This document shows positions 1 to 64,000 of a DNA stretch of 64,000 nucleotides, one piece after another. The notes under the pieces are model-generated. The model searched no databases, was not told the origin of the DNA, and worked only from the letters and a program-made list of their open reading frames with translations. Origin of the DNA: an uncultured archaeon (GTDB lineage: Archaea > Iainarchaeota > Iainarchaeia > Iainarchaeales > 1-14-0-10-31-34); contig CAZSOZ010000003.1 of NCBI GenBank assembly GCA_964608675.1, positions 10,900 through 74,899 of the forward strand. The letters are read 5' to 3'. Numbering within the stretch: position 1 is the first letter of the stretch; each line of letters begins with the position of its first letter. The position numbers and the translations under genes were made by a program.

Positions 1-3000
1 TAAAATTTGTTCTTCGCTTCCAATCAACAAATTTGTTTCAGTGAAATCTGAAATTTCTGCGTCAACTAATCCTTTAAAGGAATCAGTTAATTCAACTCCG
101 ATTATTGTTAACGGCATTTCAGTAATGTTTTTCAGAGTAATATCTCTTGTTATTCTTCTTTCAGGTTTTTTTGCATTAAAAGTTTCTTTTATTTCTGTTG
201 GCATAAAAGAAACAATGTTTTCTTTTACTTGAATTATTTTTTCTGTTGGATTGAATCCTGCTTTTTCTGCTGTAATAATTATTTCGGTTCCTGCATTTAA
301 TGGCTCAAAAGAATAAGCATAAATCCCTTTTGAATCTGTTTTTCCGATTGAAATTATTTCGTTGTCTTTTTTTATTTTAACTGTTGCTTCAATTAAATCA
401 TTTTCTTGTTTCTCAGCTAAATGTACTAATAAATTGTTTTGAATAAACGGCAGTAAATTTTTTGGGGAAGTTTCTATTTTCATGTTTTTTGCCATTGCAA
501 CTTCTGCTCTGATTGGATTAAACAATATTTTTTCTTTTCCTAAATTCAGGCTTTCTCCAAACAAACTGAAATCAATTCTGTTTGTTCCCTCGCTTTTTGT
601 TGTAAAATTAATTTTGCCTGAAATTTTTTGTCCTTTGGAAATAGTTCTTGTTGGAATAATTATTTTTCCTTCAGCGTTTTTTTGGATTCCTTCTATTTCA
701 TATGAATTTAATTCCAGTCCTTTTCCTTCTATTGCCAGTTCGCTGTTTGAATAACTTTTTTCGTTTATGCTGATTATATTGAATTCTATTTCATAATTGC
801 TTGAAATTTTTGCCGGAAACGAATCAACAATATTTGTTCTTGTTGCATTTGCTATATCTCTTACTGTAAAGCTTGTGCAAAAGTTTTCTGAACACAAACT
901 TGATGCCCCAATTTTTAATGGTTCATGCCTTGTTTCTGCATACAATGCCTGTTTTGCTGTAGTGCTTTCTGTTTCCTGTAATTCTTCGTCGAAAGGATCT
1001 CTTTGGTAGCCTGAATCAATTACCCATCCTCTGTAAGCTATTTCTAAAGGAGAACCGCTCAATAAATCTTTTACTTGAATTACTGTTTCAATTTCATATA
1101 CTCCTTCTTGAACGTCATTAAAAATCACATTTGTCCATTTAGCGTTTCCTGAAGTTAAATGGCTTGAATCAATTCCATAACCTGTATTGGGATTAAAGGT
1201 TGTTCCTTTAATTATTTTTGCGTTTGCAGCACTAATTTTTTTAATATACAAATCGTCTTTTTCCATTGTATTATTCTGGTTTTTTGTGTCTTCTCCTGTT
1301 CTTATATGAATTCCTGCTTCATTTGAATAAACTCCTTTTGGAATCATTAATTTAAATACTGCTTTGTATGTTTTTCCCTGATTGACTGTTTCGTCTTCCA
1401 GAGTTTCTCCGTTTAATTTTAGTTCCTCTAATTTTACTGCAAAAGAATTAATTGAATCCTCTAATACAATTGTTTTTTCTTCTGTTCCGTCAAACATTTG
1501 AATTGGTGCACTAATGTAATTTGAGTGCCCTGATTCATTCACTTCCAAAAAAACTTTTTTGTCTGCTCTTATATTAAAGCTTTTTTTGCCTTCAGTGTCA
1601 GTGGAATATCTTGCATATTCTTTTCCTGTAAAATAATCAATTACTTTTACTGTTGCTGACTGAATTGCCTGTTTTTCTTTATCCAATATAATTACATCCA
1701 AAGTTCCCTGCCCGATATTCAAAGTAATTGTAATATCCTGAGGTTCTTTTTCTTTTATTGTGATTTTTCGTGAATCTTTTCCTTCAAATCCTCTTTTTTC
1801 TGCACGAATAATGTATTCTCCTTCAGGAACTCTTTCAAACACTGCTTTTCCGTCAAAACCAGTTATTTTTTCTTCTCCAACAATATTCAAAGTTAATGCA
1901 TCTTTTAAGAAAATTTTAGTGTTTTCTACAGGCTGTCCTTTTTCATCCACTACACTTACATTTATTGCTCTTTTATTTGAAGGAGTTGCTTCCTTCAAAA
2001 CAAATTCAAAGTAATCCGCTGAAGGCAAAACATTTTTTGAATCAGAATTCAGATAATCAGGATGAGTGACTGAAGCAGAATAATTAATTTGCTCTGAAAC
2101 CTTAAAAATTGCATTACCGCTTGAATCAGTTCTTTTGTCTCTTAATTCTGCTCCATCTTTAAACAATTTAATTAAAGCATTTTCAATTGGATTTCCTTCA
2201 ATGTTTTTTACTTTAATTTTTATTTCTCCTATTATTCCTTCCTCTAAAACAATTTCAAATTCTTGATTCATGTTGTTTGAATTAATTGTCAAAGTTGTTG
2301 TTTGTTCCCTTGAATCATAATCTTTCCATTTTCCTGTCCAGTCGGTTGTTCTAATATAATAAGTTCCGAATGAAACTTCTGCTGAACACATTCCATTATA
2401 AGTTGAACAAGAATTTTCTTCTATTGTGCTTCCGATTGGAAGAGCCATTGCTTCTATTCCATTCAATAAATTTCCTTGTTTGTCCATTACAGTGAAATCA
2501 ATTATTCCTTTTTCTGTTTCATTTTCTTCCAAATAAATTTTGATTAAAGAAGTGTCTGCAGTAAAATCACAGTCTTCGCAGGTTTTTCCGAATGGTTCAG
2601 CTAAAATTGTTCCGCAGTCTGCAGGAACATCATTTAATTGAGTTGAACCAGTGTTTACGGTTATTGTTTCATTCCATTCGTTGTTCTGGGAACAATTAAA
2701 TCTTACAGTTAATTCTTCTTCAAGGAGTTCGTTTCCTTTTCCTAAAAGCTGGACTTCAATTGGCTGCATTACGCTTGGATTTAATTCAATTGTTCCGCTT
2801 TTTTTTTCTGCATCAAATTTTTTTGTTTCTTTTTTGAATCCTGTTTTTTCTGCGCTGACAGTAAACTCTTTTCCAATAACAACATTTAATTCAGCTTTTC
2901 CGTCTTCATTTGTCTGAACAATTTTTTTTTCTTCATTAACATAATAAGTTATTACTGCGTCTTCAACAGGAACGCTTCCATCATTTACAGTTAATTCAAA

Positions 3001-3216
3001 TGAAGTGGTTGTTTGAAGAATGCCTTCTCCTGACAAAATAAAATAAATTCCGGTTAAAAGTGCAAGCAGTAAAATCAAAAAAACAGGAAAGGAAGGAATG
3101 CTTTTTGATTCAATAAAATCAATGGCTTTATATACAGGAATTCCTGCTTTATCCAAGCCATCCATTAAATCATAATATTTTTCTTCTATTCCGGAATAAA
3201 TCTCTTTTACACCCAT
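1..3216 (-). CDS. Giant surface protein paralog (partial, continues beyond window start). It has an N-terminal cytoplasmic module plus signal-anchor and beta-sandwich repeats.
   Basis: No complete minus-strand ORF is listed for 1-3216 although there is a continuous reading frame. Hand translation from the ATG at 3214-3216 gives MGVKEIYSGIEEKYYDLMDGLDKAGIPVYKAIDFIESKSIPSFP followed by a hydrophobic stretch. This N-terminus is clearly paralogous to that of the 2481-aa ORF (EIY..IE.K.Y..D.LE.KG.PVY..ID.IE.K.IP.FP then a TM segment). Confidence 0.6.
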   Translation of the reverse strand, partial: MGVKEIYSGIEEKYYDLMDGLDKAGIPVYKAIDFIESKSIPSFPVFLILLLALLTGIYFILSGEGILQTTTSFELTVNDGSVPVEDAVITYYVNEEKKIVQTNEDGKAELNVVIGKEFTVSAEKTGFKKETKKFDAEKKSGTIELNPSVMQPIEVQLLGKGNELLEEELTVRFNCSQNNEWNETITVNTGSTQLNDVPADCGTILAEPFGKTCEDCDFTADTSLIKIYLEENETEKGIIDFTVMDKQGNLLNGIEAMALPIGSTIEENSCSTYNGMCSAEVSFGTYYIRTTDWTGKWKDYDSREQTTTLTINSNNMNQEFEIVLEEGIIGEIKIKVKNIEGNPIENALIKLFKDGAELRDKRTDSSGNAIFKVSEQINYSASVTHPDYLNSDSKNVLPSADYFEFVLKEATPSNKRAINVSVVDEKGQPVENTKIFLKDALTLNIVGEEKITGFDGKAVFERVPEGEYIIRAEKRGFEGKDSRKITIKEKEPQDITITLNIGQGTLDVIILDKEKQAIQSATVKVIDYFTGKEYARYSTDTEGKKSFNIRADKKVFLEVNESGHSNYISAPIQMFDGTEEKTIVLEDSINSFAVKLEELKLNGETLEDETVNQGKTYKAVFKLMIPKGVYSNEAGIHIRTGEDTKNQNNTMEKDDLYIKKISAANAKIIKGTTFNPNTGYGIDSSHLTSGNAKWTNVIFNDVQEGVYEIETVIQVKDLLSGSPLEIAYRGWVIDSGYQRDPFDEELQETESTTAKQALYAETRHEPLKIGASSLCSENFCTSFTVRDIANATRTNIVDSFPAKISSNYEIEFNIISINEKSYSNSELAIEGKGLELNSYEIEGIQKNAEGKIIIPTRTISKGQKISGKINFTTKSEGTNRIDFSLFGESLNLGKEKILFNPIRAEVAMAKNMKIETSPKNLLPFIQNNLLVHLAEKQENDLIEATVKIKKDNEIISIGKTDSKGIYAYSFEPLNAGTEIIITAEKAGFNPTEKIIQVKENIVSFMPTEIKETFNAKKPERRITRDITLKNITEMPLTIIGVELTDSFKGLVDAEISDFTETNLLIGSEEQIL

Positions 3217-3322
3217 AAATACCTTTCCCCTTGCAATTATGTTTACGTTGTATAAATAATTACTTTTGTGTATTTAATTCTTTATATAGTTTTGTCTTTT
3301 TTTTATTTTAATTTCGTTTAAT

Positions 3323-5116
3323 TCAGCTTAAAGGTTTGCATCCTCCGGTGCTTTCTCCTATGCCGAAATCAGTTCCTTCGCTGAATTCATATCTTTCACA
3401 AATCCATTCATTTCTGTTGCAGGAATTGTTTGTTTCATTTTGCAGTCCGCAGGTTGTGCTGTTAACAAAAAATTGTTTTGTTTGATGAAATTTTTCTTCA
3501 GTTGAATTTGGAGTAAATTTGTTGTCAACAATTTTAATTACATAAACTGGTTCTTTTGTTTTGTCTATAATATAATTCTTGTTTTTTTCTTTGAATGCAA
3601 TGTTCACTTCAACTTTTGTTACTTCAGTGCAGGTTCCGTAATCTGCACTATAGTTGTCTGAAAAATCAGAAAAGCAAGGGCTGTCTTCTGAAGTCTTCTG
3701 AATTACTTCTCCTTGTTCATTTAATCCTATTCCATATTTTCCCCATGCATTCCCCCATTCCATAGGACAGCTTCCATCAACATTTGCTCCATAAGAATAT
3801 TCTGTTGCATTATCTAATTGAATGCTGTTAATTCCTTTTTGATTTATTTTAACTGAATTTCTTGCCCAGTCTTCTATTTTAATTGAAACAGAACTTTGGT
3901 TTGAAAGCATGCATGAAAAAGCAGAAGAAGAAATATTTTCTGCTTCATCCAAAATGAATTCATCTTTTGTTCCGTTTACTTTTGGGTCAAGATAATTTTC
4001 TGATGAATAATTGTTTCTTATAATTTCGCATAATCTTCTTGCAGTTAATTCCCTTAAAGCCTGCTGTTCGCTTGTTCTGTTTCCCATTAAAAATTCATCT
4101 ATTACAGGAATTTGCTGGTCTGCTTCTTGTTCAGTGCACATTCCTCTTTCTGCCATGCTTGAACTGCAAAAAATTTCTGTTTGTGTTTGATAAGCGTTTC
4201 CTGAAGGGCAGGGAACATCCATGTTTTTTTTTAGCGGAGAAACAAAAGGATTTTTTCTTATATTGCAGTACCCTGGATCACAGAAACCTAATTTCATTTC
4301 TTCTATTTCGTTGTGAATTCTTAAAGAAAACAACCCGTAATTTTCTTTCCATGTGTTTGCTTCTTCTTTTTCAAACTCTAATGCCAGTGCTCTGGATTCA
4401 GCCAAAGCTTTAAACAACCTGATTGGAATATAAATTTTTATGTTTCCTTTTGGAAAAATTGATTCCTGCAAAACCCTGTCAGTTCTTGGATTATAAATTT
4501 TTATTTGTGGAAAAGATTCATAGGTTTCCTCACTTATTTCTTCTATTTTTAAATTCAAATAAAATGTTCCAATACAATTTTTTGGGTTTCCGTTTTCGCA
4601 TTCAACTACTTCAAAAAAATTTCCTGAATCAACGCTTTTTTCAAACATTTTTTGCAGGGATTCAGTTAAAATTCTTCTCTGTTCTTCTGAAGTTTTTCCT
4701 TTATGAACTATTGAAATTTCATAAGGTCCCACAAACCTTTTTTGAGGCCATGATTCAATTAATGCATTGCTGATTTGCTCTGTGAATGCTGTTCCTCCTC
4801 CTGCTCCAAAAAATCTTTCTCCAAAGCGTTCTTTCATTTCATTAAAAGAGTCATCCAAAGGATAAATTGTTATTTCATTTTGTTGTACAAAAAAATATGA
4901 TTCCATTGTTTTTCTTAAAGAATAATTAAATGTCTGCAGTGCTTCTGCCCTGCTTAAGTCTGCCATTGCCTGCATTTCTGCTTGTTCTTCTATATTAGAA
5001 ATTAATTCTGTTCTGTCTCTTTCTGCTTTAATCATTGTCTGAACAATCATTGCAGTCAATAAAATTAATACAAATGAAACCAAAGCAGTAAACAAAGTGA
5101 ATCCTTTTTTATTCAT
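3323..5116 (-). CDS. Large (597 aa) prepilin-like secreted protein with a class-III/type-IV-pilin-like leader
   Basis: The N-terminus MNKKG|FTLFTALVSFVLILLTAMIVQ is a short basic leader, then Gly, then a roughly 20-aa hydrophobic segment, which is the prepilin-peptidase substrate architecture. A large Cys-containing hydrophilic body follows. The gene lies between the two giant paralogs. Confidence 0.6.
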   Translation of the reverse strand: MNKKGFTLFTALVSFVLILLTAMIVQTMIKAERDRTELISNIEEQAEMQAMADLSRAEALQTFNYSLRKTMESYFFVQQNEITIYPLDDSFNEMKERFGERFFGAGGGTAFTEQISNALIESWPQKRFVGPYEISIVHKGKTSEEQRRILTESLQKMFEKSVDSGNFFEVVECENGNPKNCIGTFYLNLKIEEISEETYESFPQIKIYNPRTDRVLQESIFPKGNIKIYIPIRLFKALAESRALALEFEKEEANTWKENYGLFSLRIHNEIEEMKLGFCDPGYCNIRKNPFVSPLKKNMDVPCPSGNAYQTQTEIFCSSSMAERGMCTEQEADQQIPVIDEFLMGNRTSEQQALRELTARRLCEIIRNNYSSENYLDPKVNGTKDEFILDEAENISSSAFSCMLSNQSSVSIKIEDWARNSVKINQKGINSIQLDNATEYSYGANVDGSCPMEWGNAWGKYGIGLNEQGEVIQKTSEDSPCFSDFSDNYSADYGTCTEVTKVEVNIAFKEKNKNYIIDKTKEPVYVIKIVDNKFTPNSTEEKFHQTKQFFVNSTTCGLQNETNNSCNRNEWICERYEFSEGTDFGIGESTGGCKPLS

Positions 5117-5150
5117 TCATATTCCTTTAGTTTTATTGTTTTTTTATTCT

Positions 5151-8100
5151 TTACTCGTTTTTTTCTTTTATTGCTTTTTGGTATATTTCAATTAGTTCCT
5201 GGCTTAACATTTCCGGTTCTGATTCACATGAATCTGAATCAAGTCTTTCTGAATTCTTTATGTTTGCTAAATTTTCGGATGCAACTTCAGAATAAGTGTA
5301 AATTGGTTTTCCTGTATTATATCCTGCTTTTATTTTAACTTTGTATGTTTTTCCTTTTTCAAATTCTATTGCATTTAATTCTGCTTCAGGTTCATTGATT
5401 TTGTCATAGTCGCCCATTAATGCATTTGCAAGCATCCATCCTGCTATTCCTCCAGCCATTGTTCCTCCGCTTCTCAAAAGCCCTTTGGCAAGCCTTGACC
5501 ATTTCGGATTTTTTGCTGAAAATGCTTCCAGTTTTGTTTGTTTGGAAACTGCTTGTTCTTGTCCTAATTGTTTTGTTATTGCTTTTTGTGATGCTCCTGA
5601 AGGGGCTTTTATTGTTTTTTTTGCTTGACTGATGTCATCAACTGTTTTATCTACAAACTTGTTTTTCATTTCTAAAAGTTTTTTTCCTTCAGGGGTTGCA
5701 GGATTTGCTTTTGCATCAACTTTTGCTCCCCAGTCTTCAATTCTTTTTATTAATCCTGTTTCAGCGTCTCCTGCGATTCCGTCAATTATAAAAGAAGGAT
5801 TTCTTCCGCTTCCAAGCCCTCCGACAGTATTTCTAAATGTTTCATCTACAAACATTTGAGCATTAATTCCTCTTCCCTGAACTCTTGTTTTTCCTATAGC
5901 TTTAATTAATTCATCATAAGCTGAATCAAATCCAGTATAATTAGGATCGGTTATTCCTTCTATTAAAATTCTTTTAGATCCTGTTATAGGCACTTTTATT
6001 TCAATAAATCTTTTTCCGGCAACATCAATTGTTTTTCTGAATCCAGGCACTTTAATTGGCTTTGCTGTGTCTGCATAAGTTCCTATTTTTGTTATTTCTG
6101 TTTTTGTTAAAGTTTTTTTGGCGCCATTGTATCCTGAAATATCTTTTTTTATTAATGAAAATTCGTCAATTAATTCTTTGTCTCCGATTGAAGCTAAAGC
6201 GTCTGCGGTTTCTTTTGCTTTTTTTGCTTCCTCGCTTAAAGGAAGAACATTTTTTATAGTTTCTTTTGCGCCTTGATTGATTGCATGAAGTTTAACGGTT
6301 TCCCTGAAAAACTCGTCGTTGCTTAATCCTGTTCCTTTTTGGACTTCTTCTAGTTCGCCTGCATCAATTCCTATTGATTTTAATCCTGTTTTAAATGAAT
6401 TTTCAGTTATTTCTTTTACTTCTTTTCCTGAAGAAAAAGCAGCAATTCCTATTGCAGGAGCTGTTCCAAAAAGCATTTCTTTTGCAATCATTCCTGCTCC
6501 AAGGGTTCCGCCTGTTGCTGCAGCAGTAATTGCAAACCCTGCAATAGAACCTATTCCGTATCCAACCAAACCCCATGCTTTTCTTTCATTTATCTGGCTT
6601 TGCCTTTGAGCTGAAGGGCTTTCTTTTGGATGCTTTAAATAATATGCATTCATTAAAACTTCAAACGGAATTTTGTTTGGTTCTCCCTTCCAGTCAATTG
6701 TTGCATAATAGTTTCCGGGCTTGCTTATTTCTTTGCTTCTTTCAATGAATTCAATTGGGCTGATTGAACATACTCCAAACTGCAGGGTTTTTTCTTTTAA
6801 TCCTGTGACATTTAATTTTAATTTAGAGTTTTTTGCCAGCCTTGGGTTTTCTGAGCCAGTAAAACAAAGCTTGAATTCAAATTCATAGTTTGTGCCTGCT
6901 TCCTTCCATTCCACGTTGTTTAAATTAAATTCTGTTTCTCCTTTGTTGGTTATTTCTCTTCCGTCAGAATACTTAAAGACGGTTTCATTTTTTTGTATTC
7001 CCTGCAGGTTTTCATTAACAAAATCAAGAGAAAGTTCTGCTTCAGGAGCATTTAATTTGCTTGACATTTTTAAGTCAACACAGTTTTCTGCATTAGGATA
7101 AAGATTAACAAAGTTTTCTGTTTCTATCCACTTCAAGTTTGCTATTTCAGAAATATTTTTAACTGAACCTAAAATCAAATAATCCATTTCACTTGAAATG
7201 CATCCTTGTTCTATTTTTCCGTTTTTCAGGTTTGAAATAATTAAGCCTGCTTCTCCTGCAATATCGTTTTGTATTTCTTCGCTTGAATTAAAATACTTAT
7301 CAGTTATGTATACGTCTATTTGTTTTGGTGTATTGCTTGCTCCGCTTCTTTCTATTTCTATTTTTACTATTCCTTTTGTTTGATCAAAGCTTCCTTTGCT
7401 TACTCTTATTAAATTATTTTCCTGATTTTGTGTTACTCTTGCTCCTTGATTGTCTTTGAATAAGGTTTTTGAAAAACTTTTTTGGAGTTCTTCTATTTCA
7501 GGATTTCTTATTATTAATCCAAGCCAGCTTCCGTTTCTTCTGCTTGGACTGTAGTCTTCGTTTACCGGCAGAAAGTTCATGAAATTTTGTATTCTGTTAT
7601 AGCATTCTGGTGTTTCTTCTCTGCTTCCTTCAATTTTTAACAGCAGGCTGACTGAATCTTTTCTTATTTCGTTTCCGTTTACTGCTACTGCTCCAATAAA
7701 TTTTGCCTGATATCTTCCGCATCCTCTTATTGACGGCAGTAACAGCAAATGTTCTCCGAATGATTTTCCTGCTGTTGAATACAATTCTTGTTCTGTTTCA
7801 CCGTGCCTTATATACAGGCTTTGTATTTCTTTTGCTCCTAATTTTTTTATTTCGCTTTCAAGCATGCTTGTTGTTAAATTATCGTTTTTGAAATAAAATT
7901 CAAATGATTCTGTTGTTATTCCCATTGCTCCGAATGAACAATAATCTTCAATTAAATTGCATTTTGCTCCTAAATTTTCAACGCTTTTTACATCTGATAT
8001 TCTTAACTGCGCTTTTCTTAATTCTTCTTCTATTTTTTCTGCTAAAAATCTTCCTAATTGTTGTGCATCACAGTAGCCTTGTCCGCAGTTTTCTGACTGC

Positions 8101-11100
8101 TTTGGAAAATAAACTGCTGTTGTTTCTGGTTTATCGCAGTAATCTAATGTTGTTTCGTTTTCCCATTTGCAGGGCTCGTTTTCGTTTCCGCATTCCCCTG
8201 AACCTTTTCCTATTGCTATTTCTATTTCAAAAGGCATTGAATGAATTGTTTTTGCAGGCATTGATTTTTCTCCTATTCCTATTACTTTTATTTTTATTTT
8301 TTGGTTTGCTTCTGATTCTTTTGTCAGCCTTAAAATGAATTCATCTTTTGTTCCTGGAGGCAGAGTGTATCCTGAATCAATTAAAGTTATGTTATTTCCT
8401 CCGATTTTTTCCGGTTCAATTCCTATTATTCTTACTGGTTCAACGCAGTTGTTTACAATATTTAAACTTTTGTCTATTGAACCAAATTCTGCGTTCGGAG
8501 AATTGAACAGCATGTCGTCTGACCATGCTTCCAAGCAACTCCAGCCTGCGCTTACATTTACAAATACATTTATTTCTCTTAACGCATATTGTCTTCCGTT
8601 GATTGTTCCTGACACAATTATTTTTCCTGTTATTCTTTGGTTTTCTGATGTATTGGTTTCTGCTTGAATTACTGCAGGCGGAATTAATGCCATTCCTCTT
8701 CTTAATTCTGGAACATTTCTTCCTTCACTGTATCCATAACTTACTGTTATTTTTGTGTTTGCAGGTTTATTGAATTCTGTTGCAAAAGTTAAATTTGTAA
8801 TGTCTGCTAAACCTGTATTTCTTATATACAGCGGATGAACTGCTGTTGCTTTTTCTTTTTGTTTGCTTTGAGTCAGCCATAATACAACTGAAGGACTTGC
8901 TTCTAATGCAAACATTTCATGCCATAAAATTATTCTTGCAGGAATGCTTTTGGTTAACTGCCTTGACGCCAAAAACAAATCGTAATCTAATTCATTTTGT
9001 CTTGCATAATTTCTTTGTATTTTGTTTATTACTCCTATTTTGATTGTTTTTACTTCGTCTTTTGCTATTTTTATTGTTCCTGAACTGAATTCTATTTCTT
9101 TGTCTGAATGGTTTTTTGGATGAACTTCTAATTCAAACTGCAGTGCCTGATTGCAGTTGTTTTTTAATCCTAATTCAAGTTCTTTTGAATTGCCTCCTGC
9201 TCCAATCAAGTATTCTTTTAATTCTGTTTTATCAAATTCAAGGCAGTCTTCTTTGAGTTTCTGGTTGTAGTTTGCTTTAATTTTTGTTTTTGTTTTTATT
9301 GGAATTCCTTCAATGAATCCTGTAATTATTATTTCTGCTTCTCCGTGGAATACTGCTGTATTTGTTCCTGAATACTCTAATATTATTTCTGTCTGGTTTT
9401 CTTCTTTTGCTGAAAGAACTGCAGGAGGATTAACGCTTAACTTAAATTGTTTTGGGAAATTTCCTGAAGGAATTATTTCTGCAGTAATTCCTTCAATTGT
9501 TTTTTCAGTTAAATTTTTTATTTGAATTCTTTTTGATGTAAACAAGTCTCCTGAAGGAATATTTATTTCTGCTTCTGATTCTATTTCAAGTCCTTCTCCA
9601 AATTCAATCTGGAGTTCTTTTTCTTTTGTTTTAAATTTGTCTGCTTTTATTTTAATTAAATAATTTCCTGCTTCAAGATTGTTTTCTATTCTGTATTTTC
9701 CGTTTCTTCCGTTTAATTCGTTTCCTGTAATTGTTTTTTCAAGCCTTCCTTTAATATTATAAAATTCTATTTCCGCGTTTTCTATTCCTTTTCCCTGATT
9801 GTCTTTTACGTTTATTTCAAAATCCTGTCCTTTTCTTGCTGTTTCTGGAGCTTGTATTTCCATTTTCTGTTCTTCAAATACTTTAAAATAAAAGTTTTCT
9901 GTCATTGAATCTTTTGGAGTCAATGCAATTGATTTAATTGAACTTTCCCCTGTTTTTTTTGCTTTAAAGTATACTCTTATTTTTGTTCCTTCTCTTGAAA
10001 TAATTTCCTTGAATTCAATTGAAGTATCGCTTTTATTGTTGTCTATAAACTGGCTGAATGAATTAACTTCTTTTCCTGTAAAACCTATTTTTGGGTTTTC
10101 TTTTGAAGTAGTAATCCTGAAAGTTGTTTCAACTGAAAGTCTTGCTTCTGCATTCATTTCCAGTGCATAAACTTTTCCTTTTACTGCAAAAAAATCTTTT
10201 TTGTCATATACTCTTTCGTCTTCGTCTTTCAAAACATATTCAATGCATGCTTCTTCCATGCATTCAGGTTCTGAATCATAGACTTTTATTTCTATTTCTT
10301 TTGTGTCTGCATATAATGCTTGTTTTTCTTCTGTGGTTTTTTCTTTTTCAAGAACTTCATCAAAGGGATTCCTGTAATAGTATCCGTCTGCATAACTCCA
10401 TGCCCTGAACTGCATTCTTATTGTTTGATGTGAAATTAATTCTCTTGCTTTAATTCTTACTTTAATTATTTTTGTTCCTTCTGGTTCATTGAAATATAAT
10501 TCAATAAACTTGTTTAGTTTTCCTCCTTGTCCTGAATTAGAGTAATCTATTTCCTGGTAGCCCGGGGAAGGATTTGGAGTAAAGCTTCTTCCATAAAAAT
10601 ACTTGTTTGTTGGTGCATCAAATCCTGTTATTCCTATGTCTTCAGAGTCAGCGTATTTAATTGAATCAATTCCTGTTCTGAAATGAATTCCTCCTGATTC
10701 AAGGCCTTTGCTCCATTCAGTTTTAAATTTTAAAATGTAATCTTTTCCTTTGGTTATTCCTTCAACTTCGTTTCCTGCAATATCATATGCTCCTAAAAAT
10801 TCAATGTTTGGAGTTTTTTCTGTGTATTTTCTTGCATCTAAATCAACTTCAATCTCTGTTTTGCCTTCTAAGTTTATTTCTTCTGAGTATTTTGTTCCAT
10901 CTTCTTTTGTTAATTCAAATTCAACAAAATTGCTTTCTCCTGCTTCAAATAAAATTTCTTCTTCTATTTCTCCGTCAAATAATATTTCTCCTGCCTGATT
11001 TTTAATTATCAGTGTTCCTTTTGTTATTTTTCCTTGTGCATCAAAAAATTTAATGCTTTTAACTGAATCCTTTTTTTCCAGTTTTATTATCATGTTGTTA

Positions 11101-12596
11101 TTGTTTTGTGATTTTATTTCAAGGGATTGTGTTCCCTGAAGCAAATCTTTTACTGCTTTAACTGTTATTTCTGCATCTCTAGGTACAGTTAAAGTGAATT
11201 TTCCGTTTTCGTTTGTTTTTTTTGCTTCGATTCCAAGAGGAACAAAAAATGCTTCATTTGAATCTCTTTTAGTAAAATAAAGTGTTGCGTTTGCAACAGG
11301 TTTTTCATTAAAGTCAACTACTATTATTGCTAATTCTCCTGAATTTTTTGCTGTTGCTTTAGTTAATTGAATTATTTCTGTTTCTTTTTCTATTTTTTTT
11401 GTTTCCGGAAGATATCCTTCTTTTTCTGCTCCTAAATAATATTCTTCTTCTTTTTCAAGTCCTTTGAATTCAGTTAACCCTTCATACAAAGTCGTGCTGG
11501 AATTAATTATTTTTTTTTCTGAATCAAACAAAGTTATTTTTGCACCAACTGCAGGATTTTGTGTTTCAGCATAAACTGCTTTTATTTTGATTTCTTTTCC
11601 GCCTTTTTCTAATTCTACTGCGCCTAAATTTTCTTCTTCGCTTCTTAAAGTAAATTCATTTGATTCAAATAATTTGTAGCCTTCTTTTTCTGCCGTAAAT
11701 CTTACTGCAATTCCTTTCGGAAAATTTTCAGAATAAACTCCTTCTGAAATAATTTTTTCGTCTATTAAGTCATTGCTTTCTGCGTCATAAACTTTTATTT
11801 TTGCGTTTTCAATTAATTCTCCTGTTTCTTTGTCAAACAAAGTTATAATCAGATTGCTTTCTCCTTCAAATGCCAGTTCTTTTGGGTTAAGGTAAATTGA
11901 TTTTGTTTCTTCTGATTCAAATGAAATTACTCCTGTGTGTTCATAATACGAGTCTGCTTCTGCTGTAATATATATGTCTTCTTCTAATGGCACATCCAAA
12001 AATTCAATTAATCCTTCTGAATTTGATACTGCGTCTTTTATTATTCCTTTCCATTCAATTGATGCTCTTACATTTGAAACAGGGGTTTCTGTTTCATAAT
12101 CATAAAATTTTATTTTTGCTTTAATTGTATTAATTATTTTTTTTAAATTTAATTCTGCTGTTTCTTTTTTGTTGATTACTTTTATTTTTGTTTCATCTGA
12201 TTCAAATCCCTGTTTTTGTGCAGTTATTGTGAGTTCTGCTCCTCCTTCTACCTTTACTTCAATCAGGTCTCCATTGTTTTTTATTCCTTTAAATATTTCT
12301 TTTTCTGTTGAATCAACTATTTTTATATTCACCTGGCTTAATCCTTTTCCGTATGAATCCACTAAATTTAATTCAATTTGCGCATCAAAGTTTGCTCCAA
12401 TTACTCCAAAGCCGAACACAACAAACAATAAAACTGCAATTAATGCAATGCTTAAAGGAAAAAAGGGAATTCCTTTTTCTTCTATTGGATCGATTAATGT
12501 ATAAACAGGAAGCCCTTTTTCTTCAAGAAAATCAAAGACTGAATAAAACTTGTCTTCTATTTCTGTGTATATTTTTCCTAATGTTTCTGAAATCAC
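5151..12596 (-). CDS. Giant (2481 aa) membrane-anchored surface protein with tandem beta-sandwich (Big/CarboxypepD_reg-like) repeats, a Cys-rich module and C-terminal Gly-zipper hydrophobic segments
   Basis: Single uninterrupted ORF. The N-terminus is a roughly 45-aa hydrophilic module followed by a TM segment (FFPLSIALIAVLLFVVFGFGVIGA). Many repeats follow, of roughly 80-100 aa each with alternating hydrophobic/polar beta-strand patterns. Late in the protein there are Gly-rich hydrophobic stretches (GYGIGSIAGFAITAAATGGTLGAGMIA and GGTMAGGIAGWMLANALMG). Confidence 0.8.
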   Translation of the reverse strand: MISETLGKIYTEIEDKFYSVFDFLEEKGLPVYTLIDPIEEKGIPFFPLSIALIAVLLFVVFGFGVIGANFDAQIELNLVDSYGKGLSQVNIKIVDSTEKEIFKGIKNNGDLIEVKVEGGAELTITAQKQGFESDETKIKVINKKETAELNLKKIINTIKAKIKFYDYETETPVSNVRASIEWKGIIKDAVSNSEGLIEFLDVPLEEDIYITAEADSYYEHTGVISFESEETKSIYLNPKELAFEGESNLIITLFDKETGELIENAKIKVYDAESNDLIDEKIISEGVYSENFPKGIAVRFTAEKEGYKLFESNEFTLRSEEENLGAVELEKGGKEIKIKAVYAETQNPAVGAKITLFDSEKKIINSSTTLYEGLTEFKGLEKEEEYYLGAEKEGYLPETKKIEKETEIIQLTKATAKNSGELAIIVVDFNEKPVANATLYFTKRDSNEAFFVPLGIEAKKTNENGKFTLTVPRDAEITVKAVKDLLQGTQSLEIKSQNNNNMIIKLEKKDSVKSIKFFDAQGKITKGTLIIKNQAGEILFDGEIEEEILFEAGESNFVEFELTKEDGTKYSEEINLEGKTEIEVDLDARKYTEKTPNIEFLGAYDIAGNEVEGITKGKDYILKFKTEWSKGLESGGIHFRTGIDSIKYADSEDIGITGFDAPTNKYFYGRSFTPNPSPGYQEIDYSNSGQGGKLNKFIELYFNEPEGTKIIKVRIKARELISHQTIRMQFRAWSYADGYYYRNPFDEVLEKEKTTEEKQALYADTKEIEIKVYDSEPECMEEACIEYVLKDEDERVYDKKDFFAVKGKVYALEMNAEARLSVETTFRITTSKENPKIGFTGKEVNSFSQFIDNNKSDTSIEFKEIISREGTKIRVYFKAKKTGESSIKSIALTPKDSMTENFYFKVFEEQKMEIQAPETARKGQDFEINVKDNQGKGIENAEIEFYNIKGRLEKTITGNELNGRNGKYRIENNLEAGNYLIKIKADKFKTKEKELQIEFGEGLEIESEAEINIPSGDLFTSKRIQIKNLTEKTIEGITAEIIPSGNFPKQFKLSVNPPAVLSAKEENQTEIILEYSGTNTAVFHGEAEIIITGFIEGIPIKTKTKIKANYNQKLKEDCLEFDKTELKEYLIGAGGNSKELELGLKNNCNQALQFELEVHPKNHSDKEIEFSSGTIKIAKDEVKTIKIGVINKIQRNYARQNELDYDLFLASRQLTKSIPARIILWHEMFALEASPSVVLWLTQSKQKEKATAVHPLYIRNTGLADITNLTFATEFNKPANTKITVSYGYSEGRNVPELRRGMALIPPAVIQAETNTSENQRITGKIIVSGTINGRQYALREINVFVNVSAGWSCLEAWSDDMLFNSPNAEFGSIDKSLNIVNNCVEPVRIIGIEPEKIGGNNITLIDSGYTLPPGTKDEFILRLTKESEANQKIKIKVIGIGEKSMPAKTIHSMPFEIEIAIGKGSGECGNENEPCKWENETTLDYCDKPETTAVYFPKQSENCGQGYCDAQQLGRFLAEKIEEELRKAQLRISDVKSVENLGAKCNLIEDYCSFGAMGITTESFEFYFKNDNLTTSMLESEIKKLGAKEIQSLYIRHGETEQELYSTAGKSFGEHLLLLPSIRGCGRYQAKFIGAVAVNGNEIRKDSVSLLLKIEGSREETPECYNRIQNFMNFLPVNEDYSPSRRNGSWLGLIIRNPEIEELQKSFSKTLFKDNQGARVTQNQENNLIRVSKGSFDQTKGIVKIEIERSGASNTPKQIDVYITDKYFNSSEEIQNDIAGEAGLIISNLKNGKIEQGCISSEMDYLILGSVKNISEIANLKWIETENFVNLYPNAENCVDLKMSSKLNAPEAELSLDFVNENLQGIQKNETVFKYSDGREITNKGETEFNLNNVEWKEAGTNYEFEFKLCFTGSENPRLAKNSKLKLNVTGLKEKTLQFGVCSISPIEFIERSKEISKPGNYYATIDWKGEPNKIPFEVLMNAYYLKHPKESPSAQRQSQINERKAWGLVGYGIGSIAGFAITAAATGGTLGAGMIAKEMLFGTAPAIGIAAFSSGKEVKEITENSFKTGLKSIGIDAGELEEVQKGTGLSNDEFFRETVKLHAINQGAKETIKNVLPLSEEAKKAKETADALASIGDKELIDEFSLIKKDISGYNGAKKTLTKTEITKIGTYADTAKPIKVPGFRKTIDVAGKRFIEIKVPITGSKRILIEGITDPNYTGFDSAYDELIKAIGKTRVQGRGINAQMFVDETFRNTVGGLGSGRNPSFIIDGIAGDAETGLIKRIEDWGAKVDAKANPATPEGKKLLEMKNKFVDKTVDDISQAKKTIKAPSGASQKAITKQLGQEQAVSKQTKLEAFSAKNPKWSRLAKGLLRSGGTMAGGIAGWMLANALMGDYDKINEPEAELNAIEFEKGKTYKVKIKAGYNTGKPIYTYSEVASENLANIKNSERLDSDSCESEPEMLSQELIEIYQKAIKEKNE

Positions 12597-12688
12597 GTTC
12601 TGCCTCTAAAAACCTTTAATAGTTATGAATAATTAGTTTTTAATAGTATTTAAATCTAGCGCGGTTCTTTAATAAAAACCAAAAAAAC

Positions 12689-13282
12689 TTATATTTTGTT
12701 TTTAATGCTTTCAGGAATTCCTTTGACTGACAAATAATACCATGCAAAATAGTATCCTGCAATCAACACAAACAATGAAATCCTGAACAATAAATCGTGT
12801 GCTAATTCAATTGTCTGCAAATCTGTTTTTTTAATCAAAAAAACAGTAATAATTATTCTTGCAGTATTAAACAAAAAGGTTGTAATGCCTGCTCCGATTA
12901 CCCCGATTGCTTTTTTTTCTTTTGTTATTTCTCCTGTTGCAATTACTGCTGAAGCCAGCACAATGAATTCCATTAATCCAGTGCATAAATAACTAATTTG
13001 AATTGAATAATTTTCAAACAAAATTAAAACAGGTTCCTGAAAAACAATTTTTCCTCCGGTAAAAACTGCAACTGCTTTTGCAGTAATTAATTCAATCCAT
13101 TCCAAAGGAATAAATGAAATCAAAAAAGAAAGAAAAACATAAAAGAAAACCAGAATTAAAACAAACTTTCCTACCTGAACTATTTTTTTGTCCATTAAAT
13201 TTAATTTAATCAGCAAAGTATTAAATATTCTTTTTTTTATAATTTTTTGCATGGCTGGAGTAATTGATTCATTTGCATTCAT
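12689..13282 (-). CDS. Putative exosortase/archaeosortase-family polytopic membrane protein (short form)
   Basis: 197 aa with multiple TM segments. It has a Cys inside a TM-flanked motif (ISYLCTGLMEF) and a downstream FNTARIIITVFL (Asn..Arg) motif. These resemble the conserved Cys/Arg/Asn core of the exosortase/archaeosortase family. This is a motif-level resemblance only. The true start may be an internal Met, because the ORF as listed overlaps the divergent gene by about 95 bp. Confidence 0.45.
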   Translation of the reverse strand: MNANESITPAMQKIIKKRIFNTLLIKLNLMDKKIVQVGKFVLILVFFYVFLSFLISFIPLEWIELITAKAVAVFTGGKIVFQEPVLILFENYSIQISYLCTGLMEFIVLASAVIATGEITKEKKAIGVIGAGITTFLFNTARIIITVFLIKKTDLQTIELAHDLLFRISLFVLIAGYYFAWYYLSVKGIPESIKNKI

Positions 13283-14246
13283 TCTAAAAAAAAGCTTTGA
13301 CTTAAAGTTATGGCTTTATTTTCTGCTTATTTTAATTATTGCAGTTGTTTCTTTTGGAATACTCTTTTTTGTTTTTCTTTTTATTGGATTTCTTTTATTT
13401 TTAATTCTGCAGTTTTCGCTTGCAGGATTTTTGTTTTATTTTATTTTTTTTATTTTGTTTTTGGTTTCAATGTTTGCTTTGGGTTCAGCGGTAAATGGAG
13501 TTTTATTGAATTTTGCAAGAGATTACATTCATTCAGGCAAAATCGATTTAGGGCTGGCTTTCAATAAAACTAAACCAAGAATTTTCACTGCAGTTAAAGT
13601 TGAGGTAATTGTCGGAATTTTCTTTTTTGCAGTTTTTTTATTATTTTTTCTTCCGTTTATTTTTTCTTTAATTGAATTAATTAATACTGCTTCTCTTAGA
13701 TTTCTGATTGCGCCTAATTCATCTCAAATGCTTTCCCTGTTTTTTTCTGTTTTAGGTTCTCTTTTGCTGGGTTTTCTTTTGTATGGAATTTTCAGCATTA
13801 TTGTTGCTCCGTTCAGCATTCTTTACAGGCAGATTCCTTTTTTTGAATCCCTTTCAGCGGTTGATTCAATTAAAAGAGCAGTTTTTCTTGCAAGAAAAAA
13901 TTATTTTTCTAATTTAGGTTTTGCGGTTCTGGCTTTCATTATTACAGGTGTTTTTACTTTTGTTTACATGATTTTTTCTTTTGTTTTAGCTTTAACTAAT
14001 GCAAGTCAGATTATATTTCTGATAATACTTGCAATTTTTTTAAGAATAATTTTAGAGTTTGCTTTTGTTTTGTGGACTACGGTTTTTAATTATCTGGTTT
14101 ATGTTAAAGTTTATGAATTCAATTCAACTGAACAAAAATTTTTTCAGCCGAAAACTTTTCTAAAAACAAAACCTAAAACAAAATCAAAATCATTAAAGCC
14201 AAAGCCTTCAACAAAAACCAGAGTCAAGCCCGGCACAAAAAAATAA
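13188..14246 (+). CDS. Polytopic membrane protein with a Lys/Pro-rich C-terminal tail, function unknown
   Basis: 352-aa ORF with about 8 hydrophobic segments and a tail KTKPKTKSKSLKPKPSTKTRVKPGTKK. It is the first gene of the plus-strand pilus operon. The start is uncertain (Met22 at 13251 is possible). Confidence 0.5.
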   Translation: MSIKFNLISKVLNILFFIIFCMAGVIDSFAFILKKSFDLKLWLYFLLILIIAVVSFGILFFVFLFIGFLLFLILQFSLAGFLFYFIFFILFLVSMFALGSAVNGVLLNFARDYIHSGKIDLGLAFNKTKPRIFTAVKVEVIVGIFFFAVFLLFFLPFIFSLIELINTASLRFLIAPNSSQMLSLFFSVLGSLLLGFLLYGIFSIIVAPFSILYRQIPFFESLSAVDSIKRAVFLARKNYFSNLGFAVLAFIITGVFTFVYMIFSFVLALTNASQIIFLIILAIFLRIILEFAFVLWTTVFNYLVYVKVYEFNSTEQKFFQPKTFLKTKPKTKSKSLKPKPSTKTRVKPGTKK

Positions 14247-14305
14247 ATCCTTTTTTTTTAAAGAAAAGACTTTAATATAACTTTCACCTATTTTTTTAGG
14301 TTTAA

Positions 14306-16585
14306 ATGAAGATTGGAAACTTTGAAGTAGGAGATTATGCTGTTAAGGAATCAGGCGGAAAACGTCATTTAATTTTTGACTGCAGAAACTGCGTTTATTC
14401 TTCTTCTTTGACTGATGATAAAGCATGCCGTTATCATGTTATTTCTATTTTATCTCAGATTGAAGCAGACTTAATTGTTTTGGCTGAAGTTTATGAAAGA
14501 GTTTATAACCAGCATCAAACTAAATTGCTTAAAGAGATTGCAGAACTTATCCCGCGATTTGAATTAGAAAACTTGTGGGGTGTTGAAAATTTAGGTGAAT
14601 CCGGAACCGAATGCGAAAAATTGTTTGGATTAAGGCATGATCTTTTAGTAAAAATTTCGCATGACTTAATTGCATTTGATCCAATACTTTCTTACATTAC
14701 TTTGCTTTCCGAAATACAAAAAGAAAAACAAAAAATGAAAAACGAGAATTATGCTTCCTGTTCCAAACCATTCATTCAAACTTTATTGTATTTAAAACAG
14801 GAATTCGAAAAAACTGAATTGATTTCAAAAGCAAAACAAATTATTGCAAAATTAGAGGAAATGCCTGACACAAAACAATTATATTACTCTTTTTTTGAAG
14901 CTCAAGTCAAGCCTTCTTTTATTGGTTCAAGATTAATGTTTGAAAAAGCAGAAACACTTGAATTATTGGATGAATATTCTGTTAAAAAATCCAACGTGCA
15001 AATTTTTAAGCATCCGAACAAAGTTGAAAAACTTTATTTTTTGAATCCGCCTGAATATACTTTGCCTCCGGAAAAATATTTTGTGTTAAGCAAAACAAAA
15101 GAAATTGTTGCCACTTATCAGCCCGGCAAAACTTCTTTGTCAACTATTGCCAAAAGCAGAAAATATTTTGAAAGAGTTTATGAATCAACTATTTTTGATA
15201 TTGCAAAACAAAACAATATTTCTTTGTCTAAAGAAGAAGTAAAAGAATTAAGTGAAATTGTTGCAAGATATACTGTTGGTTACGGAATCCTTGAAATTTT
15301 GTTGAGCGACAGAAATCTTACAGATATTTATTTGGATTCTCCGATAGGACAAAAACCTTTGTATGTTGTTCACTCTGAATACGGCCAATGCCAAACCAAC
15401 ATTTTGTATACAGAAGATGAAGCTGAATCAATGGTTTCAAAATTAAGGGCTATGTCAGGCAGACCGTTTGATGAAGCGCATCCTGTTTTGGATTACGATT
15501 TGCAGGAACTGGAAACAAGAACTGCTGTAATTGGAAAACCTTTGGCTCCTGATGGAATTGCTTTTGCTTTTCGTTTGCATAAAATGACCCCATGGACTCT
15601 TCCTCAGTTTATTGACAAAAAATTTATTTCTCCTTTGGGAGCAGGCCTTTTGTCTTTTTTTATTGACACTCAGTCAACTATGCTTGTAACTGGTTCTCGT
15701 GGTTCTGGAAAAACTTCTTTGCTTGGAGCATTAATTCTTGAAATTTTGCAGAATGCAAGAATTATTGTTCAGGAAGACACTTTGGAAATTCCTGTTTCTT
15801 ACATGAAGGAAATAGGCTTTAATATTCAGAGAATGAAAACAAGGGCTCCAATTGGTACAGCTAAAAGCGAAACAGAAGTTTCTCCTGAAGATGCTTTAAG
15901 AACTGCGTTAAGGCTTGGTGATTCTGCTTTGGTTTTAGGTGAAGTTCGTTCAACTGAAGCAAGAGTTTTGTATGAAGCAATGCGTGTTGGTGCAGCAGGA
16001 AACATTGTTTTGGGAACAATTCATGGTGATTCAGCTTACAGTGTATGGGACAGAGTTGTAAATGACTTGAATGTTCCAAGCACTTCTTTTAAGGCAACTG
16101 ATATAGTTGTTGTTGCCCGTCCAATTCGTTTTGGGGGCTCTCTGGAAAGGCAGAGAAGAGTAGTTCAATTAACTGAAATAAAAAAGGAATGGATTGAAGA
16201 CCCTTTGCATGAAGGAGGCCTGCTTGATTTAATGCTTTTTGATGCATCAAAAAACAAGCTTGAATTACAGGAAGACAATTTAAAGGAATCAACTTTGTTT
16301 GATAGAATCCATAAAACTTATGGTTTGAGTATGACTGAAATGTGGGATTCAATTAAAATGAATTCAAATTCCAAGGCTTTTATGGTTGAATTAAAAAACA
16401 AACTGGGTTTCCCTGAATTGCTTGAAGCAGAAAACACTGTTCCTGCAGTCAACAAATTAATGTTAATGAAACAAAACCAGCTTGAAGAAAACGGTTCAGT
16501 TGACTTTGAAGAAGTTTTAGGCAAATGGAAATTCTGGTATAAAAATGATTTCGTTAAAAGACTGCATTCAAGAAGGAAAAAATAA
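14306..16585 (+). CDS. FlaI/GspE/VirB11-family secretion ATPase (type IV filament assembly ATPase) with a roughly 350-aa N-terminal extension
   Basis: Walker A is LVTGSRGSGKTSLLGALI, the Asp box/Walker B is IIVQED and GEVRSTEA matches the GEIRG-like motif. The N-terminal extension carries a Cys cluster, CRNCVYSS..DKACRYH. An ATG start follows an AGG Shine-Dalgarno. Confidence 0.85.
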   Translation: MKIGNFEVGDYAVKESGGKRHLIFDCRNCVYSSSLTDDKACRYHVISILSQIEADLIVLAEVYERVYNQHQTKLLKEIAELIPRFELENLWGVENLGESGTECEKLFGLRHDLLVKISHDLIAFDPILSYITLLSEIQKEKQKMKNENYASCSKPFIQTLLYLKQEFEKTELISKAKQIIAKLEEMPDTKQLYYSFFEAQVKPSFIGSRLMFEKAETLELLDEYSVKKSNVQIFKHPNKVEKLYFLNPPEYTLPPEKYFVLSKTKEIVATYQPGKTSLSTIAKSRKYFERVYESTIFDIAKQNNISLSKEEVKELSEIVARYTVGYGILEILLSDRNLTDIYLDSPIGQKPLYVVHSEYGQCQTNILYTEDEAESMVSKLRAMSGRPFDEAHPVLDYDLQELETRTAVIGKPLAPDGIAFAFRLHKMTPWTLPQFIDKKFISPLGAGLLSFFIDTQSTMLVTGSRGSGKTSLLGALILEILQNARIIVQEDTLEIPVSYMKEIGFNIQRMKTRAPIGTAKSETEVSPEDALRTALRLGDSALVLGEVRSTEARVLYEAMRVGAAGNIVLGTIHGDSAYSVWDRVVNDLNVPSTSFKATDIVVVARPIRFGGSLERQRRVVQLTEIKKEWIEDPLHEGGLLDLMLFDASKNKLELQEDNLKESTLFDRIHKTYGLSMTEMWDSIKMNSNSKAFMVELKNKLGFPELLEAENTVPAVNKLMLMKQNQLEENGSVDFEEVLGKWKFWYKNDFVKRLHSRRKK

Positions 16586-18918
16586 TGAGAAGAACCCAGA
16601 AAAAAGAAAAAGAAGTTTATGAAACCAGAAAAGTTTCTCCTGGAGAATTATATAAGGGAATTTCTTATTCAGGAACAAAATTTGGTGAAGAAACAAAATT
16701 ATTAAAAAAAAAAGAGCATTGGTTTGTTGTTTTCTGCAAAAAATTTTTTAGTTCATTTCCTTCTCTTGGAAAAGGAGCAAAATATTCAAAAAAATACAGG
16801 GAAGCCATTGATTTCCTTGGATGGAATCTTTCTCCTGAAGAATTTTCTGCTTCAATTAAACTGACAATGATTGCTTCAATTATTTTTGCTTTTATTTTGT
16901 TTGTTTTAGCAATTTCTTTTGGGGCAGTTGAAGCAATAACAGAGTTTACCGGAAGCTCTTTGCTTGCTTATTTTTATCTTTTTGTTCCTTTAATTTTGAT
17001 TGTTTATTTTGCAGTAAATTTTGTTCAAAAGTTTCCGTTGAATGAAGCAAAAGTTGAACAAGTTCGTGCATTAACTTTTGTTCCTGAAATCATGGGGTAC
17101 ATGATTATGTCCATGAAGCTTGTTCCTAATTTAGAGAAAGCAGTTGAGTTTGCTGCAACACACGGAAGAGGAAAAATTGCAGAAGACCTTAAAAAAGTTA
17201 TTTGGAATGTTGAACTTGGCATTCATAAATCTTTAAGCGAAGGCTTGGATGAAATGGCTTACAATTGGGGAAAATTTTCTGATGAATTTAAGTCTTCTTT
17301 GATGATGATTCGTGCTTCGGTTTTGGAAACCAGTGAAGCAAAACGCTATCAGATTCTTGACAAAACAATGGAGCAAACCCTTGAAAGCATTAAAACCAAA
17401 ATGGAGCAGTATGCAAGAGAATTATCTCAGCCTACAGTTGTATTGTTTTATTTAGGTGTTTTACTGCCTTTAATTTTAATTATTGTTTTGCCTGTTGGCT
17501 CTGCTTTTTCCGGACAAGGTTTAGCGAGGCCGGAAATCCTTGTTTTAATTTATAATATTTTAATTCCTGGCGCAACATTTGTTTTTGCTTTGAATGTTTT
17601 AAGAAACAGGCCTCCAACTTATGAGCCTCCGAAAATTCCTGATGGCCATCCTTCTCTTCCAAAAAAATATCAAATGAAATTAGGAAAAAATTTTGTTGAT
17701 TTAAGGTTTGTAATGCTTGCAGTTTTAATTGCTGGAGCAGGCTTGACTTGGTTTTTTCATTCCAACGGAATAGTGTTTGAATTTGATCAAGAAAAGCTTA
17801 CTATTATTCCTCCTGACAGAACAAAAGAATTTGTTTTGGAAAGAGTTAACCGGCCTGAAAACTGGTATAACGAAGATGGTCCTTTTGTCCAGCAGTTGAT
17901 TTCAAGAGGAGTTGAACTTCAAGCCGCACAAAAAACTGTTGCTGCAGAAAAAGCAATGTTTTTTATGAAACCTGAAAATGATATTACTCCATACAATTTA
18001 ATTTTTGGTTCGCTTTTAACTTTTGCTTTAATGTTTTTCATTTATTTTAATTTCACTTCAATTTACAAAAGAAAAGTTCAGGAAGAAACAATGGAAATGG
18101 AATCAGAATTTAAAGACTCCCTTTATGTTATTGCTTCCCGAATGGGAGAAAATAAGCCGGTTGAAGAATCTTTAAGGCATGCACAAAATTTTCTGCCTGA
18201 TTATGTTATTTCCCAAAAGCTTTTCGGTAAAACCGTTGACAACATTAATTTATTAGGCATGCCTTTGGAGAACGCTGTTTTTGACCCGAATTATGGTGCA
18301 TTAAAACATAATCCTTCTAATATAATCCGCAGTTCAATGAAATTGCTGGTTGATTCAGTTAAAATGGGAGTTGAAGTTTCTGCCAGAACTTTAATGTCTC
18401 TTTCACTTCAGCTTAAAAACTCTGAAAAAGTAAACAAAACTCTTTCAATTTTAGTTAAAGAAATTACGTCCACTATGAAAACAATGGCAGTGTTTATTGC
18501 ACCGGTTGTTTTGGGTATCACGACTGCTTTGCAGAAAGTTGTAATGATTTCTATGGGTTCAATTATTTCTGAAGGATCCCTTGATTCTGTTTCAGGAAAC
18601 ATAAGCAACGTGGATTTAGCCGGAGCAAATTTGGGTTCAGGGTTATCCAGCCAGCTGAGTGCTTTTTCTTCTTCTATTTCAAGTTTTAAAATGGATCCCG
18701 AAGTTTTTGCTTCGCTTGTTTCTCCTGCTCAATTCACTTTTATTATTGCTTTGTATGTAATTGAAATAGTAATTATTTTAACTTACTTTACTTCCAAACT
18801 GGAAGAAGATAATAATGTTCTGGCTACTTTGAGGATTGCAAAAGCTTTGCCGGTTGCTTTGACTGTTTTTGTTCTGGCAATCATTGTTTCAAATTCAGTT
18901 GTTGGAGGCTTCATGTAA
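16585..18918 (+). CDS. FlaJ/TadC-like polytopic platform protein (two T2SSF domains fused, plus a C-terminal extension)
   Basis: 777 aa. Two T2SSF-like soluble domains (VPEIMGYMIMSMKLVPNLEKAVEFAA..., YVIASRMGENKPVEESLRHAQNFLP...) are each flanked by TM helices. The ATG overlaps the ATPase stop (TAATG), which is translational coupling. The C-terminal third has extra TM segments and Ser/Gly-rich stretches. Confidence 0.8.
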   Translation: MRRTQKKEKEVYETRKVSPGELYKGISYSGTKFGEETKLLKKKEHWFVVFCKKFFSSFPSLGKGAKYSKKYREAIDFLGWNLSPEEFSASIKLTMIASIIFAFILFVLAISFGAVEAITEFTGSSLLAYFYLFVPLILIVYFAVNFVQKFPLNEAKVEQVRALTFVPEIMGYMIMSMKLVPNLEKAVEFAATHGRGKIAEDLKKVIWNVELGIHKSLSEGLDEMAYNWGKFSDEFKSSLMMIRASVLETSEAKRYQILDKTMEQTLESIKTKMEQYARELSQPTVVLFYLGVLLPLILIIVLPVGSAFSGQGLARPEILVLIYNILIPGATFVFALNVLRNRPPTYEPPKIPDGHPSLPKKYQMKLGKNFVDLRFVMLAVLIAGAGLTWFFHSNGIVFEFDQEKLTIIPPDRTKEFVLERVNRPENWYNEDGPFVQQLISRGVELQAAQKTVAAEKAMFFMKPENDITPYNLIFGSLLTFALMFFIYFNFTSIYKRKVQEETMEMESEFKDSLYVIASRMGENKPVEESLRHAQNFLPDYVISQKLFGKTVDNINLLGMPLENAVFDPNYGALKHNPSNIIRSSMKLLVDSVKMGVEVSARTLMSLSLQLKNSEKVNKTLSILVKEITSTMKTMAVFIAPVVLGITTALQKVVMISMGSIISEGSLDSVSGNISNVDLAGANLGSGLSSQLSAFSSSISSFKMDPEVFASLVSPAQFTFIIALYVIEIVIILTYFTSKLEEDNNVLATLRIAKALPVALTVFVLAIIVSNSVVGGFM

Positions 18919-18993
18919 ACCGTCACGCTCGTTTTATATGCGTGCACTGTCTTTGCTGTGCTAGACAGGGCTTAATAATTTTAAGGTGGTAAA

Positions 18994-19500
18994 ATGGTTA
19001 ATCAAAAAGGACAGTCTTTTGAAGTATTTAATTTGTTGATTGGAGCAATTCTTGCTTTGGCTATTCTTGTAATTATTATTTCTATTATTAATTATCTTGA
19101 AGAAATCAAAGTTGATTCAAGCCTTGAAGCAATTGAACAAAAATTAAAGAATGCTTCTCAGTCTCCTGATGGACGTATTTTTGTTTCAAATGAAGTTGTT
19201 ATTCCAAAAGATTACAGTTTTAATTCAAAGCAGGTTTCAAAGATTTTGAATATTTCAGAGGAATGCGTTGAATTTGATTTTCCTCAGAACGCGAAATGGG
19301 CTGTTTATCCAAACAGTCCTGAACGAAACCTTGTTTTTTTTCCTAAGCGAATTGAAACAAATTTTTATGTTGTCTGCCAGTCTTCTGATGAAAGACTTTA
19401 CCATAGTGATTTTTCTTTAATGCAGTGCCCTGCAGATTCGTGTGTTGAATTCTGCTGTCTGCTTTCTTTTGGAGTGAATCCTAAAACAGCTAATGAATGA
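18994..19500 (+). CDS. Class-III signal peptide (type IV) pilin-like protein, Cys-rich
   Basis: The N-terminus MVNQKG|QSFEVFNLLIGAILALAILVIII is the archaeal prepilin motif (KG|Q plus hydrophobic helix). GGTGG Shine-Dalgarno lies 5 nt upstream. There are 7 Cys in the globular part. Confidence 0.75.
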   Translation: MVNQKGQSFEVFNLLIGAILALAILVIIISIINYLEEIKVDSSLEAIEQKLKNASQSPDGRIFVSNEVVIPKDYSFNSKQVSKILNISEECVEFDFPQNAKWAVYPNSPERNLVFFPKRIETNFYVVCQSSDERLYHSDFSLMQCPADSCVEFCCLLSFGVNPKTANE

Positions 19501-19559
19501 TTTCTTAAAACTAAAGCTTTAAATATTTCTTTGGTTTTCTTTTTAGTGGTGATGTTTTT

Positions 19560-20099
19560 ATGTTAAACCAAAAGGGACAGGAGTTCAGTGTATTCAAATT
19601 ATTAATTTCTGCTATTGTTGCAATAGTTGTTTTGACTTTGCTTTTGAATATTCTTGGAATAGTTGATTTTAATCCAAACACTGATCCGGCAGAAGCAGCA
19701 AAGAATCTTTTGACAAGCGTGGATAACTCTAATTTTCAGGAAAAGATAAGCGACAGAATTGATTTTACTTCTGAGAACAGCATTAATTCAAAAGCTTTAT
19801 CTGATGCTACGGGTTTATCTGAAAACCAAATTTGTTTGCTTGTATCAGAAGAACTTACTGACAGAGGTTTTACTTCAAACGGAAAACTTATAACTTATGC
19901 CAACAATAGTTCTATTAGAGTTAAATTAGCAGGCATTTGTGCTGAAGCATCTGATTTCAGGGAAAACGATTTTTTATCATCATATACTAAAACCATGGCT
20001 GAAGAAGTTCCTGCAGATCTTGGGGATTGTAGTTTTGTTTCAGAATCAGATTCCACTGGAAGAGCATGTTTGATGGTTTTAATTCGTTCAAATGAATAA
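19560..20099 (+). CDS. Class-III signal peptide pilin-like protein
   Basis: The N-terminus MLNQKG|QEFSVFKLLISAIVAIVVLTLLL is paralogous to the preceding pilin. GGTGA Shine-Dalgarno lies upstream. Confidence 0.75.
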   Translation: MLNQKGQEFSVFKLLISAIVAIVVLTLLLNILGIVDFNPNTDPAEAAKNLLTSVDNSNFQEKISDRIDFTSENSINSKALSDATGLSENQICLLVSEELTDRGFTSNGKLITYANNSSIRVKLAGICAEASDFRENDFLSSYTKTMAEEVPADLGDCSFVSESDSTGRACLMVLIRSNE

Positions 20100-20204
20100 A
20101 TTTTTAAGAAAAGTTTTAGCAAAATGTACAGCGTAAAAAACCGTACTCTCAAACTTATTTTTTTTTAATTAACTTTAAATACCAGTTTAGCCTTATTTTT
20201 TGTT

Positions 20205-20354
20205 ATGGAATTATTAAAGGAAAATAAAGCGCAAAGCGAATGGAATTCTGTTTACATGCTGATAGTTTTGATTATTGCTGTACTGTTGTTGATTACTGTT
20301 ATTAAGCCGATGTTTGAAAAAAGCCAGCAGATAAACAAGCCGATAGGAGGCTGA
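20205..20354 (+). CDS. Small (49 aa) single-TM ORF inside the pilin operon
   Basis: Hand-found ORF below the 60-aa track cutoff: MELLKENKAQSEWNSVYMLIVLIIAVLLLITVIKPMFEKSQQINKPIGG, ending in TGA. Its end overlaps the AGGAGG Shine-Dalgarno of the next pilin gene. Confidence 0.25.
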   Translation: MELLKENKAQSEWNSVYMLIVLIIAVLLLITVIKPMFEKSQQINKPIGG

Positions 20355-20358
20355 TTTT

Positions 20359-20907
20359 TTGTTTTGCAGAGGACAAGAGGAAGCGCCTTTTCAGTTGCTA
20401 GTTGCAGTTATTTTAATGACTTTTGTTATTATTGTGGGCTTGAATGCAATGAATGAAGCTTCAAGAGAAAAATGTTTTAATAATACAGAAAAATTATTGA
20501 ATGACTTAAAGCAGTCAATTGAAAAAACTGCTATTTATAAACAGCCGTCTTCTATTAATTTTAATCCTCCTGGATGCACTAAAAATGAATCTTTTGTTTT
20601 AATTAAATCAGATGAATCAAGAATTTGCAGTGAACTTTGCATGAATTCATCAAGCAGTTGTATTTTGTTAAGATACAAAACTGTTGAAATAACTGAAATT
20701 CAGGATAAATGCATTAACATTTCTTATGACACTCAATTCAGACATTATGCTGATGACTGGGATTCCGGATGCATGCATCTTGAAGGATACACTGGAATTT
20801 CAATTGATTCACAGGGTTTTATTCCGGGAGTTTATCAGTTTTTGTATTCTGAAACTTCAGGAACAACAAGCCCTGTTGTGTGTGTTTATATTAAAGAAAA
20901 AAATTGA
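20359..20907 (+). CDS. Class-III signal peptide pilin-like protein, Cys-rich
   Basis: The N-terminus MFCRG|QEEAPFQLLVAVILMTFVIIVGL, with 10 Cys in the globular domain. AGGAGG Shine-Dalgarno lies upstream. Confidence 0.7.
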   Translation: MFCRGQEEAPFQLLVAVILMTFVIIVGLNAMNEASREKCFNNTEKLLNDLKQSIEKTAIYKQPSSINFNPPGCTKNESFVLIKSDESRICSELCMNSSSSCILLRYKTVEITEIQDKCINISYDTQFRHYADDWDSGCMHLEGYTGISIDSQGFIPGVYQFLYSETSGTTSPVVCVYIKEKN

Positions 20908-20917
20908 GGTAATTTGA

Positions 20918-21565
20918 ATGCTGGGTTTTACTTTAAGCAAAATAAATTTGTTGATTTTTGTAGTTTCAGTTTTTTCAATTATTTTGTTTTTTATTTTTAG
21001 TTTTTCAACTATTTTAATTGAAAACATTGCAAATGATTATGTAAGAATTCATGCACAGGATGCTTTTACTTTGGTTGGCTCGCCTTCTTTGTGTGCCTCA
21101 CAAATTCATTATTTAAAAGATTCACTTGAATCTAATTCAGGGAATTCAGGAAGAGGATTATATTATATTATGGACATAAAGAAAGCTGAAGGAAATGAAA
21201 TGAATAAAATGATTTTTGCTTTGGCTCCAAGGAAAACTCCTGAACAGTTTATGGCTGCTGCTTCTTTTGACACTGAAGCAGACATAAAATTTTTTGATTT
21301 TCAAGAATTAACCAGCAATAACTGTGATGAATTTAATGCTCCTGCTTGTTCTTCAATTAATCTTTATGATTCAAATATTTTGCTTGACCCTCAGGCTTTG
21401 CTTCCATCTAATGCATACGTTCTATTAAAAGAAGTTGTGTCAGGAGAAACAACTGTTTATGTTATTCCCTGCAGTAACAGGCAGGGTTCTGATTGCAGGG
21501 TGCTGTTTGAAAGAGCAGGCAATAAAATTCGTGAAGAGGGATTTAATTGTTCTTATGCAGATTGA
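20918..21565 (+). CDS. Pilin-like protein with a short G|FTL-type leader
   Basis: MLG|FTLSKINLLIFVVSVFSIILFFIF is a hydrophobic N-terminal helix after a Gly. This is the same G|FTL leader type as the 597-aa protein. It lies in the same tightly packed operon. Confidence 0.55.
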   Translation: MLGFTLSKINLLIFVVSVFSIILFFIFSFSTILIENIANDYVRIHAQDAFTLVGSPSLCASQIHYLKDSLESNSGNSGRGLYYIMDIKKAEGNEMNKMIFALAPRKTPEQFMAAASFDTEADIKFFDFQELTSNNCDEFNAPACSSINLYDSNILLDPQALLPSNAYVLLKEVVSGETTVYVIPCSNRQGSDCRVLFERAGNKIREEGFNCSYAD

Positions 21566-22047
21566 ACCAGAAAGCATATCTTGGCCCGATTGGAGATGAC
21601 CTTCCTTCTTTGATTCCTTTAATGTTTGCTTTGGTGATTTTCTTTTCTTCTTTTTATTCTGCAGTAAATGTTTATAATGACAGGACAGTTGATTTTGAAA
21701 ACGATATCGCGGTCGTGCAAATTTCTGCTTCTTTAAGGGGAACAGGATTAGTTTCTTCTTTGGAGCAGTTTCATAATTCCTGCAATGCATTAAATGTCAG
21801 ACAGCCTTATTTTTCTGCGGGCTTAATTGACTTAAACAAAGATGTTAATATATTTGATTTAAGGGAAAATTATTTGTTTGAAGGCAGTGAATTATATGAA
21901 TGTTCTAATGTTGTTCCTGAAAAAATTTTAACCAAAGAAAAAGTCCTTCAGCCTAATTCAAAGGTTGTTGTAAGAACTTATCCGTTAATTCTTCAAAGAA
22001 ACGAAGTTTCTTTGCCTGTAAAGCTGGTGGTTGTTGCATGGGAATAA
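21562..22047 (+). CDS. Pilin-like protein (start ambiguous)
   Basis: The track ORF starts at TTG 21547. A second in-frame TTG at 21562 overlaps the upstream stop (TTGA) and gives (M)NQKAY|LGPIGDDLPSLIPLMFALVIFF, echoing the MxNQKG leaders of pilins 1 and 2. A hydrophobic helix follows. Confidence 0.5.
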   Translation: MNQKAYLGPIGDDLPSLIPLMFALVIFFSSFYSAVNVYNDRTVDFENDIAVVQISASLRGTGLVSSLEQFHNSCNALNVRQPYFSAGLIDLNKDVNIFDLRENYLFEGSELYECSNVVPEKILTKEKVLQPNSKVVVRTYPLILQRNEVSLPVKLVVVAWE

Positions 22048-22757
22048 TGAATTCAAGAGGACAGGCTGCAATAACTGATGCATTGTTTTTTTTGGTTATT
22101 GTAATGTCTTTGGTTGTATTTCTTTTCTTTTTTACTTCTCAGTACGGCAGAAGTGTAGGGGAATATTCTGATTCAAAGTATAGCTCTGATTATGCTTCCA
22201 GTGCACTGAAAACTGTTTTATATTCTTCTTTTGCAAGAGACGGTCTTCCTTTGTGTATTGAAGAAAGCTGTTCAAAGGAAGTCGATTTTTTGATTGCTGC
22301 AATTAAAGAAGATTATGCTGACGACAAAAACATTAATTATTTTAAGGATGAATTAACTGAATCAATTAAATTGGTTATGAAGCCTGTAAGAAATTCTTTT
22401 GATTTCATGCTGTTCATTAAAATTTCTTCTGATTCTGTTCCTAAATACCCTTATTTTTTTATTTCAAGAAAAGAGTTTTCTTATCAGGATCAAGGGCCTT
22501 TTGTTTCTGATGTTCAGTCTGAAGAAAAAAATTATTACTGTAATGTTTCTCAGAGTTCTTCTTTTAATCAAAATAAAATAGATGAATTTATTGTTTTTAC
22601 CGGAGTAAAAGGACTGGCTGTTTCTTCTTTGTGGTTTCCTTTGGTTAATACAATCGAATACGATAAAGGAGAAATTGATTTGATTTTATGGAATCCCAAA
22701 GATTTTAATGAAAGCCAAAAAGTGTTTAAAGAATTGGACTGCCAGCTGATTGAATAA
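22038..22757 (+). CDS. Class-III signal peptide pilin-like protein
   Basis: MGIMNSRG|QAAITDALFFLVIVMSLVVFLFFF. An alternative ATG at 22047 overlaps the upstream stop (TAATG). The body is Cys-containing. Confidence 0.65.
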   Translation: MGIMNSRGQAAITDALFFLVIVMSLVVFLFFFTSQYGRSVGEYSDSKYSSDYASSALKTVLYSSFARDGLPLCIEESCSKEVDFLIAAIKEDYADDKNINYFKDELTESIKLVMKPVRNSFDFMLFIKISSDSVPKYPYFFISRKEFSYQDQGPFVSDVQSEEKNYYCNVSQSSSFNQNKIDEFIVFTGVKGLAVSSLWFPLVNTIEYDKGEIDLILWNPKDFNESQKVFKELDCQLIE

Positions 22758-23558
22758 TTATTTTTTGGTTACGTGTCCGCAGTGAGGACACAAATATTTT
22801 GTTTTGTTTCCTTCTTTGTGTTTTATTTTTGTGCATTTGTCGCAGTAAGCGTTTCCGCATTTGGAGCAAAAAATCAGTTCATTAAATTGCTGTCCGCAGT
22901 TAATGCATTTTCCTTTTTCTTTTTTTTCTGTTTCTTTTTGTGATTCAATGGTTTTTTTTTGAATTCCTTTTTTTTCTTCACTTAAATCCAAATCTAATTT
23001 AAATCCTTCAATTTCTTTTTTTTTCAGTTTCCCTGTTTTTGCTGGTTTTGTTTCTCCAAGCAAATCTTTGATGTTTGTTCCTTTCATTTCCGGAAACTCA
23101 ATTTCATTTTTTTCTTCTGTTTTTTCTTTTCTTTTTCTTTCTGTTTCTTTTTTTGTTTCTTCTTTTTTGTTTTCTTTTTTTTCTGTTTCTGTTTTTTTAG
23201 GTTCTTCTTTGATTTCTTTTCTTTCTTTTAGTCTTTCCATTCTTCTTTTTTTCCATAAAGGAATTTCTTCTTTTCCTTCTTTTTTTCCTGCAATTTTTTT
23301 TGATATTTCTTCTGCTTTCTTTTTTTTCTTGTTCTTTTTTTCCTGTTTTTTTTGTTTTTTTTCTTGTTCTTTTCTTTTCATTTGTTCAAATATTGTTTCA
23401 GCTATTTTTTCCGGTTTCTCTTTTTGTATTTTAAGTTTTTCATTAAAATCTTTTTGTTTTTTTTTGGAAAGACTTTTAAGATTTTCAGATAACTTTTTTT
23501 CTTTTATATTTTTTTTCCTGTGAAATCTTTTAAGCCTTCGGGGTATTTTTTCTGCCAT
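22758..23558 (-). CDS. Lys/Glu-rich (KEKE-type) low-complexity protein with a C-terminal double CxxC zinc ribbon
   Basis: The 266-aa ORF is dominated by K/E repeats. The C-terminus is CINCGQQFNELIFCSKCGNAYCDKCTKIKHKEGNKTKYLCPHCGH, with four CxxC pairs. It is preferred over the antisense F/S-rich ORF at 23068..23523. Confidence 0.55.
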   Translation of the reverse strand: MAEKIPRRLKRFHRKKNIKEKKLSENLKSLSKKKQKDFNEKLKIQKEKPEKIAETIFEQMKRKEQEKKQKKQEKKNKKKKKAEEISKKIAGKKEGKEEIPLWKKRRMERLKERKEIKEEPKKTETEKKENKKEETKKETERKRKEKTEEKNEIEFPEMKGTNIKDLLGETKPAKTGKLKKKEIEGFKLDLDLSEEKKGIQKKTIESQKETEKKEKGKCINCGQQFNELIFCSKCGNAYCDKCTKIKHKEGNKTKYLCPHCGHVTKK

Positions 23559-23612
23559 ACATTAAATTAAAGCATTAGTTATTTATATTAGTTTTCTCTT
23601 ATTTTTCCTGTT

Positions 23613-24149
23613 ATGCCTAATAATTTTTTTATTGACTTGCTGGTATCTGTTTTTGATTTCCTTAGAGGAGCCTTTCTGCTTTCGGTTGTTATTTTTTTTC
23701 TTTTTTTAATCGGCTATTTTTTTTCCAGAAAAATTTTGGAAAAAAAATTTAATTTAAGCTGGATGCAGAAAACTTTTTTGAGCAGTTTTTTTGTTTTTGT
23801 TTTGCTTTTACTGGTTTTTTTTGTTTGGCCTGTAATTGAAGCTTTTTTGGCTGTTGATTTAGGTGTTGTCCCTGAACCTTTGAAGATGACTTTGCCTGAA
23901 TTTTTTTATTTAATTGTCTCTCTTTTAGTTAAGCTTATTGTCGCTTCTTTTATTTTTTCTTTGCTTGTTTTGCCTTTGGCTTTTTTTGGGGTTTTTGTTT
24001 TTGATTTTATTTCCAAAAGGTTTAACTGGAATACGTTCATTAATTTCTTTTTAGCATGTTTTGCTTCAACCATTTTAGGGTATTTTTTGGTTTTGTTTTT
24101 GTTTCCATGGATTATTGCAGGAGCATTGTATTTGGTGTATTTTGGGTGA
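23613..24149 (+). CDS. Small polytopic membrane protein, unknown function
   Basis: 178 aa with 4-5 hydrophobic segments. Its stop lies immediately before the start of the 1490-aa gene. Confidence 0.45.
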   Translation: MPNNFFIDLLVSVFDFLRGAFLLSVVIFFLFLIGYFFSRKILEKKFNLSWMQKTFLSSFFVFVLLLLVFFVWPVIEAFLAVDLGVVPEPLKMTLPEFFYLIVSLLVKLIVASFIFSLLVLPLAFFGVFVFDFISKRFNWNTFINFFLACFASTILGYFLVLFLFPWIIAGALYLVYFG

Positions 24150-24153
24150 ATGA

Positions 24154-27100
24154 ATGAATAAAGTAAACGTTTTTTGGTCGGCATTTATTATTTCTTTGCT
24201 GTTGAATGTTCCGTTGTTTTATGCTGTAAGTTCAAATGAATTTTATTTTCAGGATGAATCTGAATTAATTGAAGAACCAGTTAACACTTTTTCTTGTTCT
24301 CAGAGTTCTCTTTCTCCTGAAGAAATTCAGGCTTTTCAGGAAAACATTCTTGAAACAGGTTTTTCGGGAGAAAATCTTTCTGCAGGCTCACAGCCTTTAA
24401 AGGATCGTGAAACACTTGAAAATAATACTGCTTTGCTTGTTTCTCCTGATTCAAATATTGCACAAAAAGTTGAGCTTCCTAATCAGGAGATTTCAGCTGA
24501 AGAAGTTTCTTATCTTTTAAATAATCGTTATGATGGAGCTTATTCTTTTGGTTTGCTTTTGAATGATTCTCTTAGATTAGGCCAGTGCAGGGATAATTCA
24601 GCTGACTGTCCTTTAATGGGAAACAATTTAACTTATAGAACTGATGGAGAGGGATTTAAAGAAGATTTTGTTTCTGTTTGGGGGGATTTAAAGGGAGTGG
24701 TTAATGACTGGTTTGGAAGCAAAAAAGATGTTCCTGGCGAACAGCTTCCTGAAGAAACAAAACAAAGGATTAAGGATTATTTTGAAGCTGGAGCTGAAGA
24801 AGATGTTGAAGGAACAATTGTTAAAAAAGTTCCCGGCGAATACATGTCTAACAGTGTTTTAACTGATGAATTCACTGCTTCTATGGGAACAACATGCAGG
24901 GATTCTTCTTGTACTATTTCTTTGTATTCTTTTTTTGATAAGCATTTCAATCAATGGTTTTCTTCTAATATGGTGGTTCAGACTGCAGGTCCTACTTTGT
25001 TGTTTGGAGCAAAAAAATTGTTTGGCTTGAGTGCAAGAAGAGGTTTGTTTGGAGCCCAGTTTATTGATGTTGAAAACACTAATTTAGTTAAGAATATGAG
25101 AATGAAAATTTGGGGTCCTGATTCTTTTTTTTCAGAAAAACTTGGTTCAAGGATTATTCAGCAAAAAAACAAGTATGATGGTTTTCCAGAGTTCTATAAA
25201 GAGTTTGTTCAGAATTCTCTTTATGAAAAAGGAATGGCTGACAGCGACGACACTTCAAGGATTCTTGCTAAATTTCTTGACCCTAAAACTTCTCCTTTGT
25301 ATACTAATGGAACGATTTCAATTGAAAAAAAGAAGGCTTTTGTGCAGTTAGCAAAAGACCTTAAAAGATATACTACTACTGCGGATTGGTATGGTCAGGC
25401 AGCAAAAAGGGAAATGGATGACATAATTGAAGTTTTTGGAAGAGAGTCTCCTCAGGGAATTGAAGCAAGAAGATTATATGGAGCAAAAATGTCCAGATTG
25501 TATGGAAAGTTTGATGATGATTTGGATGCAGATTTCCCTAATATGATTGCAATGCAGGAAAGGCTTGGATTATGGAATAAAGGATTAAAGAATGCCAGAA
25601 CAGGAAACGTTCAAACTATTGCTGCTGACAGCGATGTATGGAACAACATAATGAAATGGTTTGGTGGACACGGAAAATATGATTTTTCTTTAAGGGATGT
25701 AACTGATTTTGAGCCCGGAACTTTTGCTAATGCTGCAAGGCACTGGCATGTAAGAGGAGATGATTTAGTTTATTATAAACTTAAACCTACTTTGACTTCT
25801 GATGTTATTCCAAGAGGAGACTTAAAGGCATGGGTTGCAAAATCAAAGACTGATGATCTTTATGCTAATATTCCTGGTCATGGATTTATTGAAATAAGGG
25901 ATAATACAAAAGATTTTATTTTAGAGCAGGTTCCCGGGGACGTAAGAATTTATAAAGGTTCTTGGTCTGAAGCTGGAGCTCTTAAACCTGAACAAATGGG
26001 TGACCTTCTTGCAGATAAACCGACTAAAAGGCTTCAGAAGGCTTCTGCTATGAATGAACAGTTATGGGGGGCTTTAAGAGAAAAAAATTGGGCTGAAAGA
26101 AAATACTTTAATGCTATGGATAAAATTTTTGCTAATGAAGAAAGGCTGGCTAATGCTTATTTTAGGAGTGTTGGAGGAGCAGCAAAATATACTGTGGTTC
26201 CTTATATTTACTGGCAGGCAAAAAGAGGTTTTGGTGTTGATGAATTAAGTGCTTATATGCTTCCTGAAACATGGAGGACAGTGCATTATTCTTCTGGAGA
26301 AGACAAATTGTATGACGATGCTTTTATTGATTTTTTTGCTAATTCAGGTTCTGATGACGGAGACCTGTTTATTAGGGTAATTGACAATCTTCCATGGAAA
26401 TATGTTTTGAATACTTTGTCTGAAAAATTTAATCTTGTTAAACAACAGTATGACCGTTATACTAAACCTAATGGAGGGCTTAGAACTGAAGTGGGAAACA
26501 TTGCAGTTTATTCTAATACTTCTGAGAACTGTATTGGATGTGGCATTACTTTGAATTCTTCTTCTGCAAATGATTTTCTTGCTTTATTTAAGTCTGGAAG
26601 CAGGACTTCTTCTATTGTTTTAGAGGATACTCCGAAAGACGAGCAAAAGAATGGTGCAGTATTAATTAATTATGCTCATCATCTTGATTTGCAGGGAAAA
26701 ACTCCTGAAGGAGTCCCTGAAAAAATTAATTTAAGTGAATCAGTTTCTGAAAATAATACTTGTCAGGATGCAATAGAGGAAGCAGGTTATGGAGTTGGAT
26801 TTGCAAACAAACATGGAATTAATCCTGGTTTTTATTTGGCTTCAGCTGAAGCTGCTTCTTATCTTATTTTTGGAATGGGAGGAGCAATTGTTACTGCTGT
26901 CCAGCAGTTTGTTGTTGCATCAAAATTGCAGGGTTGTGTTGATTCAAGTGAAGGTTATTATACTCATTTTTTTGTTCCTGCTTTTGAAGAAGAAGAACCT
27001 CCTAAAGAAAACACTGTTGAGTATTCAACTCAAAAGGTTTCTAATTTAATTGATGATGCTTCTTCTCAATTAGAATCTTTTTTTACTGGAACAGGAACTT

Positions 27101-28626
27101 TAACTCAGGATGCAGTTGATAATGTTAAAAGAGAACTTGATTCTCTTTCAAGAGGAGCAAAGAGCTCTGATTTAGTTCAGGCAACTTATGATACTTATGG
27201 TTTTTCCAGAGGCATGATGTCTGGAATAAGATTGTTTTATTTTTGGGTTGCTGGAGGCACAAACATTGAGCCTGCAGAATATAAAACTAAAGGAAAAACT
27301 GTAATTGAAGGAGTAAACGGGCAGACTGCTGTTTCAGACAACGAAAAAGGAAATTTGGTTGTTGATGGAAAAGAAGTGTTGAATTCTGAAGATCATGTTA
27401 GAATGGCTTCAACTGATTTAGCAATTCCTGCGACTGCTTATCCTAATGATTTGAGTATGACAAGATTTTCAGGGAATCCTTCTCAATTGGTTTTTGAATT
27501 AAAGATGTCTCCTTTGGGGGATTCAGCTGACATTGTTGTTCAAGATAAAGATTTATTGGATTGTATTAAGGAAGGAGTTTTAAAGCAGACAGGCTTGTCT
27601 TTGAATTCAGCTAATTTAAGTGAAGCTTTTGGTAAATTCAAAGAATTAAAGACTTCAACTCATTCAAGTGTTTTTGTGCAGGATGGAAAAATTGTTGCTG
27701 AAGGAATTCCAAGAAAAACTGCTTTTAATGAACCTGGTTTGGAGGTTTATGGAGACAGAAGCGTTAAATTGTTGAATTCCAAAGACGAGGATCCTGACAT
27801 AGGAAAATTAACTGCAATGTATTTTGATAACGGTTATTTTATTTATAAAGAATCCACTAATGAATTTATTTTTTGGTTAAGACATCATGAAAAAGGAAAA
27901 CTAGAACAAGAAGATGTTTTTGGATTAAATGTTTCTCCTAAAATGCAGACTAATCCTGTCACTGGATGTGAAGAGTATGTGTTTGATATGAAAGTTTTAG
28001 GAGACCCTGAGTCTCCTGCTAAATCAGAGAAAGCAAGATTGTTTAATGAGTCTTTGAATAAAATGGGTCCTTTTAGTACATTTAAAACAGATAAAAAAAC
28101 TTATGTTTTTTATGAAGATGAAGACTGTAAAATTCATTTAAGAATTATTGATAATGAAACAGGAAAAATTGAGTATGATGAATTAATTGATTCTTTGGAT
28201 TCAACTGCTGATGGATTTAATGTAAAAACTGCTGACGGACAAAGTCATGACTTTGGTTTTTCAACTGAAAACGGAAGGCCTTTCCTTGACTATAACGGAA
28301 TAAAAGAATTATTGAGAACTGTTTCAGGACAAAATGGAAGCATGTGGTATGACCCAGAAAAAGGTTTATGGTATGCAGAAAACGCTCAGCTGTTGCCTTT
28401 GCTTGATTTGTTTAGAACTGAAGGTCTTAAGTTAACAGTTGAAGATAATGTTGCAAAAGGAGTTCCTGGAGCCAACACTATGAACATTAATTTGAATGAC
28501 AAGACTGCAAACAATCCTTTTAATTTGCCTTCTTTGCCTGAATCTCTTTTGGGTTTAAGCTTGTTTTTTGTTTCTTTGATTGCATGCATGTTTTTGATTC
28601 AGTTTTCAGTTAAAAAGAAAAAGTAA
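24154..28626 (+). CDS. Large (1490 aa) secreted surface protein with a C-terminal sorting-signal-like tripartite end (motif, TM helix, KKKK)
   Basis: N-terminal signal peptide MNKVNVFWSAFIISLLLNVPLFYAVSS. The body is hydrophilic with many Cys. The C-terminus is NPFNLPSLPESLLGLSLFFVSLIACMFLIQFSVKKKK-stop. Confidence 0.8.
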   Translation: MNKVNVFWSAFIISLLLNVPLFYAVSSNEFYFQDESELIEEPVNTFSCSQSSLSPEEIQAFQENILETGFSGENLSAGSQPLKDRETLENNTALLVSPDSNIAQKVELPNQEISAEEVSYLLNNRYDGAYSFGLLLNDSLRLGQCRDNSADCPLMGNNLTYRTDGEGFKEDFVSVWGDLKGVVNDWFGSKKDVPGEQLPEETKQRIKDYFEAGAEEDVEGTIVKKVPGEYMSNSVLTDEFTASMGTTCRDSSCTISLYSFFDKHFNQWFSSNMVVQTAGPTLLFGAKKLFGLSARRGLFGAQFIDVENTNLVKNMRMKIWGPDSFFSEKLGSRIIQQKNKYDGFPEFYKEFVQNSLYEKGMADSDDTSRILAKFLDPKTSPLYTNGTISIEKKKAFVQLAKDLKRYTTTADWYGQAAKREMDDIIEVFGRESPQGIEARRLYGAKMSRLYGKFDDDLDADFPNMIAMQERLGLWNKGLKNARTGNVQTIAADSDVWNNIMKWFGGHGKYDFSLRDVTDFEPGTFANAARHWHVRGDDLVYYKLKPTLTSDVIPRGDLKAWVAKSKTDDLYANIPGHGFIEIRDNTKDFILEQVPGDVRIYKGSWSEAGALKPEQMGDLLADKPTKRLQKASAMNEQLWGALREKNWAERKYFNAMDKIFANEERLANAYFRSVGGAAKYTVVPYIYWQAKRGFGVDELSAYMLPETWRTVHYSSGEDKLYDDAFIDFFANSGSDDGDLFIRVIDNLPWKYVLNTLSEKFNLVKQQYDRYTKPNGGLRTEVGNIAVYSNTSENCIGCGITLNSSSANDFLALFKSGSRTSSIVLEDTPKDEQKNGAVLINYAHHLDLQGKTPEGVPEKINLSESVSENNTCQDAIEEAGYGVGFANKHGINPGFYLASAEAASYLIFGMGGAIVTAVQQFVVASKLQGCVDSSEGYYTHFFVPAFEEEEPPKENTVEYSTQKVSNLIDDASSQLESFFTGTGTLTQDAVDNVKRELDSLSRGAKSSDLVQATYDTYGFSRGMMSGIRLFYFWVAGGTNIEPAEYKTKGKTVIEGVNGQTAVSDNEKGNLVVDGKEVLNSEDHVRMASTDLAIPATAYPNDLSMTRFSGNPSQLVFELKMSPLGDSADIVVQDKDLLDCIKEGVLKQTGLSLNSANLSEAFGKFKELKTSTHSSVFVQDGKIVAEGIPRKTAFNEPGLEVYGDRSVKLLNSKDEDPDIGKLTAMYFDNGYFIYKESTNEFIFWLRHHEKGKLEQEDVFGLNVSPKMQTNPVTGCEEYVFDMKVLGDPESPAKSEKARLFNESLNKMGPFSTFKTDKKTYVFYEDEDCKIHLRIIDNETGKIEYDELIDSLDSTADGFNVKTADGQSHDFGFSTENGRPFLDYNGIKELLRTVSGQNGSMWYDPEKGLWYAENAQLLPLLDLFRTEGLKLTVEDNVAKGVPGANTMNINLNDKTANNPFNLPSLPESLLGLSLFFVSLIACMFLIQFSVKKKK

Positions 28627-29502
28627 TTATTTTTTTCCTGCTCTTTTTCTTAGTTGTTCAAAGTATGCTTCTCTTTTTTTTTGTATTTCTGAAAGCCTGT
28701 TTTTTGACAGCCTGTAATTTTTTTCGTGGTCTTTATGTAATTCTATTGCTTTGGTTAATGCAAGGTATTTCATTTTAGCTAAATTGCTTTTGTATTCTCT
28801 TAAATATGGAAGTCTAATGAATTCACCAGGATTTAACTTGAATCCAAATCTTTCTAATCCGGTTATTCTGCAGAATTCTTCAAATGGTTTTCCTACTTTT
28901 TCAAATAATGCTTGATAATTCATTTTGTCTGCAAATTTATTGTGGTTTTTTATCAGGTTCTGCAGGGTTCCTTCATATTTTTTTAAAAGAATTCCGTTTT
29001 CCCATGCTTTTCCTGCTTGTTTTGCTTTTTCAACTATTTCGTTCCATTTTTTTGTTCCTTTTAATTTGTTTATTCTGTCTAAATTGTTTTTGAAGGGATC
29101 TGTAGGATGAACAAAGTTTGCGTCCCCCCAGAATTCTTTTCTGAATTCAGGTGAACCTCTTAATAAAACTAAAAGCTTGTGTCTTTTTAGTGCTTCTTTT
29201 TCTGCTTGAATTCTTGCAATATTTTCGCTTACTTTTTCTCTTATTTTTTTTTCTTCTTGTTTAATTTTTCTTTCATAGTATCTTCGTGTTTCGTCTTCCA
29301 TTATTTCTTTCAAACTTAAATTTGATTTTTTTTTGATTTTTTGGGTTCCTTTTTTTTCTCCGTAAATGTGAATATGAGTACTGTCTCCTATTTTAACTTT
29401 TTTTCCAGGAATTTTTTTTCCTTTTCCGTCATCAATAATAAATTTTGAAGGCTTCTTTTTTACGTTTACTGTATCGCCTTCTACTTCCAGGTTTGTTTTC
29501 AT
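28627..29502 (-). CDS. Very basic protein with an N-terminal VPGMKTNLE[VI]EGDxVNV module, function unknown
   Basis: 291-aa ORF, Lys-rich, with a predicted helical C-terminal domain. An in-frame basic peptide (KTPGGIGRRPKPKRKKKKKTPTVKVPG) precedes the Met without a start codon. Confidence 0.5.
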   Translation of the reverse strand: MKTNLEVEGDTVNVKKKPSKFIIDDGKGKKIPGKKVKIGDSTHIHIYGEKKGTQKIKKKSNLSLKEIMEDETRRYYERKIKQEEKKIREKVSENIARIQAEKEALKRHKLLVLLRGSPEFRKEFWGDANFVHPTDPFKNNLDRINKLKGTKKWNEIVEKAKQAGKAWENGILLKKYEGTLQNLIKNHNKFADKMNYQALFEKVGKPFEEFCRITGLERFGFKLNPGEFIRLPYLREYKSNLAKMKYLALTKAIELHKDHEKNYRLSKNRLSEIQKKREAYFEQLRKRAGKK

Positions 29503-29597
29503 TCCGGGAACTTTAACTGTAGGGGTTTTTTTCTTTTTTTTTCTTTTTGGTTTGGGTCTTCTTCCTATTCCTCCAGGCGTTTTTAATCCCTTCTTTT

Positions 29598-29831
29598 TTA
29601 TTTTTTTCTTTTAACTATAGGTTTTTTTGGAATTTTCCCTATGTTTATTGTAATAGGTTTTCTTTGTACGTTTACTCTGTCGCCTTCTATTTCTAAGTTT
29701 GTTTTCATTCCCGGAACCCTTGTGTTTGGTTTTTTTCCGTTTGCCGGCGGTTTTCTTTTATGCTTTTTTACTTTAATTGGTTTCCTTTTTTTTGGAACTG
29801 GCCTTCTTCTTGGTGCTGGCATAAATTTCAT
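29598..29831 (-). CDS. Small very basic ORF carrying a second copy of the MKTNLEIEGDRVNV module, possibly a frameshifted fragment of the same gene
   Basis: 77 aa, MKFMPAPRRRPVPKKRKPIKVKKHKRKPP...VPGMKTNLEIEGDRVNVQRKP. A roughly 50-bp DNA segment (about 29650-29700) is near-identical to 29462-29512. The frame differs from the downstream ORF. Confidence 0.35.
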   Translation of the reverse strand: MKFMPAPRRRPVPKKRKPIKVKKHKRKPPANGKKPNTRVPGMKTNLEIEGDRVNVQRKPITINIGKIPKKPIVKRKK

Positions 29832-29885
29832 CCTCCTTTATTTGTTATTTATTTTATATTTTTCTTTTTTTATTAAATCTTGTTT

Positions 29886-30635
29886 TTAAGTGTACATTGG
29901 TGTTTGGCCTTCAAATTTTTCTACTTTGCTGGATGTTTTTTTTATGTTATTGAAATGTTTTAATAGTTCTTTTTCTGTTTTTTTTGCTTCGTTTAATAAC
30001 GGTTTTGTGTCTACTTCCAGTGAAAGCATTTTTGAAAGTTTTTCCAGAATTCGTGCTGCTGATTTGTAGTCTGCCTGCAAATTAACGCTTCCTAAAAGGC
30101 TTATTGCTTCAAAGTTTTCTTCTTTTTTTAATTGCAGTAAAATTAATGAAGTTATTCCTGTTGTAATTCCTTCTTTTATTGGTTCAATGCCGTGTTTTTT
30201 TAGTACTTCTAATGATTTTTGGTTTGAAGCTATCCCGTAAATTTTGTTTTGTTCTTTTGCTCCTGTATTAATTCCTTCAATTGAAATAAGTCTTGCAAAA
30301 TTGTTTTCTTCAATCCATTCAACTATTGCTTTTGCCATTTTGTCTGCATAATATTTCGGCACAATTTGTTCTGAAATAATTATTGCAATTTTTTTTTCTT
30401 CGTTAACATAAATTCTTGAAGGATTAACGGGTTTTCCTTCATGGATTCTTATTATTGGAATAAAAATATTTGTTTCAATATGACCTGCTTCTTTGAAGTT
30501 CATTTTTTCTGCTAGATATTTTGCACCTATTGTTCCAACTAATCCCATTCCGGGAAAGCCTTCAATTAATGTGTATCCTGAAAAATTTACCGGCGTTTTT
30601 TCTATAAATTCTATTTTCATTTCTTCTTTTATCAT
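29886..30635 (-). CDS. PAC2-family (proteasome assembly chaperone-like) protein
   Basis: The N-terminal region TLIEGFPGMGLVGTIGAKYLAEKM matches the FPGxGxVG signature of the archaeal PAC2/DUF75 family. Length is about 250 aa. Confidence 0.65.
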   Translation of the reverse strand: MIKEEMKIEFIEKTPVNFSGYTLIEGFPGMGLVGTIGAKYLAEKMNFKEAGHIETNIFIPIIRIHEGKPVNPSRIYVNEEKKIAIIISEQIVPKYYADKMAKAIVEWIEENNFARLISIEGINTGAKEQNKIYGIASNQKSLEVLKKHGIEPIKEGITTGITSLILLQLKKEENFEAISLLGSVNLQADYKSAARILEKLSKMLSLEVDTKPLLNEAKKTEKELLKHFNNIKKTSSKVEKFEGQTPMYT

Positions 30636-30734
30636 TATAACCCCTTTTTTTAATAAAAAAGGCTTTTAGTCTTTATTAAAGTATGTTTTTTTTTCCAGCA
30701 AGTTTTTTAAAGATCTGAATTTATTATTATTCTT

Positions 30735-31382
30735 ATGCCTAAAAAACCCAGAAACCCAAAAAGAAGACTTTCTCCTGCAGGAAAAAGAAATCTTGCTAAA
30801 AGGCAAAAATTGCTTAATACAAATTTTTCTGTATTGGGAAAAAAAGCAAATTCAAGGAAAGAATATTTTCACAGATTGCAGGATTTGGCGTGGAAGCAGA
30901 TAGGAAAAGCAGATTTTTTGAGGTTGAAGAAAGGAGCAGGGCCTTTTTTGATTCCAAAAAAAGCAAATGTAAACAACTGGATTTTGAGAAAAACAATGCT
31001 GGATTTTTTTGCAAAAAATCCTAAAAAAAACATTCAGTTATTCAGGGATGCTTTTCGTTTTGAAGCAGATGAAAGTTTGAGAAAAGATGCAGTTAATTTA
31101 TTGAGGAAATCAAATGATAAAGCTTCAGCGCCGTTTATTTTAAGTGAATTAAAAAAAGAAGATAATGGATTGTATTTCAGGCTTTCTTGTGCTAAAGCTT
31201 TAAATAAACTTGGAGGAAAAAAAGAAAGAACTGAATTGCAGAGAATGCTTAAAGAAAAACATGAATTTGCTGAAACTCCTTTAATGTTCAGGCTTGCTTT
31301 GGCTTCAAGTCCTGCGGAATACAGGAAAGTTTTAAGGGAAATGAAGGAAAAAGAAATTATTTTTGATTTAAATCTGCATTAA
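30735..31382 (+). CDS. Basic HEAT/PBS-lyase-like repeat protein
   Basis: The N-terminus is Lys/Arg-rich. Repeated helical units carry LRKDAVNLLRK...APFILSELKKEDNGLYFRLSCAKALNKLG, as in HEAT-like repeats. Confidence 0.45.
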   Translation: MPKKPRNPKRRLSPAGKRNLAKRQKLLNTNFSVLGKKANSRKEYFHRLQDLAWKQIGKADFLRLKKGAGPFLIPKKANVNNWILRKTMLDFFAKNPKKNIQLFRDAFRFEADESLRKDAVNLLRKSNDKASAPFILSELKKEDNGLYFRLSCAKALNKLGGKKERTELQRMLKEKHEFAETPLMFRLALASSPAEYRKVLREMKEKEIIFDLNLH

Positions 31383-31392
31383 ATTCATTCAA

Positions 31393-32388
31393 TTATAGAA
31401 TTAATGCAAAATTATATGAAAGAATTCCTATGGGAATTAAAATCAAAGAGTAAACTAAAAATTTTTTTATTTGTCCTTCTTGGTTTGCAATAAACAGAGA
31501 AGAAATTAATGCGTATTCTATTATGTAAATTTGGTTTGCAAGCATTGAAGCAGAAATTAATTCATTTCTTTGAATTTCGTTCATTCCTAATCCGAGTTCT
31601 TCTATTCCTATGAAATTCATTTCCTGTACAAATCCTACAATTAAACCTAAAAGCATTGGGACAATTATTCCTCCTGCCAGAATTAAAGTATATTTTTGTA
31701 TGAATAAAGATGCAATTCTTTCTTTTATGATTGACTGGGTTTCAAGAATGTCTTCTGCGCTTTCTTTGAATACTTTGTTCATTTCTGCTCCTGATTTGTT
31801 TCCTTGAATTAACAAATTTAGTGCACGGGAAATTATTCTGCTTTTGCTTCTTTCTGAAATCCCTTGCAATGCTTTTTCTATTGTTTTTCCTTTTTGTATT
31901 TCGTTGAATGCTTTCCTGAATTCTTTTGAAATCAGACCGTAATCTGATTTTGAAATGTATTCAATTATTTTTATGATTGGAGTGCCTTTTGGAAAAATGC
32001 TTGCCTGAAGCAAAACATCAGGAATTATTTCTTCTTTTTCTTTTTTGTTTTTTTCAAATAAAAACAAATGATAAAAATAATGAGTTATTCCAGGAATAAT
32101 AAAGCAAAAGCAAAACAGAAGAAATGAATAAAAAAAATTTAATTCTTGTAAAGAAGAAAATCCAATTGAAATTAAACCAAAAGCAAAACCTGTTCCCAAA
32201 TACCATTTAATTATTTGTTTTGAATTCAGTGTACAGTTGTTTTCTTTTAAAATCTGAGTGAATTCATTTATTTTTTTCCATTCAAAAAAATTAATTTGGT
32301 TTTCAGGATATTTTGTTTTGTTTTTTTGTTTTAGTTTTTTGAATTCTTTTCTTGTTTTTTGAATTATTTTTTTTATTTTTTTATTCAT
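31393..32388 (-). CDS. TadC/FlaJ-like platform protein (T2SSF domain), second system
   Basis: 331 aa with TM helices flanking a soluble T2SSF-like domain (PDVLLQASIFPKGTPIIKIIEYISKSDYGLISKEFRKAFNEIQKGKTIEKALQGI). It is operonic with the ATPase. Confidence 0.65.
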   Translation of the reverse strand: MNKKIKKIIQKTRKEFKKLKQKNKTKYPENQINFFEWKKINEFTQILKENNCTLNSKQIIKWYLGTGFAFGLISIGFSSLQELNFFYSFLLFCFCFIIPGITHYFYHLFLFEKNKKEKEEIIPDVLLQASIFPKGTPIIKIIEYISKSDYGLISKEFRKAFNEIQKGKTIEKALQGISERSKSRIISRALNLLIQGNKSGAEMNKVFKESAEDILETQSIIKERIASLFIQKYTLILAGGIIVPMLLGLIVGFVQEMNFIGIEELGLGMNEIQRNELISASMLANQIYIIEYALISSLFIANQEGQIKKFLVYSLILIPIGILSYNFALIL

Positions 32389-32393
32389 TTTTT

Positions 32394-33179
32394 TTATTCC
32401 TTCATAAATTCAGGAGTTTTGCTTTTTATCAGCAGAAGTATTCCTGAATTAATTAATGGAAAAAGAATTACTGTGATGAACAGAATCTGGCTTGCAGTGA
32501 AATCCAATTCCATAAAAGTGCTTCCAATTGAAACAAACGCCTGAAAAAAAGCAGGAATTATTGCAGACAAAACTATGAACACAACTGAATACATTGTCAT
32601 TTTGGATGTAAATTCTTTTGATTCTGTTTTTTGTCTGGAAAGCAGTTCTTTTGCCAGCTGTTTTATTGGTTCTCCTTTTTCGTGGGAGCCATGTTCGTAA
32701 ATGCTTATAATTTGTGAAACACTTCTTTTCAGTATTTTTGAGTCAATTCTTTCGCTTAAATTAAATAATGCTTTTTGTATTGTTGCTCCGGCTTTTATTT
32801 CTTGAACGCATTTTTTTATTTCTTCTGAAAATTCTCCGTATTCGTCAGTTAAATTTTCAAGTATTTTTTCAAAGCTTAAATTAATGTTTAATTCAACTGA
32901 CATTGCCATTAAAGCAAAAGGCAGATGCTTTTCAATTTTTTTTGCTTTTTTTTTCTTTAAAATAAACGGGATTTTTAATGCAACAAAAATTCCTGAAAGA
33001 AAAACAAGGATTCCTGAAAACAATGCAGTTGTAAGTTTTGTAAATGCAAAAACGCTTATCAATGAAATAATTCCTGCTGTAAGGGAATACTTTACTGCTT
33101 TTTTTGTGAATTCTTTTTCAGTTAAATTTATTCCTGCTTTTTTTAAGTTTTTTTCTTTTGCCAGAAAAATTTTTTTCAT
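32394..33179 (-). CDS. TadB/FlaJ-like platform protein (T2SSF domain), second system
   Basis: 261 aa with a T2SSF-like soluble domain (KHLPFALMAMSVELNINLSFEKILENLTDEYGEFSEEIKKCVQEIKAGATIQKALFNL) between TM helices. Confidence 0.65.
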   Translation of the reverse strand: MKKIFLAKEKNLKKAGINLTEKEFTKKAVKYSLTAGIISLISVFAFTKLTTALFSGILVFLSGIFVALKIPFILKKKKAKKIEKHLPFALMAMSVELNINLSFEKILENLTDEYGEFSEEIKKCVQEIKAGATIQKALFNLSERIDSKILKRSVSQIISIYEHGSHEKGEPIKQLAKELLSRQKTESKEFTSKMTMYSVVFIVLSAIIPAFFQAFVSIGSTFMELDFTASQILFITVILFPLINSGILLLIKSKTPEFMKE

Positions 33180-33181
33180 TT

Positions 33182-34597
33182 TTAGTTCCCTATTTTTTTA
33201 TGAAATTCTTTCATTGAAATATTTTTTCCTTTCATTTTTTCCAGGATTTTTTTTCTTTTTTTTATTTCTTTTCTGAATTCTTTTTCTGTGAACCCAAAGC
33301 ATTGTTTGATTTTGTTTTTGATTCTGATGCTTTCGTTTTTTTTAATTAATTTTTTTCGTTTGAAGTCGAATTCAAATAAAATATTCAGTTTTGTTTTTGC
33401 GTTTTCTTCTGTTATTTCTGCTGCTTCAATTACGTGCCTTTCTTCTTTTTTGATTCCTTTTTTTAAGTCAATGGAATTCCATCTTTTTTGCACTAAAACC
33501 AAGTCAATGGAATTCAAATCCATTTCCATTAATCCTAAATTTTTCATTCTGGTAATAAATTCTTTTGCGCTTAATGCGTGAACTGTTGCATAACTTCCTT
33601 TTCCTTGTCCTGCAAGCAGTGTGTCAATGAATGCTTTTGCTTCTTTTTTTTCTCTTATTTCTCCTACAATTATTCTGTCAGGGCGCATTCTCAGAGTGTT
33701 TATAATTAATTCCTGCATTTCTATTCCAAGGTTTTCTGCTGTATTCAGTTTTATTGAATGTTCTTGGGGAAGACAGATTTCAGGAGTTTCTTCTGTAATA
33801 ATAATTCTTTCTTTGCTGTCTGCAAAAGAAAACAAGGCATTCATGGTTGTTGTTTTTCCGCTTCCTGTGTTTCCTGCTATAACAATACTTGTGTCTGTCT
33901 GAAGTGCAAGCCATAAAAATGCAGTTAATTCAACTGAAAATGTTTTGTTTTCAATTAATTCAATCGGAGTAAACGGGTTTTCGTTGAATTTTCTTATAGT
34001 TATGTTTGGAGTTTTGGATACAGGAAGCGTTATTGCATTAATTCTTTCTCCGTTAGGCAGAACTGAATTTAATTTTGGATTCTGCAAAGTAAGTCTTCTG
34101 CCAATGGTTCTTGACATTTTGTTTGCTAAATTCACTATTTCTTCTTGTGTCTGGTAAAGCAGATTAGTTTTAATCCAGCCAAAATTTTTTTTGAATACAA
34201 AAACATTTTTGTTTTTTCCGATTATGCTGATTTCTTCAATTGAATTGTCTTTCAGCAGGAAATCCATTGCTCCAAATCCAAACACAATTGATTCAACTGC
34301 TTTTTTTATGTAAAAATTTTGTTTTTCTTCAAGTTTAATCCATTCTTTTTCGCAGTATAAATTAATTTGTTTTTGAATTTCTTCTTTTTGAATTTTTTCT
34401 TCTTTTTGTATTTCTTCAGTTATTTTTTTTACTGCTTCTTTTTCTTGTTCAGAAAAACAAGGGATTTCAGTAATCAGATAATATAGTTCTCCTTCAAAAT
34501 CTTGAATTAATTCTGTTTCATTTCGTTTTTCGATTATTTTTCTTTTCTTTTTTTCAGGAAAATTTTGAACAAAAAAACCTAATGCTGTTTCAGCCAT
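33182..34597 (-). CDS. VirB11/FlaI/TadA-family secretion ATPase (second copy, canonical length)
   Basis: Walker A is IAGNTGSGKTTTMNALF, followed by RIIITEETPE and RIIVGEIREKKEA motifs. 471 aa. Confidence 0.85.
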   Translation of the reverse strand: MAETALGFFVQNFPEKKKRKIIEKRNETELIQDFEGELYYLITEIPCFSEQEKEAVKKITEEIQKEEKIQKEEIQKQINLYCEKEWIKLEEKQNFYIKKAVESIVFGFGAMDFLLKDNSIEEISIIGKNKNVFVFKKNFGWIKTNLLYQTQEEIVNLANKMSRTIGRRLTLQNPKLNSVLPNGERINAITLPVSKTPNITIRKFNENPFTPIELIENKTFSVELTAFLWLALQTDTSIVIAGNTGSGKTTTMNALFSFADSKERIIITEETPEICLPQEHSIKLNTAENLGIEMQELIINTLRMRPDRIIVGEIREKKEAKAFIDTLLAGQGKGSYATVHALSAKEFITRMKNLGLMEMDLNSIDLVLVQKRWNSIDLKKGIKKEERHVIEAAEITEENAKTKLNILFEFDFKRKKLIKKNESIRIKNKIKQCFGFTEKEFRKEIKKRKKILEKMKGKNISMKEFHKKIGN

Positions 34598-35115
34598 GCA
34601 TTAATTCAAATTCAAGAGAATTAAAATGGCTTTATTTCGTTAATCCACGAAAAAATTTCAAAGAATATAAACCTTTCTGTTATGTAGCATTTATATTGTT
34701 TTTTTCTTGGATTTTATTTATGGCTTCAGTTTTTTTTAATTATTTTTTGGAGCAGTTTAATTTCTGGCTTTGGATGCTTATTGCAGTAATTATTTTTTTG
34801 ACTCTTGCAAACAATAAAGGCTGGAAGAAAGCCTATTTTTTGGTGATAATTATTGGTTTTCTTGTTTTGGGCAAGCTTATTAATGACTGGTTTGTTTCTA
34901 CTGCTTTAATTGCTGGCTGGCTTTTGATTTTTAATTTGGATTTTTTTGTTTCTAAAGCTGTTTTGTTTTCTGCTATGATTGCCCTTGTTTTTTTAGGTGT
35001 GTCAAGTCCTTTATTTTATTTAATTGTTTTTGTTTTATGGATTATAATAATGTGGTTTTTTATTAGTTCAACTTTTAGTGCTTTTTATTCTGAACAAACC
35101 ACAAAAAAAAAATAA
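34582..35115 (+). CDS. Polytopic membrane protein, unknown function (divergent from the second ATPase)
   Basis: 177 aa with 5 hydrophobic segments. It has no recognisable motifs. Confidence 0.4.
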   Translation: MLFQPCINSNSRELKWLYFVNPRKNFKEYKPFCYVAFILFFSWILFMASVFFNYFLEQFNFWLWMLIAVIIFLTLANNKGWKKAYFLVIIIGFLVLGKLINDWFVSTALIAGWLLIFNLDFFVSKAVLFSAMIALVFLGVSSPLFYLIVFVLWIIIMWFFISSTFSAFYSEQTTKKK

Positions 35116-35250
35116 ATAAGGATTGCTAAGTTTTTTTGATTGTTTTTGTTTGGATTCCAAACAACGAAAAGTTATTAAAGGAAAAAGCTCTATTTTAAGT
35201 CGGGTATATCACCCCGGATTCTGCAAAGGAAGACAACAAAAGGCAAAGGA

Positions 35251-35290
35251 GGAAAGTTTTAAACTTTCCTCTTTCTTTTTTTAATCAGTT
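35251..35290 (+). terminator. Perfect 19-nt palindrome GGAAAGTTTTAAACTTTCC followed by a T-run, a putative intrinsic terminator
   Basis: Read directly from the sequence. It lies between the convergent genes 34582..35115 (+) and 35294..35653 (-). Confidence 0.35.
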
Positions 35291-35293
35291 TTT

Positions 35294-35653
35294 TTATGAA
35301 AATTCTTGCCATTCTAATTCGTCATTTAATTCAATTTTTTTTCCAATTGTTCCTGCAAGAAATTCAATGAAATACTTTGAAGGAGTTTTTGGAGTGTAAT
35401 TTAAGCTCCAAGGCATAAAATTGTATTTGATGTCAACTACTTTTTTGTTTGAATCAAGGTAAACTACATCGATTGAATAAAAAACAAACAGCATGTGAAT
35501 GCTTGCATTTAGTTTCCCTTCTTTTTCCAGTTCAAAAATAAGTGCATAATCAGGTTTTTTTGAAAACATTAATCCTTTAAAACGTTTAAAAAAAGAATCT
35601 GCAATTTTTGTTTTTTTTATTACTTTTAATTTTTTTGTTTTATTGAACAACAT
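35294..35653 (-). CDS. DUF192-family protein
   Basis: DSFFKRFKGLMFSKKP matches the R..GLM signature of DUF192/COG1430. 119 aa. Confidence 0.55.
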   Translation of the reverse strand: MLFNKTKKLKVIKKTKIADSFFKRFKGLMFSKKPDYALIFELEKEGKLNASIHMLFVFYSIDVVYLDSNKKVVDIKYNFMPWSLNYTPKTPSKYFIEFLAGTIGKKIELNDELEWQEFS

Positions 35654-35658
35654 TAAAA

Positions 35659-35874
35659 TCAGTCGTCTTCTAGTGCCTCTAAGGTTGGAACTTTTAATTC
35701 TTCTAGTTTGTGTTTGGTTTTTTCTGCTTCTGAATAAATTTTTTCAGGGCTTTCTTTGATTTTGGATGCACTGGTTTTTAGTTTGTGCATTTCTTTTCTG
35801 GATATAGTTAATTCTTCCAGTTTTTTTATTATTTCTTTTGCTTTTTTTTCATTTATTTCTTCCAGTTCTTTCAT
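35659..35874 (-). CDS. Small coiled-coil protein
   Basis: 71 aa and K/E-rich with heptad-like spacing. Hypothetical. Confidence 0.35.
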   Translation of the reverse strand: MKELEEINEKKAKEIIKKLEELTISRKEMHKLKTSASKIKESPEKIYSEAEKTKHKLEELKVPTLEALEDD

Positions 35875-36002
35875 GTTTTTTATATTGTTTTTTTTATTAT
35901 TTAAAGAGATAGGTTTAAATTTAATTAATTCCTATAATATTCATTTAAAATGTTTTTTACTAGAAATAATTAATCAAATCGTATTTGAAAAAGGTATTTT
36001 TT

Positions 36003-36695
36003 ATGTTGAATTCTGTTGCTTTTATTCCTGATGGAAACAGAAGGTATGCTTTGTCAAACAATATTCCTTTATTTCAGTCTTATCAAATGGGAACCAGAAA
36101 AGCATGGGATGTAATTGACTGGCTTAAATCTTATCCAAAAATTAAGGTTGGAACTTTTTATACTCTTTCTTTGGAAAATTTAACCAGAAATAAAGCTGAA
36201 TTAAAGATTTTGTTTTCAATTTTTGAAAGAGAATTAGATAAAGTAATTAACACAAACTATCTTCAGGAAAATGAAATAAAATTAAAGTTTGTAGGACGCC
36301 TTAACGATTTTCCTGAAAAAATAAGAAACAAGATTTTTAAGGCAGAGAAATCAACTGAAAACAATAAAGGAAAAACAATTAATTTGGCTTTGGGTTATAA
36401 TGGTCAGACAGAAATAGTTGATGCAGCAAAAAAAATTGCTTTGGCTCATAAAAATGGACTTGACTTGAATTCTTTGAATGAAAAAGAATTCAAAAAATAT
36501 TTGTATTCTGATTTTGCTGACCCTGATTTAATTGTAAGAACTTCAGGAACTCAAAGGCTTTCAGGTTTTTTGACTTATCAAAGCAGTTATTCTGAATTAT
36601 ATTTTTCTAAAAAATTTTGGCCTGAATTTTCAAAACAAGAATTAGCTTCTGCAGTAAATGAATACGAGCAAAGGCAAAGACGTTTCGGTAAATAG
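36003..36695 (+). CDS. uppS: Undecaprenyl-diphosphate (cis-prenyl) synthase
   Basis: MLNSVAFIPDGNRRYA is the canonical UPPS N-terminal catalytic motif. The RTSGTQRLSGFL region near the C-terminus resembles the conserved R..GE.R.S.FLLWQ region of UPP synthases, though the tryptophan-containing tail is not present. The track ORF starts at TTG 35985. The ATG at 36003 is preferred. Confidence 0.85.
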   Translation: MLNSVAFIPDGNRRYALSNNIPLFQSYQMGTRKAWDVIDWLKSYPKIKVGTFYTLSLENLTRNKAELKILFSIFERELDKVINTNYLQENEIKLKFVGRLNDFPEKIRNKIFKAEKSTENNKGKTINLALGYNGQTEIVDAAKKIALAHKNGLDLNSLNEKEFKKYLYSDFADPDLIVRTSGTQRLSGFLTYQSSYSELYFSKKFWPEFSKQELASAVNEYEQRQRRFGK

Positions 36696-36796
36696 GCTTT
36701 TATGTTAAGCATGCATGCCAATAAATCTAGCTATTTCGTTTCACTCAATAGCTTATTAATATTTAATTGTTTTTTTTATTAGTTATTATTCTTGTT

Positions 36797-36869
36797 AGCC
36801 CCGTAGTCTAGTGGCCAAGGATGCGAGGTTCTGGACCTTGTGACAGGAGTTCGAATCTCCTCGGGGCTA
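36797..36869 (+). tRNA. tRNA-Gln (anticodon CUG)
   Basis: Cloverleaf by hand. The acceptor stem is AGCCCCG/CGGGGCT with the A1:U72 pair typical of archaeal tRNA-Gln. The anticodon stem is CGAGG/CCTTG, the loop is TTCTGGA (anticodon CTG), the T-arm is AGGAG-TTCGAAT-CTCCT and the discriminator is A. There is no encoded CCA. A poly-T follows immediately 3'. Confidence 0.8.
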
Positions 36870-37355
36870 TTAATTTTTTTAAAAAGGAAAATTTATGTTT
36901 TTCAAAAAGTATTCAAAAGAGATTCAGCAGTGTTTTCAATGAATTTATAAAAAAGCCATGGATTGCGGTTGTTTCATTTTTGATATTTATTTTTTTTATT
37001 ATTCCTTTATTAAACCTGTTTTTGTCTAAACAACTTCTTGATTTTATGTTTGGATTTTCTGTTTTAGTTATCCTTGTTTCAATAGTGTTTACTTTTTCTT
37101 CTTATAAACAGAACACTATAAAGAATTCTTTGGTATTTAAAGGAGATTATTATTTGTCTTCTGTTGACGTGTCAGCTGGCTTAATGCAGTATCAGGAATA
37201 AGCATTTTAATAATTTTTTTTGCTACTGTTTTTTCTATTTTAATTGACTTGGCTGTATTGTGTTTTAACATTTTGTTGCTTTTTGGGGGCTTTTATTTGA
37301 TATTATTGCAAAATTTGTTCAGATGCAGAAAAAAATTTAATCCGCTTAATTTATT

Positions 37356-37613
37356 TCACTTGTATATTTTGTCATGATGGTCATAATCTTCTATTACAAT
37401 AGTTTTTTCTTTGATAGAATAAATCAAAACAAAAGACCCAAATGTATGGACTCTTCTTTTATTTTGCATTGGTTTTTTTAAAGGTTTAAACACAAAAGGA
37501 TTTTCTAAAATTTGTTTTATTTTCTTTTTTACGGCTTTTTCTTGTGTTGGGTCTCTTTTTGCAATTTTTTCTAAAGTTTTTTCTACATGTTTTCTGATTT
37601 CAAGTTTGTACAA
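37356..37613 (-). CDS. RelE/ParE-family type II toxin
   Basis: 85 aa. KKPMQNKRRVHTFGSFVLIYSIKEKTIVIEDYDHHDKIY fits the RelE/ParE C-terminal fold pattern (R.RVG.YRIIY....V.I..I.HR). The gene sits immediately downstream of a small partner gene. Confidence 0.6.
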   Translation of the reverse strand: MYKLEIRKHVEKTLEKIAKRDPTQEKAVKKKIKQILENPFVFKPLKKPMQNKRRVHTFGSFVLIYSIKEKTIVIEDYDHHDKIYK

Positions 37614-37619
37614 TGAGAA

Positions 37620-37862
37620 TCATCTCTTGCGCAGTTTTTCAAAATATTGATCGATATTTTTTACTTTAATTGTTTTTTCTTTTTCAATTTTTTTGAGCTT
37701 TTCAAGGTATTCTGGTCTAAGCTCTGGTTCAAGCAACTCTTTTTCGTATTCTTCAGCCATTTTATTTATTGCTTCACTTTTATCTCTTAAATCGTATTTT
37801 GCTTTGATAATGTTAATTACATGATTAGCTTTTTCATTTATTTTTACTATTGCAGTAGGCAT
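37620..37862 (-). CDS. Putative antitoxin partner of the RelE/ParE toxin
   Basis: 80-aa acidic helical protein. It ends 7 nt upstream of the toxin on the same strand, which is the classic antitoxin-toxin order. Confidence 0.45.
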   Translation of the reverse strand: MPTAIVKINEKANHVINIIKAKYDLRDKSEAINKMAEEYEKELLEPELRPEYLEKLKKIEKEKTIKVKNIDQYFEKLRKR

Positions 37863-37911
37863 ATTATCACCATATTAATATAGTATTAATATTGTATTAA
37901 AAAACTTTCTT

Positions 37912-39051
37912 TTAAGAAAAAGCAAACTTTAAACCGGTTGGAATCAAACTCCATTTGCTTGGAGACCACATCATTTTTCCGATAAATTTTGATGGAAAAT
38001 CCATGTCTCCGTGTTTTTCTAAAAATTCTTCCATTTTGGCTTTTTTAAATTTTAAAAACAAGTCATTTATTTGTTTGTCATTTAATGAATTAAAGTATTT
38101 TCTGATTTTCCAGTGCATTTCAAGTTCTTTATTTAATTCACTTAAATTTTTCCAGTAATCTGTTAAAGGTTTTTTGTGTTTTAAATGGTTTGAAATAGTT
38201 TTAACTAAAATGTCTGATGCCATGCTTCCTGTTATTATTCCTCCGCCTGTTGTTGCTTTGGTTTGATATGCTGCATCTCCTACTAAAAACAAATTATTTT
38301 TTTGTATTTCTTTTGAAGGTTTGGTTATTGGAATAACAAAAGCTGATTCACTTAATACTTCTATGTCCATGTTTGAAATAAATTTTTGAAGGGCTTCCCG
38401 TGCATTAATTTTTCCGTTTACTCCTAATCCTATTCTTGCAGTTGATTTGTTTTCCGGAATAACCCATGCAAAAAATCCTTTGCAGAATTCTCCTAAGTGA
38501 ACTTCAACTAATTTGTTTTGAAATGAACCTTTTGCTTTTATTTGGTATGTTCTTACAAAACCTTTTGGGTTAATTTTGTCCATTACCAGCCTTCTTGTTT
38601 TTGATGCTGCTCCGTCTGCTCCAATCACGAATTTTGTTTTTAGCATTTCTCCTCTGTTTTCATGCTGAACAAAAACTGTTTCTTTTCTTGAATCAATTAA
38701 TCTCGTGTTTTTTTTTATTTCTATTCCTTTGCTTTCAGCTTTTTTTTCAAGGCTTTTATCTAATTCTTTTCTGTCAATTAAGTAAGCTACTGGTTCTTTT
38801 CTTTCAATTTGTATTTTTGTTTTGTCTGGAGAAAAAATTTTTGCTCCATAAATCTTGTTTATTGTTACATTTGAAACATCTATTTTGTTTCTTTTTAACC
38901 CGCTGGAGCTTAATAATCCTGAACAGTTTTCAGGAACGCCAACTTCTTTGTGGTCTTCTATTACTGTTACATCCCAGCCTTGGTCTTTTAATCCTGTTGC
39001 TGTTCTTAAGCCAATGGGGCCTGCTCCTACTACAGTAATCATTTTTTCCAT
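37912..39051 (-). CDS. FAD-dependent geranylgeranyl reductase family oxidoreductase
   Basis: N-terminal Rossmann motif ITVVGAGPIGLRTA and a GDAAYQTKATTGGGI FAD-binding motif. 379 aa. Confidence 0.8.
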   Translation of the reverse strand: MEKMITVVGAGPIGLRTATGLKDQGWDVTVIEDHKEVGVPENCSGLLSSSGLKRNKIDVSNVTINKIYGAKIFSPDKTKIQIERKEPVAYLIDRKELDKSLEKKAESKGIEIKKNTRLIDSRKETVFVQHENRGEMLKTKFVIGADGAASKTRRLVMDKINPKGFVRTYQIKAKGSFQNKLVEVHLGEFCKGFFAWVIPENKSTARIGLGVNGKINAREALQKFISNMDIEVLSESAFVIPITKPSKEIQKNNLFLVGDAAYQTKATTGGGIITGSMASDILVKTISNHLKHKKPLTDYWKNLSELNKELEMHWKIRKYFNSLNDKQINDLFLKFKKAKMEEFLEKHGDMDFPSKFIGKMMWSPSKWSLIPTGLKFAFS

Positions 39052-39153
39052 TTAAATCACTTTTATTAATATTATTAAACTGTTTTTTTTAATGCTTTGT
39101 TTTCTTTTTTTTCCTGGGAACTTTTAAAAATAGTTTCTATTTATTAATATTTC

Positions 39154-39534
39154 ATGCCTTTGATTGAATTGGTTTTTGGTTTAATTGCATTGTTTTTGGT
39201 TATTACTTTGCCCGGCTATTTTTTGTCTTTGGGTTTTTTTCCAAACAAAAATGAAATTGATTCAATTGAAAGATTTACTTTTTCTTTGGTTTTTTCTATT
39301 GCTTTTCTGCCTTTGATTGTTTTGATTGAAAACATGGTTTTTGGAATTCCAATTAATTTTACTTCAAGTATTGCGTCTGTTTTGCTGTTAATTATTTTTG
39401 GTTTAATTTCTTGGATGATTAGAACGCAGAAAATTTCTGTTCCTGAACCACTTTATTTTGTTTTTCCTAAAATTGAAAAACAAAATTCAGTTGACTTATT
39501 TTTTGTTTCTTTTTTTAAAAGAAAAAAAAGTTAA
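39154..39534 (+). CDS. Small membrane protein, unknown function
   Basis: 126 aa with 3 hydrophobic segments. Confidence 0.4.
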   Translation: MPLIELVFGLIALFLVITLPGYFLSLGFFPNKNEIDSIERFTFSLVFSIAFLPLIVLIENMVFGIPINFTSSIASVLLLIIFGLISWMIRTQKISVPEPLYFVFPKIEKQNSVDLFFVSFFKRKKS

Positions 39535-39540
39535 GGAGAT

Positions 39541-42500
39541 TTAATTTTCTCTGTATGCAAATCTTCCGCCTTCTTCTTCACTGTTTAAGGGATTAACTGT
39601 TTTTTTTGGTTTTTCGTTTTCTCTTAAAGTTCTTTTTTTCCTGAAGAAATTTTGGTTGTATGCTGATGCAAGTCCTGCTGGTTCATCTTCTTTTTTTGAA
39701 TCAAAATTTATTCTGTTTGATTTAACAAACATAATCACTGCAAGTAATGCAATAATTATTATTGCCCCTAAACCTATTGGCAGAAGTCCTTCCAATAAAA
39801 GAAATCCTGTTGCAGGAATAAAGTTTTCGTTTTCTATTTTTGTTTTTTGGTCTAATATTATTGGATTTCCTTCAAAGTTTATTTGGCTTTCAAGTATTTG
39901 ATCTGCTTTTTCTTTGGTTAATTTTTCGTTTAAAGAGTAAACAATTTCTTTGGTTTCTCCTGCTTCAAGTTCGGTTTCCCATTTTATTACTGGATCAGAT
40001 TCTATTATTGTGAACTTGTAATTGCTTAAAATCATTTCTGCTGATTCAATTATTTCTTTTGGAATAACTTCTATTATTTGTATTTTTCTTGTTTTGTCCG
40101 CAGTGTTTTCAAATTTTAAAATAAAATTTTGCTGGTAGTATGTTTCTCCGTCATGAATTATTTCAATTAACTGCATTTCTCTGATTGGATTGACTTGTTC
40201 TTTTAATTTTTGGTTTTCGTTTTCCAGGTTTGCGCTTAAATTTATTTCAGTGCTGGAATTCATTGTTTCAATACTGTATTCTTTTATTTCGGTTTGAATG
40301 AATTCATCAAACTTTTGTTTTGCTTTTTCTGCATCTTTAATGCATTCATTTAATTGGTTTTCTTGGATTTCTTGTTCTGCTTTTTTTAACAGGTTGTTTC
40401 CTTCAATTATTTTTTCGTCTGAAGAAAAATTTAAATTAAATTTTTTCCAGTAATTCATTAAATCTATTGCTTCGTTTTTGCTTTGTTTTGCTTTTTCTAT
40501 TGTTTTTTCTGCAAGACTCAAATTTTGGTCTTTGTTTTGATCTGAATTTATTCTTAATGCTGTTAAATCTCTTTCAAGTTTTATTTTAATTGTTTTTGAA
40601 TTAATGTTTCCTGGTTTATCTCTTGCTAAAACTTTTAAATCGTATTCTCCGTTTTCGAGTCTGCTTGTATTCCATATTACTGTTTTGGTTCCGTTCAAAA
40701 TGTTTTGCTGAAAGCTGTCAATTGAATTAAATGATGTTTCAGAACTTTTTTTGTAAGTAAAGCTTACGAAAGCCAGAGTTGAAGTGTCTGAGATATATGC
40801 TTTTAGTGTTATGTTCATGTCTTTTAATGTTTCTCCTTCTTTTGGTTCTCTCCATGAAACTGAAGGCGCAATTGAATCCCCTGAATAATTATTGTTGTTG
40901 TTTTCTGAATCAGAGGGAATTGTTATTTGTCTTTCGTTGCTTAAACTTAAATCTGATTCCTGATCTAAATTGTCTGTTGCTGTAATTTTATAGTAGTATG
41001 TTGTTCCCTGGCTTCTTCCTGTGTCAGTATAATTTGTATTTGTTTTTCCGTCAATTGATGCAATTGAAGAATAGCTTTCGGAGTTTGTTTTTCTGTAAAT
41101 TTTGTATCCTTTTATTCCTGAATTGGATGAAGAAGGATTGTCTGTTGATTCTGTCCAGCTTAAGTTTACTTCTCCGTTTGAGTTTGCTCCAGGAGAATTC
41201 AATGAAGGAGCATTTGGAGCACTTTTATCTATTTTTATTGTTGCAGTGTTATGTGTTCCTTCATTTTCATGGGTGTCTGTTGCCCAGAATTCCAGTGAAT
41301 TTTCTCCTTCTGATGAAACATCAAATGATTGAGGGTTTGTTGTTGTTTCGTATTCTGTTCCGTTTATTTTGTAGTATAATTTTTCAAAATCTAATGCAGT
41401 GCAGGTTAAAGTTATTGTTTGTGTTTGTTTGTGCCAGTTTGAATTTGCTCCCTGTATGCTGACAGCAGGTCCGGTTGTATCTATTGCTCTTGCGTTTGCA
41501 TCATTGGATGAATTTGAATCGTTTCCTGCATTATCAACTGCTTTCACATAATAAATATAGGTTGTATTGTGGTCTGTGTTTGTATCTGCATAAGAGTTTG
41601 TTGTTGAAGCCGCGTATTCTGTTGAATTCCTGTAAATTTTGTATTCTTTTATTCCTGATCCATTAATGTCAGTTGAAGCAGTCCAGTTTAAGTTAATTGT
41701 TAATCCGTTTGCTGTTGCATTTAAGTCTGCTGGAGTACTTGGATTAATTGAATCAATTTTAATTGAATAAGTTGTTGAGTTTTCATTTAAATCTGTGTTG
41801 TCTGTTGAATAAACTTCAATTGAATGAATTCCTTCTTCGCTTACATTCAGAGTGTTTCCTGTCATGCAGTTCCATCCTGTTTGATTTAAATTGTAGAATG
41901 TTTTATTGCACCCTGAACCTGAATCAGTGCATTCAAATAATATAGTTAATGGATTTAAGTTAGTCCATTCTTCGTCAGTGAATCCTGAAATAGTTGTTTT
42001 TGGAGGGGTTTCATCTAAAGGACTTGCGTTTGCTTGGTTTGATTCATTTGATAAATTGCCTGCATTATCAATTGCTTTAATTTTGTAGTAATAAGTTGTT
42101 CCGAATGAAATATTTGAATCTGTATAATTTGTTTCTGTTGTACTTGCAATTAAATTTCCTTCCCCTGCAATGAAGCCGTCTGTAATGCTTCTGTAAACAT
42201 TGTATTCTTGTAAGTCATCTGAATTTGATGCATTCCAAATTAAATTTATTTGCATGTCTCCTGCTGTTGCATTTAAGTCTGCTGGATCCATAGGAGCATT
42301 TTTGTCTACTAAAAATTCTTCTGAGTATTTTGATGAATTCTGGTTTCCATCTGTGGTTTCAATAAAAATGTAATAGCTTCCATCTCTTATTCCTGTGGTA
42401 TTCCATGTATATGTGTTTGTTCCGTTTACTGTTGAGTGAACGGAAATTATTTCTGTTTTTTCTGTTGAATTAGTATCTTCATCATAATATATTGCTGAAG

Positions 42501-42684
42501 TCAGTGAATTATTTTCGTCGTATGAAACACTAAAAATAATATCAAAATCAGTTGTTAAAGAATTTATTTTTGTAGAAGCGTTTGGAGCTGAAATTTCTTC
42601 AACTGTTAAAGCTGAAGCAGTTGAAACTAAAAAAACTGCAAGTAAAATAAAAAATTTTGAATTCAATTTATCCCCCCGGAACAA
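39541..42684 (-). CDS. Large (1047 aa) surface protein with fibronectin-III-like repeats, a C-proximal TM anchor and a cytoplasmic tail
   Basis: Signal peptide MFRGDKLNSKFFILLAVFLVSTASA. There are repeated FN3-like modules (TYYYKIKAIDNAGN, YIYYVKAVDNAGN, TYYYKITATDNLDQES). The sequence PATGFLLLEGLLPIGLGAIIIIALLAVIMFVKSNR is followed by a 55-aa charged tail. Confidence 0.8.
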   Translation of the reverse strand: MFRGDKLNSKFFILLAVFLVSTASALTVEEISAPNASTKINSLTTDFDIIFSVSYDENNSLTSAIYYDEDTNSTEKTEIISVHSTVNGTNTYTWNTTGIRDGSYYIFIETTDGNQNSSKYSEEFLVDKNAPMDPADLNATAGDMQINLIWNASNSDDLQEYNVYRSITDGFIAGEGNLIASTTETNYTDSNISFGTTYYYKIKAIDNAGNLSNESNQANASPLDETPPKTTISGFTDEEWTNLNPLTILFECTDSGSGCNKTFYNLNQTGWNCMTGNTLNVSEEGIHSIEVYSTDNTDLNENSTTYSIKIDSINPSTPADLNATANGLTINLNWTASTDINGSGIKEYKIYRNSTEYAASTTNSYADTNTDHNTTYIYYVKAVDNAGNDSNSSNDANARAIDTTGPAVSIQGANSNWHKQTQTITLTCTALDFEKLYYKINGTEYETTTNPQSFDVSSEGENSLEFWATDTHENEGTHNTATIKIDKSAPNAPSLNSPGANSNGEVNLSWTESTDNPSSSNSGIKGYKIYRKTNSESYSSIASIDGKTNTNYTDTGRSQGTTYYYKITATDNLDQESDLSLSNERQITIPSDSENNNNNYSGDSIAPSVSWREPKEGETLKDMNITLKAYISDTSTLAFVSFTYKKSSETSFNSIDSFQQNILNGTKTVIWNTSRLENGEYDLKVLARDKPGNINSKTIKIKLERDLTALRINSDQNKDQNLSLAEKTIEKAKQSKNEAIDLMNYWKKFNLNFSSDEKIIEGNNLLKKAEQEIQENQLNECIKDAEKAKQKFDEFIQTEIKEYSIETMNSSTEINLSANLENENQKLKEQVNPIREMQLIEIIHDGETYYQQNFILKFENTADKTRKIQIIEVIPKEIIESAEMILSNYKFTIIESDPVIKWETELEAGETKEIVYSLNEKLTKEKADQILESQINFEGNPIILDQKTKIENENFIPATGFLLLEGLLPIGLGAIIIIALLAVIMFVKSNRINFDSKKEDEPAGLASAYNQNFFRKKRTLRENEKPKKTVNPLNSEEEGGRFAYREN

Positions 42685-42757
42685 AAATTTTTGTTTTAAG
42701 TAAAGAATTAGTAGAATATTCTGATTGAAAATGTTTTTTAATGCTTTTATTTTTTTG

Positions 42758-43660
42758 TCAGCATTTCTTTTCTTTTGATTTTTTGTTTTTCCTGAAATTA
42801 TGCATTATCCAAATTAAGGCAATTCCCAGAAAAAAGACTGTTAAAAGAATTAAGGTTGTCTGCAAATTCCATTCTGGTGTTTGTTCTGCAATTCTTTTGA
42901 ATGGAACTAAAAGGCTTCCTATAACCAATCCCAGCAAAACATATAATGTTTTACATCTGTTTTTTTGAAACAAAAAATTTATTGCTCTTGAAATAAAGAA
43001 CATTCCAATTAATGCTCCTGAAGCTGAAACCAAAAAATAATCTATTTTTTTTGGCAAATCAGAAAAAATATCTATCATGAATTCCCATAAACCCATTATC
43101 AGCAGAATAAATGAACCTGAAATTCCCGGCAGAAACATTGCACTTACTGCAAAAAAACCTCCTAAAAAAACATATAAATAGGAAGGAGCAGCATTAACCG
43201 GAACAAGAAATGCAAGTGATGCGCCTAATAAAAATCCTATTCCTCCAAATAAAATGTTTTGTTTTGAATGACTTTTAATGTCATCAAAAATTATTTTTGA
43301 TGAAGCAATAATTAATCCAGCAAAAAAAGAAACAGTTAAAGTAAAATAATTTTTTACTAAAAATTTGATTCCTTTTGAACCTAAAAATATTGCTGTTGCA
43401 ATTCCTAATCCTAAAGCCAACAAAAAAAATACATCGAGTTCTTTTAGGTTTTTTTTGAGTTCTTTTTTTGTTTCAGGGTTTTTGTTTGTAATGTATTTGA
43501 CTGCATTAAAAAAAAGTTTTGGAGAAATATTTGAAATGGATTTAATCATTTTATCGTAGATTCCTGTAATGAATGCAATTGTGCCTCCTGAAATCCCTGG
43601 AATTAAATCACATATTCCCATTAAAAGTCCTTTAAAATATAATTTTATTTTTTCGTTCAT
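42758..43660 (-). CDS. DUF368-family membrane protein
   Basis: DLIPGISGGTIAFITGIYDKM matches the GISRSG-like signature of DUF368. The protein is polytopic. Confidence 0.6.
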   Translation of the reverse strand: MNEKIKLYFKGLLMGICDLIPGISGGTIAFITGIYDKMIKSISNISPKLFFNAVKYITNKNPETKKELKKNLKELDVFFLLALGLGIATAIFLGSKGIKFLVKNYFTLTVSFFAGLIIASSKIIFDDIKSHSKQNILFGGIGFLLGASLAFLVPVNAAPSYLYVFLGGFFAVSAMFLPGISGSFILLIMGLWEFMIDIFSDLPKKIDYFLVSASGALIGMFFISRAINFLFQKNRCKTLYVLLGLVIGSLLVPFKRIAEQTPEWNLQTTLILLTVFFLGIALIWIMHNFRKNKKSKEKKC

Positions 43661-45253
43661 TTAAATCAGTTTTCCTAACCCTAAAAGAGATAAAATTACT
43701 CCTGTGAATCCTTCGCCTGCAATTAATCCTGCTGCAATAAGCCTTCCTTTTTCTGTCAGCTTTTTTTTGTCTGCAATTAATCTTATTATTCCTCCGATAA
43801 ACAAAGGAAAACTTAATTCTATTGGTACATATACTCCTATTCCGAATGCTGCAATAATTATTGCTGACTCAAAAAAAGATATAATTAATGCAAGGATTCC
43901 TCCAATTAAAATTCCAAGCAGTAAATTTCCGCTTAAAGTGTCTGCTTTAATTATTTCGCTTAATGCTACTGCTTGAGGTGCAGGAAGTTCAGGCCCTCCA
44001 AAAGAATAAGTTTGATTTAATGCAAGCAGTATTATTCCGATTACCATTCCTCCTATTATTACTCCGATTAATTGTGCAATAAACTGGTTTTTTGGTTTTG
44101 TTCCTAAAATAAATCCTGTTTTTAAGTCCTGCAGAGTGTCTCCTGCTATTCCTGCTGAAATACAGACTACTGTAGCAATTATTACAAGGAAAACTGCGTT
44201 GAATCCAAAAACAATTTTTGCAGCAATCAATACAATCATTGCAAATAATTCCATTGGATCAACATTCATTTCTCCTGTTATTCTTCCTCCAATGTATGCC
44301 ATTACAAATGCTCCGAGAATTGCAATTACTGCCAGAATCAAATTCATTTCTGTTATGATTGTGATTGTTCCTGTTAACACAATTAAAATTAATCCAATTA
44401 ATTTTCTGTTTTCTTTGAATGCTTCCTTCCAGTCAGAAAAAATGTTTTTTAATGCAGGAATTCCTTTAAGCAGAAAATACATTATTGCTGTTCCAATCAC
44501 TATTCCTATTCCTAATGGTTTAGTTAACTGGATTCCTGCAGTAATTTTGTCTGAAAAAATTCCGTTTGCTATAACATAAGGCAGAATAAAAAAATATGAA
44601 GTCACTGCTCCTAAAAACCATATTCCTGTAAATTTTGGTCCAATCAAGTATCCTCCGGAAAAAGGAATTAATGAAATGCTTGAACCCAAAGAAAACAGTT
44701 TTGAAAAAGAAACTTTCAGTGAATCCAAATTAATAAAAGATGGAATTATTTTCAGGTAATCCCGCAAAAAAGAAAAAATTATTCCTAAACCAAACATTCC
44801 TGCAAGAACTTTTATTTTTTTTCCTTTTTGGTCTCCTGCTAAAATAATTGATGCTGCTGCTTTTCCGTCTGCATACTCTAATTGTTCTTTTTCTATCATT
44901 TGTTTTCTTAACGGAACAGAAAAAATTACTCCTGTTATTCCTCCAACCAAAGAAATTATTGTAATGTCAGTTAAAGAAATCTGCATTCCGATTATATACA
45001 AAGCCGGAACAGTAAAAATTATTCCTGCTGCAAGAAGACCTCCTGCAGAAGCAATTGTTTGCGCTACATTAACTTCGTTTTTGTTTGTGTTTCCAAGCAA
45101 ATTTAAAATTCCTAAAGCCATTATTGATGCAGTTGTAATAGGCCAGTAAACTCCTCCTATTTTGAGTCCGGCAAAAGCAGAATACATGGTAACAATTACT
45201 GCCAGAACGCTTCCGATTAACACTGCTCTTAAACTGAGTTCTTTCATTTGCAT
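43661..45253 (-). CDS. OPT-family oligopeptide transporter
   Basis: 530 aa with about 15 TM segments. The N-terminus [27 protein letters not shown] is typical of the OPT superfamily. Confidence 0.65.
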
Positions 45254-45315
45254 TAAATGTTCAACAATACCTTTTTTATTTTATTTCTTTCAGTTTTAAT
45301 GCAGGAGGTTTATTT

Positions 45316-45867
45316 ATGCTTGAATGGATTGCATTAATTTTAGTTATAGTTCTTTTGGGTTTTCTTGTTTTAATTTACAACGGTTTAATTGTAAAAAGAA
45401 ACAGAGTGGATAATGCTTGGAGCCAGATTGATGTTCAATTAAAAAAGAGAGCAGATTTAGTTCCTAATTTGGTTGAAACAGTTAAAGGTTATGCAAGGCA
45501 CGAAAAACAGGTTTTTGAAAACGTTACAAAAGCAAGAACTCAGGTAATGAAAGCAGGAGACAACGTCCAAAAAAAAGCTGAAGCAGAAAACATGTTAACC
45601 GGAGCACTAAAATCTTTGTTTGCTGTAGCTGAAGCTTATCCTGACTTGAAGGCAAACGAAAACTTTAAGCTTTTGCAGGAACAACTTGATGGAATTGAAT
45701 CCAAGATTGCTTATGCAAGGCAGTTTTACAATGATTCTGTTTTGGATTACAATAATTCAATTCAGGTTTTTCCAAACAATGTTTTGGCAGGAATGTTTGG
45801 CTTTAAAGAAAAAGAATTTTTTGAAGTGGAAGAATCAGCTAGAACTGCACCAAAAGTCAGTTTCTGA
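45316..45867 (+). CDS. lemA: LemA-family protein
   Basis: N-terminal TM, then [53 protein letters not shown], which is the LemA signature. Confidence 0.8.
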
Positions 45868-45897
45868 CTTTCTTCTTTTTTCTTTTTTTTTTATTTT

Positions 45898-46839
45898 TTG
45901 TTGTCAAATTTAAATATATTTCTTTTCAGTATTATTTGTGGTTTAATGATTTATGACAGAATTGCAGTAAACAAAAGAAACTCAATTTTATTGTTTGCAT
46001 TTTTTTTTATTTTCATTTTATTTTTAGGATGGATTTTTGGAGAAATTTTTGGCTGGGGATTGTTTGGATTAATTTTTGCTTTTCTTTTGGCTTTATTTTT
46101 GATTTTTATTTCTTATTATAAAAGTGATTCTTTGGTTTTGTCTGTTTCTAAAGCAAAACCGGTTAAAGAAAAAGAATGGCCTCATTTATATCATTCAGTT
46201 GAAGGCCTTGCAATTGCTGCAGGCATTCCCAAGCCAAAACTGTATATGATTGATGACACTGCAATTAATGCTTTTGCTACCGGTCGTGACCCTGAACACG
46301 CGGTGATTGTTGTAACTAAAGGAGCAGCAACAAGGCTGGATAGACTTGAATTAGAGGGAGTTATTGCTCATGAAATGTCTCACATAAAAAATTATGATAT
46401 AAGGTTCATGATGCTTGTCACTGTAATGGTTGGAACTGCTGCTTTGTTAAGCAATATTATTTTGAGGAGTTTTTTGTGGGGAGGTCATTCCGGAAATAGG
46501 AGAGGTGGAGGAGGAGCTCAATTGGCATTAATTGCTTTAGGTTTAATTTTTGCTGTATTAACTCCTTTTATTGCTCAGGCAATTAAGTTTGCTATTTCAA
46601 GGAAAAGGGAATTTCTTGCAGATGCAGACGGAGCATTATTAACTCGTTATCCAAAAGGGCTGGCTGATGCTTTAAGGAAAATTAATGCTGATGCAGAACC
46701 ATTAGAGGTAGCGAATGAGGCAACAGAAAATTTGTATATTTCTAATCCCTTCAAGAAAAAACATAAATCTTGGTTTAAGGGAATGTTTAACACTCATCCT
46801 CCTTTAGAAGACAGAATAGCAGCTTTGGATAAAATGTGA
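45898..46839 (+). CDS. htpX: M48 zinc metalloprotease HtpX
   Basis: HEMSHIKNYD (HExxH) sits between TM segments. The C-terminal region has a conserved Glu (EFLAD). Confidence 0.8.
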   Translation: MLSNLNIFLFSIICGLMIYDRIAVNKRNSILLFAFFFIFILFLGWIFGEIFGWGLFGLIFAFLLALFLIFISYYKSDSLVLSVSKAKPVKEKEWPHLYHSVEGLAIAAGIPKPKLYMIDDTAINAFATGRDPEHAVIVVTKGAATRLDRLELEGVIAHEMSHIKNYDIRFMMLVTVMVGTAALLSNIILRSFLWGGHSGNRRGGGGAQLALIALGLIFAVLTPFIAQAIKFAISRKREFLADADGALLTRYPKGLADALRKINADAEPLEVANEATENLYISNPFKKKHKSWFKGMFNTHPPLEDRIAALDKM

Positions 46840-46875
46840 AGAATAAATACTTTTTCTTTTTATTAATTTGTTTGT

Positions 46876-47538
46876 ATGAATAAACCTTTTCTTTTTGGAG
46901 TTTCAACAGCCAACAGAGGTTTTTTACAGGATTTTTTTCGGGTTATTCACGAAAAAAATATTTCAGTTAAAGATAATATCGGAGTTGAATACACTCGTTA
47001 TCATTATGACAGCCTGCCAAGAACCCAACAGGATTTTTTTTGGAAAGGGGTTATTGATTCTCTTAAAAGAAAGGGGTTCAAGGAAATTGTTTTTCTTGAC
47101 GACCATAAAACAAGAATGCAAATTGATGCAGTTCATGAAAAAGGCCGTCCTTTAACTGAAAAAGAAGCAGAACTTGTTTTTGAAAGAGAAAAAATTTTTA
47201 AACAAAGGTTTTCTGATTGCAGGGCAGGAATTTTAGGTGCAGCACATGCATTAAATTTAAAGCAGGACCTTAAAGCCAATGTTTATTTGGATTCTATTTC
47301 TTTTTTAATGCATTCAAAAAATTTGATTCCTCTTAATGCAATTGATTTGCTTGATAAAAGAAAAAGTCTTGCAAGATATTTTGTTGTGCAGGATATTTTG
47401 TCTGGAAAAATCAGGCTTCAAAAAGGTTTTGTTAAAGTGACTAAAATAAAAACAAAAAAGAAATCCACAAAAAAAAAATTTAAGAGAAGAAGAAAGCCGG
47501 CAAAAACTATTTTAAATCAGAGAAGAAAACCTAAATAA
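46876..47538 (+). CDS. Hypothetical protein with a strongly basic C-terminal tail
   Basis: 220 aa. The tail is KIKTKKKSTKKKFKRRRKPAKTILNQRRKPK. Confidence 0.4.
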   Translation: MNKPFLFGVSTANRGFLQDFFRVIHEKNISVKDNIGVEYTRYHYDSLPRTQQDFFWKGVIDSLKRKGFKEIVFLDDHKTRMQIDAVHEKGRPLTEKEAELVFEREKIFKQRFSDCRAGILGAAHALNLKQDLKANVYLDSISFLMHSKNLIPLNAIDLLDKRKSLARYFVVQDILSGKIRLQKGFVKVTKIKTKKKSTKKKFKRRRKPAKTILNQRRKPK

Positions 47539-48307
47539 AAGCGTTTTTTAGTGCGTGCCTGCATTCACAGTCTTTTTGTGTGTCTATTATTGGAACAACT
47601 TTTTTGATTAATTGCTTTAATTTTTTACTGTTTTCTTTCATTATTTTGAGAACGCTTTCCACGTTTACAGGAGTTTTTTTCCATACATCATAATCGGTTA
47701 TTGTTGCAATTGAAGCATAACAAATTTCTGCTTCTCTTGCCAGAACTGTTTCTGGAACCAAAGTCATTCCAATTACATCTGCATTCCATTTTCTAAAAAG
47801 CATGCTTTCTGCTTTGGTTGAAAACCTTGGGCCTTCAATTACAATGCAGGTTCCTTTTTCATGAAAACCAAATTTTAGTTCTTTTGCTGATTGAATCAAT
47901 TTTTTTCTTAAATCAGAGCAGAATGGTTCTGCAACAGAAATATGACATACTTTGTTTTTGTCGTAAAAAGTCTGCTGTCTTTTTGTGGTTTTGTCTATGA
48001 ATTGGTCAACAAAAACAAATTCTCCTGGCTTAAATTTTTCTTTCAGGCTTCCTACTGCTGATGAAGCCAGAATTTTTTTTGCTCCAATTTCTTTTAGTGC
48101 TTTAATGTTTGCACGATAATTCACGTTTGTGGGGTTGATTGTATGTTTTGTTCCGTGCCTTGAAAGCAATGCAACTTTTTTTCCTGATATTTCTCCGATT
48201 TTAATTGTGCTTGAAGGTTCGCCGAATTCAGTTGAAATTTTTTTTTCTTCTTTTAATTTAAATAAATCAGGGTCTTCAAATCCTGTTCCACCTATTAATC
48301 CAATCAT
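47531..48307 (-). CDS. mtnP: S-methyl-5'-thioadenosine phosphorylase
   Basis: The N-terminus MIGLIGGTGFEDPDL and the PNP/MTAP family architecture. 258 aa. Confidence 0.8.
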   Translation of the reverse strand: MIGLIGGTGFEDPDLFKLKEEKKISTEFGEPSSTIKIGEISGKKVALLSRHGTKHTINPTNVNYRANIKALKEIGAKKILASSAVGSLKEKFKPGEFVFVDQFIDKTTKRQQTFYDKNKVCHISVAEPFCSDLRKKLIQSAKELKFGFHEKGTCIVIEGPRFSTKAESMLFRKWNADVIGMTLVPETVLAREAEICYASIATITDYDVWKKTPVNVESVLKIMKENSKKLKQLIKKVVPIIDTQKDCECRHALKNAFI

Positions 48308-48314
48308 TTTTTTT

Positions 48315-48836
48315 TCACTCTGAACTGTAATTAATTAAAGAAAAAACTTTGTAGGGCTTTAATTTTTTTCTTCCTTTCAAAAAACTTAATTCAATTAAAA
48401 AACAAAATCCAATTATTTTTCCGCCGGCTTTTTCAATTAATTCTGCTGTTGCTTTTGCTGTGCCTCCTGTTGCCAGCAAATCATCTACAATTAAAACGTT
48501 CTCGTTTTTTTTTACTGCATCCAAATGCATTTCAAGTTTGTCTTTTCCATATTCTTTTTGATAGCTTGCTTTTTGTGTTTTAAAAGGAAGTTTTCCAGGT
48601 TTTCTTATTGGAATAAAAGATGCATTTAATTTGTATGCAATTATTGCTCCAAAAATGAATCCTCTTGCTTCTGTTCCTGCCACTACATTAATTTTTTTGT
48701 TTTTGAAGGGCTCCAGCATTCCTTGAACTGCTTTTTTTACTGCTTTTGGGTCTTGAAGCAATGTTGTTATGTCTTTGAATATTATTCCTTTTTTTGGAAA
48801 ATTTGGAATGCTTCTGATTTTTTCTTTTAAGTACAT
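48315..48836 (-). CDS. apt: Adenine phosphoribosyltransferase
   Basis: PRPP-binding motif VLIVDDLLATGGTAKA. 173 aa. Confidence 0.85.
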   Translation of the reverse strand: MYLKEKIRSIPNFPKKGIIFKDITTLLQDPKAVKKAVQGMLEPFKNKKINVVAGTEARGFIFGAIIAYKLNASFIPIRKPGKLPFKTQKASYQKEYGKDKLEMHLDAVKKNENVLIVDDLLATGGTAKATAELIEKAGGKIIGFCFLIELSFLKGRKKLKPYKVFSLINYSSE

Positions 48837-48851
48837 TAACTCACTTTTTTT

Positions 48852-49814
48852 TTATTGTTTTATTTTTTTTCTCCAGTAATCAAGCAAATCCTGCATTGTT
48901 TTTTCAAAGGGAATTTCAGGTTTCCATCCTGTTTGTTTTCTGAATTTAGTTGAATCTCCTAATAAAATTTGCACGTCTGACGGCCTTAATCTTTTGGGGT
49001 CTTGTTTTACTTCAAATTCTATTTTGCTTATTTTTTGGAGTATGTCAACTATTATTTGTATTTTGTATGCTTTTCCTGAAGCAATATTGTATACTTCTCC
49101 GGGAATTCCTTTTTCTGTTGCAAGCCAGTATGCTTTAACCATGTCTCTTACGTCTGTGTAATCTCTTTTTGCTTCAAGGTTTCCTACTTTTAATACAGGT
49201 TCTTGTTCTCCTGTTTCCATTAATGCAACTTGTTTTGCAAAATTGCTTGTAACGTATTGTTCTCCTCTTCTGGGGCCTTCATGATTAAAGGCTCTTGTTC
49301 TGATGATTTTTAATCCATAGCTTTTATTGTACTGGTAGCCAAGCAAATCCATTGCCACTTTGCTTACCCCATAAGGACTTAATGGCCTTAATGGATTGTC
49401 TTCTGTTATTGGAACTTCGTTTTCTTTTACTAATCCGTATTCTTCGCTTGAGCCTGCAATTTGAATTCTTATCTCTTTGTTGTGTTTTTTTATTGCTTCA
49501 AAAATATTTAATGGCCCGAAAATGTTTGCGTTCATTGTTTCTATTGGAGATTTCCATGAACTTGGCACAAAAGCCTGTGCAGCTAAATGAAAAATGTATT
49601 CAGGGCTGATTTCTTCTATTGTTTTGTCTACTCCATATGAATCAGTTATGTCGCATTCTACTAAATTTATTTTTTTGTTTATTTCTTTGATGTTTGATAA
49701 GTCTTCGTTTTTTCTGTAGGTTCCGTATATTTCTCCTAATTTGTTTTCCAGAATATATTCGCTTAAATGGCTTCCTACAAAACCATTTATTCCTGTTATT
49801 AATACTTTTTTCAT
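48852..49814 (-). CDS. NAD-dependent NDP-sugar dehydratase/epimerase (GDP-mannose 4,6-dehydratase-like SDR)
   Basis: KVLITGINGFVGSHL Rossmann motif, a YGVSK catalytic Tyr-x3-Lys, and FNHEGPRRGEQYVT resembling the GMD HESPRRG motif. Confidence 0.65.
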   Translation of the reverse strand: MKKVLITGINGFVGSHLSEYILENKLGEIYGTYRKNEDLSNIKEINKKINLVECDITDSYGVDKTIEEISPEYIFHLAAQAFVPSSWKSPIETMNANIFGPLNIFEAIKKHNKEIRIQIAGSSEEYGLVKENEVPITEDNPLRPLSPYGVSKVAMDLLGYQYNKSYGLKIIRTRAFNHEGPRRGEQYVTSNFAKQVALMETGEQEPVLKVGNLEAKRDYTDVRDMVKAYWLATEKGIPGEVYNIASGKAYKIQIIVDILQKISKIEFEVKQDPKRLRPSDVQILLGDSTKFRKQTGWKPEIPFEKTMQDLLDYWRKKIKQ

Positions 49815-49832
49815 TCAACCACCTTTAAAAAA

Positions 49833-50678
49833 TTAAATTATTCCTTTCCATTTATTTTTTGCTTTTTCGTATCTTTCTATGGTGTCTGTGGGAAACCATT
49901 GCCCGTTGTAAACATATCCGTATAATTTTCCTTCTTCGCTTAATTTTGGAAAAACTGCTTCTTCAATTAAAGAGTATCCTTTTGGAAGCATGTCAATTAC
50001 TTCGGGTTTTAGAATATATGTCCCTGAATTAATTAAATTTGATTCTGGTTTAACTGGTTTTTCTATGAATCTTTTTATTTGGTTTCCTTGCAATTCAATT
50101 ACTCCAAAGTTTTTGGGGTCTTTAACTGAAGTTAATGCAATTGTTGCATATGCATTATTTTTTTTGTGGAATGTGTGCATGTCATTCAGGTTAATGTTTG
50201 TTAGGTTGTCTCCGTTGAACATAAGAAATTCGTCAAGAAGCAAATTTTTTGCAAGCCTTAACGGCCCGCCTGTTCCTAATGGTTTTTTTTCTATAACGTA
50301 TTCAATGTTCATATCCCATTTTTCTCCTGTTCCAAAGTATTCTTTGATTTGTTCTGCTTTATATCCTAAAGCCATAACTGCGTTTTTTACATGATATTTT
50401 GAAAGCAGTTCAATTACGTATTCTAAAATAGGTTTTCCTTTTATTCCAATCATTGGTTTTGGCGTATTGTTTGTCAAAGGCCTTAATCTTGTTCCTTTTC
50501 CTCCTGCTAGAATAAATGCTGTTGACAAATCAGCGCTTTGAATTGCTTTTCTTACAAGATATTCGACTGCATGGCTTCGGTTTCTGATTTTTTGTCCGTC
50601 AATTTTTTTGTCTATTGCGTTTAGAACTCCGGAATCAATATTAATAGTAACCCTTTCCTTTTCATTTTTTTTGTTCAT
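49833..50678 (-). CDS. Sugar-phosphate nucleotidyltransferase with an N-terminal ribbon-helix-helix (CopG-like) domain
   Basis: N-terminal RVTINIDSGVLNAIDKKIDGQKIRNRSHAVEYLVRKAI (RHH). This is followed by ILAGGKGTRLRPLTNNTPKPMIGIKGKPILEY, the NTP_transferase signature. Confidence 0.7.
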   Translation of the reverse strand: MNKKNEKERVTINIDSGVLNAIDKKIDGQKIRNRSHAVEYLVRKAIQSADLSTAFILAGGKGTRLRPLTNNTPKPMIGIKGKPILEYVIELLSKYHVKNAVMALGYKAEQIKEYFGTGEKWDMNIEYVIEKKPLGTGGPLRLAKNLLLDEFLMFNGDNLTNINLNDMHTFHKKNNAYATIALTSVKDPKNFGVIELQGNQIKRFIEKPVKPESNLINSGTYILKPEVIDMLPKGYSLIEEAVFPKLSEEGKLYGYVYNGQWFPTDTIERYEKAKNKWKGII

Positions 50679-50753
50679 AATTTTTCATATTATTTATGAT
50701 TACATTCCTTTTAAAAATTAACCGTTGTTTTATTTTTTTTAGGTTTTTTTTGC

Positions 50754-51566
50754 ATGCTTGGAATAAGTTCTAGTTATTTTGCTTCAAGGGGTTTTTCTGT
50801 TTATGATTCAGTTCAGCAGGCGTATTCTTTGGGTTTTAAGGCAATTGAATTAGGTGCAGCGCATTCTTTTGAAGAAAATTTAAATGAAACAATCCAAAAA
50901 ATTCATGACGATTTTGATGTGTTTTTTACTTTGCATGGATTGTTTCCCCCAAGAAAAGAAAAAGTCTGGTTTAATCCTTCTTTGGGTTTAACTCAAACAA
51001 ATAAAGAAATTATTGATTCTTTTTTTGTTTTTGCTGAACTGGCCGGCGCAAAACTTATTGGCTTTCATCCAGGTTTTTTGTTTGAAGTTTCTTATGTTGA
51101 AAAACAGGGTTTTGGGGAAACCAAAAATTTAAGGCCTTTGGAAAAAACTGTTTCCTGGAATAATTTGTTTGATGTAATGAATTATTTTAAAGAAAAAAAC
51201 AGCAATAAATTTTTTCTTGCAATTGAAAATATTACTTCAACTGAAGAAAAAGCTTTGGTTTACGGAAAAAATTTTGAGAAAGTTTTCAGTAAATTTCCTT
51301 TTTTTGGTTTGCTTTTTGATTTAGGGCATTCTATTACAGACAAAACTTATTCTGATTTAATGGAATTCAAAGACAAAATACAGGAAATTCATTTGCATAA
51401 ACCTGAAGGAAAAAAAATCCATCTGCCTGTTTCTGAAAAAGACCTTGAACTGCTTAAGCCAATAAAGCAAATCAATTCAATTCCTGTTATAATTGAGCAT
51501 TTTAAGGGAATAACAGAAAAACAAATCCTTGAAGAAAAAGAATTGTTTGAATCTTTTTTTGGTTAA
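50754..51566 (+). CDS. Sugar phosphate isomerase/epimerase-like TIM-barrel protein
   Basis: 270-aa ORF. The call rests on length and a weak resemblance to the xylose-isomerase-like TIM-barrel family (GFKAIELG..., HPGF...). The resemblance is weak, so confidence is low. Confidence 0.4.
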   Translation: MLGISSSYFASRGFSVYDSVQQAYSLGFKAIELGAAHSFEENLNETIQKIHDDFDVFFTLHGLFPPRKEKVWFNPSLGLTQTNKEIIDSFFVFAELAGAKLIGFHPGFLFEVSYVEKQGFGETKNLRPLEKTVSWNNLFDVMNYFKEKNSNKFFLAIENITSTEEKALVYGKNFEKVFSKFPFFGLLFDLGHSITDKTYSDLMEFKDKIQEIHLHKPEGKKIHLPVSEKDLELLKPIKQINSIPVIIEHFKGITEKQILEEKELFESFFG

Positions 51567-52369
51567 ATCATTTTTTTGGCTTTTTCGTAGTCTTTTTTTG
51601 TGTTAATGTTTAAGTAGATTCCTTGGAAAGGGTATCCTGTTAGAAGTCCTTTTTTTGCAAGTTTTGGGAATAAGTCGTTTGAAATGCTTTTCATGTTTCT
51701 TGAAATGTATTTGAATATTTCAGGTTCAAAAATATAGTAGCCTGCATTAATCAGATAACTTGAAGCTTCTGTTTTTGGTTTTTCTTTGAATTCAGTTATT
51801 TTTTTTCCTTGTAATACTGCTACTCCGTAATCTTTTGGGTTGTTTACGGTTGTTAATGCAATTGTTGCAGTTGATTTGTTTGCCTGATGAAATGAAAGCA
51901 TTTCATTTAAATTAAGACTGCATAATGTGTCTCCGTTTGCCACCAGAAAAGTGTCTTTTAGCTGGTTTTTCATTCTCAGCAAAGGCTCTATTGTTCCTGA
52001 TGCTTTTTCTAATTCAAGAAATTCTGCATCAATCTTTTTTTGGTTTATTTCTTGAATTATTTCTTCTTTTTCTGCATCCATGCTGACAGTAATTTTTCCT
52101 GCATTGAATTCCTGTAAATAGTTTATTACTCTTTCAATTAATGTTTTATTATTTAATTCCAGAAGAAACCTGCTTTTTTTTCCTGTTCCTTTAATGAAAT
52201 CTTTTCCTCCTGCTAAAACAATTGAATTTTTTATTTTGTAGTCTGAAAGTGTTTTGGATAAAAGGTATTCTACTGCCTGGCTTCTGCTTCTGATGCTTAA
52301 TCCGTCCACTATTCTGTCTACCTGCTTTAATATATCGTCTTTTATTGTAATTGTAATTCGTTCTCTCAT
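51563..52369 (-). CDS. Second sugar-phosphate nucleotidyltransferase with an N-terminal RHH domain
   Basis: RITITIKDDILKQVDRIVDGLSIRSRSQAVEYLLSK (RHH). An NTP_transferase body follows (VLAGGKD... NGDTLCSLN). Confidence 0.7.
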   Translation of the reverse strand: MRERITITIKDDILKQVDRIVDGLSIRSRSQAVEYLLSKTLSDYKIKNSIVLAGGKDFIKGTGKKSRFLLELNNKTLIERVINYLQEFNAGKITVSMDAEKEEIIQEINQKKIDAEFLELEKASGTIEPLLRMKNQLKDTFLVANGDTLCSLNLNEMLSFHQANKSTATIALTTVNNPKDYGVAVLQGKKITEFKEKPKTEASSYLINAGYYIFEPEIFKYISRNMKSISNDLFPKLAKKGLLTGYPFQGIYLNINTKKDYEKAKKMI

Positions 52370-52460
52370 ACTTTCTCATACTATGTATGAGTCATTCTTA
52401 TTTTAAAATCTTTTTATGCCATTTTACTTTATTGTTTATTTTTTTTGGGAAGTGATTTTT

Positions 52461-53726
52461 TTGAAGATTTCTGTTATTGGAACAGGTTATGTTGGACTAA
52501 TTTCAGGCACAGGTCTTGCTTTGAATGGCCATCAAATTGTCTGTATTGACAGCAATAAAGAAAAAGTTGATTTAATTAACAGTAAAGTTCCTCCTATTTT
52601 TGAAAAAGGCCTTAAGGAAGCCTTGAATAAAATTGTTCCTGACAGGCTTTCTGCTTCATCTGATTTAAAAAAAGCTGTTTTGGATTCTGATGTTTCTTTT
52701 GTTTGTGTTGGAACTCCGTGCAGTAAAGAAGGAAAATGCGATTTGACTGCAGTTGAATCTGTTGTAAAGGAAATTGCTTTGGCTTTAAAGGAAAAGACTT
52801 CTTTTCATACAATTGTAATTAAGAGCACTGTTGTTCCTTCCACTACTGAAAAACTTGTTTTGCCTTTGCTTGAAGAATTTTCAGGAAAAAAGCTGGGAGA
52901 GTTTGGCTTGTGTATGAATCCTGAAACTTTAAGGGAAGGTTTTGCTTTAGAGGATTTTTTGAATCCTGACAGAATTATTCTTGGAATTCAGGATGATAAA
53001 ACCAGAAAAGCAATGAAGGAAGTTTATTCTTCTTTTTCTTCTCCTAAATTTTTTTGCGGTTTTTCTGAAGCTGAAATGATTAAATATGCTTCCAATTCCT
53101 TGCTTGCAGCAAAAATTTCTTTTATTAATGAAATCGGAAACATCTGCAAGAAACTTGAAATAAATACTTATACTGTTGCTGAAGGAGTTGGATTAGACAA
53201 AAGGATTTCCCCTCATTTTTTGAATGCAGGAATAGGTTTTGGCGGAAGCTGTTTTCCTAAAGATGTTTCTGCTTTGATTGCAAAAGGAAATGAACTTAAT
53301 ATTGAAACTTTTTTGTTGGATTCTGTAATGAAAGTGAATGATTTTCAGCCTAAAATTTTTTTGGATTTAATTAAATCTAAAACAGAATTAAAAGAAAAAA
53401 AAGTTGGTGTTTTGGGGCTTGCGTTTAAGGCAGGAACTGATGATATAAGGGAAAGTCGTTCTATTCCTGTAATTAAAATGCTTTTGGATGAAGAAGCAGA
53501 AATTCTGGCTTTTGATCCTCAGGCTGAAGAAAACATGAAAAAAGAGTTTCCTGAAATTTCTTATTTTGATTCTGCTCAAAAAACAGTTGATGAAAGCGAT
53601 TTAGTTTTGATTTTAACTGAATGGAGCGAATTTTCTTTTCTTGAATTTAAAAACAAGCCGGTTTTTGATGCAAGAAACATTTTTAAGAATAATAAACCCA
53701 AAAACTATGAAGGGCTGTCTTGGTGA
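52461..53726 (+). CDS. ugd: UDP-glucose 6-dehydrogenase (nucleotide-sugar dehydrogenase)
   Basis: KISVIGTGYVGLISG Rossmann motif and the catalytic GFGGSCFPKD. The track ORF starts at ATG 52416 with an odd hydrophobic leader. The TTG at 52461 gives the canonical N-terminus. Confidence 0.85.
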   Translation: MKISVIGTGYVGLISGTGLALNGHQIVCIDSNKEKVDLINSKVPPIFEKGLKEALNKIVPDRLSASSDLKKAVLDSDVSFVCVGTPCSKEGKCDLTAVESVVKEIALALKEKTSFHTIVIKSTVVPSTTEKLVLPLLEEFSGKKLGEFGLCMNPETLREGFALEDFLNPDRIILGIQDDKTRKAMKEVYSSFSSPKFFCGFSEAEMIKYASNSLLAAKISFINEIGNICKKLEINTYTVAEGVGLDKRISPHFLNAGIGFGGSCFPKDVSALIAKGNELNIETFLLDSVMKVNDFQPKIFLDLIKSKTELKEKKVGVLGLAFKAGTDDIRESRSIPVIKMLLDEEAEILAFDPQAEENMKKEFPEISYFDSAQKTVDESDLVLILTEWSEFSFLEFKNKPVFDARNIFKNNKPKNYEGLSW

Positions 53727-53733
53727 TGTTTGA

Positions 53734-54618
53734 ATGAGTGAAGAAATTAAACCTGTAAAAAAAGCTGTTATTCCTGCTGCAGGGCTTGGAACAAGGTTTC
53801 TGCCTGCAAGCAAGGCTGTTCCAAAGGAAATGTTTCCTGTTGTTGACAAGCCTGCAATCCAGTATATTATTGAAGAAGCAGTTGATTCAGGAATAGAAGA
53901 CATTATTATTGTGACAGGAAAAGACAAAACTGCTATTGAAGATCATTTTGACAGAGTTCCTGAATTGTATTCAAAGCTTGAAGAAAAAGGAAAGAAAGAC
54001 TGGCTTTTAATGCTTGAAAAAATTGATGGTTTGGCTGACATTCATTTTATCCGTCAGAAAGAGCCTTTGGGTTTGGGTCATGCAGTTTTGTGTGCCAAAA
54101 AACATATTGGAAACGAGCCTTTTGCTGTGCTTCTTGGAGACGATTTAATTTTGTCTGATAAACCTGCTTTAAAGAAATTAATTAATATTTATGAAAAAAA
54201 TGATTCTTCTGTTTTGTGTGTTCAAAATGTTCCCAAAAAAGAAATTCCTTTGTATGGAGTAATTAAATACAAAAAAGTTAACGGACAAATTGTTGTTGAA
54301 AACATGGTTGAAAAACCTCCTATAAGCAAGGCTCCTTCAAGTCTGGCTATTGTTGGAAGATATTTATTGAAGCCTGAAATTTTTGGGATTCTTGAAGAAA
54401 TTCCTTTTGGCAAAGGAAAGGAACTTCAGTTAACTGATGCTTTAAGGATTTTGAATGAAATTGACAAACTAATGGCTTATGAAATTGATGACGGAAAATG
54501 GCTTACTGTTGGAGACAAAACAAGTTATTTGAAGGCCAACTTAGAGTTTGCTTTAAAGAGAGCTGAAATGAGAAAGGACATTCTTTTGTTTATTAAGGAA
54601 ATAAACAAGAGAGTTTAA
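53734..54618 (+). CDS. galU: UTP--glucose-1-phosphate uridylyltransferase
   Basis: KAVIPAAGLGTRFLPASKAVPKEMFPVVDKPAIQYIIEEA is the GalU signature. Confidence 0.85.
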   Translation: MSEEIKPVKKAVIPAAGLGTRFLPASKAVPKEMFPVVDKPAIQYIIEEAVDSGIEDIIIVTGKDKTAIEDHFDRVPELYSKLEEKGKKDWLLMLEKIDGLADIHFIRQKEPLGLGHAVLCAKKHIGNEPFAVLLGDDLILSDKPALKKLINIYEKNDSSVLCVQNVPKKEIPLYGVIKYKKVNGQIVVENMVEKPPISKAPSSLAIVGRYLLKPEIFGILEEIPFGKGKELQLTDALRILNEIDKLMAYEIDDGKWLTVGDKTSYLKANLEFALKRAEMRKDILLFIKEINKRV

Positions 54619-54633
54619 TTAAGGTTTTTTTTT

Positions 54634-55566
54634 ATGATTAAAGTTTTGGTTTCCGGTGGAGCAGGTTTTATTGGAAGCCATTTATGTGACAAATTAATTG
54701 AAGAAAAAAAAGAAGTTTTTTGTATTGACAGTCTTGTTTCAGGAACAAAAAAAAACATTCAGCATTTAATGAAAAACAGTAATTTTCATTTTTTAGAACA
54801 AGATGTAAACAAACTTGTTTTTGAAGAAAAAGTTAATGAAGTTTTTCATTTGGCTTCTTTGGCTTCTCCTGCTGACTATTTTTCTAAGCCAATTGACACA
54901 ATGCTTGTGGGTTCAATTGGAACAAAAAATTTGTTGGATTTGGCTTTGAAGAACAAAGCAAAATTTTTGTTTACTTCTACTTCTGAAGTTTACGGAGATC
55001 CTTTGGTTCATCCTCAAAAAGAATCTTATTGGGGGAACGTTAATCCGATTGGAAAGCGTTCTTGTTATGATGAATCAAAGCGTTTTTCTGAAGCTTTAAT
55101 TAAGGCTTTTGAAAGAGAATTTGAATTCAAGGGAAAAATTGTAAGAATTTTTAATACTTACGGCTCAAGAATGAGAATAAACGATGGAAGAATTGTCCCT
55201 AATTTTATTAATCAGGCTTTAAACAATAAGCCTTTGACTGTTTATGGTTCAGGAAAGCAGACAAGAAGTTTTTGTTTTGTTTCTGACATGATTGACGGAA
55301 TAATTAAAATGATGAATTCTAATTTAACTGGTCCAATTAATCTTGGAAACCCTGAAGAGTATTCTGTTTTGGAGTTTGCAGAAAAAATTAAGAAAGCAAG
55401 CGGAAAAGAACTTGAAATAAAATTTTTGTCTGCTTTGGAGGATGACCCTAAACAAAGAAAACCTGATATTTCTCTTGCAAGAAAAAAACTTAATTGGAAT
55501 CCTGAATTTTCTTTGGATGAAGGATTAAAAATTACTTTGGATTATTTCCGTAAGGCTAATCTTTAA
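54634..55566 (+). CDS. UDP-glucuronate decarboxylase (UDP-xylose synthase)-like SDR
   Basis: KVLVSGGAGFIGSHLCDKL and a YDESKRFSE catalytic motif. Length is about 310 aa, as for UXS. Confidence 0.75.
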   Translation: MIKVLVSGGAGFIGSHLCDKLIEEKKEVFCIDSLVSGTKKNIQHLMKNSNFHFLEQDVNKLVFEEKVNEVFHLASLASPADYFSKPIDTMLVGSIGTKNLLDLALKNKAKFLFTSTSEVYGDPLVHPQKESYWGNVNPIGKRSCYDESKRFSEALIKAFEREFEFKGKIVRIFNTYGSRMRINDGRIVPNFINQALNNKPLTVYGSGKQTRSFCFVSDMIDGIIKMMNSNLTGPINLGNPEEYSVLEFAEKIKKASGKELEIKFLSALEDDPKQRKPDISLARKKLNWNPEFSLDEGLKITLDYFRKANL

Positions 55567-55599
55567 TTGTGTTTTGTTAATTATTTTTATTGATTAAAA

Positions 55600-56064
55600 A
55601 TGATTGAAGGAATTAAAATAAAAAAATTAAAGAGAATTGATGACGAAAGAGGTTATTTAATGGAAATTTTAAGGAATGATGACGAAATTTTTGAGGAATT
55701 TGGTCAGGCTTACATTACTTGTGTTAAGCCTGATTACGTTAAAGGCTGGCATATGCATGAACATCAGACAGACCATTTTGTGTGTGTTAAAGGAAACGCA
55801 AGAGTTGTTTTGTGCGATAAAAGAGAAAACTCAAAAACTTTTAATGAAGTAAATGAATTCATTTTAGGAGAAAAAGAAGAAAACAGAATTTTATTAAAGA
55901 TTCCAAAAAAAGTAATGCATGGCTTTGAGTCTGCTGACAGCAAAGAAGCTTTGATTTTAAATTTTCCAACCAAAACATATAATTATGATGACCCTGATGA
56001 AATAAGGCTTCCTTTTAATTCAAAAGAAATTGATTTTGAATGGAAAGCAAAAAAAGGCGGTTGA
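55600..56064 (+). CDS. rmlC: dTDP-4-dehydrorhamnose 3,5-epimerase (cupin)
   Basis: RmlC-like cupin motifs (DERGYLMEI, GWHMHEHQTDHFVCVKGN). It lies immediately upstream of rmlB. Confidence 0.8.
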   Translation: MIEGIKIKKLKRIDDERGYLMEILRNDDEIFEEFGQAYITCVKPDYVKGWHMHEHQTDHFVCVKGNARVVLCDKRENSKTFNEVNEFILGEKEENRILLKIPKKVMHGFESADSKEALILNFPTKTYNYDDPDEIRLPFNSKEIDFEWKAKKGG

Positions 56065-57021
56065 ATGAATTTACTTGTAACAGGCGGAGCAGGATTCATT
56101 GGAAGCAATTTCATTAAACGCTTTATTGAATTTTATCCTGAAGCAAGAATAGTTAATTTAGATAAATTAACTTATGCCGGCAGGCTTGAAAACTTAAAAG
56201 AACTTGAAGGCAACAAAAATTACAAGTTCATTAAAGGAGACATTTGCAATAAAAAAACAGTTCAAAAAGCAGTTAAAGGAATTGATATAATAATTAATTT
56301 TGCTGCTGAATCTCATGTTGACCGTTCAATTGTTTCTCCTGAAGACTTCATTAAAACAGATGTTTTTGGAACTTTTGTTTTATTAGAGGAAGCAAGAAAA
56401 AATGATTTGCAGGTAATTCAGATTTCAACAGATGAAGTTTATGGAAGCATCGAAAACGGTTTTTTTACTGAAGAAAGCCCTTTAATGCCTTCTTCTCCTT
56501 ATTCTGCTTCCAAGGCTGGAGCAGACAGACTGTGTTTTTCTTATTTCAAAACTTATGGTTTGAATGTAAAAATAACCCGTTCTTCCAATAATTTTGGTTC
56601 AAACCAGTTTCCAGAAAAATTAATTCCTTTATTTATTACAAACCTTTTGGAAGAAAAAAAAGTTCCGGTGTATGGAGACGGAAAAAATGTAAGGGACTGG
56701 ATTTTTGTTAAAGACAACTGTGATGCAATAATTAAAGTAATGAATAAAGGAGAAAAAGGGGAAACTTATAATATTGGGGGCGAAAACGAAAAAACTAATT
56801 TAGAAATAACTGAATTCATTTTAAATGAATTAGGAAAAGGAAATGAATTCATTGAATTTGTTGAAGACAGAAAAGGACATGATTTAAGGTATGCTTTGGA
56901 TTGCACTAAAATAAAAAAACTTGGCTTTAAGCCAAATCATTCTTTTGATGATGCGTTAAAGGAAACAATTAATTGGTATAAAAATAATTTTTGGTGGTGG
57001 AAGCCATTAAAGAAAAACTGA
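56065..57021 (+). CDS. rmlB: dTDP-glucose 4,6-dehydratase
   Basis: NLLVTGGAGFIGSNF, YSASKAGAD (YxxxK) and the DEVYG motif. The start TGAATG overlaps the rmlC stop. Confidence 0.9.
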   Translation: MNLLVTGGAGFIGSNFIKRFIEFYPEARIVNLDKLTYAGRLENLKELEGNKNYKFIKGDICNKKTVQKAVKGIDIIINFAAESHVDRSIVSPEDFIKTDVFGTFVLLEEARKNDLQVIQISTDEVYGSIENGFFTEESPLMPSSPYSASKAGADRLCFSYFKTYGLNVKITRSSNNFGSNQFPEKLIPLFITNLLEEKKVPVYGDGKNVRDWIFVKDNCDAIIKVMNKGEKGETYNIGGENEKTNLEITEFILNELGKGNEFIEFVEDRKGHDLRYALDCTKIKKLGFKPNHSFDDALKETINWYKNNFWWWKPLKKN

Positions 57022-57872
57022 TTTTTTTAATCGGCAAAGGTTTTCTTGGAACAAAAATTGTTTCTGTTTTCAAAGAAAAAGGAATCAAAGTTATTACTGC
57101 AGGCCTTGAAGAAAAAAATGATTATTCTTTGGATATAACTGACGAACAATCTTTGATTTATTTGTTTAAAGACTTGAATCCTGATATTGTTTTGTTGCCT
57201 GCTGGAATAACAAATGTTGACTATTGTGAAGCAGAACAAGAAAAAGCAATAGAAGTCAATATTGAGGGAACAAGAAATGTTGTTGATGCATGCCGTGCTT
57301 TTAATTCAAAATTAGTTTTTTTTTCAACTGATTATGTTTTTGACGGAAAAAAAGGAAATTACACAGAAAAAAACAAAGTTAATCCAATTAATTTTTACGG
57401 CAAAACAAAAGTTAAAGGAGAACAGTTTGTTAAAGGATTAGAAGATTATTTGATTGCAAGAGTTTCTGCTTTATATGGCTTTAATTCAAATAAAGACAAA
57501 AACACTTTTGTAAGATATGCAGTTAATGAATTAAAGCAGGGAAACCAAATTACTGCAGTTAAATTAATTAACTGCCCTACTTTAATTGATGATGTTGCTG
57601 AAGCAGTTTTTTTTATGCTTGAAAAAAATTTTTCTGGATTATTTCATGTTGCAGGATGTGATTCTTGCTCCAAATATGATTTGCTTAAAAAAATCTGCAA
57701 GGTTTACGGTTTTGATTCATGCCAAATAAAAGAAGTTTTGTCGATTCCTAAATGGAAAGCTCAAAGGCCTGAAAACACTTCTCTTGATACAACTAAAATT
57801 CAACTGCAAGGAATTAAAATGAGTTCGGTGGAAGAAGGTTTATTGAAAATGAAGGAGCAAATGAAATTATGA
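56991..57872 (+). CDS. rmlD: dTDP-4-dehydrorhamnose reductase
   Basis: RmlD-like SDR (ALYGFNSNKDKNTFVR, TDYVFDGKKGNYTE). The track start TTG 56991 overlaps rmlB. GTG at 56994 or 56997 is also possible. Confidence 0.75.
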   Translation: MVVEAIKEKLIFLIGKGFLGTKIVSVFKEKGIKVITAGLEEKNDYSLDITDEQSLIYLFKDLNPDIVLLPAGITNVDYCEAEQEKAIEVNIEGTRNVVDACRAFNSKLVFFSTDYVFDGKKGNYTEKNKVNPINFYGKTKVKGEQFVKGLEDYLIARVSALYGFNSNKDKNTFVRYAVNELKQGNQITAVKLINCPTLIDDVAEAVFFMLEKNFSGLFHVAGCDSCSKYDLLKKICKVYGFDSCQIKEVLSIPKWKAQRPENTSLDTTKIQLQGIKMSSVEEGLLKMKEQMKL

Positions 57873-58591
57873 AAGGAGTAATTCTTGCTGGAGGAACCGG
57901 TTCAAGGCTTTTTCCTTTAACTAAAATTACAAACAAGCATTTGCTTCCAGTTTATAGTAAACCTATGATTTATTTTCCTATTGAAACTTTGCTTGATGCA
58001 GGAATAAAAGATATTTTGATTGTTTCAGGAAAAGAGCATGCAGGAGATTTTTTGAAGCTTTTGGGTTCAGGGAAAGAATTTAATGCAAGATTTACTTATG
58101 AAGTGCAGGAGGAAGCCGGAGGAATAGCCCAAGCATTGTCTTTGGCTGAAGATTTTGCTGACAAAGAAAAAATTGTTGTTGTTTTAGGAGACAACATTAT
58201 TGAAGATTCAATAAAGGAACAAGCAAAAGAATTCCAGAAAACTGATTCTGCTTTCATTTTTTTAAAAGAAGTCTCTGATGCACAAAGATTTGGTGTTCCT
58301 GAATTAAATGGAAAAAAAGTTCTTTCAATTGAAGAAAAACCCAAAAAACCTAAGAGCAGTTTTGCTGTCACAGGAATTTACATGTATCCTCCTGAAGTGT
58401 TTAAAGTAATCAAAAATTTGAAGCCGTCTGCAAGAGGAGAATTTGAAATAACTGATGTAAATAATTATTTTATTAGGAAAGGAAAACTTAAAGCAAATTT
58501 TTTGCAGGGTTTTTGGACTGATGCAGGAACATTTGAATCCCTGTTTCGTGCAACAAAACTAGTTAAAGAAAAACTTCATAACTCTGAGTAA
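57869..58591 (+). CDS. rmlA: Glucose-1-phosphate thymidylyltransferase (short form)
   Basis: MKGVILAGGTGSRLFPLTKITNKHLLPVYSKPMIYFPIETL. The ATGA start overlaps the rmlD stop. Confidence 0.85.
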   Translation: MKGVILAGGTGSRLFPLTKITNKHLLPVYSKPMIYFPIETLLDAGIKDILIVSGKEHAGDFLKLLGSGKEFNARFTYEVQEEAGGIAQALSLAEDFADKEKIVVVLGDNIIEDSIKEQAKEFQKTDSAFIFLKEVSDAQRFGVPELNGKKVLSIEEKPKKPKSSFAVTGIYMYPPEVFKVIKNLKPSARGEFEITDVNNYFIRKGKLKANFLQGFWTDAGTFESLFRATKLVKEKLHNSE

Positions 58592-59673
58592 ACTTTCAAG
58601 TATTTTTTCATTACTTTTTCTTTGCTGAACAATTCAGCTCTTTTTTTTGAAACTTGAACTGCTTTCTCATAAAATTTTTTGTTTGTTAAAATTTTTTCAA
58701 GCAATTCACTTAGTTTTTCTGTATTTCCTCTTTCAACTATTAATTCTTGTTCTTGTTTTATTCCTTTTGGGGATCCAATTGAATCAGTGCATACAACAGG
58801 TTTTCCTAAAACTACTGCTTCCATTAAACTTAATCCGAATGCATCTCCATGCAATGCAGGCACAACAACAGCTTCGCTTTGGCAGTAAAGCTTGTTTAAT
58901 TCTTCATCTGAAACAAATCCTTTTATTTCAGTGATTTCCTGCATTCCTTTTTCCTTTATTTTTTCCTTTAATTTTTCTTTTTCATATGCAGGGCCAACAA
59001 AAACCAGTTTTGCGTTAACTTTGTCTTTTATTTTTTCGAATGCTTCCAGCAAAACATATATTCCTTTGCTTTTATCTATTCTTCCTACAAATAAAATTAT
59101 TTTTTGTTCAGGTTTGTCGCAAGAAATTTTTTTGAATTTTTTTTCCGCCCATCCTTGCAAGGTAGTAATGTTTTTTTCTTTGAAGTATTTTTCTTTGAAG
59201 TGTTTTTCTAAATTCCAAGTATATGTTGTGGTTTTGTCTGCTTTCTTTAATGAATTCAATAAAAAGAATTTTTTTATTGGATTAGAAAAATTTTTTTCTA
59301 ATTGTTCTCTTCCAAAAAAAGTTATTACTGATTTTCCTTTCATTTTTTTTGCTAATTGTATTGTTGCAAGCAATGGAGGCATTGTATAGAATCCGTGATA
59401 AACATCATATTTTTCTAATTTTTTTCCTGCTTTAATGTAATCGTTTATTCTTTGCATTGGTTTTGTTTTATGTATTTCGTGTGTTTTGAATCTGTAAATT
59501 CTTACTCCTTTTGTTTCTTCTTTTTCTTTTAAGTTGTTCCAGTTAGGTGTAAGAATGTCTGTTTTGATTCCTTGTTTGTTTAACCATTGCGCGGCGCCAA
59601 AAACCAGTCTTTCTGTTCCTGCTTTGACAGGAAAAGCAAAATCTGAAATCAGCAGAATTTTTTTTGGTTGCAT
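58576..59673 (-). CDS. Family GT4 (GT1-like) glycosyltransferase
   Basis: The C-terminal domain has ALHGDAFGLSLMEAVVLGKPVV (E-x7-E motif). 365 aa. Confidence 0.75.
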   Translation of the reverse strand: MQPKKILLISDFAFPVKAGTERLVFGAAQWLNKQGIKTDILTPNWNNLKEKEETKGVRIYRFKTHEIHKTKPMQRINDYIKAGKKLEKYDVYHGFYTMPPLLATIQLAKKMKGKSVITFFGREQLEKNFSNPIKKFFLLNSLKKADKTTTYTWNLEKHFKEKYFKEKNITTLQGWAEKKFKKISCDKPEQKIILFVGRIDKSKGIYVLLEAFEKIKDKVNAKLVFVGPAYEKEKLKEKIKEKGMQEITEIKGFVSDEELNKLYCQSEAVVVPALHGDAFGLSLMEAVVLGKPVVCTDSIGSPKGIKQEQELIVERGNTEKLSELLEKILTNKKFYEKAVQVSKKRAELFSKEKVMKKYLKVYSEL

Positions 59674-60936
59674 TTAATCTTTTCCTATTATTTTGAATTC
59701 AGGCAAAGGAACAATAAATTTTCCGCCTTTTTCAAAGAATTCTTTTTCTCTTTCTTTGAATTCCTTTAAGAAGTGCCATGGGAGAATTAAAAAATAATCT
59801 GGGTGCTCTTTTCTTGCTTGTTCTTCTGAAATAATGGGAATCATTGTTCCAATTGTTTTTTTTCCAAATTTGTCTGAATTTCTTTCTGCTGCAGCAGAAA
59901 TCAGTTTGTTGTCTAATCCAAAAAACTGAAGCAGAGTGTTTCCTTTTGTTGATGCTCCGTACACATAAACTTTTTTTCCTTTTTTTGTTTCTTCTTGGAT
60001 GAATTCTTTTACTTCTTTTTTTATTTTGTTTACTCTTTCTGCAAAATCTTTGTAAGGCTTTTTTGTTTCTAATTCAAGTTTTTTTTCTTTTTCTCTTAAT
60101 TCTTCTAATTTTTTCTTTTCTTTTTCTGAAGCTTCAATTTGACTTCCTTTATGCTTAATGTAAATTCTGTAGCTTCCTCCGTTAACGTTATTTAATTCTG
60201 CTCCAATTGCTTGCATTTCATGTCTTTCCAGTAAGTTTTTAAGCGATGTCATTGAATAATATTCTAAATGCTCATGACATATGTTGTCAAATGCATTTTG
60301 TTCTAACATTAAGGGCAGATAACTCATTTGAATTATCCATAAACCGTTTTCGTCTAAAACTTTTTTTACATCTGCAACAAATGCATTAGGATCATCTAAA
60401 TCATAAAACATTGCAATGCTTGTAATCACTTTTGCTTTCTTTTCTCCAAACTCTTTTTTAAATGCTTGTGCATTAAAAAAATCATTAATTATTTTTGTTG
60501 TTCCTTTCTTTGAATATTTCAGTAAATTTTTTGCGGGATCAAATCCAATTAATTTTATTCCTGCTGTTTCATAGCTTCTTAATAATGTTCCGTCATTGCA
60601 CCCAATATCCAAAACTAAGTCTTCTTCTTTTAATTTAATTATTTCTTCTGCTTTTTTTGTTATATTCCCTAAAGCTTCAGTCATTGTTTTGTTCATTCCT
60701 GAACGATACCAGTAATTATGATACATTAATCCTGAAGGAGTAGTATGTTTTAATTGCAGTAAACCGCATCCTTCTGAACTCACATCACATAAATTGAGTT
60801 CTAAGGGAATTTTTGTTTGCTGTTCTTCTGGTGAATCAACAAAATTTGACACGTATTGGTTTCCTAATGAAAGTATTTTAATTAATTTTTGGTTTCCGCA
60901 AACCCTGCATTTTTGTATTTCTTTTGCTTTTTCCAT
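59674..60936 (-). CDS. NDP-hexose C-methyltransferase-like protein (zinc-ribbon plus SAM-MTase plus C-terminal domain)
   Basis: N-terminal CRVCGNQKL...CDVSSEGCG zinc ribbon, an LDIGCNDG SAM motif, and a roughly 420-aa architecture like TylC3-type sugar C-methyltransferases. Confidence 0.65.
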   Translation of the reverse strand: MEKAKEIQKCRVCGNQKLIKILSLGNQYVSNFVDSPEEQQTKIPLELNLCDVSSEGCGLLQLKHTTPSGLMYHNYWYRSGMNKTMTEALGNITKKAEEIIKLKEEDLVLDIGCNDGTLLRSYETAGIKLIGFDPAKNLLKYSKKGTTKIINDFFNAQAFKKEFGEKKAKVITSIAMFYDLDDPNAFVADVKKVLDENGLWIIQMSYLPLMLEQNAFDNICHEHLEYYSMTSLKNLLERHEMQAIGAELNNVNGGSYRIYIKHKGSQIEASEKEKKKLEELREKEKKLELETKKPYKDFAERVNKIKKEVKEFIQEETKKGKKVYVYGASTKGNTLLQFFGLDNKLISAAAERNSDKFGKKTIGTMIPIISEEQARKEHPDYFLILPWHFLKEFKEREKEFFEKGGKFIVPLPEFKIIGKD

Positions 60937-61042
60937 TAAACCACTAAAATCAATTTTATCATATTATTCTTGCAACAATTTAAATAAGTTAATTTTTTAA
61001 TCCAGTTTTGTACCAAAAACCGCTTTAATAAAAGAACTTAAA

Positions 61043-62578
61043 ATGAAAAAGTATTTAATTAAGTTCATTGGATTTTATTTAGTTAGTCACTTTTTTTTGG
61101 TTTATTTTATGAGTACAATAAGGACAATAGGAAAAAACGTTTGTTTTTTAAGTGCAGGGAATTTAATTCAAAAACTGCTTTCTTTGGCAATGGTAATTTA
61201 TTTAGCACAAAAGCTTGGAGTAGGGGATTTTGGCGTTTATTCTTTTGCTTTTTCTTTTGTTTTAATGTTTACTGTTTTTGGCGATTTAGGGGTTGGAACA
61301 TATATTTTGAGGGAAATAGCTAAAGACAAAATTAGGGCTTCAAGGCTTCTTGGAGATGCATTTATAGTTAAACTCGGCTTGTTTTTATTTGTTCTTTTAG
61401 CAATTTTTCTTTCAATACTTGCTTTTCATTTTTTTTCTCCAAATGAATACCCTTTTGTAGTGGTGTTTTTTGTTTTGCTTGCAGGCATTTCTTTATTGTT
61501 AGATTCAATGGCCGGATTGTTTAGAATGATTTTTTTTGCTTTCCAGGAAATGCAGTATGAATTTTTTGCCAACACCTTCTATAAACTTCTTTTAGTGATT
61601 TTGACTGCCGGAGTATTGTTTTTGGGTTTTGGATTAAAGGAAGTCTTTTTTGTTGCATTGTTTTCTAGTTTGGTTAATTTTGTTTTAAGTTTTGTTTTAG
61701 TACTAAAAAAATTTACTGTTCCAAAAATCCAAATAAATTTTTCTAGATACAAGAAATTAATTATTGCCGGCCTGCCTTTTTGTTTTTTGGCTGTTTTCAT
61801 GTCTTTTTATGCTAATATGGATTCTATTATGCTTTCTTTTTTTAAGGGAAATATTAGTGTTGGTTATTATTCTGCTGCAATGCGTTTAATTAATACGTTG
61901 TCTTTTATTCCTGCTGCTTTTATGTCAGCTATTTTTCCTATTATGGCTTCTTTTTTTGCTGGATCAAATAAATCCCTTAATTTGGTTATTTCAAAGTCAT
62001 TCAAGTATTTATTGATTGTTGTTTTGCCTGTTGCTTTTGCTACTACTCTTCTCTCTGGAAGAATAATTGAATTAATTTATCCTACAATTCAAGGAAACGA
62101 TTTTTCGCCTGCTGCTTCTGCTTTAACTATTTTAATTTGGTTTTCTGTTTTGAATTTCTTGAATTTGATTTTTTTAAATTCTTTGGCTTCAACTGCATTT
62201 GAAAAAAAAGCTTTAATTATTGTTGGTGTTTCTTTGTTTTTTAATTTTTTTCTTAATCTTTTTTTGATTCCTTTATTTGATTTTCAAGGAGCTGCTTTTG
62301 CCAGTGTTTTGTCTCAAATTGTTTTCTTTTTGCTTGGAGCATATTTTGTTTCAAAGTATTTCTTTGGTTTTCTTTCTTTTTTTAAACTAATTTTTAAAAC
62401 AGCAGTTAAGCCTTTGATTTCAAGTTTAATTGTTTTTGGTTTTATTTACTTTTTTTTTTATTTGAATTTTTTCATTTTGATTGTGATTTCTTTAGTTCTT
62501 TATTTGATTGCATTGTATTTAATTAAAGGTTTTGATGAAAAAGATATTTCTTTTTTCAGAAAACTGATTAACAAATAG
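61043..62578 (+). CDS. Polysaccharide biosynthesis flippase (MOP/Wzx-like)
   Basis: 511 aa with about 14 TM segments and Wzx-like composition (numerous aromatic and Gly residues). Confidence 0.7.
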   Translation: MKKYLIKFIGFYLVSHFFLVYFMSTIRTIGKNVCFLSAGNLIQKLLSLAMVIYLAQKLGVGDFGVYSFAFSFVLMFTVFGDLGVGTYILREIAKDKIRASRLLGDAFIVKLGLFLFVLLAIFLSILAFHFFSPNEYPFVVVFFVLLAGISLLLDSMAGLFRMIFFAFQEMQYEFFANTFYKLLLVILTAGVLFLGFGLKEVFFVALFSSLVNFVLSFVLVLKKFTVPKIQINFSRYKKLIIAGLPFCFLAVFMSFYANMDSIMLSFFKGNISVGYYSAAMRLINTLSFIPAAFMSAIFPIMASFFAGSNKSLNLVISKSFKYLLIVVLPVAFATTLLSGRIIELIYPTIQGNDFSPAASALTILIWFSVLNFLNLIFLNSLASTAFEKKALIIVGVSLFFNFFLNLFLIPLFDFQGAAFASVLSQIVFFLLGAYFVSKYFFGFLSFFKLIFKTAVKPLISSLIVFGFIYFFFYLNFFILIVISLVLYLIALYLIKGFDEKDISFFRKLINK

Positions 62579-62579
62579 T

Positions 62580-63224
62580 TTATTTGAATGCAACTAAAAC
62601 TATTGTATTGTTTGTTATGCCAATTAAACCCAAAAATTTTTGTATTGATATAACATGTTTTGTTTTTAGTATTCCTTTTCTTATCAGCCAGCCGAATCCT
62701 CTGATGCTTTTGCTTTCATGTTCAACAGAAAAATTTCTGAATCCTGCATCAAATGCCACTTGCTTTAATGACTGTTTTGTAAAAGGCCTCACATGCGTGT
62801 AATCGTCATAAAAGCTGCTGTGTTTTTTGTCATGCGTCCTAATCCAGTCATTTGTCATTACAACAAGTTTCCCGTTTTTTTTAAGGATTCTTCTCAATTC
62901 TTTGACCATAAATAAAGGATTTTGAATGTGTTCTATTACATAAGAAGAAAACACTGCATCAAATTCTTCGTTTTTGAATGAAAGTTTTTTTGTTAAATCC
63001 ATTTGCATTGCATTCAATCCTTTTTCTTTGCAGATTTTAATTGATTCTTCATCAAAATCTATTCCCTGAATTTGTTTTGGAGCAAGTGCAAGAAATGACC
63101 CGACACTGCATCCTGCTTCAAGGATTTTTCCTTTTACATCAGAAAAATAAGTTTGAAACAAAACACTTGTTTTTGCTGTATCAAAATTTTTTTTAGTAAA
63201 CTGTTTTTCTGTGTAATAACTCAT
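62580..63224 (-). CDS. Class I SAM-dependent methyltransferase
   Basis: ILEAGCSVGSF (motif I) and DAVFSSYVIEHI (motif II/post-I). 214 aa. Confidence 0.7.
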   Translation of the reverse strand: MSYYTEKQFTKKNFDTAKTSVLFQTYFSDVKGKILEAGCSVGSFLALAPKQIQGIDFDEESIKICKEKGLNAMQMDLTKKLSFKNEEFDAVFSSYVIEHIQNPLFMVKELRRILKKNGKLVVMTNDWIRTHDKKHSSFYDDYTHVRPFTKQSLKQVAFDAGFRNFSVEHESKSIRGFGWLIRKGILKTKHVISIQKFLGLIGITNNTIVLVAFK

Positions 63225-63394
63225 TTAATCACTTTTTTATATATTAAATCAAAACAACTATTTTAATCTTTCTTTTTTAATTCATTCTTGTACCAAAATA
63301 GTTTATTAATCCCTTTTCTTTTTTTATCAGAAAGCTTTAAAATCATTTTAAGACAGGTTTACTTCAATAATCTTTTGGTGAATATGGTGAATAT

Positions 63395-64000
63395 ATGAAT
63401 AATCCGAAAATTGTTGTAATGGGAAAAAATAAGATTGCCTGGGAATGCAGCAAGTTTTTACTAGAGCAAAAAGAAAATATTGTGGGGGTTGTTGTTGGCG
63501 GAAAAGCGTGGCAGGAAAGCCTTGAAACTTTTGCGAAAGAAAATAATCTTCCTTATTGGAATTTTGAAAAAATTAATTCCCCTGAGGCTGTTCAGAAGTT
63601 AAAGGAATTAGAGCCTGACTTCATTTTTTCTTTTCAGTTTGACCAGATTCTTAAAAAACAGGTAATTGAAATCCCAAACAAAGGCTGTATTAACCTTCAT
63701 TTTGCTTTTCTTCCTAATTACAGGGGCTGTCATACTATAGCAAAGGCAATGCTGAACAAAGAACAATTTCATGGAGTTACTTTGCATTATATGGTTGAAG
63801 GCATTGATTCAGGGAATATTATTTCACAAAAAAAAGTTAAGATTGAAAAACAATGGACTGCAAGGAACTTATACGATAAACTAACAGAAGAAGGAGTTAA
63901 CTTGTTTAAGGAAACATGGCCTTTGCTTAAAGAAGAAAAAATTGAACCAAAAACTCAAGGAAAAAATTTTTCTTATTATGACCAAAATTCAGTCAACTAC
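63395..64000 (+). CDS. Formyltransferase (Fmt/ArnA-N-like, probable sugar N-formyltransferase), partial at window end
   Basis: Hand-translated: MNNPKIVVMGKNKIAWECSKFLL...INLHFAFLPNYRGCHTIAKAML...HYMVEGIDSGNIISQ. It has the formyl_trans_N HxSLLPxxRG-like motif (HFAFLPNYRG) and a catalytic Asp context. It runs off the window end. Confidence 0.7.
   Translation, partial: MNNPKIVVMGKNKIAWECSKFLLEQKENIVGVVVGGKAWQESLETFAKENNLPYWNFEKINSPEAVQKLKELEPDFIFSFQFDQILKKQVIEIPNKGCINLHFAFLPNYRGCHTIAKAMLNKEQFHGVTLHYMVEGIDSGNIISQKKVKIEKQWTARNLYDKLTEEGVNLFKETWPLLKEEKIEPKTQGKNFSYYDQNSVNY

What the first reader, a model, noticed from the sequence alone, without database searches (positions are those of the whole stretch)
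12689..13282. Short exosortase/archaeosortase-like membrane protein heading the giant-adhesin operon, with a candidate substrate carrying a motif-TM-KKKK C-terminus
The 197-aa polytopic protein has a TM-embedded Cys (YLCTG) and a downstream N..R motif (FNTARI). These are reminiscent of the catalytic Cys/Arg/Asn core of exosortase/archaeosortase enzymes. In the same window the 1490-aa secreted protein ends with ...NPFNLPSLPESLLGLSLFFVSLIACMFLIQFSVKKKK-stop (28510-28626). That is a textbook tripartite sorting signal: short motif, TM helix, basic cluster. The giant proteins themselves lack such a C-terminus. Therefore the sortase-like enzyme may process the 1490-aa protein or other proteins encoded elsewhere. 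Alternatively it could be a divergent member with a different role in this locus.
Basis: inference. Interest (0 to 1): 0.6.

Follow-up and report, generated by a model that had tools for sequence, protein, structure and literature searches.

The report
Dedicated archaeosortase with LPSLPE-tailed substrate
A small membrane enzyme of the archaeosortase family in an uncultured DPANN archaeon (Iainarchaeota) is genetically paired with one 1490-residue secreted protein whose C-terminal tail (NLPSLPE motif, membrane helix, lysines) looks like the enzyme's cleavage signal; it is a previously unnamed branch and signal of a known kind of protein-sorting system, not a new kind.

Summary
The ORF at 12689-13282 is on the minus strand. 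Its true start is probably Met30 (13195), which gives 168 aa. It passes the curated cutoffs of TIGR04178 and Pfam PF09721, but no named Art/Xrt subfamily model. Cys100, Asn139, Arg142, His162 and Arg167 are invariant in 34 homologues at 32-68% identity.

The 1490-aa protein (24154-28626, +) has an N-terminal signal peptide and ends in NLPSLPES, a TM helix and KKKK. NLPSLPE is the second most conserved 7-mer of the whole protein, and it is kept in orthologues only about 32% identical. An exhaustive profile search of 1.84 billion proteins found this tail only on this one family, always at the extreme C-terminus.

Both genes lie in one conserved ~30-kb cluster in Iainarchaeota. It comprises tandem giant proteins (~2000-2900 aa), a pilin-like protein and the sortase, facing a type IV pilus-like ATPase, a platform protein, six pilin-like proteins, a 178-aa membrane protein and the substrate.

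My verdict is a dedicated (one enzyme, one target) archaeosortase system with a new signal flavour. The kind of system is known and the family is already generically annotated, so this is moderately interesting, not surprising. Cleavage, the anchor added afterwards and the link to the pilus machinery are all inferred.

The parts
12689..13282 (-). Archaeosortase/exosortase-family membrane protein. The ORF from the first ATG is 197 aa. The likely true CDS is 12689-13195 (168 aa, start Met30).
   Evidence: ORF. TIGR04178 32.9 bits vs cutoff 23. PF09721 27.4 vs 25.7. Homologues 160-190 aa starting at Met30. AF2 model pLDDT 88, pTM 0.73, helical membrane fold with a small beta-meander before the Cys.
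12782..12985 (-). Putative active-site region: Cys100 (12983-12985), Asn139 (12866-12868), Arg142 (12857-12859), His162 (12797-12799), Arg167 (12782-12784).
   Evidence: All five are invariant in 34 homologues at 32-68% identity. They lie inside the stretch (residues 95-181) matched to TIGR04178. The Cys-to-Arg spacing is 42 aa, against 41 in ArtA (Cys173/Arg214; PMC9263693).
24154..28626 (+). 1490-aa secreted protein, the predicted sole substrate. No known domains.
   Evidence: ORF. No Pfam or NCBIfam hits. Orthologues of about 1470-1530 aa. Always the last gene of the conserved cluster.
24154..24225 (+). Predicted Sec signal peptide (MNKVNVFWSAFIISLLLNVPLFYA|VSS).
   Evidence: Read directly from the sequence. 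Orthologues have equivalent N-termini ending in ...FAFA or ...ALA. No signal-peptide predictor was run.
28522..28542 (+). Signature motif NLPSLPE (residues 1457-1463), abutting the TM helix with no spacer.
   Evidence: L, P, S, P and E are invariant in 11 full-length orthologues. The 7-mer ranks 2nd of 1484 for conservation while the linker before it varies. It is unique in the six-frame translation of the window.
28546..28623 (+). C-terminal TM helix (LLGLSLFFVSLIACMFLIQF), then SV and the KKKK cluster. The stop codon is at 28624-28626.
   Evidence: Hydropathy. The basic tail is conserved in character (K/R-rich) but not in sequence.
23613..24149 (+). 178-aa polytopic membrane protein, always immediately upstream of the substrate gene (4-bp gap). 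Role unknown.
   Evidence: Conserved adjacency in 11 loci. Not related to the sortase (hhalign probability 0.6%), and only Pro, Gly and Tyr residues are invariant.
13188..14246 (+). Polytopic membrane protein (ORF 352 aa; the likely start is the ATG at 13251), first gene of the divergent pilus-like operon.
   Evidence: ORF. No family hit. Homologues sit next to the sortase in L002, L003, L009, L010 and L013. Unrelated to the sortase.
14306..16585 (+). T2SSE/VirB11-type secretion ATPase (759 aa).
   Evidence: PF00437 61.9 bits. Present in every related locus.
16585..18918 (+). T2SSF/TadC-like platform membrane protein (777 aa).
   Evidence: PF00482 23.8 bits, just under the 25.2 cutoff. About 80% identical orthologues. 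Used as the anchor to retrieve 19 loci.
18994..22757 (+). Six small proteins (168, 179, 182, 215, 166 and 239 aa). Most have class III (prepilin-like) N-termini: QKG|QSFEVF..., QKG|QEFSVF..., CRG|QEEAPF..., SRG|QAAITD..., each followed by a hydrophobic helix.
   Evidence: Sequences. Conserved order in all loci. No family hits. The pilin assignment is an inference from the N-termini and the context, in line with Makarova et al. (PMC6393860).
5151..12596 (-). Giant surface protein (2481 aa) 93 bp downstream of the sortase. It has an N-terminal TM anchor near residue 41, CarboxypepD_reg/Ig-like repeats and no C-terminal sorting signal.
   Evidence: A giant follows the sortase, directly or within a few genes, in 14 distinct related loci, but not in L002 or L027.
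3323..5116 (-). 597-aa protein with a pilin-like N-terminus (MNKKG|FTLFTALVSFVLILL).
   Evidence: Weak ComGF/ComGE/ComGG pilin N-terminal hits, far below their cutoffs. Homologues in L001, L017, L023 and L028.
1..3216 (-). N-terminal part of a second giant paralogue (2501 aa in full), running off the left edge of the window. A third giant of at least 2194 aa follows on the source contig.
   Evidence: locus L029.

Best explanation
The gene encodes an active, minimal (about 165 aa, about 5 TM helices) member of the exosortase/archaeosortase family of intramembrane cysteine proteases or transpeptidases (MEROPS C106). It represents an unnamed Iainarchaeota-specific subfamily. Its cognate and apparently only substrate is the 1490-aa protein encoded about 11 kb away in the same conserved cluster.

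Proposed sequence of events:
1. The 1490-aa protein is exported by Sec through its N-terminal signal peptide.
2. It stays tethered by its C-terminal TM helix, with KKKK on the cytoplasmic side.
3. The sortase recognises NLPSLPE at the outer boundary of that helix. Its Cys100, at the outer end of a TM helix, works with Arg142 and His162/Arg167.
4. The sortase cleaves off the helix and, by analogy with ArtA, replaces it with another anchor, most likely a membrane lipid.

Shown here: family membership, invariant residues, motif conservation, exclusivity of the signal and conserved gene linkage. Inferred: cleavage itself, the cleavage site, the membrane topology, the nature of the new anchor, and any hand-over to the neighbouring type IV pilus-like machinery.
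For: - Family: TIGR04178 and PF09721 both above curated cutoffs. All 34 sampled members match TIGR04178.
- Residues: Cys, Asn, Arg, His and Arg are invariant over 32-68% identity. This matches the Cys/Arg/His set inferred for the family (bioRxiv 10.1101/2023.06.07.544157) and the Cys/Arg/Arg shown to be critical in ArtA (PMC9263693).
- Model: confident helical membrane model, pLDDT 88.
- Substrate: signal peptide plus tripartite tail, with the motif abutting the TM helix without a spacer, as is typical of targets of membrane-embedded sorting enzymes (same preprint).
- Motif conservation: NLPSLPE ranks 2nd of 1484 7-mers for conservation, next to a variable linker. It is retained at about 32% overall identity.
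- Exclusivity: a tail profile searched against 1.84 billion proteins gave 8 hits at E<=1e-3. All were at the extreme C-terminus and all were members or fragments of this one family. The motif occurs once in the window, against 0.008 expected. No other ORF carries it in about 450 kb of related loci.
- Linkage: in all 10 cases where a contig covers both positions, both genes are present. These are the window, L009, L012, L013, L014, L017, L020, L023, L026 and L005+L030. The last is a genome where the enzyme is 41% and the substrate 33% identical to the window's.
Against: - No experiment of any kind supports this.
- The enzyme and target are about 11 kb and 10 or more genes apart, not adjacent as in most described dedicated systems.
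- The sortase family looks larger than the set of substrate orthologues recovered (at least 164 clusters at 90% identity, against about 16 proteins). That may only reflect the low sensitivity of the searches used for the substrate.
- In L028 a sortase of this family has no 1490-aa orthologue within 10 kb. A different secreted protein there carries a different TM-plus-basic tail.
- I could not display the alignment to the TIGR04178 model or to ArtA. The equivalence of Cys100, Arg142 and His162 to the family's catalytic columns therefore rests on their position inside the matched stretch and on spacing.
- No PssA/PssD-type lipid-head-group genes, which ArtA substrates need, are in the window.
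- The tail profile was built from one family, so its TM columns are biased toward that family. A paralogous signal sharing only the 7-residue motif would score near the significance limit.
Confidence: 0.65

Rival explanations
1. The protein is a genuine archaeosortase, but its real substrates are other proteins: proteins encoded elsewhere in the genome, or the giant proteins it is co-transcribed with. On this view the tail of the 1490-aa protein is a permanent TM anchor, and its conserved juxtamembrane motif serves another purpose such as a hinge, a glycosylation site or a partner-binding site.
For: The sortase is co-oriented with and immediately upstream of the giants in most loci, while the 1490-aa gene is 11 kb away. 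L028 lacks a nearby 1490-aa orthologue and has a different tailed protein. Only 64 kb of this genome was examined. ArtA can process a signal that is not at the C-terminus (PMC6098224).
Against: The two complete giants have no C-terminal TM helix, and the motif is absent from them and from every frame of the window. No other tripartite tail was found in about 450 kb of related loci. A plain anchor would not need an invariant NLPSLPE that outlasts 67% sequence divergence. The exhaustive search found the signal on one family only.
Confidence: 0.2
2. The sortase-like protein is a non-proteolytic accessory or assembly subunit of the type IV pilus-like apparatus, recruited from the exosortase fold. 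For example, it could be a membrane scaffold for pilin or giant-protein insertion.
For: Its tightest conserved linkage is to the pilus-like ATPase and platform operon. It is much smaller than the classical 8-TM exosortases. The cluster contains no recognisable prepilin peptidase.
Against: The complete candidate catalytic set (Cys, Arg, His, second Arg) is invariant across the family, which would not be expected after loss of catalysis. Small 150-190-aa members such as XrtG, XrtK, XrtX/Y and ArtD are accepted sorting enzymes in NCBIfam, and they are its nearest sub-threshold matches. A matching tripartite signal exists in the same cluster.
Confidence: 0.08
3. The protein is not an exosortase relative at all. 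On this view it is another polytopic protease (CAAX/Rce1-type, rhomboid or prepilin peptidase), or the resemblance is a chance effect of hydrophobic composition.
For: The scores are modest (33 and 27 bits) for a hydrophobic protein. No solved structure is available for fold confirmation.
Against: Both curated cutoffs are exceeded. All 34 homologues hit the same signature model, with a best E-value of 1.6e-12. Of the 25 most widely matched families listed for those members, 24 are exosortase/archaeosortase subfamilies, and the one exception is matched by only 2 of the 34. No CAAX, rhomboid or A24 peptidase family appears even at E<=10.
Confidence: 0.02

Closest known systems
Archaeosortase A (ArtA) with PGF-CTERM substrates, Haloferax volcanii
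   Same: Same superfamily (TIGR04178/PF09721). Conserved Cys and Arg with near-identical spacing (42 aa here, 41 in ArtA). The substrate has a Sec signal plus a motif-TM-basic tail, with the motif abutting the helix. The substrate is a very large surface protein.
   Different: ArtA is about twice the size and serves several to dozens of PGF-CTERM proteins. Here the enzyme is about 165 aa, the motif is NLPSLPE and there is a single target family. The TIGR04125 (ArtA) model is matched by only 2 of 34 members, far below its cutoff. No PssA/PssD genes are nearby. Lipid attachment is unproven here.
Exosortase XrtA/EpsH with PEP-CTERM
   Same: Same superfamily. The signal contains a Pro-Glu core directly before the TM helix (PE in LPSLPE, compared with PEP).
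   Different: That system is bacterial, has 8 TM helices, serves many targets and is linked to EPS loci. The PEP-CTERM model did not match the tail even at E<=10.
Small exosortase/archaeosortase subfamilies (XrtG, XrtX, XrtY, XrtH, XrtK, XrtM, ArtD; 150-190 aa)
   Same: Similar length and core architecture. These are the best sub-threshold matches.
   Different: No curated cutoff is reached (for example XrtG 26 bits against 103, XrtX about 21 against 170, ArtD 17-20 against 125). The taxon differs (Iainarchaeota) and so does the signal.
Lineage-specific archaeosortases already in NCBIfam (pacearchaeosortase NF033505, heimdallarchaeosortase NF045528)
   Same: They set the precedent for clade-restricted archaeosortase subfamilies in DPANN and Asgard archaea.
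   Different: Only 9 and 7 of the 34 members match these models weakly (best E-values 2.4e-5 and 3e-4). This clade has no model of its own.
Dedicated one-to-one sorting systems (JDVT-CTERM/MrtJ; single-target rhombosortase/GlyGly-CTERM; dedicated Gram-negative sortase/LPXTG)
   Same: One enzyme and one target per genome, recognised by a conserved neighbourhood and not by many unrelated targets (bioRxiv 10.1101/2023.06.07.544157; PMC3237569).
   Different: Those pairs are usually adjacent genes. Here the pair brackets a roughly 10-gene pilus-like operon. The enzyme families also differ (Rce1-like, rhomboid, sortase).
Rhombosortase followed by type II secretion of GlyGly-CTERM proteins (Vibrio)
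   Same: It is a precedent for a C-terminal sorting enzyme acting upstream of a T2SS/T4P-type machine (described in bioRxiv 10.1101/2023.06.07.544157). It offers a possible logic for the sortase and pilus-like linkage seen here.
   Different: The protease family is different, the cell has a bacterial double membrane, and no genetic clustering of the two systems is described. The coupling proposed here is purely an inference.
Sortase A with LPXTG
   Same: Tripartite signal beginning with LP. Convergent Cys/Arg/His chemistry.
   Different: The fold is unrelated. LPXTG signals have a spacer before the TM helix. The tail here has no TG. No sortase-family (PF04203) hit appeared among the window proteins scanned.

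Membership tests
Exosortase/archaeosortase superfamily (TIGR04178; Pfam PF09721; MEROPS C106) | Matches the signature HMM above the curated cutoff | tested here: met
   TIGR04178 32.9 bits (33.5 from Met30) against cutoff 23. PF09721 27.4 against 25.7. All 34 homologues match TIGR04178.
Exosortase/archaeosortase superfamily | Near-invariant Cys, Arg and His (or a second Arg) in the conserved core | tested here: met
   Cys100, Arg142, His162 and Arg167 (plus Asn139) are invariant in 34 sequences at 32-68% identity. All lie within the HMM-matched stretch 95-181. Column-by-column equivalence to ArtA Cys173/Arg214/Arg253 was not displayed; only the spacing was compared.
Exosortase/archaeosortase superfamily | Polytopic, deeply membrane-embedded protein | tested here: met
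   The AF2 model (pLDDT 88) is made of long helices. About five hydrophobic segments were found by hydropathy. Sidedness was inferred from the positive-inside rule only.
Exosortase/archaeosortase superfamily | Co-occurs with proteins bearing a cognate tripartite C-terminal signal and an N-terminal signal peptide | tested here: met
   The 1490-aa family carries the NLPSLPE-TM-basic tail. Both genes are present in 10 of 10 contigs that cover both positions. Whole-genome co-occurrence was not testable.
Exosortase/archaeosortase superfamily | Proteolytic removal of the C-terminal helix, with or without attachment of a new anchor | not testable with these tools
   This needs proteomics or genetics.
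Named subfamilies (ArtA-F, XrtA and other Xrt letters, cyanoexosortases, pacearchaeosortase, heimdallarchaeosortase) | Score above the subfamily's curated cutoff | tested here: not met
   For the window protein the best scores were XrtG 26 against 103, XrtM 23.5 against 125, XrtK 21 against 55, XrtX 21 against 170 and ArtD 20 against 125. The best E-value of any member for any subfamily was 2.7e-14 (XrtX), still far below its 170-bit cutoff.
Known C-terminal sorting signals (PEP-, PGF-, PEF-, PIP-, VPXXXP-CTERM and others in NCBIfam) | The tail matches the signal's HMM | tested here: not met
   No NCBIfam model matched the full protein or the isolated 50-aa tail at E<=10. HMMER's filters can drop very short matches, so this is not absolute.
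Dedicated (one-to-one) sorting system, in the sense of Haft | A single target family, regularly encoded near the enzyme | tested here: met
   The tail profile hit only this family among 1.84 billion proteins. The cluster is conserved. The genes are nearby (about 11 kb) but not adjacent.
Archaeal type IV pilus-like system (context, not the finding itself) | T2SSE ATPase, T2SSF/TadC platform and proteins with class III signal peptides | tested here: inconclusive
   The ATPase passes its cutoff (61.9 bits). The platform is just below its cutoff (23.8 against 25.2). The pilin-like N-termini were read by eye. No prepilin peptidase was found among the window proteins scanned.

The most novel reading that the evidence does not exclude
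The archaeosortase may be an integral part of a roughly 30-kb Iainarchaeota surface apparatus made of a type IV pilus-like motor, pilin-like proteins and three tandem giant proteins. In one genome a giant carries a C-terminal lytic transglycosylase domain. On this reading the sortase does not simply lipid-anchor the 1490-aa protein. It would transfer that protein's new C-terminus onto another component of the apparatus, such as a pilin-like subunit or a giant protein, or it would license the protein for extrusion by the pilus-like machine. That would be an archaeal, non-homologous counterpart of sortase-built pili or of the rhombosortase-to-T2SS relay, used for attachment to or attack on host cells.
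Probability: 0.15. Interest if true: 0.7.

Novelty: new member of a known kind. Interest (0 to 1): 0.42.

Why it matters
It gives a specific, testable enzyme-substrate prediction in a phylum with no cultured representatives and very few recognisable surface proteins. It names one sorting enzyme, one motif (NLPSLPE) and one 1490-aa target. It adds an unnamed subfamily and a new signal flavour to the archaeosortase catalogue, so curated HMMs could be built for both. It also flags a large conserved cluster that is a strong candidate for the cell-cell interaction machinery of these DPANN archaea. Because there is only one substrate, the pair would be a clean minimal model for archaeosortase biochemistry, including whether the reaction is a one-step transpeptidation and what acceptor it uses. 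That question is still open even for ArtA.

Tried and rejected
- Fold confirmation of the sortase. The afdb50 library was unavailable. Foldseek against the PDB gave only noise, best E 0.4. A PDB sequence profile search found nothing. So no solved relative could be found, and family membership rests on HMMs.
- Structure of the substrate. The AF2 model of residues 291-1490 with 8 sequences gave pLDDT 51 and pTM 0.35, too poor to search. PDB sequence hits were noise. The nature of the 1490-aa protein remains unknown.
- Known CTERM models. Nothing matched the tail.
- A cryptic second sortase. The 178-aa and 352-aa membrane neighbours were compared with the sortase profile by hhalign, with probabilities of 0.6% and 0.4%. 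Rejected.
- Internal or alternative copies of the motif in the giants or elsewhere in the window. None were found.
- Haft et al. 2012 (PMC3256604) is not in the held library. The family criteria were taken from Haft 2023 (bioRxiv), PMC3237569, PMC6098224 and PMC9263693.
- No paper in the held library mentions Iainarchaeota/Diapherotrites together with archaeosortase or exosortase.
- A whole-genome census of the signal was not possible, because loci are limited to 10 kb either side.
Full report
**1. The observation**

An ORF spans exactly 12689-13282, but it is on the minus strand. The plus-strand reading of those coordinates is full of stops. The closest homologues are 160-170 aa and start at the equivalent of Met30. 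A start at 13282 would also overlap the divergent neighbouring gene. In related loci that intergenic gap is 40-95 bp. The likely CDS is therefore 12689-13195 (168 aa).

The 1490-aa ORF at 24154-28626 (+) ends ...NPFNLPSLPESLLGLSLFFVSLIACMFLIQFSVKKKK, as quoted. It begins with a signal-peptide-like N-terminus. LPS[LIMV]PE occurs once in all six frames of the window, against 0.008 expected. No other window ORF has such a tail. The window has 31% G+C.

**2. What the small protein is**

- It passes the curated cutoffs of the exosortase/archaeosortase signature TIGR04178 (32.9 bits against 23) and of Pfam PF09721 (27.4 against 25.7).
- No named subfamily model comes close to its cutoff. The best are XrtG at 26 bits against 103, and XrtX, XrtK, XrtM, XrtY and ArtD at 17-24 bits against cutoffs of 55-170.
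- No CAAX, rhomboid or prepilin-peptidase family appears, even at E<=10.
- A profile search found at least 164 clusters (90% identity) of homologues. Wherever a source names the organism, it is Diapherotrites (Iainarchaeota), Micrarchaeota or unclassified archaeon. Many already carry the generic NCBI name 'exosortase/archaeosortase family protein'.
- In 34 members at 32-68% identity the invariant residues include L-C-T-G, Glu, N..R-I, His, F-R and Trp.
- The family's inferred triad is Cys/Arg/His (Haft, bioRxiv 10.1101/2023.06.07.544157). In ArtA, Cys173, Arg214 and Arg253 are experimentally critical (PMC9263693). The Cys-to-Arg spacing is 41 aa in ArtA and 42 aa here.
- AlphaFold2 gives a confident model (pLDDT 88, pTM 0.73) made of long helices with a small beta-meander just before the Cys.
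- No solved relative was found by sequence or fold search for comparison, and afdb50 was unavailable.

**3. The candidate substrate**

The 1490-aa protein has no Pfam, NCBIfam or PDB relatives. Its orthologues are about 1470-1530 aa.

Every orthologue whose C-terminus was seen ends in [N/D/S]-L-P-S-[L/I/M]-P-E-[S/N/G/Q], followed directly by a hydrophobic helix and then a K/R-rich end. This includes sequences only 32-38% identical overall. In an 11-sequence alignment NLPSLPE is the second most conserved of 1484 seven-residue windows, although the linker just before it and the helix after it are variable. That pattern fits a recognition motif and does not fit a plain anchor. The motif abuts the helix with no spacer, which is characteristic of signals cut by membrane-embedded sorting enzymes (bioRxiv 10.1101/2023.06.07.544157). 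No known CTERM model matches it.

**4. One target or many?**

A 34-position profile of the tail (alignment A3) was searched exhaustively against 1.84 billion representative proteins. It gave 8 hits at E<=1e-3. Every match was at the extreme C-terminus. Five were full-length members of this family, and three were short fragments carrying the family's C-terminal domain. In about 450 kb of related loci no other ORF carries the motif.

This is therefore a dedicated one-to-one system. The caveat is that the profile's helix columns are biased toward this family, so a paralogous signal sharing only the 7-residue motif would score near the significance limit.

**5. Gene neighbourhood**

Loci were obtained from sortase homologues, from substrate homologues and from a platform-protein-anchored scan of GTDB genomes (19 loci, 18 titled as Iainarchaeota/Diapherotrites, Micrarchaeota or unclassified archaeal MAGs and one as a Chloroflexi bin). 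They were labelled by phmmer against the window's proteins.

The conserved arrangement is:

- One strand: giant protein(s), the 597-aa pilin-like protein and the sortase.
- Divergent from these: polytopic membrane protein, T2SSE ATPase, T2SSF-like platform, then six small proteins, most with class III signal-like N-termini.
- Then a Lys-rich zinc-ribbon protein on the opposite strand.
- Then the 178-aa membrane protein and the 1490-aa protein.

The tally:

- Both sortase and substrate are present in all 10 contigs that cover both positions. One of these (L005+L030, a single contig) comes from a genome where they have diverged to 41% and 33% identity.
- The sortase is absent from its expected position in L015 (rearranged) and L018. 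Five further loci end too early to tell.
- A giant follows the sortase, directly or within a few genes, in 14 distinct related loci, but not in L002 or L027.
- L028 is rearranged and has no 1490-aa orthologue within 10 kb.

The giants in this genome (2481 aa, 2501 aa and at least 2194 aa) share a conserved N-terminus with one TM helix near residue 40. The two complete ones have no C-terminal helix.

**6. Mechanism**

Shown:
- The protein is an archaeosortase-family member with an intact candidate catalytic set.
- One conserved, exclusive tripartite signal is encoded in the same cluster.

Inferred, by analogy with ArtA (PMC6098224, PMC9263693):
- The substrate is exported by Sec.
- It is tethered temporarily by the C-terminal helix, with KKKK inside the cell.
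- NLPSLPE is recognised at the outer membrane boundary. The positive-inside rule and the model's helix boundaries place Cys100, His162 and Arg167 at outer helix ends.
- The helix is cleaved off and replaced by another anchor.

What that anchor is cannot be told. The window has isoprenoid genes (cis-prenyltransferase, geranylgeranyl reductase) and a large glycan-synthesis cluster, but no PssA/PssD. The conserved embedding in a type IV pilus-like cluster suggests functional coupling. Rhombosortase substrates that then need the T2SS are a precedent (bioRxiv 10.1101/2023.06.07.544157). This coupling is speculation.

**7. Rivals**

- Other substrates, with the tail being a permanent anchor. This cannot be excluded without whole genomes, but the motif's conservation and exclusivity argue against it (confidence 0.2).
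- A non-catalytic pilus-assembly accessory. The invariant catalytic set makes this unlikely (0.08).
- Not an exosortase relative at all. The HMM results contradict this (0.02).

**8. Comparison and novelty**

It works like ArtA/PGF-CTERM and XrtA/PEP-CTERM, and it is a member of their superfamily. It belongs to none of the named subfamilies, and its signal matches none of the named CTERM domains. Its size resembles XrtG, XrtK, XrtX and ArtD. Its one-to-one logic resembles the JDVT-CTERM/MrtJ pair and single-target rhombosortase systems, although here the two genes bracket an operon of about ten genes and are not adjacent.

NCBIfam already holds clade-specific models (pacearchaeosortase, heimdallarchaeosortase), so another lineage-specific subfamily is expected and not surprising. 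No paper in the held library links Iainarchaeota to archaeosortases. Makarova et al. only note in general terms that DPANN type IV pilus loci contain unrecognisable pilins (PMC6393860).

**9. Verdict**

This is a new member of a known kind, with a clean and testable enzyme-motif-substrate prediction. Interest is moderate at 0.42. The surrounding apparatus is the more intriguing object.

Noticed in passing
L010:1498-5316 (+); ORFs of similar length in L008, L015 and L016: In some genomes the cluster's T2SSE ATPase is about 1270 aa instead of 760 aa, because an intein with a LAGLIDADG homing-endonuclease domain is inserted. In L010, Intein_splicing scores 82 bits, with LAGLIDADG_3 and Hint also matching.
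   Followed up: partly
L030:10760-19474 (+) (contig JAZDFD010000023.1): The giant protein downstream of the sortase in this genome (2904 aa) ends in a lytic transglycosylase (SLT) domain, 40.5 bits against a cutoff of 21.3 at residues 2746-2875. A peptidoglycan-cleaving domain in an archaeon hints that the apparatus targets bacterial cells. In L027 a 1014-aa Amidase_3/PKD protein lies near the sortase.
   Followed up: partly
L028:7727-9280 (+): In a rearranged cluster with no nearby 1490-aa orthologue, a 517-aa secreted protein two genes upstream of the sortase ends in ...TPEETAEPEQPLDMAMVDLGIVIIIVIVLIVFFIMKGKK. That is a Thr/Pro/Glu-rich linker, a TM helix and a basic tail. It may be a different substrate and signal for that lineage's sortase.
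   Followed up: no
L005:1296-2489 (= L030:3906-5099): A TnpB/Cas12f-like transposon-associated nuclease gene (397 aa) is inserted between the platform gene and the first pilin-like gene of the cluster in one genome.
   Followed up: no
window 29886-34597 (-): A second, smaller type IV pilus-like set (T2SSE ATPase of 471 aa and two T2SSF proteins) lies next to a PAC2-family gene just downstream of the substrate gene. The same arrangement is conserved in L005, L006 and L007. In L005 and L006 that ATPase carries 4Fe-4S ferredoxin domains.
   Followed up: no
window 22758-23558 (-): A 266-aa protein that is extremely Lys/Glu-rich and has a C-terminal zinc ribbon (CxxC...CxxC) is conserved on the opposite strand, between the pilin-like genes and the gene pair formed by the 178-aa membrane protein and the substrate. 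It appears in nearly all loci. Its role is unknown.
   Followed up: no
window 35985-62578: This stretch holds isoprenoid and glycan-carrier genes (cis-prenyltransferase, geranylgeranyl reductase, undecaprenyl-phosphate translocase-like) and a 1047-aa fn3/Ig surface protein. It also holds a large cluster of nucleotide-sugar genes (dTDP-rhamnose pathway, UDP-glucose dehydrogenase), a glycosyltransferase, a C-methyltransferase and a flippase. The cluster is probably for surface glycosylation.
   Followed up: partly
L018 (JAFCCG010000038.1): A contig carrying this archaeal pilus-like cluster is deposited in a MAG labelled 'Chloroflexi bacterium'. This is probably a binning error. The same locus also lacks the sortase at the expected position.
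   Followed up: no
L029:1866-2521 (Logan assembly of the same sequence as the window): The gene caller used for that assembly did not call the sortase gene at all, leaving a gap between the 331-aa membrane protein and the 2481-aa giant. Small hydrophobic sortases like this one can be missed in automated annotation.
   Followed up: no
window 5151-12596 (-), residues about 1985-2040 and 2370-2395: The 2481-aa giant has Gly/Ala-rich, moderately hydrophobic internal segments (for example AWGLVGYGIGSIAGFAITAAATGGTLGAGMIA) followed by a roughly 440-aa C-terminal region with no known domains. It is unclear whether these segments span a membrane.
   Followed up: no

What the first reader, a model, noticed from the sequence alone, without database searches (positions are those of the whole stretch)
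14306..22757. Compact type-IV-filament operon with an N-terminally extended ATPase, a fused double-T2SSF platform and a run of 6-7 Cys-rich pilins
The gene order is membrane protein, FlaI-like ATPase (759 aa), FlaJ/TadC-like platform (777 aa), then pilin-like genes at 18994, 19560, 20359, 20918, about 21562 and 22038, plus a 49-aa TM ORF. The junctions are translationally coupled (TAATG at 16583-16587, TTGA at 21562-21565, TAATG at 22045-22049). There is no FlaH, FlaF, FlaG or FlaCDE, so this is not an archaellum. The pilins have unusually Cys-rich globular heads (7-10 Cys each), suggesting disulfide-stabilised extracellular domains. Together with the adjacent giant adhesins this looks like a bespoke adhesion or contact filament.
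Basis: partly seen in the sequence, partly recalled or inferred. Interest (0 to 1): 0.7.

Follow-up and report, generated by a model that had tools for sequence, protein, structure and literature searches.

The report
DPANN archaeal type IV pilus locus
This is a real, strongly conserved gene cluster for a type IV pilus-like surface filament in a tiny DPANN archaeon (Iainarchaeota, formerly 'Diapherotrites'), with an unusually long assembly ATPase and neighbouring giant surface proteins. The kind of machine is well known, but this version has not been described.

Summary
The locus exists as described. It holds a 759-aa GspE/FlaI-family ATPase, a 777-aa platform protein whose start overlaps the ATPase stop, then seven small proteins with N-terminal hydrophobic helices.

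- **Pilins.** Five carry a canonical archaeal class III signal ([KR][GA]|Q), one a variant (KA|Y), and one (20918-21565) lacks the motif.
- **Pilin 1 model.** It folds confidently (pLDDT 93.7) as a 52-residue helix plus a beta head, with no solved structural relative.
- **ATPase extension.** The extra ~215 N-terminal residues are a conserved Cys/His-containing module absent from Pfam and PDB, found in only 153 of 1.84 billion cluster representatives.

Corrections:
- Cysteine counts are 2-8 per mature protein, not 7-10.
- Conserved promoter-like elements suggest three transcription units, not one.
- A two-domain platform is normal.

The system is much larger than flagged. The same gene order recurs in about ten Iainarchaeota genomes and includes four giant proteins, a 597-aa pilin-like protein and an exosortase-family gene. 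The pilins most resemble Methanococcus Epd pilins. An adhesion or contact role is inferred, not shown.

The parts
1..3216 (-). Third giant surface protein. It is 2501 aa in the full contig and runs off the left end of the window. A fourth giant of 2194 aa follows it outside the window.
   Evidence: An open frame of at least 1070 aa has the same N-terminal anchor as the 2481-aa giant. Its full length and the following 2194-aa gene come from contig SRR7048224_146291.
3323..5116 (-). 597-aa pilin-like protein with a class III-type N-terminus (MNKKG|FTLFTALVSFVLILL), 16 Cys and 12 N-glycosylation sequons. It is a candidate large minor pilin or tip adhesin.
   Evidence: The N-terminus is conserved in L012 and L014. 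It scored in the class III scan. There is a weak ComGF minor-pilin hit at residues 3-54, E 0.0011, far below cut-off.
5151..12596 (-). 2481-aa giant surface protein with an N-terminal membrane anchor and Ig-like / CarboxypepD_reg repeats.
   Evidence: Pfam gives CarboxypepD_reg at E 2.6e-21, plus weaker DUF4198 and Big_1 hits. It is syntenic at 38-60% identity in L002, L006 and L008, with 2500-3400-aa counterparts in L011-L016.
12689..13282 (-). Exosortase/archaeosortase-family membrane protein (197 aa).
   Evidence: Pfam Exosortase_EpsH scores 27.4 bits against a cut-off of 25.7. NCBIfam TIGR04178 scores 32.9 against 23. It sits next to the giant gene, or within a few genes of it, in nine of the ten orthologous loci that reach it; in L012 the gene at that position has no exosortase Pfam hit on record.
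13251..14246 (+). Polytopic membrane protein (331-352 aa) with no family match. Association with the system is uncertain.
   Evidence: No Pfam or NCBIfam hit. It is present in most orthologous loci, but on the opposite strand in L013 and L014.
14270..14279 (+). TATA-box-like element (CTTTAATATA) 27-36 nt upstream of the ATPase start.
   Evidence: The motif and spacing are conserved in the close orthologues L002 and L006, with a looser version in L008. Promoter activity is inferred.
14306..16585 (+). Assembly ATPase of 759 aa. Residues 1-~215 are a family-specific N-module (C26xxC29...C41xxH44). Residues ~220-690 are a FlaI/afGspE-like N-domain plus the P-loop domain. About 70 further residues form a C-terminal tail.
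   Evidence: T2SSE at E 5.5e-17. NCBIfam FlaI scores 132 bits and TadA 124 bits, both below cut-off. PDB hits are afGspE 2OAP at E 9e-32 over residues 295-682, then CpaF and FlaI. Conservation is shown and the distribution of the N-module. The module has no Pfam or PDB match.
16585..18918 (+). Platform protein of 777 aa with two GspF-like helical domains (about residues 125-309 and 470-669). Between them lies an extra TM pair with a small beta-containing outer domain (about 341-470). There is also a disordered Ser/Gly loop at 670-684.
18994..19500 (+). Pilin 1 (168 aa; MVNQKG|QSFEVF...). It has 6 Cys, 4 of them invariant.
19517..19526 (+). TATA-box-like element (CTTTAAATAT) upstream of pilin 2, followed by a GGTGAT Shine-Dalgarno sequence.
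   Evidence: It is conserved at the same spacing in 7 of 8 loci aligned. CTTTAAATA occurs only 5 times on this strand of the window.
19560..20099 (+). Pilin 2 (179 aa; MLNQKG|QEFSVFKLLISAIVA...) with 4 Cys. It has its own promoter-like element, is followed by a T-run, and is duplicated in some genomes. It is a candidate major pilin.
   Evidence: Alignment. Extra copies in L006 and L013.
20173..20182 (+). TATA-box-like element (CTTTAAATAC) 23-32 nt upstream of the 49-aa gene, implying a leaderless transcript for the mini-pilin-to-pilin-6 unit.
   Evidence: A TATA-like motif lies at a similar distance in 8 of 9 orthologous loci and farther upstream in L015.
20205..20354 (+). Mini-pilin (49 aa; ...ENKA|QSEWNSVYMLIVLIIAVLLLITVIKPMF...). 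The mature protein would be about 40 aa, essentially the N-terminal helix alone. It is a second candidate major subunit.
   Evidence: It is the best conserved of the pilin set: 80-82% identity where the others are 52-71%. Alignment. Differences are mostly at third codon positions. A weak ComGC hit has E 0.0064.
20359..20907 (+). Pilin 3 (182 aa; TTG start; FCRG|QEEAPFQLLVAVILM...). It has 8 Cys in the mature part, 6 of them invariant, and 4 sequons.
20918..21565 (+). Pilin-like protein 4 (215 aa; MLG|FTLSKINLLI...). It has an N-terminal hydrophobic helix but no basic residue before the Gly. It may be left uncleaved or be an atypical minor pilin. 6 Cys.
   Evidence: The conserved N-terminus is M-x-[GD]-F-x-LSK-x-N-[LM]-LI. 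It was not found by the class III scan.
21562..22047 (+). Pilin-like protein 5 (161 aa from the TTG at 21562; NQKA|YLGPIGDDLPSLIPL...). It has 2 Cys and carries the most invariant motif of the set.
   Evidence: K[GA][FY][LIV]G-x-IGDDLPSLIPL is conserved in all 11 orthologues. The start overlaps the pilin 4 stop.
22047..22757 (+). Pilin 6 (236 aa from the ATG at 22047; MNSRG|QAAITDALFFLVIV...) with 4 Cys.
22758..23558 (-). Lys/Glu-rich cytoplasmic protein with a C-terminal 8-Cys double zinc ribbon. It is syntenic with the locus.
   Evidence: Sequence. Synteny. Makarova et al. 2016 list Zn-ribbon proteins among the partners of archaeal T4P loci (PMC4858521).
23613..24149 (+). Conserved 178-aa polytopic membrane protein with no family match.
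24154..28626 (+). 1490-aa secreted protein with an N-terminal signal peptide and a C-terminal NLPSLPES-TM-KKKK tail. It is a possible exosortase-type substrate.
   Evidence: Sequence. No Pfam or NCBIfam hit. Syntenic counterparts of 1490-1690 aa occur in all loci.

Best explanation
The locus encodes a non-archaellar type IV filament (pilus) machinery of an Iainarchaeota ('Diapherotrites', DPANN) archaeon. It forms the core of a surface-apparatus block of about 45 kb that is conserved across the lineage.

Shown:
- A hexameric-type secretion ATPase (14306-16585) and a polytopic GspF-fold platform (16585-18918) are encoded back to back.
- Seven downstream proteins, plus a 597-aa protein upstream, carry N-terminal hydrophobic helices. 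Five are preceded by a short [KR][GA]|Q leader of the Methanococcus Epd type.
- Pilin 1 models as a long helix plus a beta head.

Inferred mechanism:
- A prepilin peptidase encoded elsewhere removes the leaders.
- The ATPase, docked on the cytoplasmic domains of the platform, uses ATP to lift mature subunits out of the membrane into a helical filament held together by the N-terminal helices.
- Pilin 2 is one candidate for the bulk subunit. It has its own promoter-like element and a T-run, and is duplicated in some genomes. The 40-residue mini-pilin is the other candidate, being Flp/MMP1685-like and the best conserved.
- The tightly packed genes 20205-22757 supply minor pilins that prime or cap the fibre.
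- The 597-aa pilin-like protein and the giant Ig-repeat proteins provide adhesive surfaces. At least the 1490-aa protein may be anchored by the exosortase-family enzyme.
- Even numbers of conserved cysteines suggest disulfide-stabilised heads.
- The function is most likely attachment or contact with surfaces or partner cells.
- The ATPase-specific N-module with conserved Cys/His is probably a metal-binding regulatory or docking domain.
For: - **ATPase identity.** T2SSE hit and best PDB matches to afGspE, CpaF and FlaI, with intact catalytic boxes.
- **Pilins.** Leader motifs are conserved across about ten loci. The class III scan concentrates in this locus. The pilin 1 model has pLDDT 93.7 with a helix at 5-56 plus a beta head.
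- **Cysteines.** Mature counts are all even and enriched four-fold.
- **Transcription.** TATA-like elements are conserved before the ATPase, pilin 2 and the mini-pilin.
- **Synteny.** Gene order runs giant, exosortase, ATPase, platform, seven pilins, Zn-ribbon, membrane protein, 1500-aa protein in L002, L004, L006, L008 and L011-L016. Two further giants lie upstream.
- **Conservation gradient.** ATPase 69-92% identity, platform 51-83%, pilins 28-71%.
- **Not an archaellum.** No archaellum-specific genes were found.
- **Precedent.** The Epd system has a +1 Gln, a 74-aa major pilin and minor pilins of 130-300 aa (PMC3875500).
Against: - No prepilin peptidase (Peptidase_A24) was found among the listed window ORFs of at least 120 aa, all scanned with Pfam. 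The rest of the genome could not be searched.
- No pilin Pfam family (DUF361/Class_IIIsignal, Flp_Fap, archaellin) matches any of the small proteins.
- The pilin 1 head has no solved structural relative, so 'pilin fold' rests on architecture alone.
- Protein 4 lacks the cleavage motif, and protein 5 has Pro/Gly/Asp-rich residues just after the predicted cut, which is unusual for a filament core helix.
- The second T2SSF domain is not detectable by sequence.
- No filament, expression or adhesion data exist for any Iainarchaeota.
- A second ATPase with a split platform in the same window (31393-34597) could be the true partner of some of these pilins.
Confidence: 0.7

Rival explanations
1. The system is a pseudopilus-type export or display machine, like a type II secretion system. 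A short, non-protruding fibre of major plus minor pseudopilins would push or present the neighbouring giant proteins through the cell envelope, instead of forming a long adhesive pilus.
For: - The composition of one or two abundant subunits plus four or five tightly packed minor subunits resembles GspG plus GspH-K.
- The giant secreted proteins are invariably syntenic with the machinery.
- The platform fold matches EpsF as well as it matches PilC.
Against: - Archaea of this kind have no outer membrane or secretin, and none is encoded here.
- The giants have their own N-terminal anchors or signal peptides, which suggests Sec-dependent export.
- The GspE equivalog scores only 28-32 bits.
- The distant relative L017 has the ATPase, platform and small proteins without any giant protein.
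Confidence: 0.13
2. The system is a bindosome-like assembly, like the Sulfolobus Bas system. The class III signal proteins would be individually anchored functional surface proteins that the ATPase and platform organise at the membrane, not filament subunits.
For: - The NCBIfam BasE model matches at E 1.8e-20 over residues 216-608.
- The class III proteins here are heterogeneous, from 49 to 597 aa.
- A 2026 preprint argues that class III signals often functionalise TFF machineries with binding proteins (10.64898/2026.04.22.720090).
Against: - The BasE score is 73 bits against a cut-off of 1000, lower than the scores for FlaI and TadA.
- None of the small proteins has a substrate-binding or enzymatic domain.
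- Their heads are small (about 100-190 aa), as in pilins.
- No ABC transporter is linked to the locus.
Confidence: 0.06
3. The system is a DNA- or nutrient-uptake pilus, like the Com pilus of monoderm bacteria. It would be a short retractile fibre that captures DNA for a nucleotide-dependent, reduced-genome archaeon.
For: - A set of one major plus several minor pilins, and weak N-terminal hits of the mini-pilin to ComGC (E 0.0064) and of the 597-aa protein to ComGF (E 0.0011).
- The ComGA model matches the ATPase at E 1.8e-11.
- DPANN archaea depend on external nucleotides (general knowledge).
Against: - All Com hits are far below cut-off and limited to the generic hydrophobic helix.
- No ComEC/ComEA-like channel, DNA-binding domain or retraction ATPase is present in the locus.
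- The conserved linkage is to giant Ig-repeat proteins, which points to adhesion.
Confidence: 0.06
4. The system is an archaellum, a rotary motility filament.
For: The best NCBIfam model for the ATPase is FlaI (E 3.2e-38).
Against: - The FlaI score is 132 bits against a cut-off of 550.
- No FlaH, FlaF, FlaG, FlaX or FlaCDE and no archaellin domain is found in the listed window ORFs of at least 120 aa, all scanned with Pfam.
Confidence: 0.01

Closest known systems
Epd pili of Methanococcus maripaludis (archaeal TFF 'clade/system 1')
   Same: - Short leaders end in Gly (or Ala) with Gln at +1.
- Both have a very small Flp-sized pilin (MMP1685 is 74 aa; here 49-62 aa), mid-sized pilins of 130-215 aa and larger ones of 220-270 aa, so many pilin genes serve one system (PMC3875500).
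- The window also holds an Epd-style core, an ATPase with two half-platform genes, at 31393-34597.
   Different: - The ATPase next to the pilins is about 760 aa with a unique N-module, and its platform is a single 777-aa chain.
- There is no +5 Glu. Acidic residues sit at +2 to +4 or +6.
- There is no DUF361 Pfam hit.
- No EppA is present in the window.
- Giant proteins and an exosortase-family gene are linked to the locus.
- The pilin genes are clustered with the ATPase, whereas in Methanococcus they are dispersed.
Bacterial Tad/Flp pili (CpaF/TadA, TadB, TadC, Flp, TadE/F)
   Same: - CpaF is the second-best solved relative of the ATPase (E 4.5e-25), and the TadA model scores 124 bits.
- A mature helix-only subunit of about 40 residues sits alongside larger pseudopilins.
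   Different: - The TadA cut-off of 373 bits is not reached.
- There is no Flp motif (G|xxxxEY) and no Flp_Fap hit.
- The platform is a single chain, not split.
- There is no TadZ, RcpA secretin or TadV.
Sulfolobales Aap and Ups adhesive pili (clade 4)
   Same: The ATPase, platform and pilins are encoded together. The systems are non-motile adhesive filaments without FlaH, FlaF or FlaG.
   Different: - Aap and Ups have only two pilins of 138-168 aa and no +1 Gln rule.
- Their ATPases are about 480-520 aa without the N-module.
- No giant-protein neighbourhood is known from those systems; this comparison rests on general knowledge and was not tested here.
Archaellum (FlaB/FlaI/FlaJ/FlaH/FlaF/FlaG/FlaX or FlaCDE)
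   Same: Homologous ATPase and platform core, with class III signal subunits.
   Different: All archaellum-specific components and the archaellin domain are absent, and the FlaI and FlaJ equivalog cut-offs are missed by a wide margin.
Minor-pilin tip complexes with large adhesins in bacterial T4aP and T2SS (FimU-PilVWX-PilY1; GspHIJK)
   Same: A block of four or five co-transcribed minor pilins, one lacking the usual conserved residue, together with a large pilin-like or adhesin protein.
   Different: There is no sequence or fold similarity to these proteins. The analogy is organisational only.

Membership tests
Type IV filament (TFF) superfamily machinery | GspE/FlaI/TadA-family secretion ATPase with Walker A, Asp box, Walker B and His box | tested here: met
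   PF00437 scores E 5.5e-17, 61.9 bits against a cut-off of 24.9. The alignment to afGspE shows GSRGSGKTS, QEDTLEI, LGEVRSTEA and GTIHGD.
Type IV filament (TFF) superfamily machinery | Polytopic platform protein of the GspF/PilC/FlaJ (T2SSF) fold | tested here: met
Type IV filament (TFF) superfamily machinery | Two T2SSF domains in the platform | tested here: inconclusive
Type IV filament (TFF) superfamily machinery | Subunits with a class III signal peptide: a short basic leader, Gly/Ala at -1, then about 20 hydrophobic residues | tested here: met
   Five genes have [KR][GA]|Q. One has KA|Y (KG|F in orthologues). The 597-aa gene has KKG|F. All are conserved in orthologues. The protein at 20918-21565 does not meet it.
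Type IV filament (TFF) superfamily machinery | Pilin architecture of a long N-terminal helix carrying a globular head | tested here: met
   Pilin 1 AF2 model: pLDDT 93.7, helix at 5-56 followed by a beta-rich head. The head has no solved homologue.
Type IV filament (TFF) superfamily machinery | Prepilin peptidase (Peptidase_A24: PibD/FlaK/EppA) | tested here: inconclusive
   None was found among the listed window ORFs of at least 120 aa, all scanned with Pfam.
Archaellum | FlaH, FlaF, FlaG and FlaX/FlaCDE accessory genes, with archaellin (PF01917) subunits | tested here: not met
   No such family appears in any Pfam or NCBIfam scan of the window.
Archaellum | FlaI equivalog (NF058587) | tested here: not met
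   131.8 bits against a cut-off of 550.
Epd pilus / archaeal TFF system 1 | Leader of 5-13 aa ending in Gly with Gln at +1 | tested here: met
   Pilins 1, 2, 3, 6 and the mini-pilin meet it. The definition is from PMC3875500.
Epd pilus / archaeal TFF system 1 | Conserved +5 Glu and a DUF361 (Class_IIIsignal) Pfam domain | tested here: not met
   Acidic residues are at +2, +3, +4 or +6, not +5. There is no DUF361 hit at E <= 0.1.
Epd pilus / archaeal TFF system 1 | Two separate platform genes beside the ATPase | tested here: not met
   The platform in this locus is a single 777-aa chain. The feature is met only by the second locus at 31393-34597.
Tad/Flp pilus | TadA equivalog, Flp motif (G|xxxxEY) and split TadB/TadC | tested here: not met
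   TIGR03819 scores 123.8 bits against 373. The mini-pilin begins QSEWNSVY after the cut and has no Flp_Fap hit. The platform is not split.
Bindosome (Bas) system | BasE ATPase and class III signal substrate-binding proteins | tested here: not met
   NF053672 scores 73 bits against 1000. None of the small proteins has a binding-protein domain.
Exosortase/archaeosortase family (gene 12689-13282) | Signature domain TIGR04178 / PF09721 | tested here: met
   32.9 bits against 23, and 27.4 against 25.7. No named subfamily (XrtG, ArtD and others) reaches its cut-off.
Exosortase/archaeosortase family (gene 12689-13282) | Cognate substrates with a C-terminal motif-TM-basic sorting signal | tested here: inconclusive
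   The 1490-aa protein ends in NLPSLPES-LLGLSLFFVSLIACMFLIQFSV-KKKK. Orthologue C-termini were not in the fetched loci, so conservation is untested.

The most novel reading that the evidence does not exclude
Iainarchaeota, and more distant DPANN relatives that share the long ATPase, possess a lineage-defining cell-contact organelle. It would be a type IV filament driven by an ATPase with a new Cys/His metal-binding N-terminal control module. The filament would be built from pilins with previously unseen head folds and deployed together with four or more giant Ig-repeat proteins. In some genomes these giants carry peptidoglycan-hydrolase domains, so the apparatus would serve to seize, and possibly breach, partner cells. 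This would be a genetic handle on how an uncultivated DPANN phylum interacts with hosts.
Probability: 0.25. Interest if true: 0.75.

Novelty: new variant of a known kind. Interest (0 to 1): 0.5.

Why it matters
No Iainarchaeota has been cultivated, and it is unresolved whether they are free-living or host-dependent. This block is a gene set conserved across the lineage that predicts a surface filament with giant adhesins. It offers concrete targets for cryo-ET, antibodies, metatranscriptomics and host-capture experiments.

It also defines an uncharacterised N-terminal module of archaeal secretion ATPases. The module is in 153 of 1.84 billion cluster representatives and is absent from Pfam and PDB. 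Several pilin families here have no annotated or solved relatives.

The locus also links Epd-type (+1 Gln) pilins to a single-chain platform. That is relevant to how archaeal type IV filament subsystems, and the bacterial Tad system thought to derive from archaeal type IV filaments, diversified.

Tried and rejected
- **Platform internal duplication.** hhalign of platform half 1 against half 2 found nothing, with both 11 and 121 sequences.
- **Second platform domain by sequence.** A Pfam scan of nine domain-2 fragments gave no T2SSF hit. hhalign of domain 2 against the window's TadB/TadC-like proteins was in register but not significant, E 0.04-0.06.
- **Platform against PDB.** Sequence and profile searches found nothing relevant.
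- **AlphaFold database.** The afdb50 library was not available.
- **ATPase N-module.** Profile searches against PDB and Pfam gave only coiled-coil-like noise.
- **Bacterial promoter scan.** The sigma-70 scan found fewer sites than in shuffles and does not apply to an archaeon. Terminator-like hairpins were about twice the shuffle mean, but none was used as evidence.
- **Organism names.** Cluster look-ups for distant ATPase relatives returned only 'archaeon' or 'bacterium'.
- **Right flank of the contig.** The look-up found no record.
- **Rejected readings.** Archaellum and bindosome are rejected, and Tad membership is not met (see the membership tests). A mobile element or virus is also rejected, because composition is uniform and synteny is chromosomal on contigs up to 850 kb.

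Full report
**Observation.**
- TAATG at 16583-16587 joins the 759-aa and 777-aa genes.
- TTGA at 21562-21565 and TAATG at 22045-22049 join the last three pilin-like genes.
- Orthologues favour the short starts at 21562 and 22047.
- The cysteine claim is overstated. Precursors have 6, 4, 9, 6, 3 and 4 Cys. Mature proteins have 6, 4, 8, 6, 2 and 4, and the 49-aa protein has none.
- Enrichment is real all the same, at 2.72% against 0.66% in 38 other genes of the window. Every mature count is even, which fits disulfide pairing.

**Organism and context.** The window is about 31% G+C and matches a Logan assembly contig of run SRR7048224. The same proteins are also on a 117-kb NCBI contig. It encodes archaeal markers such as PAC2. 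The closest genomic relatives are MAGs labelled Candidatus Iainarchaeum, Diapherotrites or Micrarchaeota, which places it in a DPANN archaeon.

**ATPase.**
- PF00437 matches residues 421-604 (E 5.5e-17).
- The best solved relatives are afGspE 2OAP (E 9e-32, query 295-682), CpaF and FlaI. Walker A, Asp box, Walker B and His box are intact.
- NCBIfam's FlaI and TadA models score 132 and 124 bits, far below their cut-offs.
- The canonical FlaI-like N-domain starts near residue 220, so the first ~215 residues are additional.
- This module is conserved, with C26xxC29...C41xxH44 present in 84-94% of 107 homologues.
- More distant members carry two further CxxC pairs, near positions 103 and 152. That suggests one or two metal sites; this is an inference.
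- A search with residues 1-290 against 1.84 billion cluster representatives found only 153 proteins. The module is nearly always at or near the N-terminus, and full-length members are mostly about 690-920 aa.
- The module has no Pfam or PDB match.
- The full-length family is very conserved, 64-92% identity among the 120 best hits. It is often interrupted by inteins.

**Platform.**
- Pfam finds one T2SSF domain (181-303) at 23.8 bits, just under the gathering score.
- A profile of 11 orthologues aligns residues 169-327 to the window's own TadB-like protein (hhalign 63%).
- About a quarter of 120 homologues carry PF00482, and most are annotated 'hypothetical'.
- An AlphaFold2 model from 117 sequences is confident (pLDDT 86.1, pTM 0.83).
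- The model shows the same pattern of a long helix, four short helices and a long helix at 125-309 and at 470-669. A two-domain platform is therefore likely, although no sequence method detects the second domain.
- The extra length comes from three features: a disordered N-terminus, a TM pair with a small outer domain at about 341-470, and a Ser/Gly loop at 670-684.
- Two T2SSF domains in one chain are normal for FlaJ, PilC and GspF (general knowledge).

**Pilins.**
- Alignments across about ten orthologous loci show conserved N-termini:

| Protein | Conserved N-terminal motif |
|---|---|
| Pilin 1 | [KR]G\|Q-x-F |
| Pilin 2 | [KR]G\|Q..SVF.LLISAIVA |
| Mini-pilin | [KR][AC]\|QSEWNS.YMLIVLII |
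| Pilin 3 | [KRS]G\|QE.APF |
| Pilin 6 | [KR][GA]\|QA..TD |
| Protein 5 | K[GA]\|[FY]LG.IGDDLPSLIPL |
| Protein 4 | M.GF.LSK.N.LI (no preceding basic residue) |

- A simple class III rule applied to all 226 ORFs gave 14 matches. The strongest were six of these genes plus the 597-aa gene at 3323-5116. Gln at +1 occurred nowhere else.
- Pilin 1, modelled with 40 sequences, has pLDDT 93.7 with a helix at 5-56 and a beta head.
- None of the pilin families has a Pfam or NCBIfam assignment.
- The 49-aa ORF is a real gene. It is the best conserved of the set, and its differences are mostly at third codon positions.

**Transcription.** TATA-like elements (CTTTAATATA and CTTTAAATA) lie at conserved distances before the ATPase, pilin 2 and the mini-pilin. 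A T-run follows pilin 2. I therefore infer three units:
1. ATPase, platform and possibly pilin 1.
2. Pilin 2 alone.
3. Mini-pilin through pilin 6.

**Extent.** The following order recurs in L002, L004, L006, L008 and L011-L016:
- giant protein(s) and an exosortase-family gene on the minus strand;
- the ATPase, the platform and the seven pilin-like genes;
- a Lys-rich double Zn-ribbon gene;
- a 178-aa membrane protein;
- a secreted protein of about 1500 aa.

In this organism the minus-strand arm continues with the 597-aa pilin-like protein and two more giants of 2501 and 2194 aa. A distant relative (L017) keeps the ATPase, platform and five small genes without giants. The filament machinery is therefore the older module.

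**Mechanism.**
- *Shown:* the components of a type IV filament are present and conserved.
- *Inferred:* leaders are removed by an unlinked A24 peptidase, and the ATPase powers extraction of subunits from the membrane through the platform.
- *Inferred:* pilin 2 or the mini-pilin forms the shaft. The mini-pilin option is analogous to the 74-aa major pilin MMP1685 of Methanococcus (PMC3875500).
- *Inferred:* the co-transcribed block supplies minor or tip pilins, and the giant Ig-repeat proteins and the 597-aa protein mediate binding.

Rivals are given with lower weight: a pseudopilus export device, a bindosome-like assembly, a DNA-uptake pilus and an archaellum.

**Comparison and novelty.**
- The pilin leaders and size classes are closest to the Epd system. 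However, the +5 Glu, the DUF361 domain and the split platform are not met at this locus.
- An Epd-style ATPase with two half-platform genes lies separately at 31393-34597.
- Makarova et al. had noted that some DPANN genomes carry type IV pilus loci whose pilins are unrecognisable (PMC6393860).
- A 2026 preprint stresses variable N-domains in archaeal TFF ATPases (10.64898/2026.04.22.720090).
- In the four literature searches run, I found no description of this ATPase family, its N-module or the conserved giant-protein neighbourhood.
- I classify the locus as a new variant of a known kind.

**Limits.**
- No prepilin peptidase was found in the window.
- No expression or imaging data exist.
- The second platform domain and the metal binding are structural or sequence inferences.

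Noticed in passing
window 31393-34597 (- strand): A second type IV filament core lies here. It has a 471-aa ATPase (T2SSE E 2.6e-36; FlaI model 221 bits, below cut-off) and two half-platform genes that match the N- and C-halves of FlaJ. No pilin genes sit beside it. This is the Epd / 'system 1' layout, and it might share the pilins of the main locus.
   Followed up: partly
window 3323-5116 (- strand): A 597-aa protein has a conserved class III-like N-terminus (MNKKG|FTLFTALVSFVLILL), 16 Cys and 12 glycosylation sequons. It lies between two giant genes and is probably a large pilin-like adhesin belonging to the same system.
   Followed up: partly
window 1-3216 (- strand) and beyond (L018:11901-21794): Two further giant proteins of 2501 and 2194 aa follow on the same strand. 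They share the N-terminal anchor motif (Y..ExKYY...TM) of the 2481-aa giant. Together with the 1490-aa protein, the block holds four very large surface proteins.
   Followed up: partly
window 12689-13282 (-) and 28510-28626 (+): An exosortase/archaeosortase-family gene lies next to the giant gene, or within a few genes of it, in nearly all orthologous loci that reach it. The 1490-aa protein ends in NLPSLPES, a TM helix and KKKK, which looks like a C-terminal sorting signal. Conservation of that tail was not tested.
   Followed up: partly
L005:2905-4394, L007:2976-4492, L010:2323-3836; proteins P0004, P0006, P0007, P0010 and others: Many orthologues of the long ATPase are interrupted by an intein with a LAGLIDADG homing endonuclease (PF14528/PF14890) around residue 493-550. 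The window's copy has no intein.
   Followed up: no
L016:1-9788: In one Iainarchaeota genome the syntenic giant protein (3444 aa) carries Amidase_2 and cupredoxin domains. A neighbouring 803-aa protein has a faint Glucosaminidase hit. This hints at peptidoglycan degradation, and hence at bacterial partners.
   Followed up: no
window 22758-23558 (- strand): A Lys/Glu-rich 266-aa protein has a C-terminal eight-cysteine double zinc ribbon and is syntenic with the locus in all genomes examined. It may be a cytoplasmic regulator or partner of the machinery.
   Followed up: no
L017:10001-16373: A distant member of the long-ATPase family (29% identity in the N-module) is followed by a shorter platform of 630 aa and five small ORFs of 124-175 aa. 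No giant proteins are present. The contig carries archaeal markers (NAC, NFACT-R) although one source labels it 'bacterium'.
   Followed up: partly
window 47531-63224: A large cluster of nucleotide-sugar and glycan biosynthesis genes lies here. It includes dTDP-rhamnose-type enzymes, UDP-glucose dehydrogenase, glycosyltransferases, methyltransferases and a flippase. It could supply glycans for the sequon-bearing pilins and giant proteins.
   Followed up: no
window 39541-42684 (- strand): Another surface protein of 1047 aa has fn3 and bacterial Ig-like domains, a signal peptide and a C-terminal TM anchor. It is not linked to the pilus block by synteny data.
   Followed up: no
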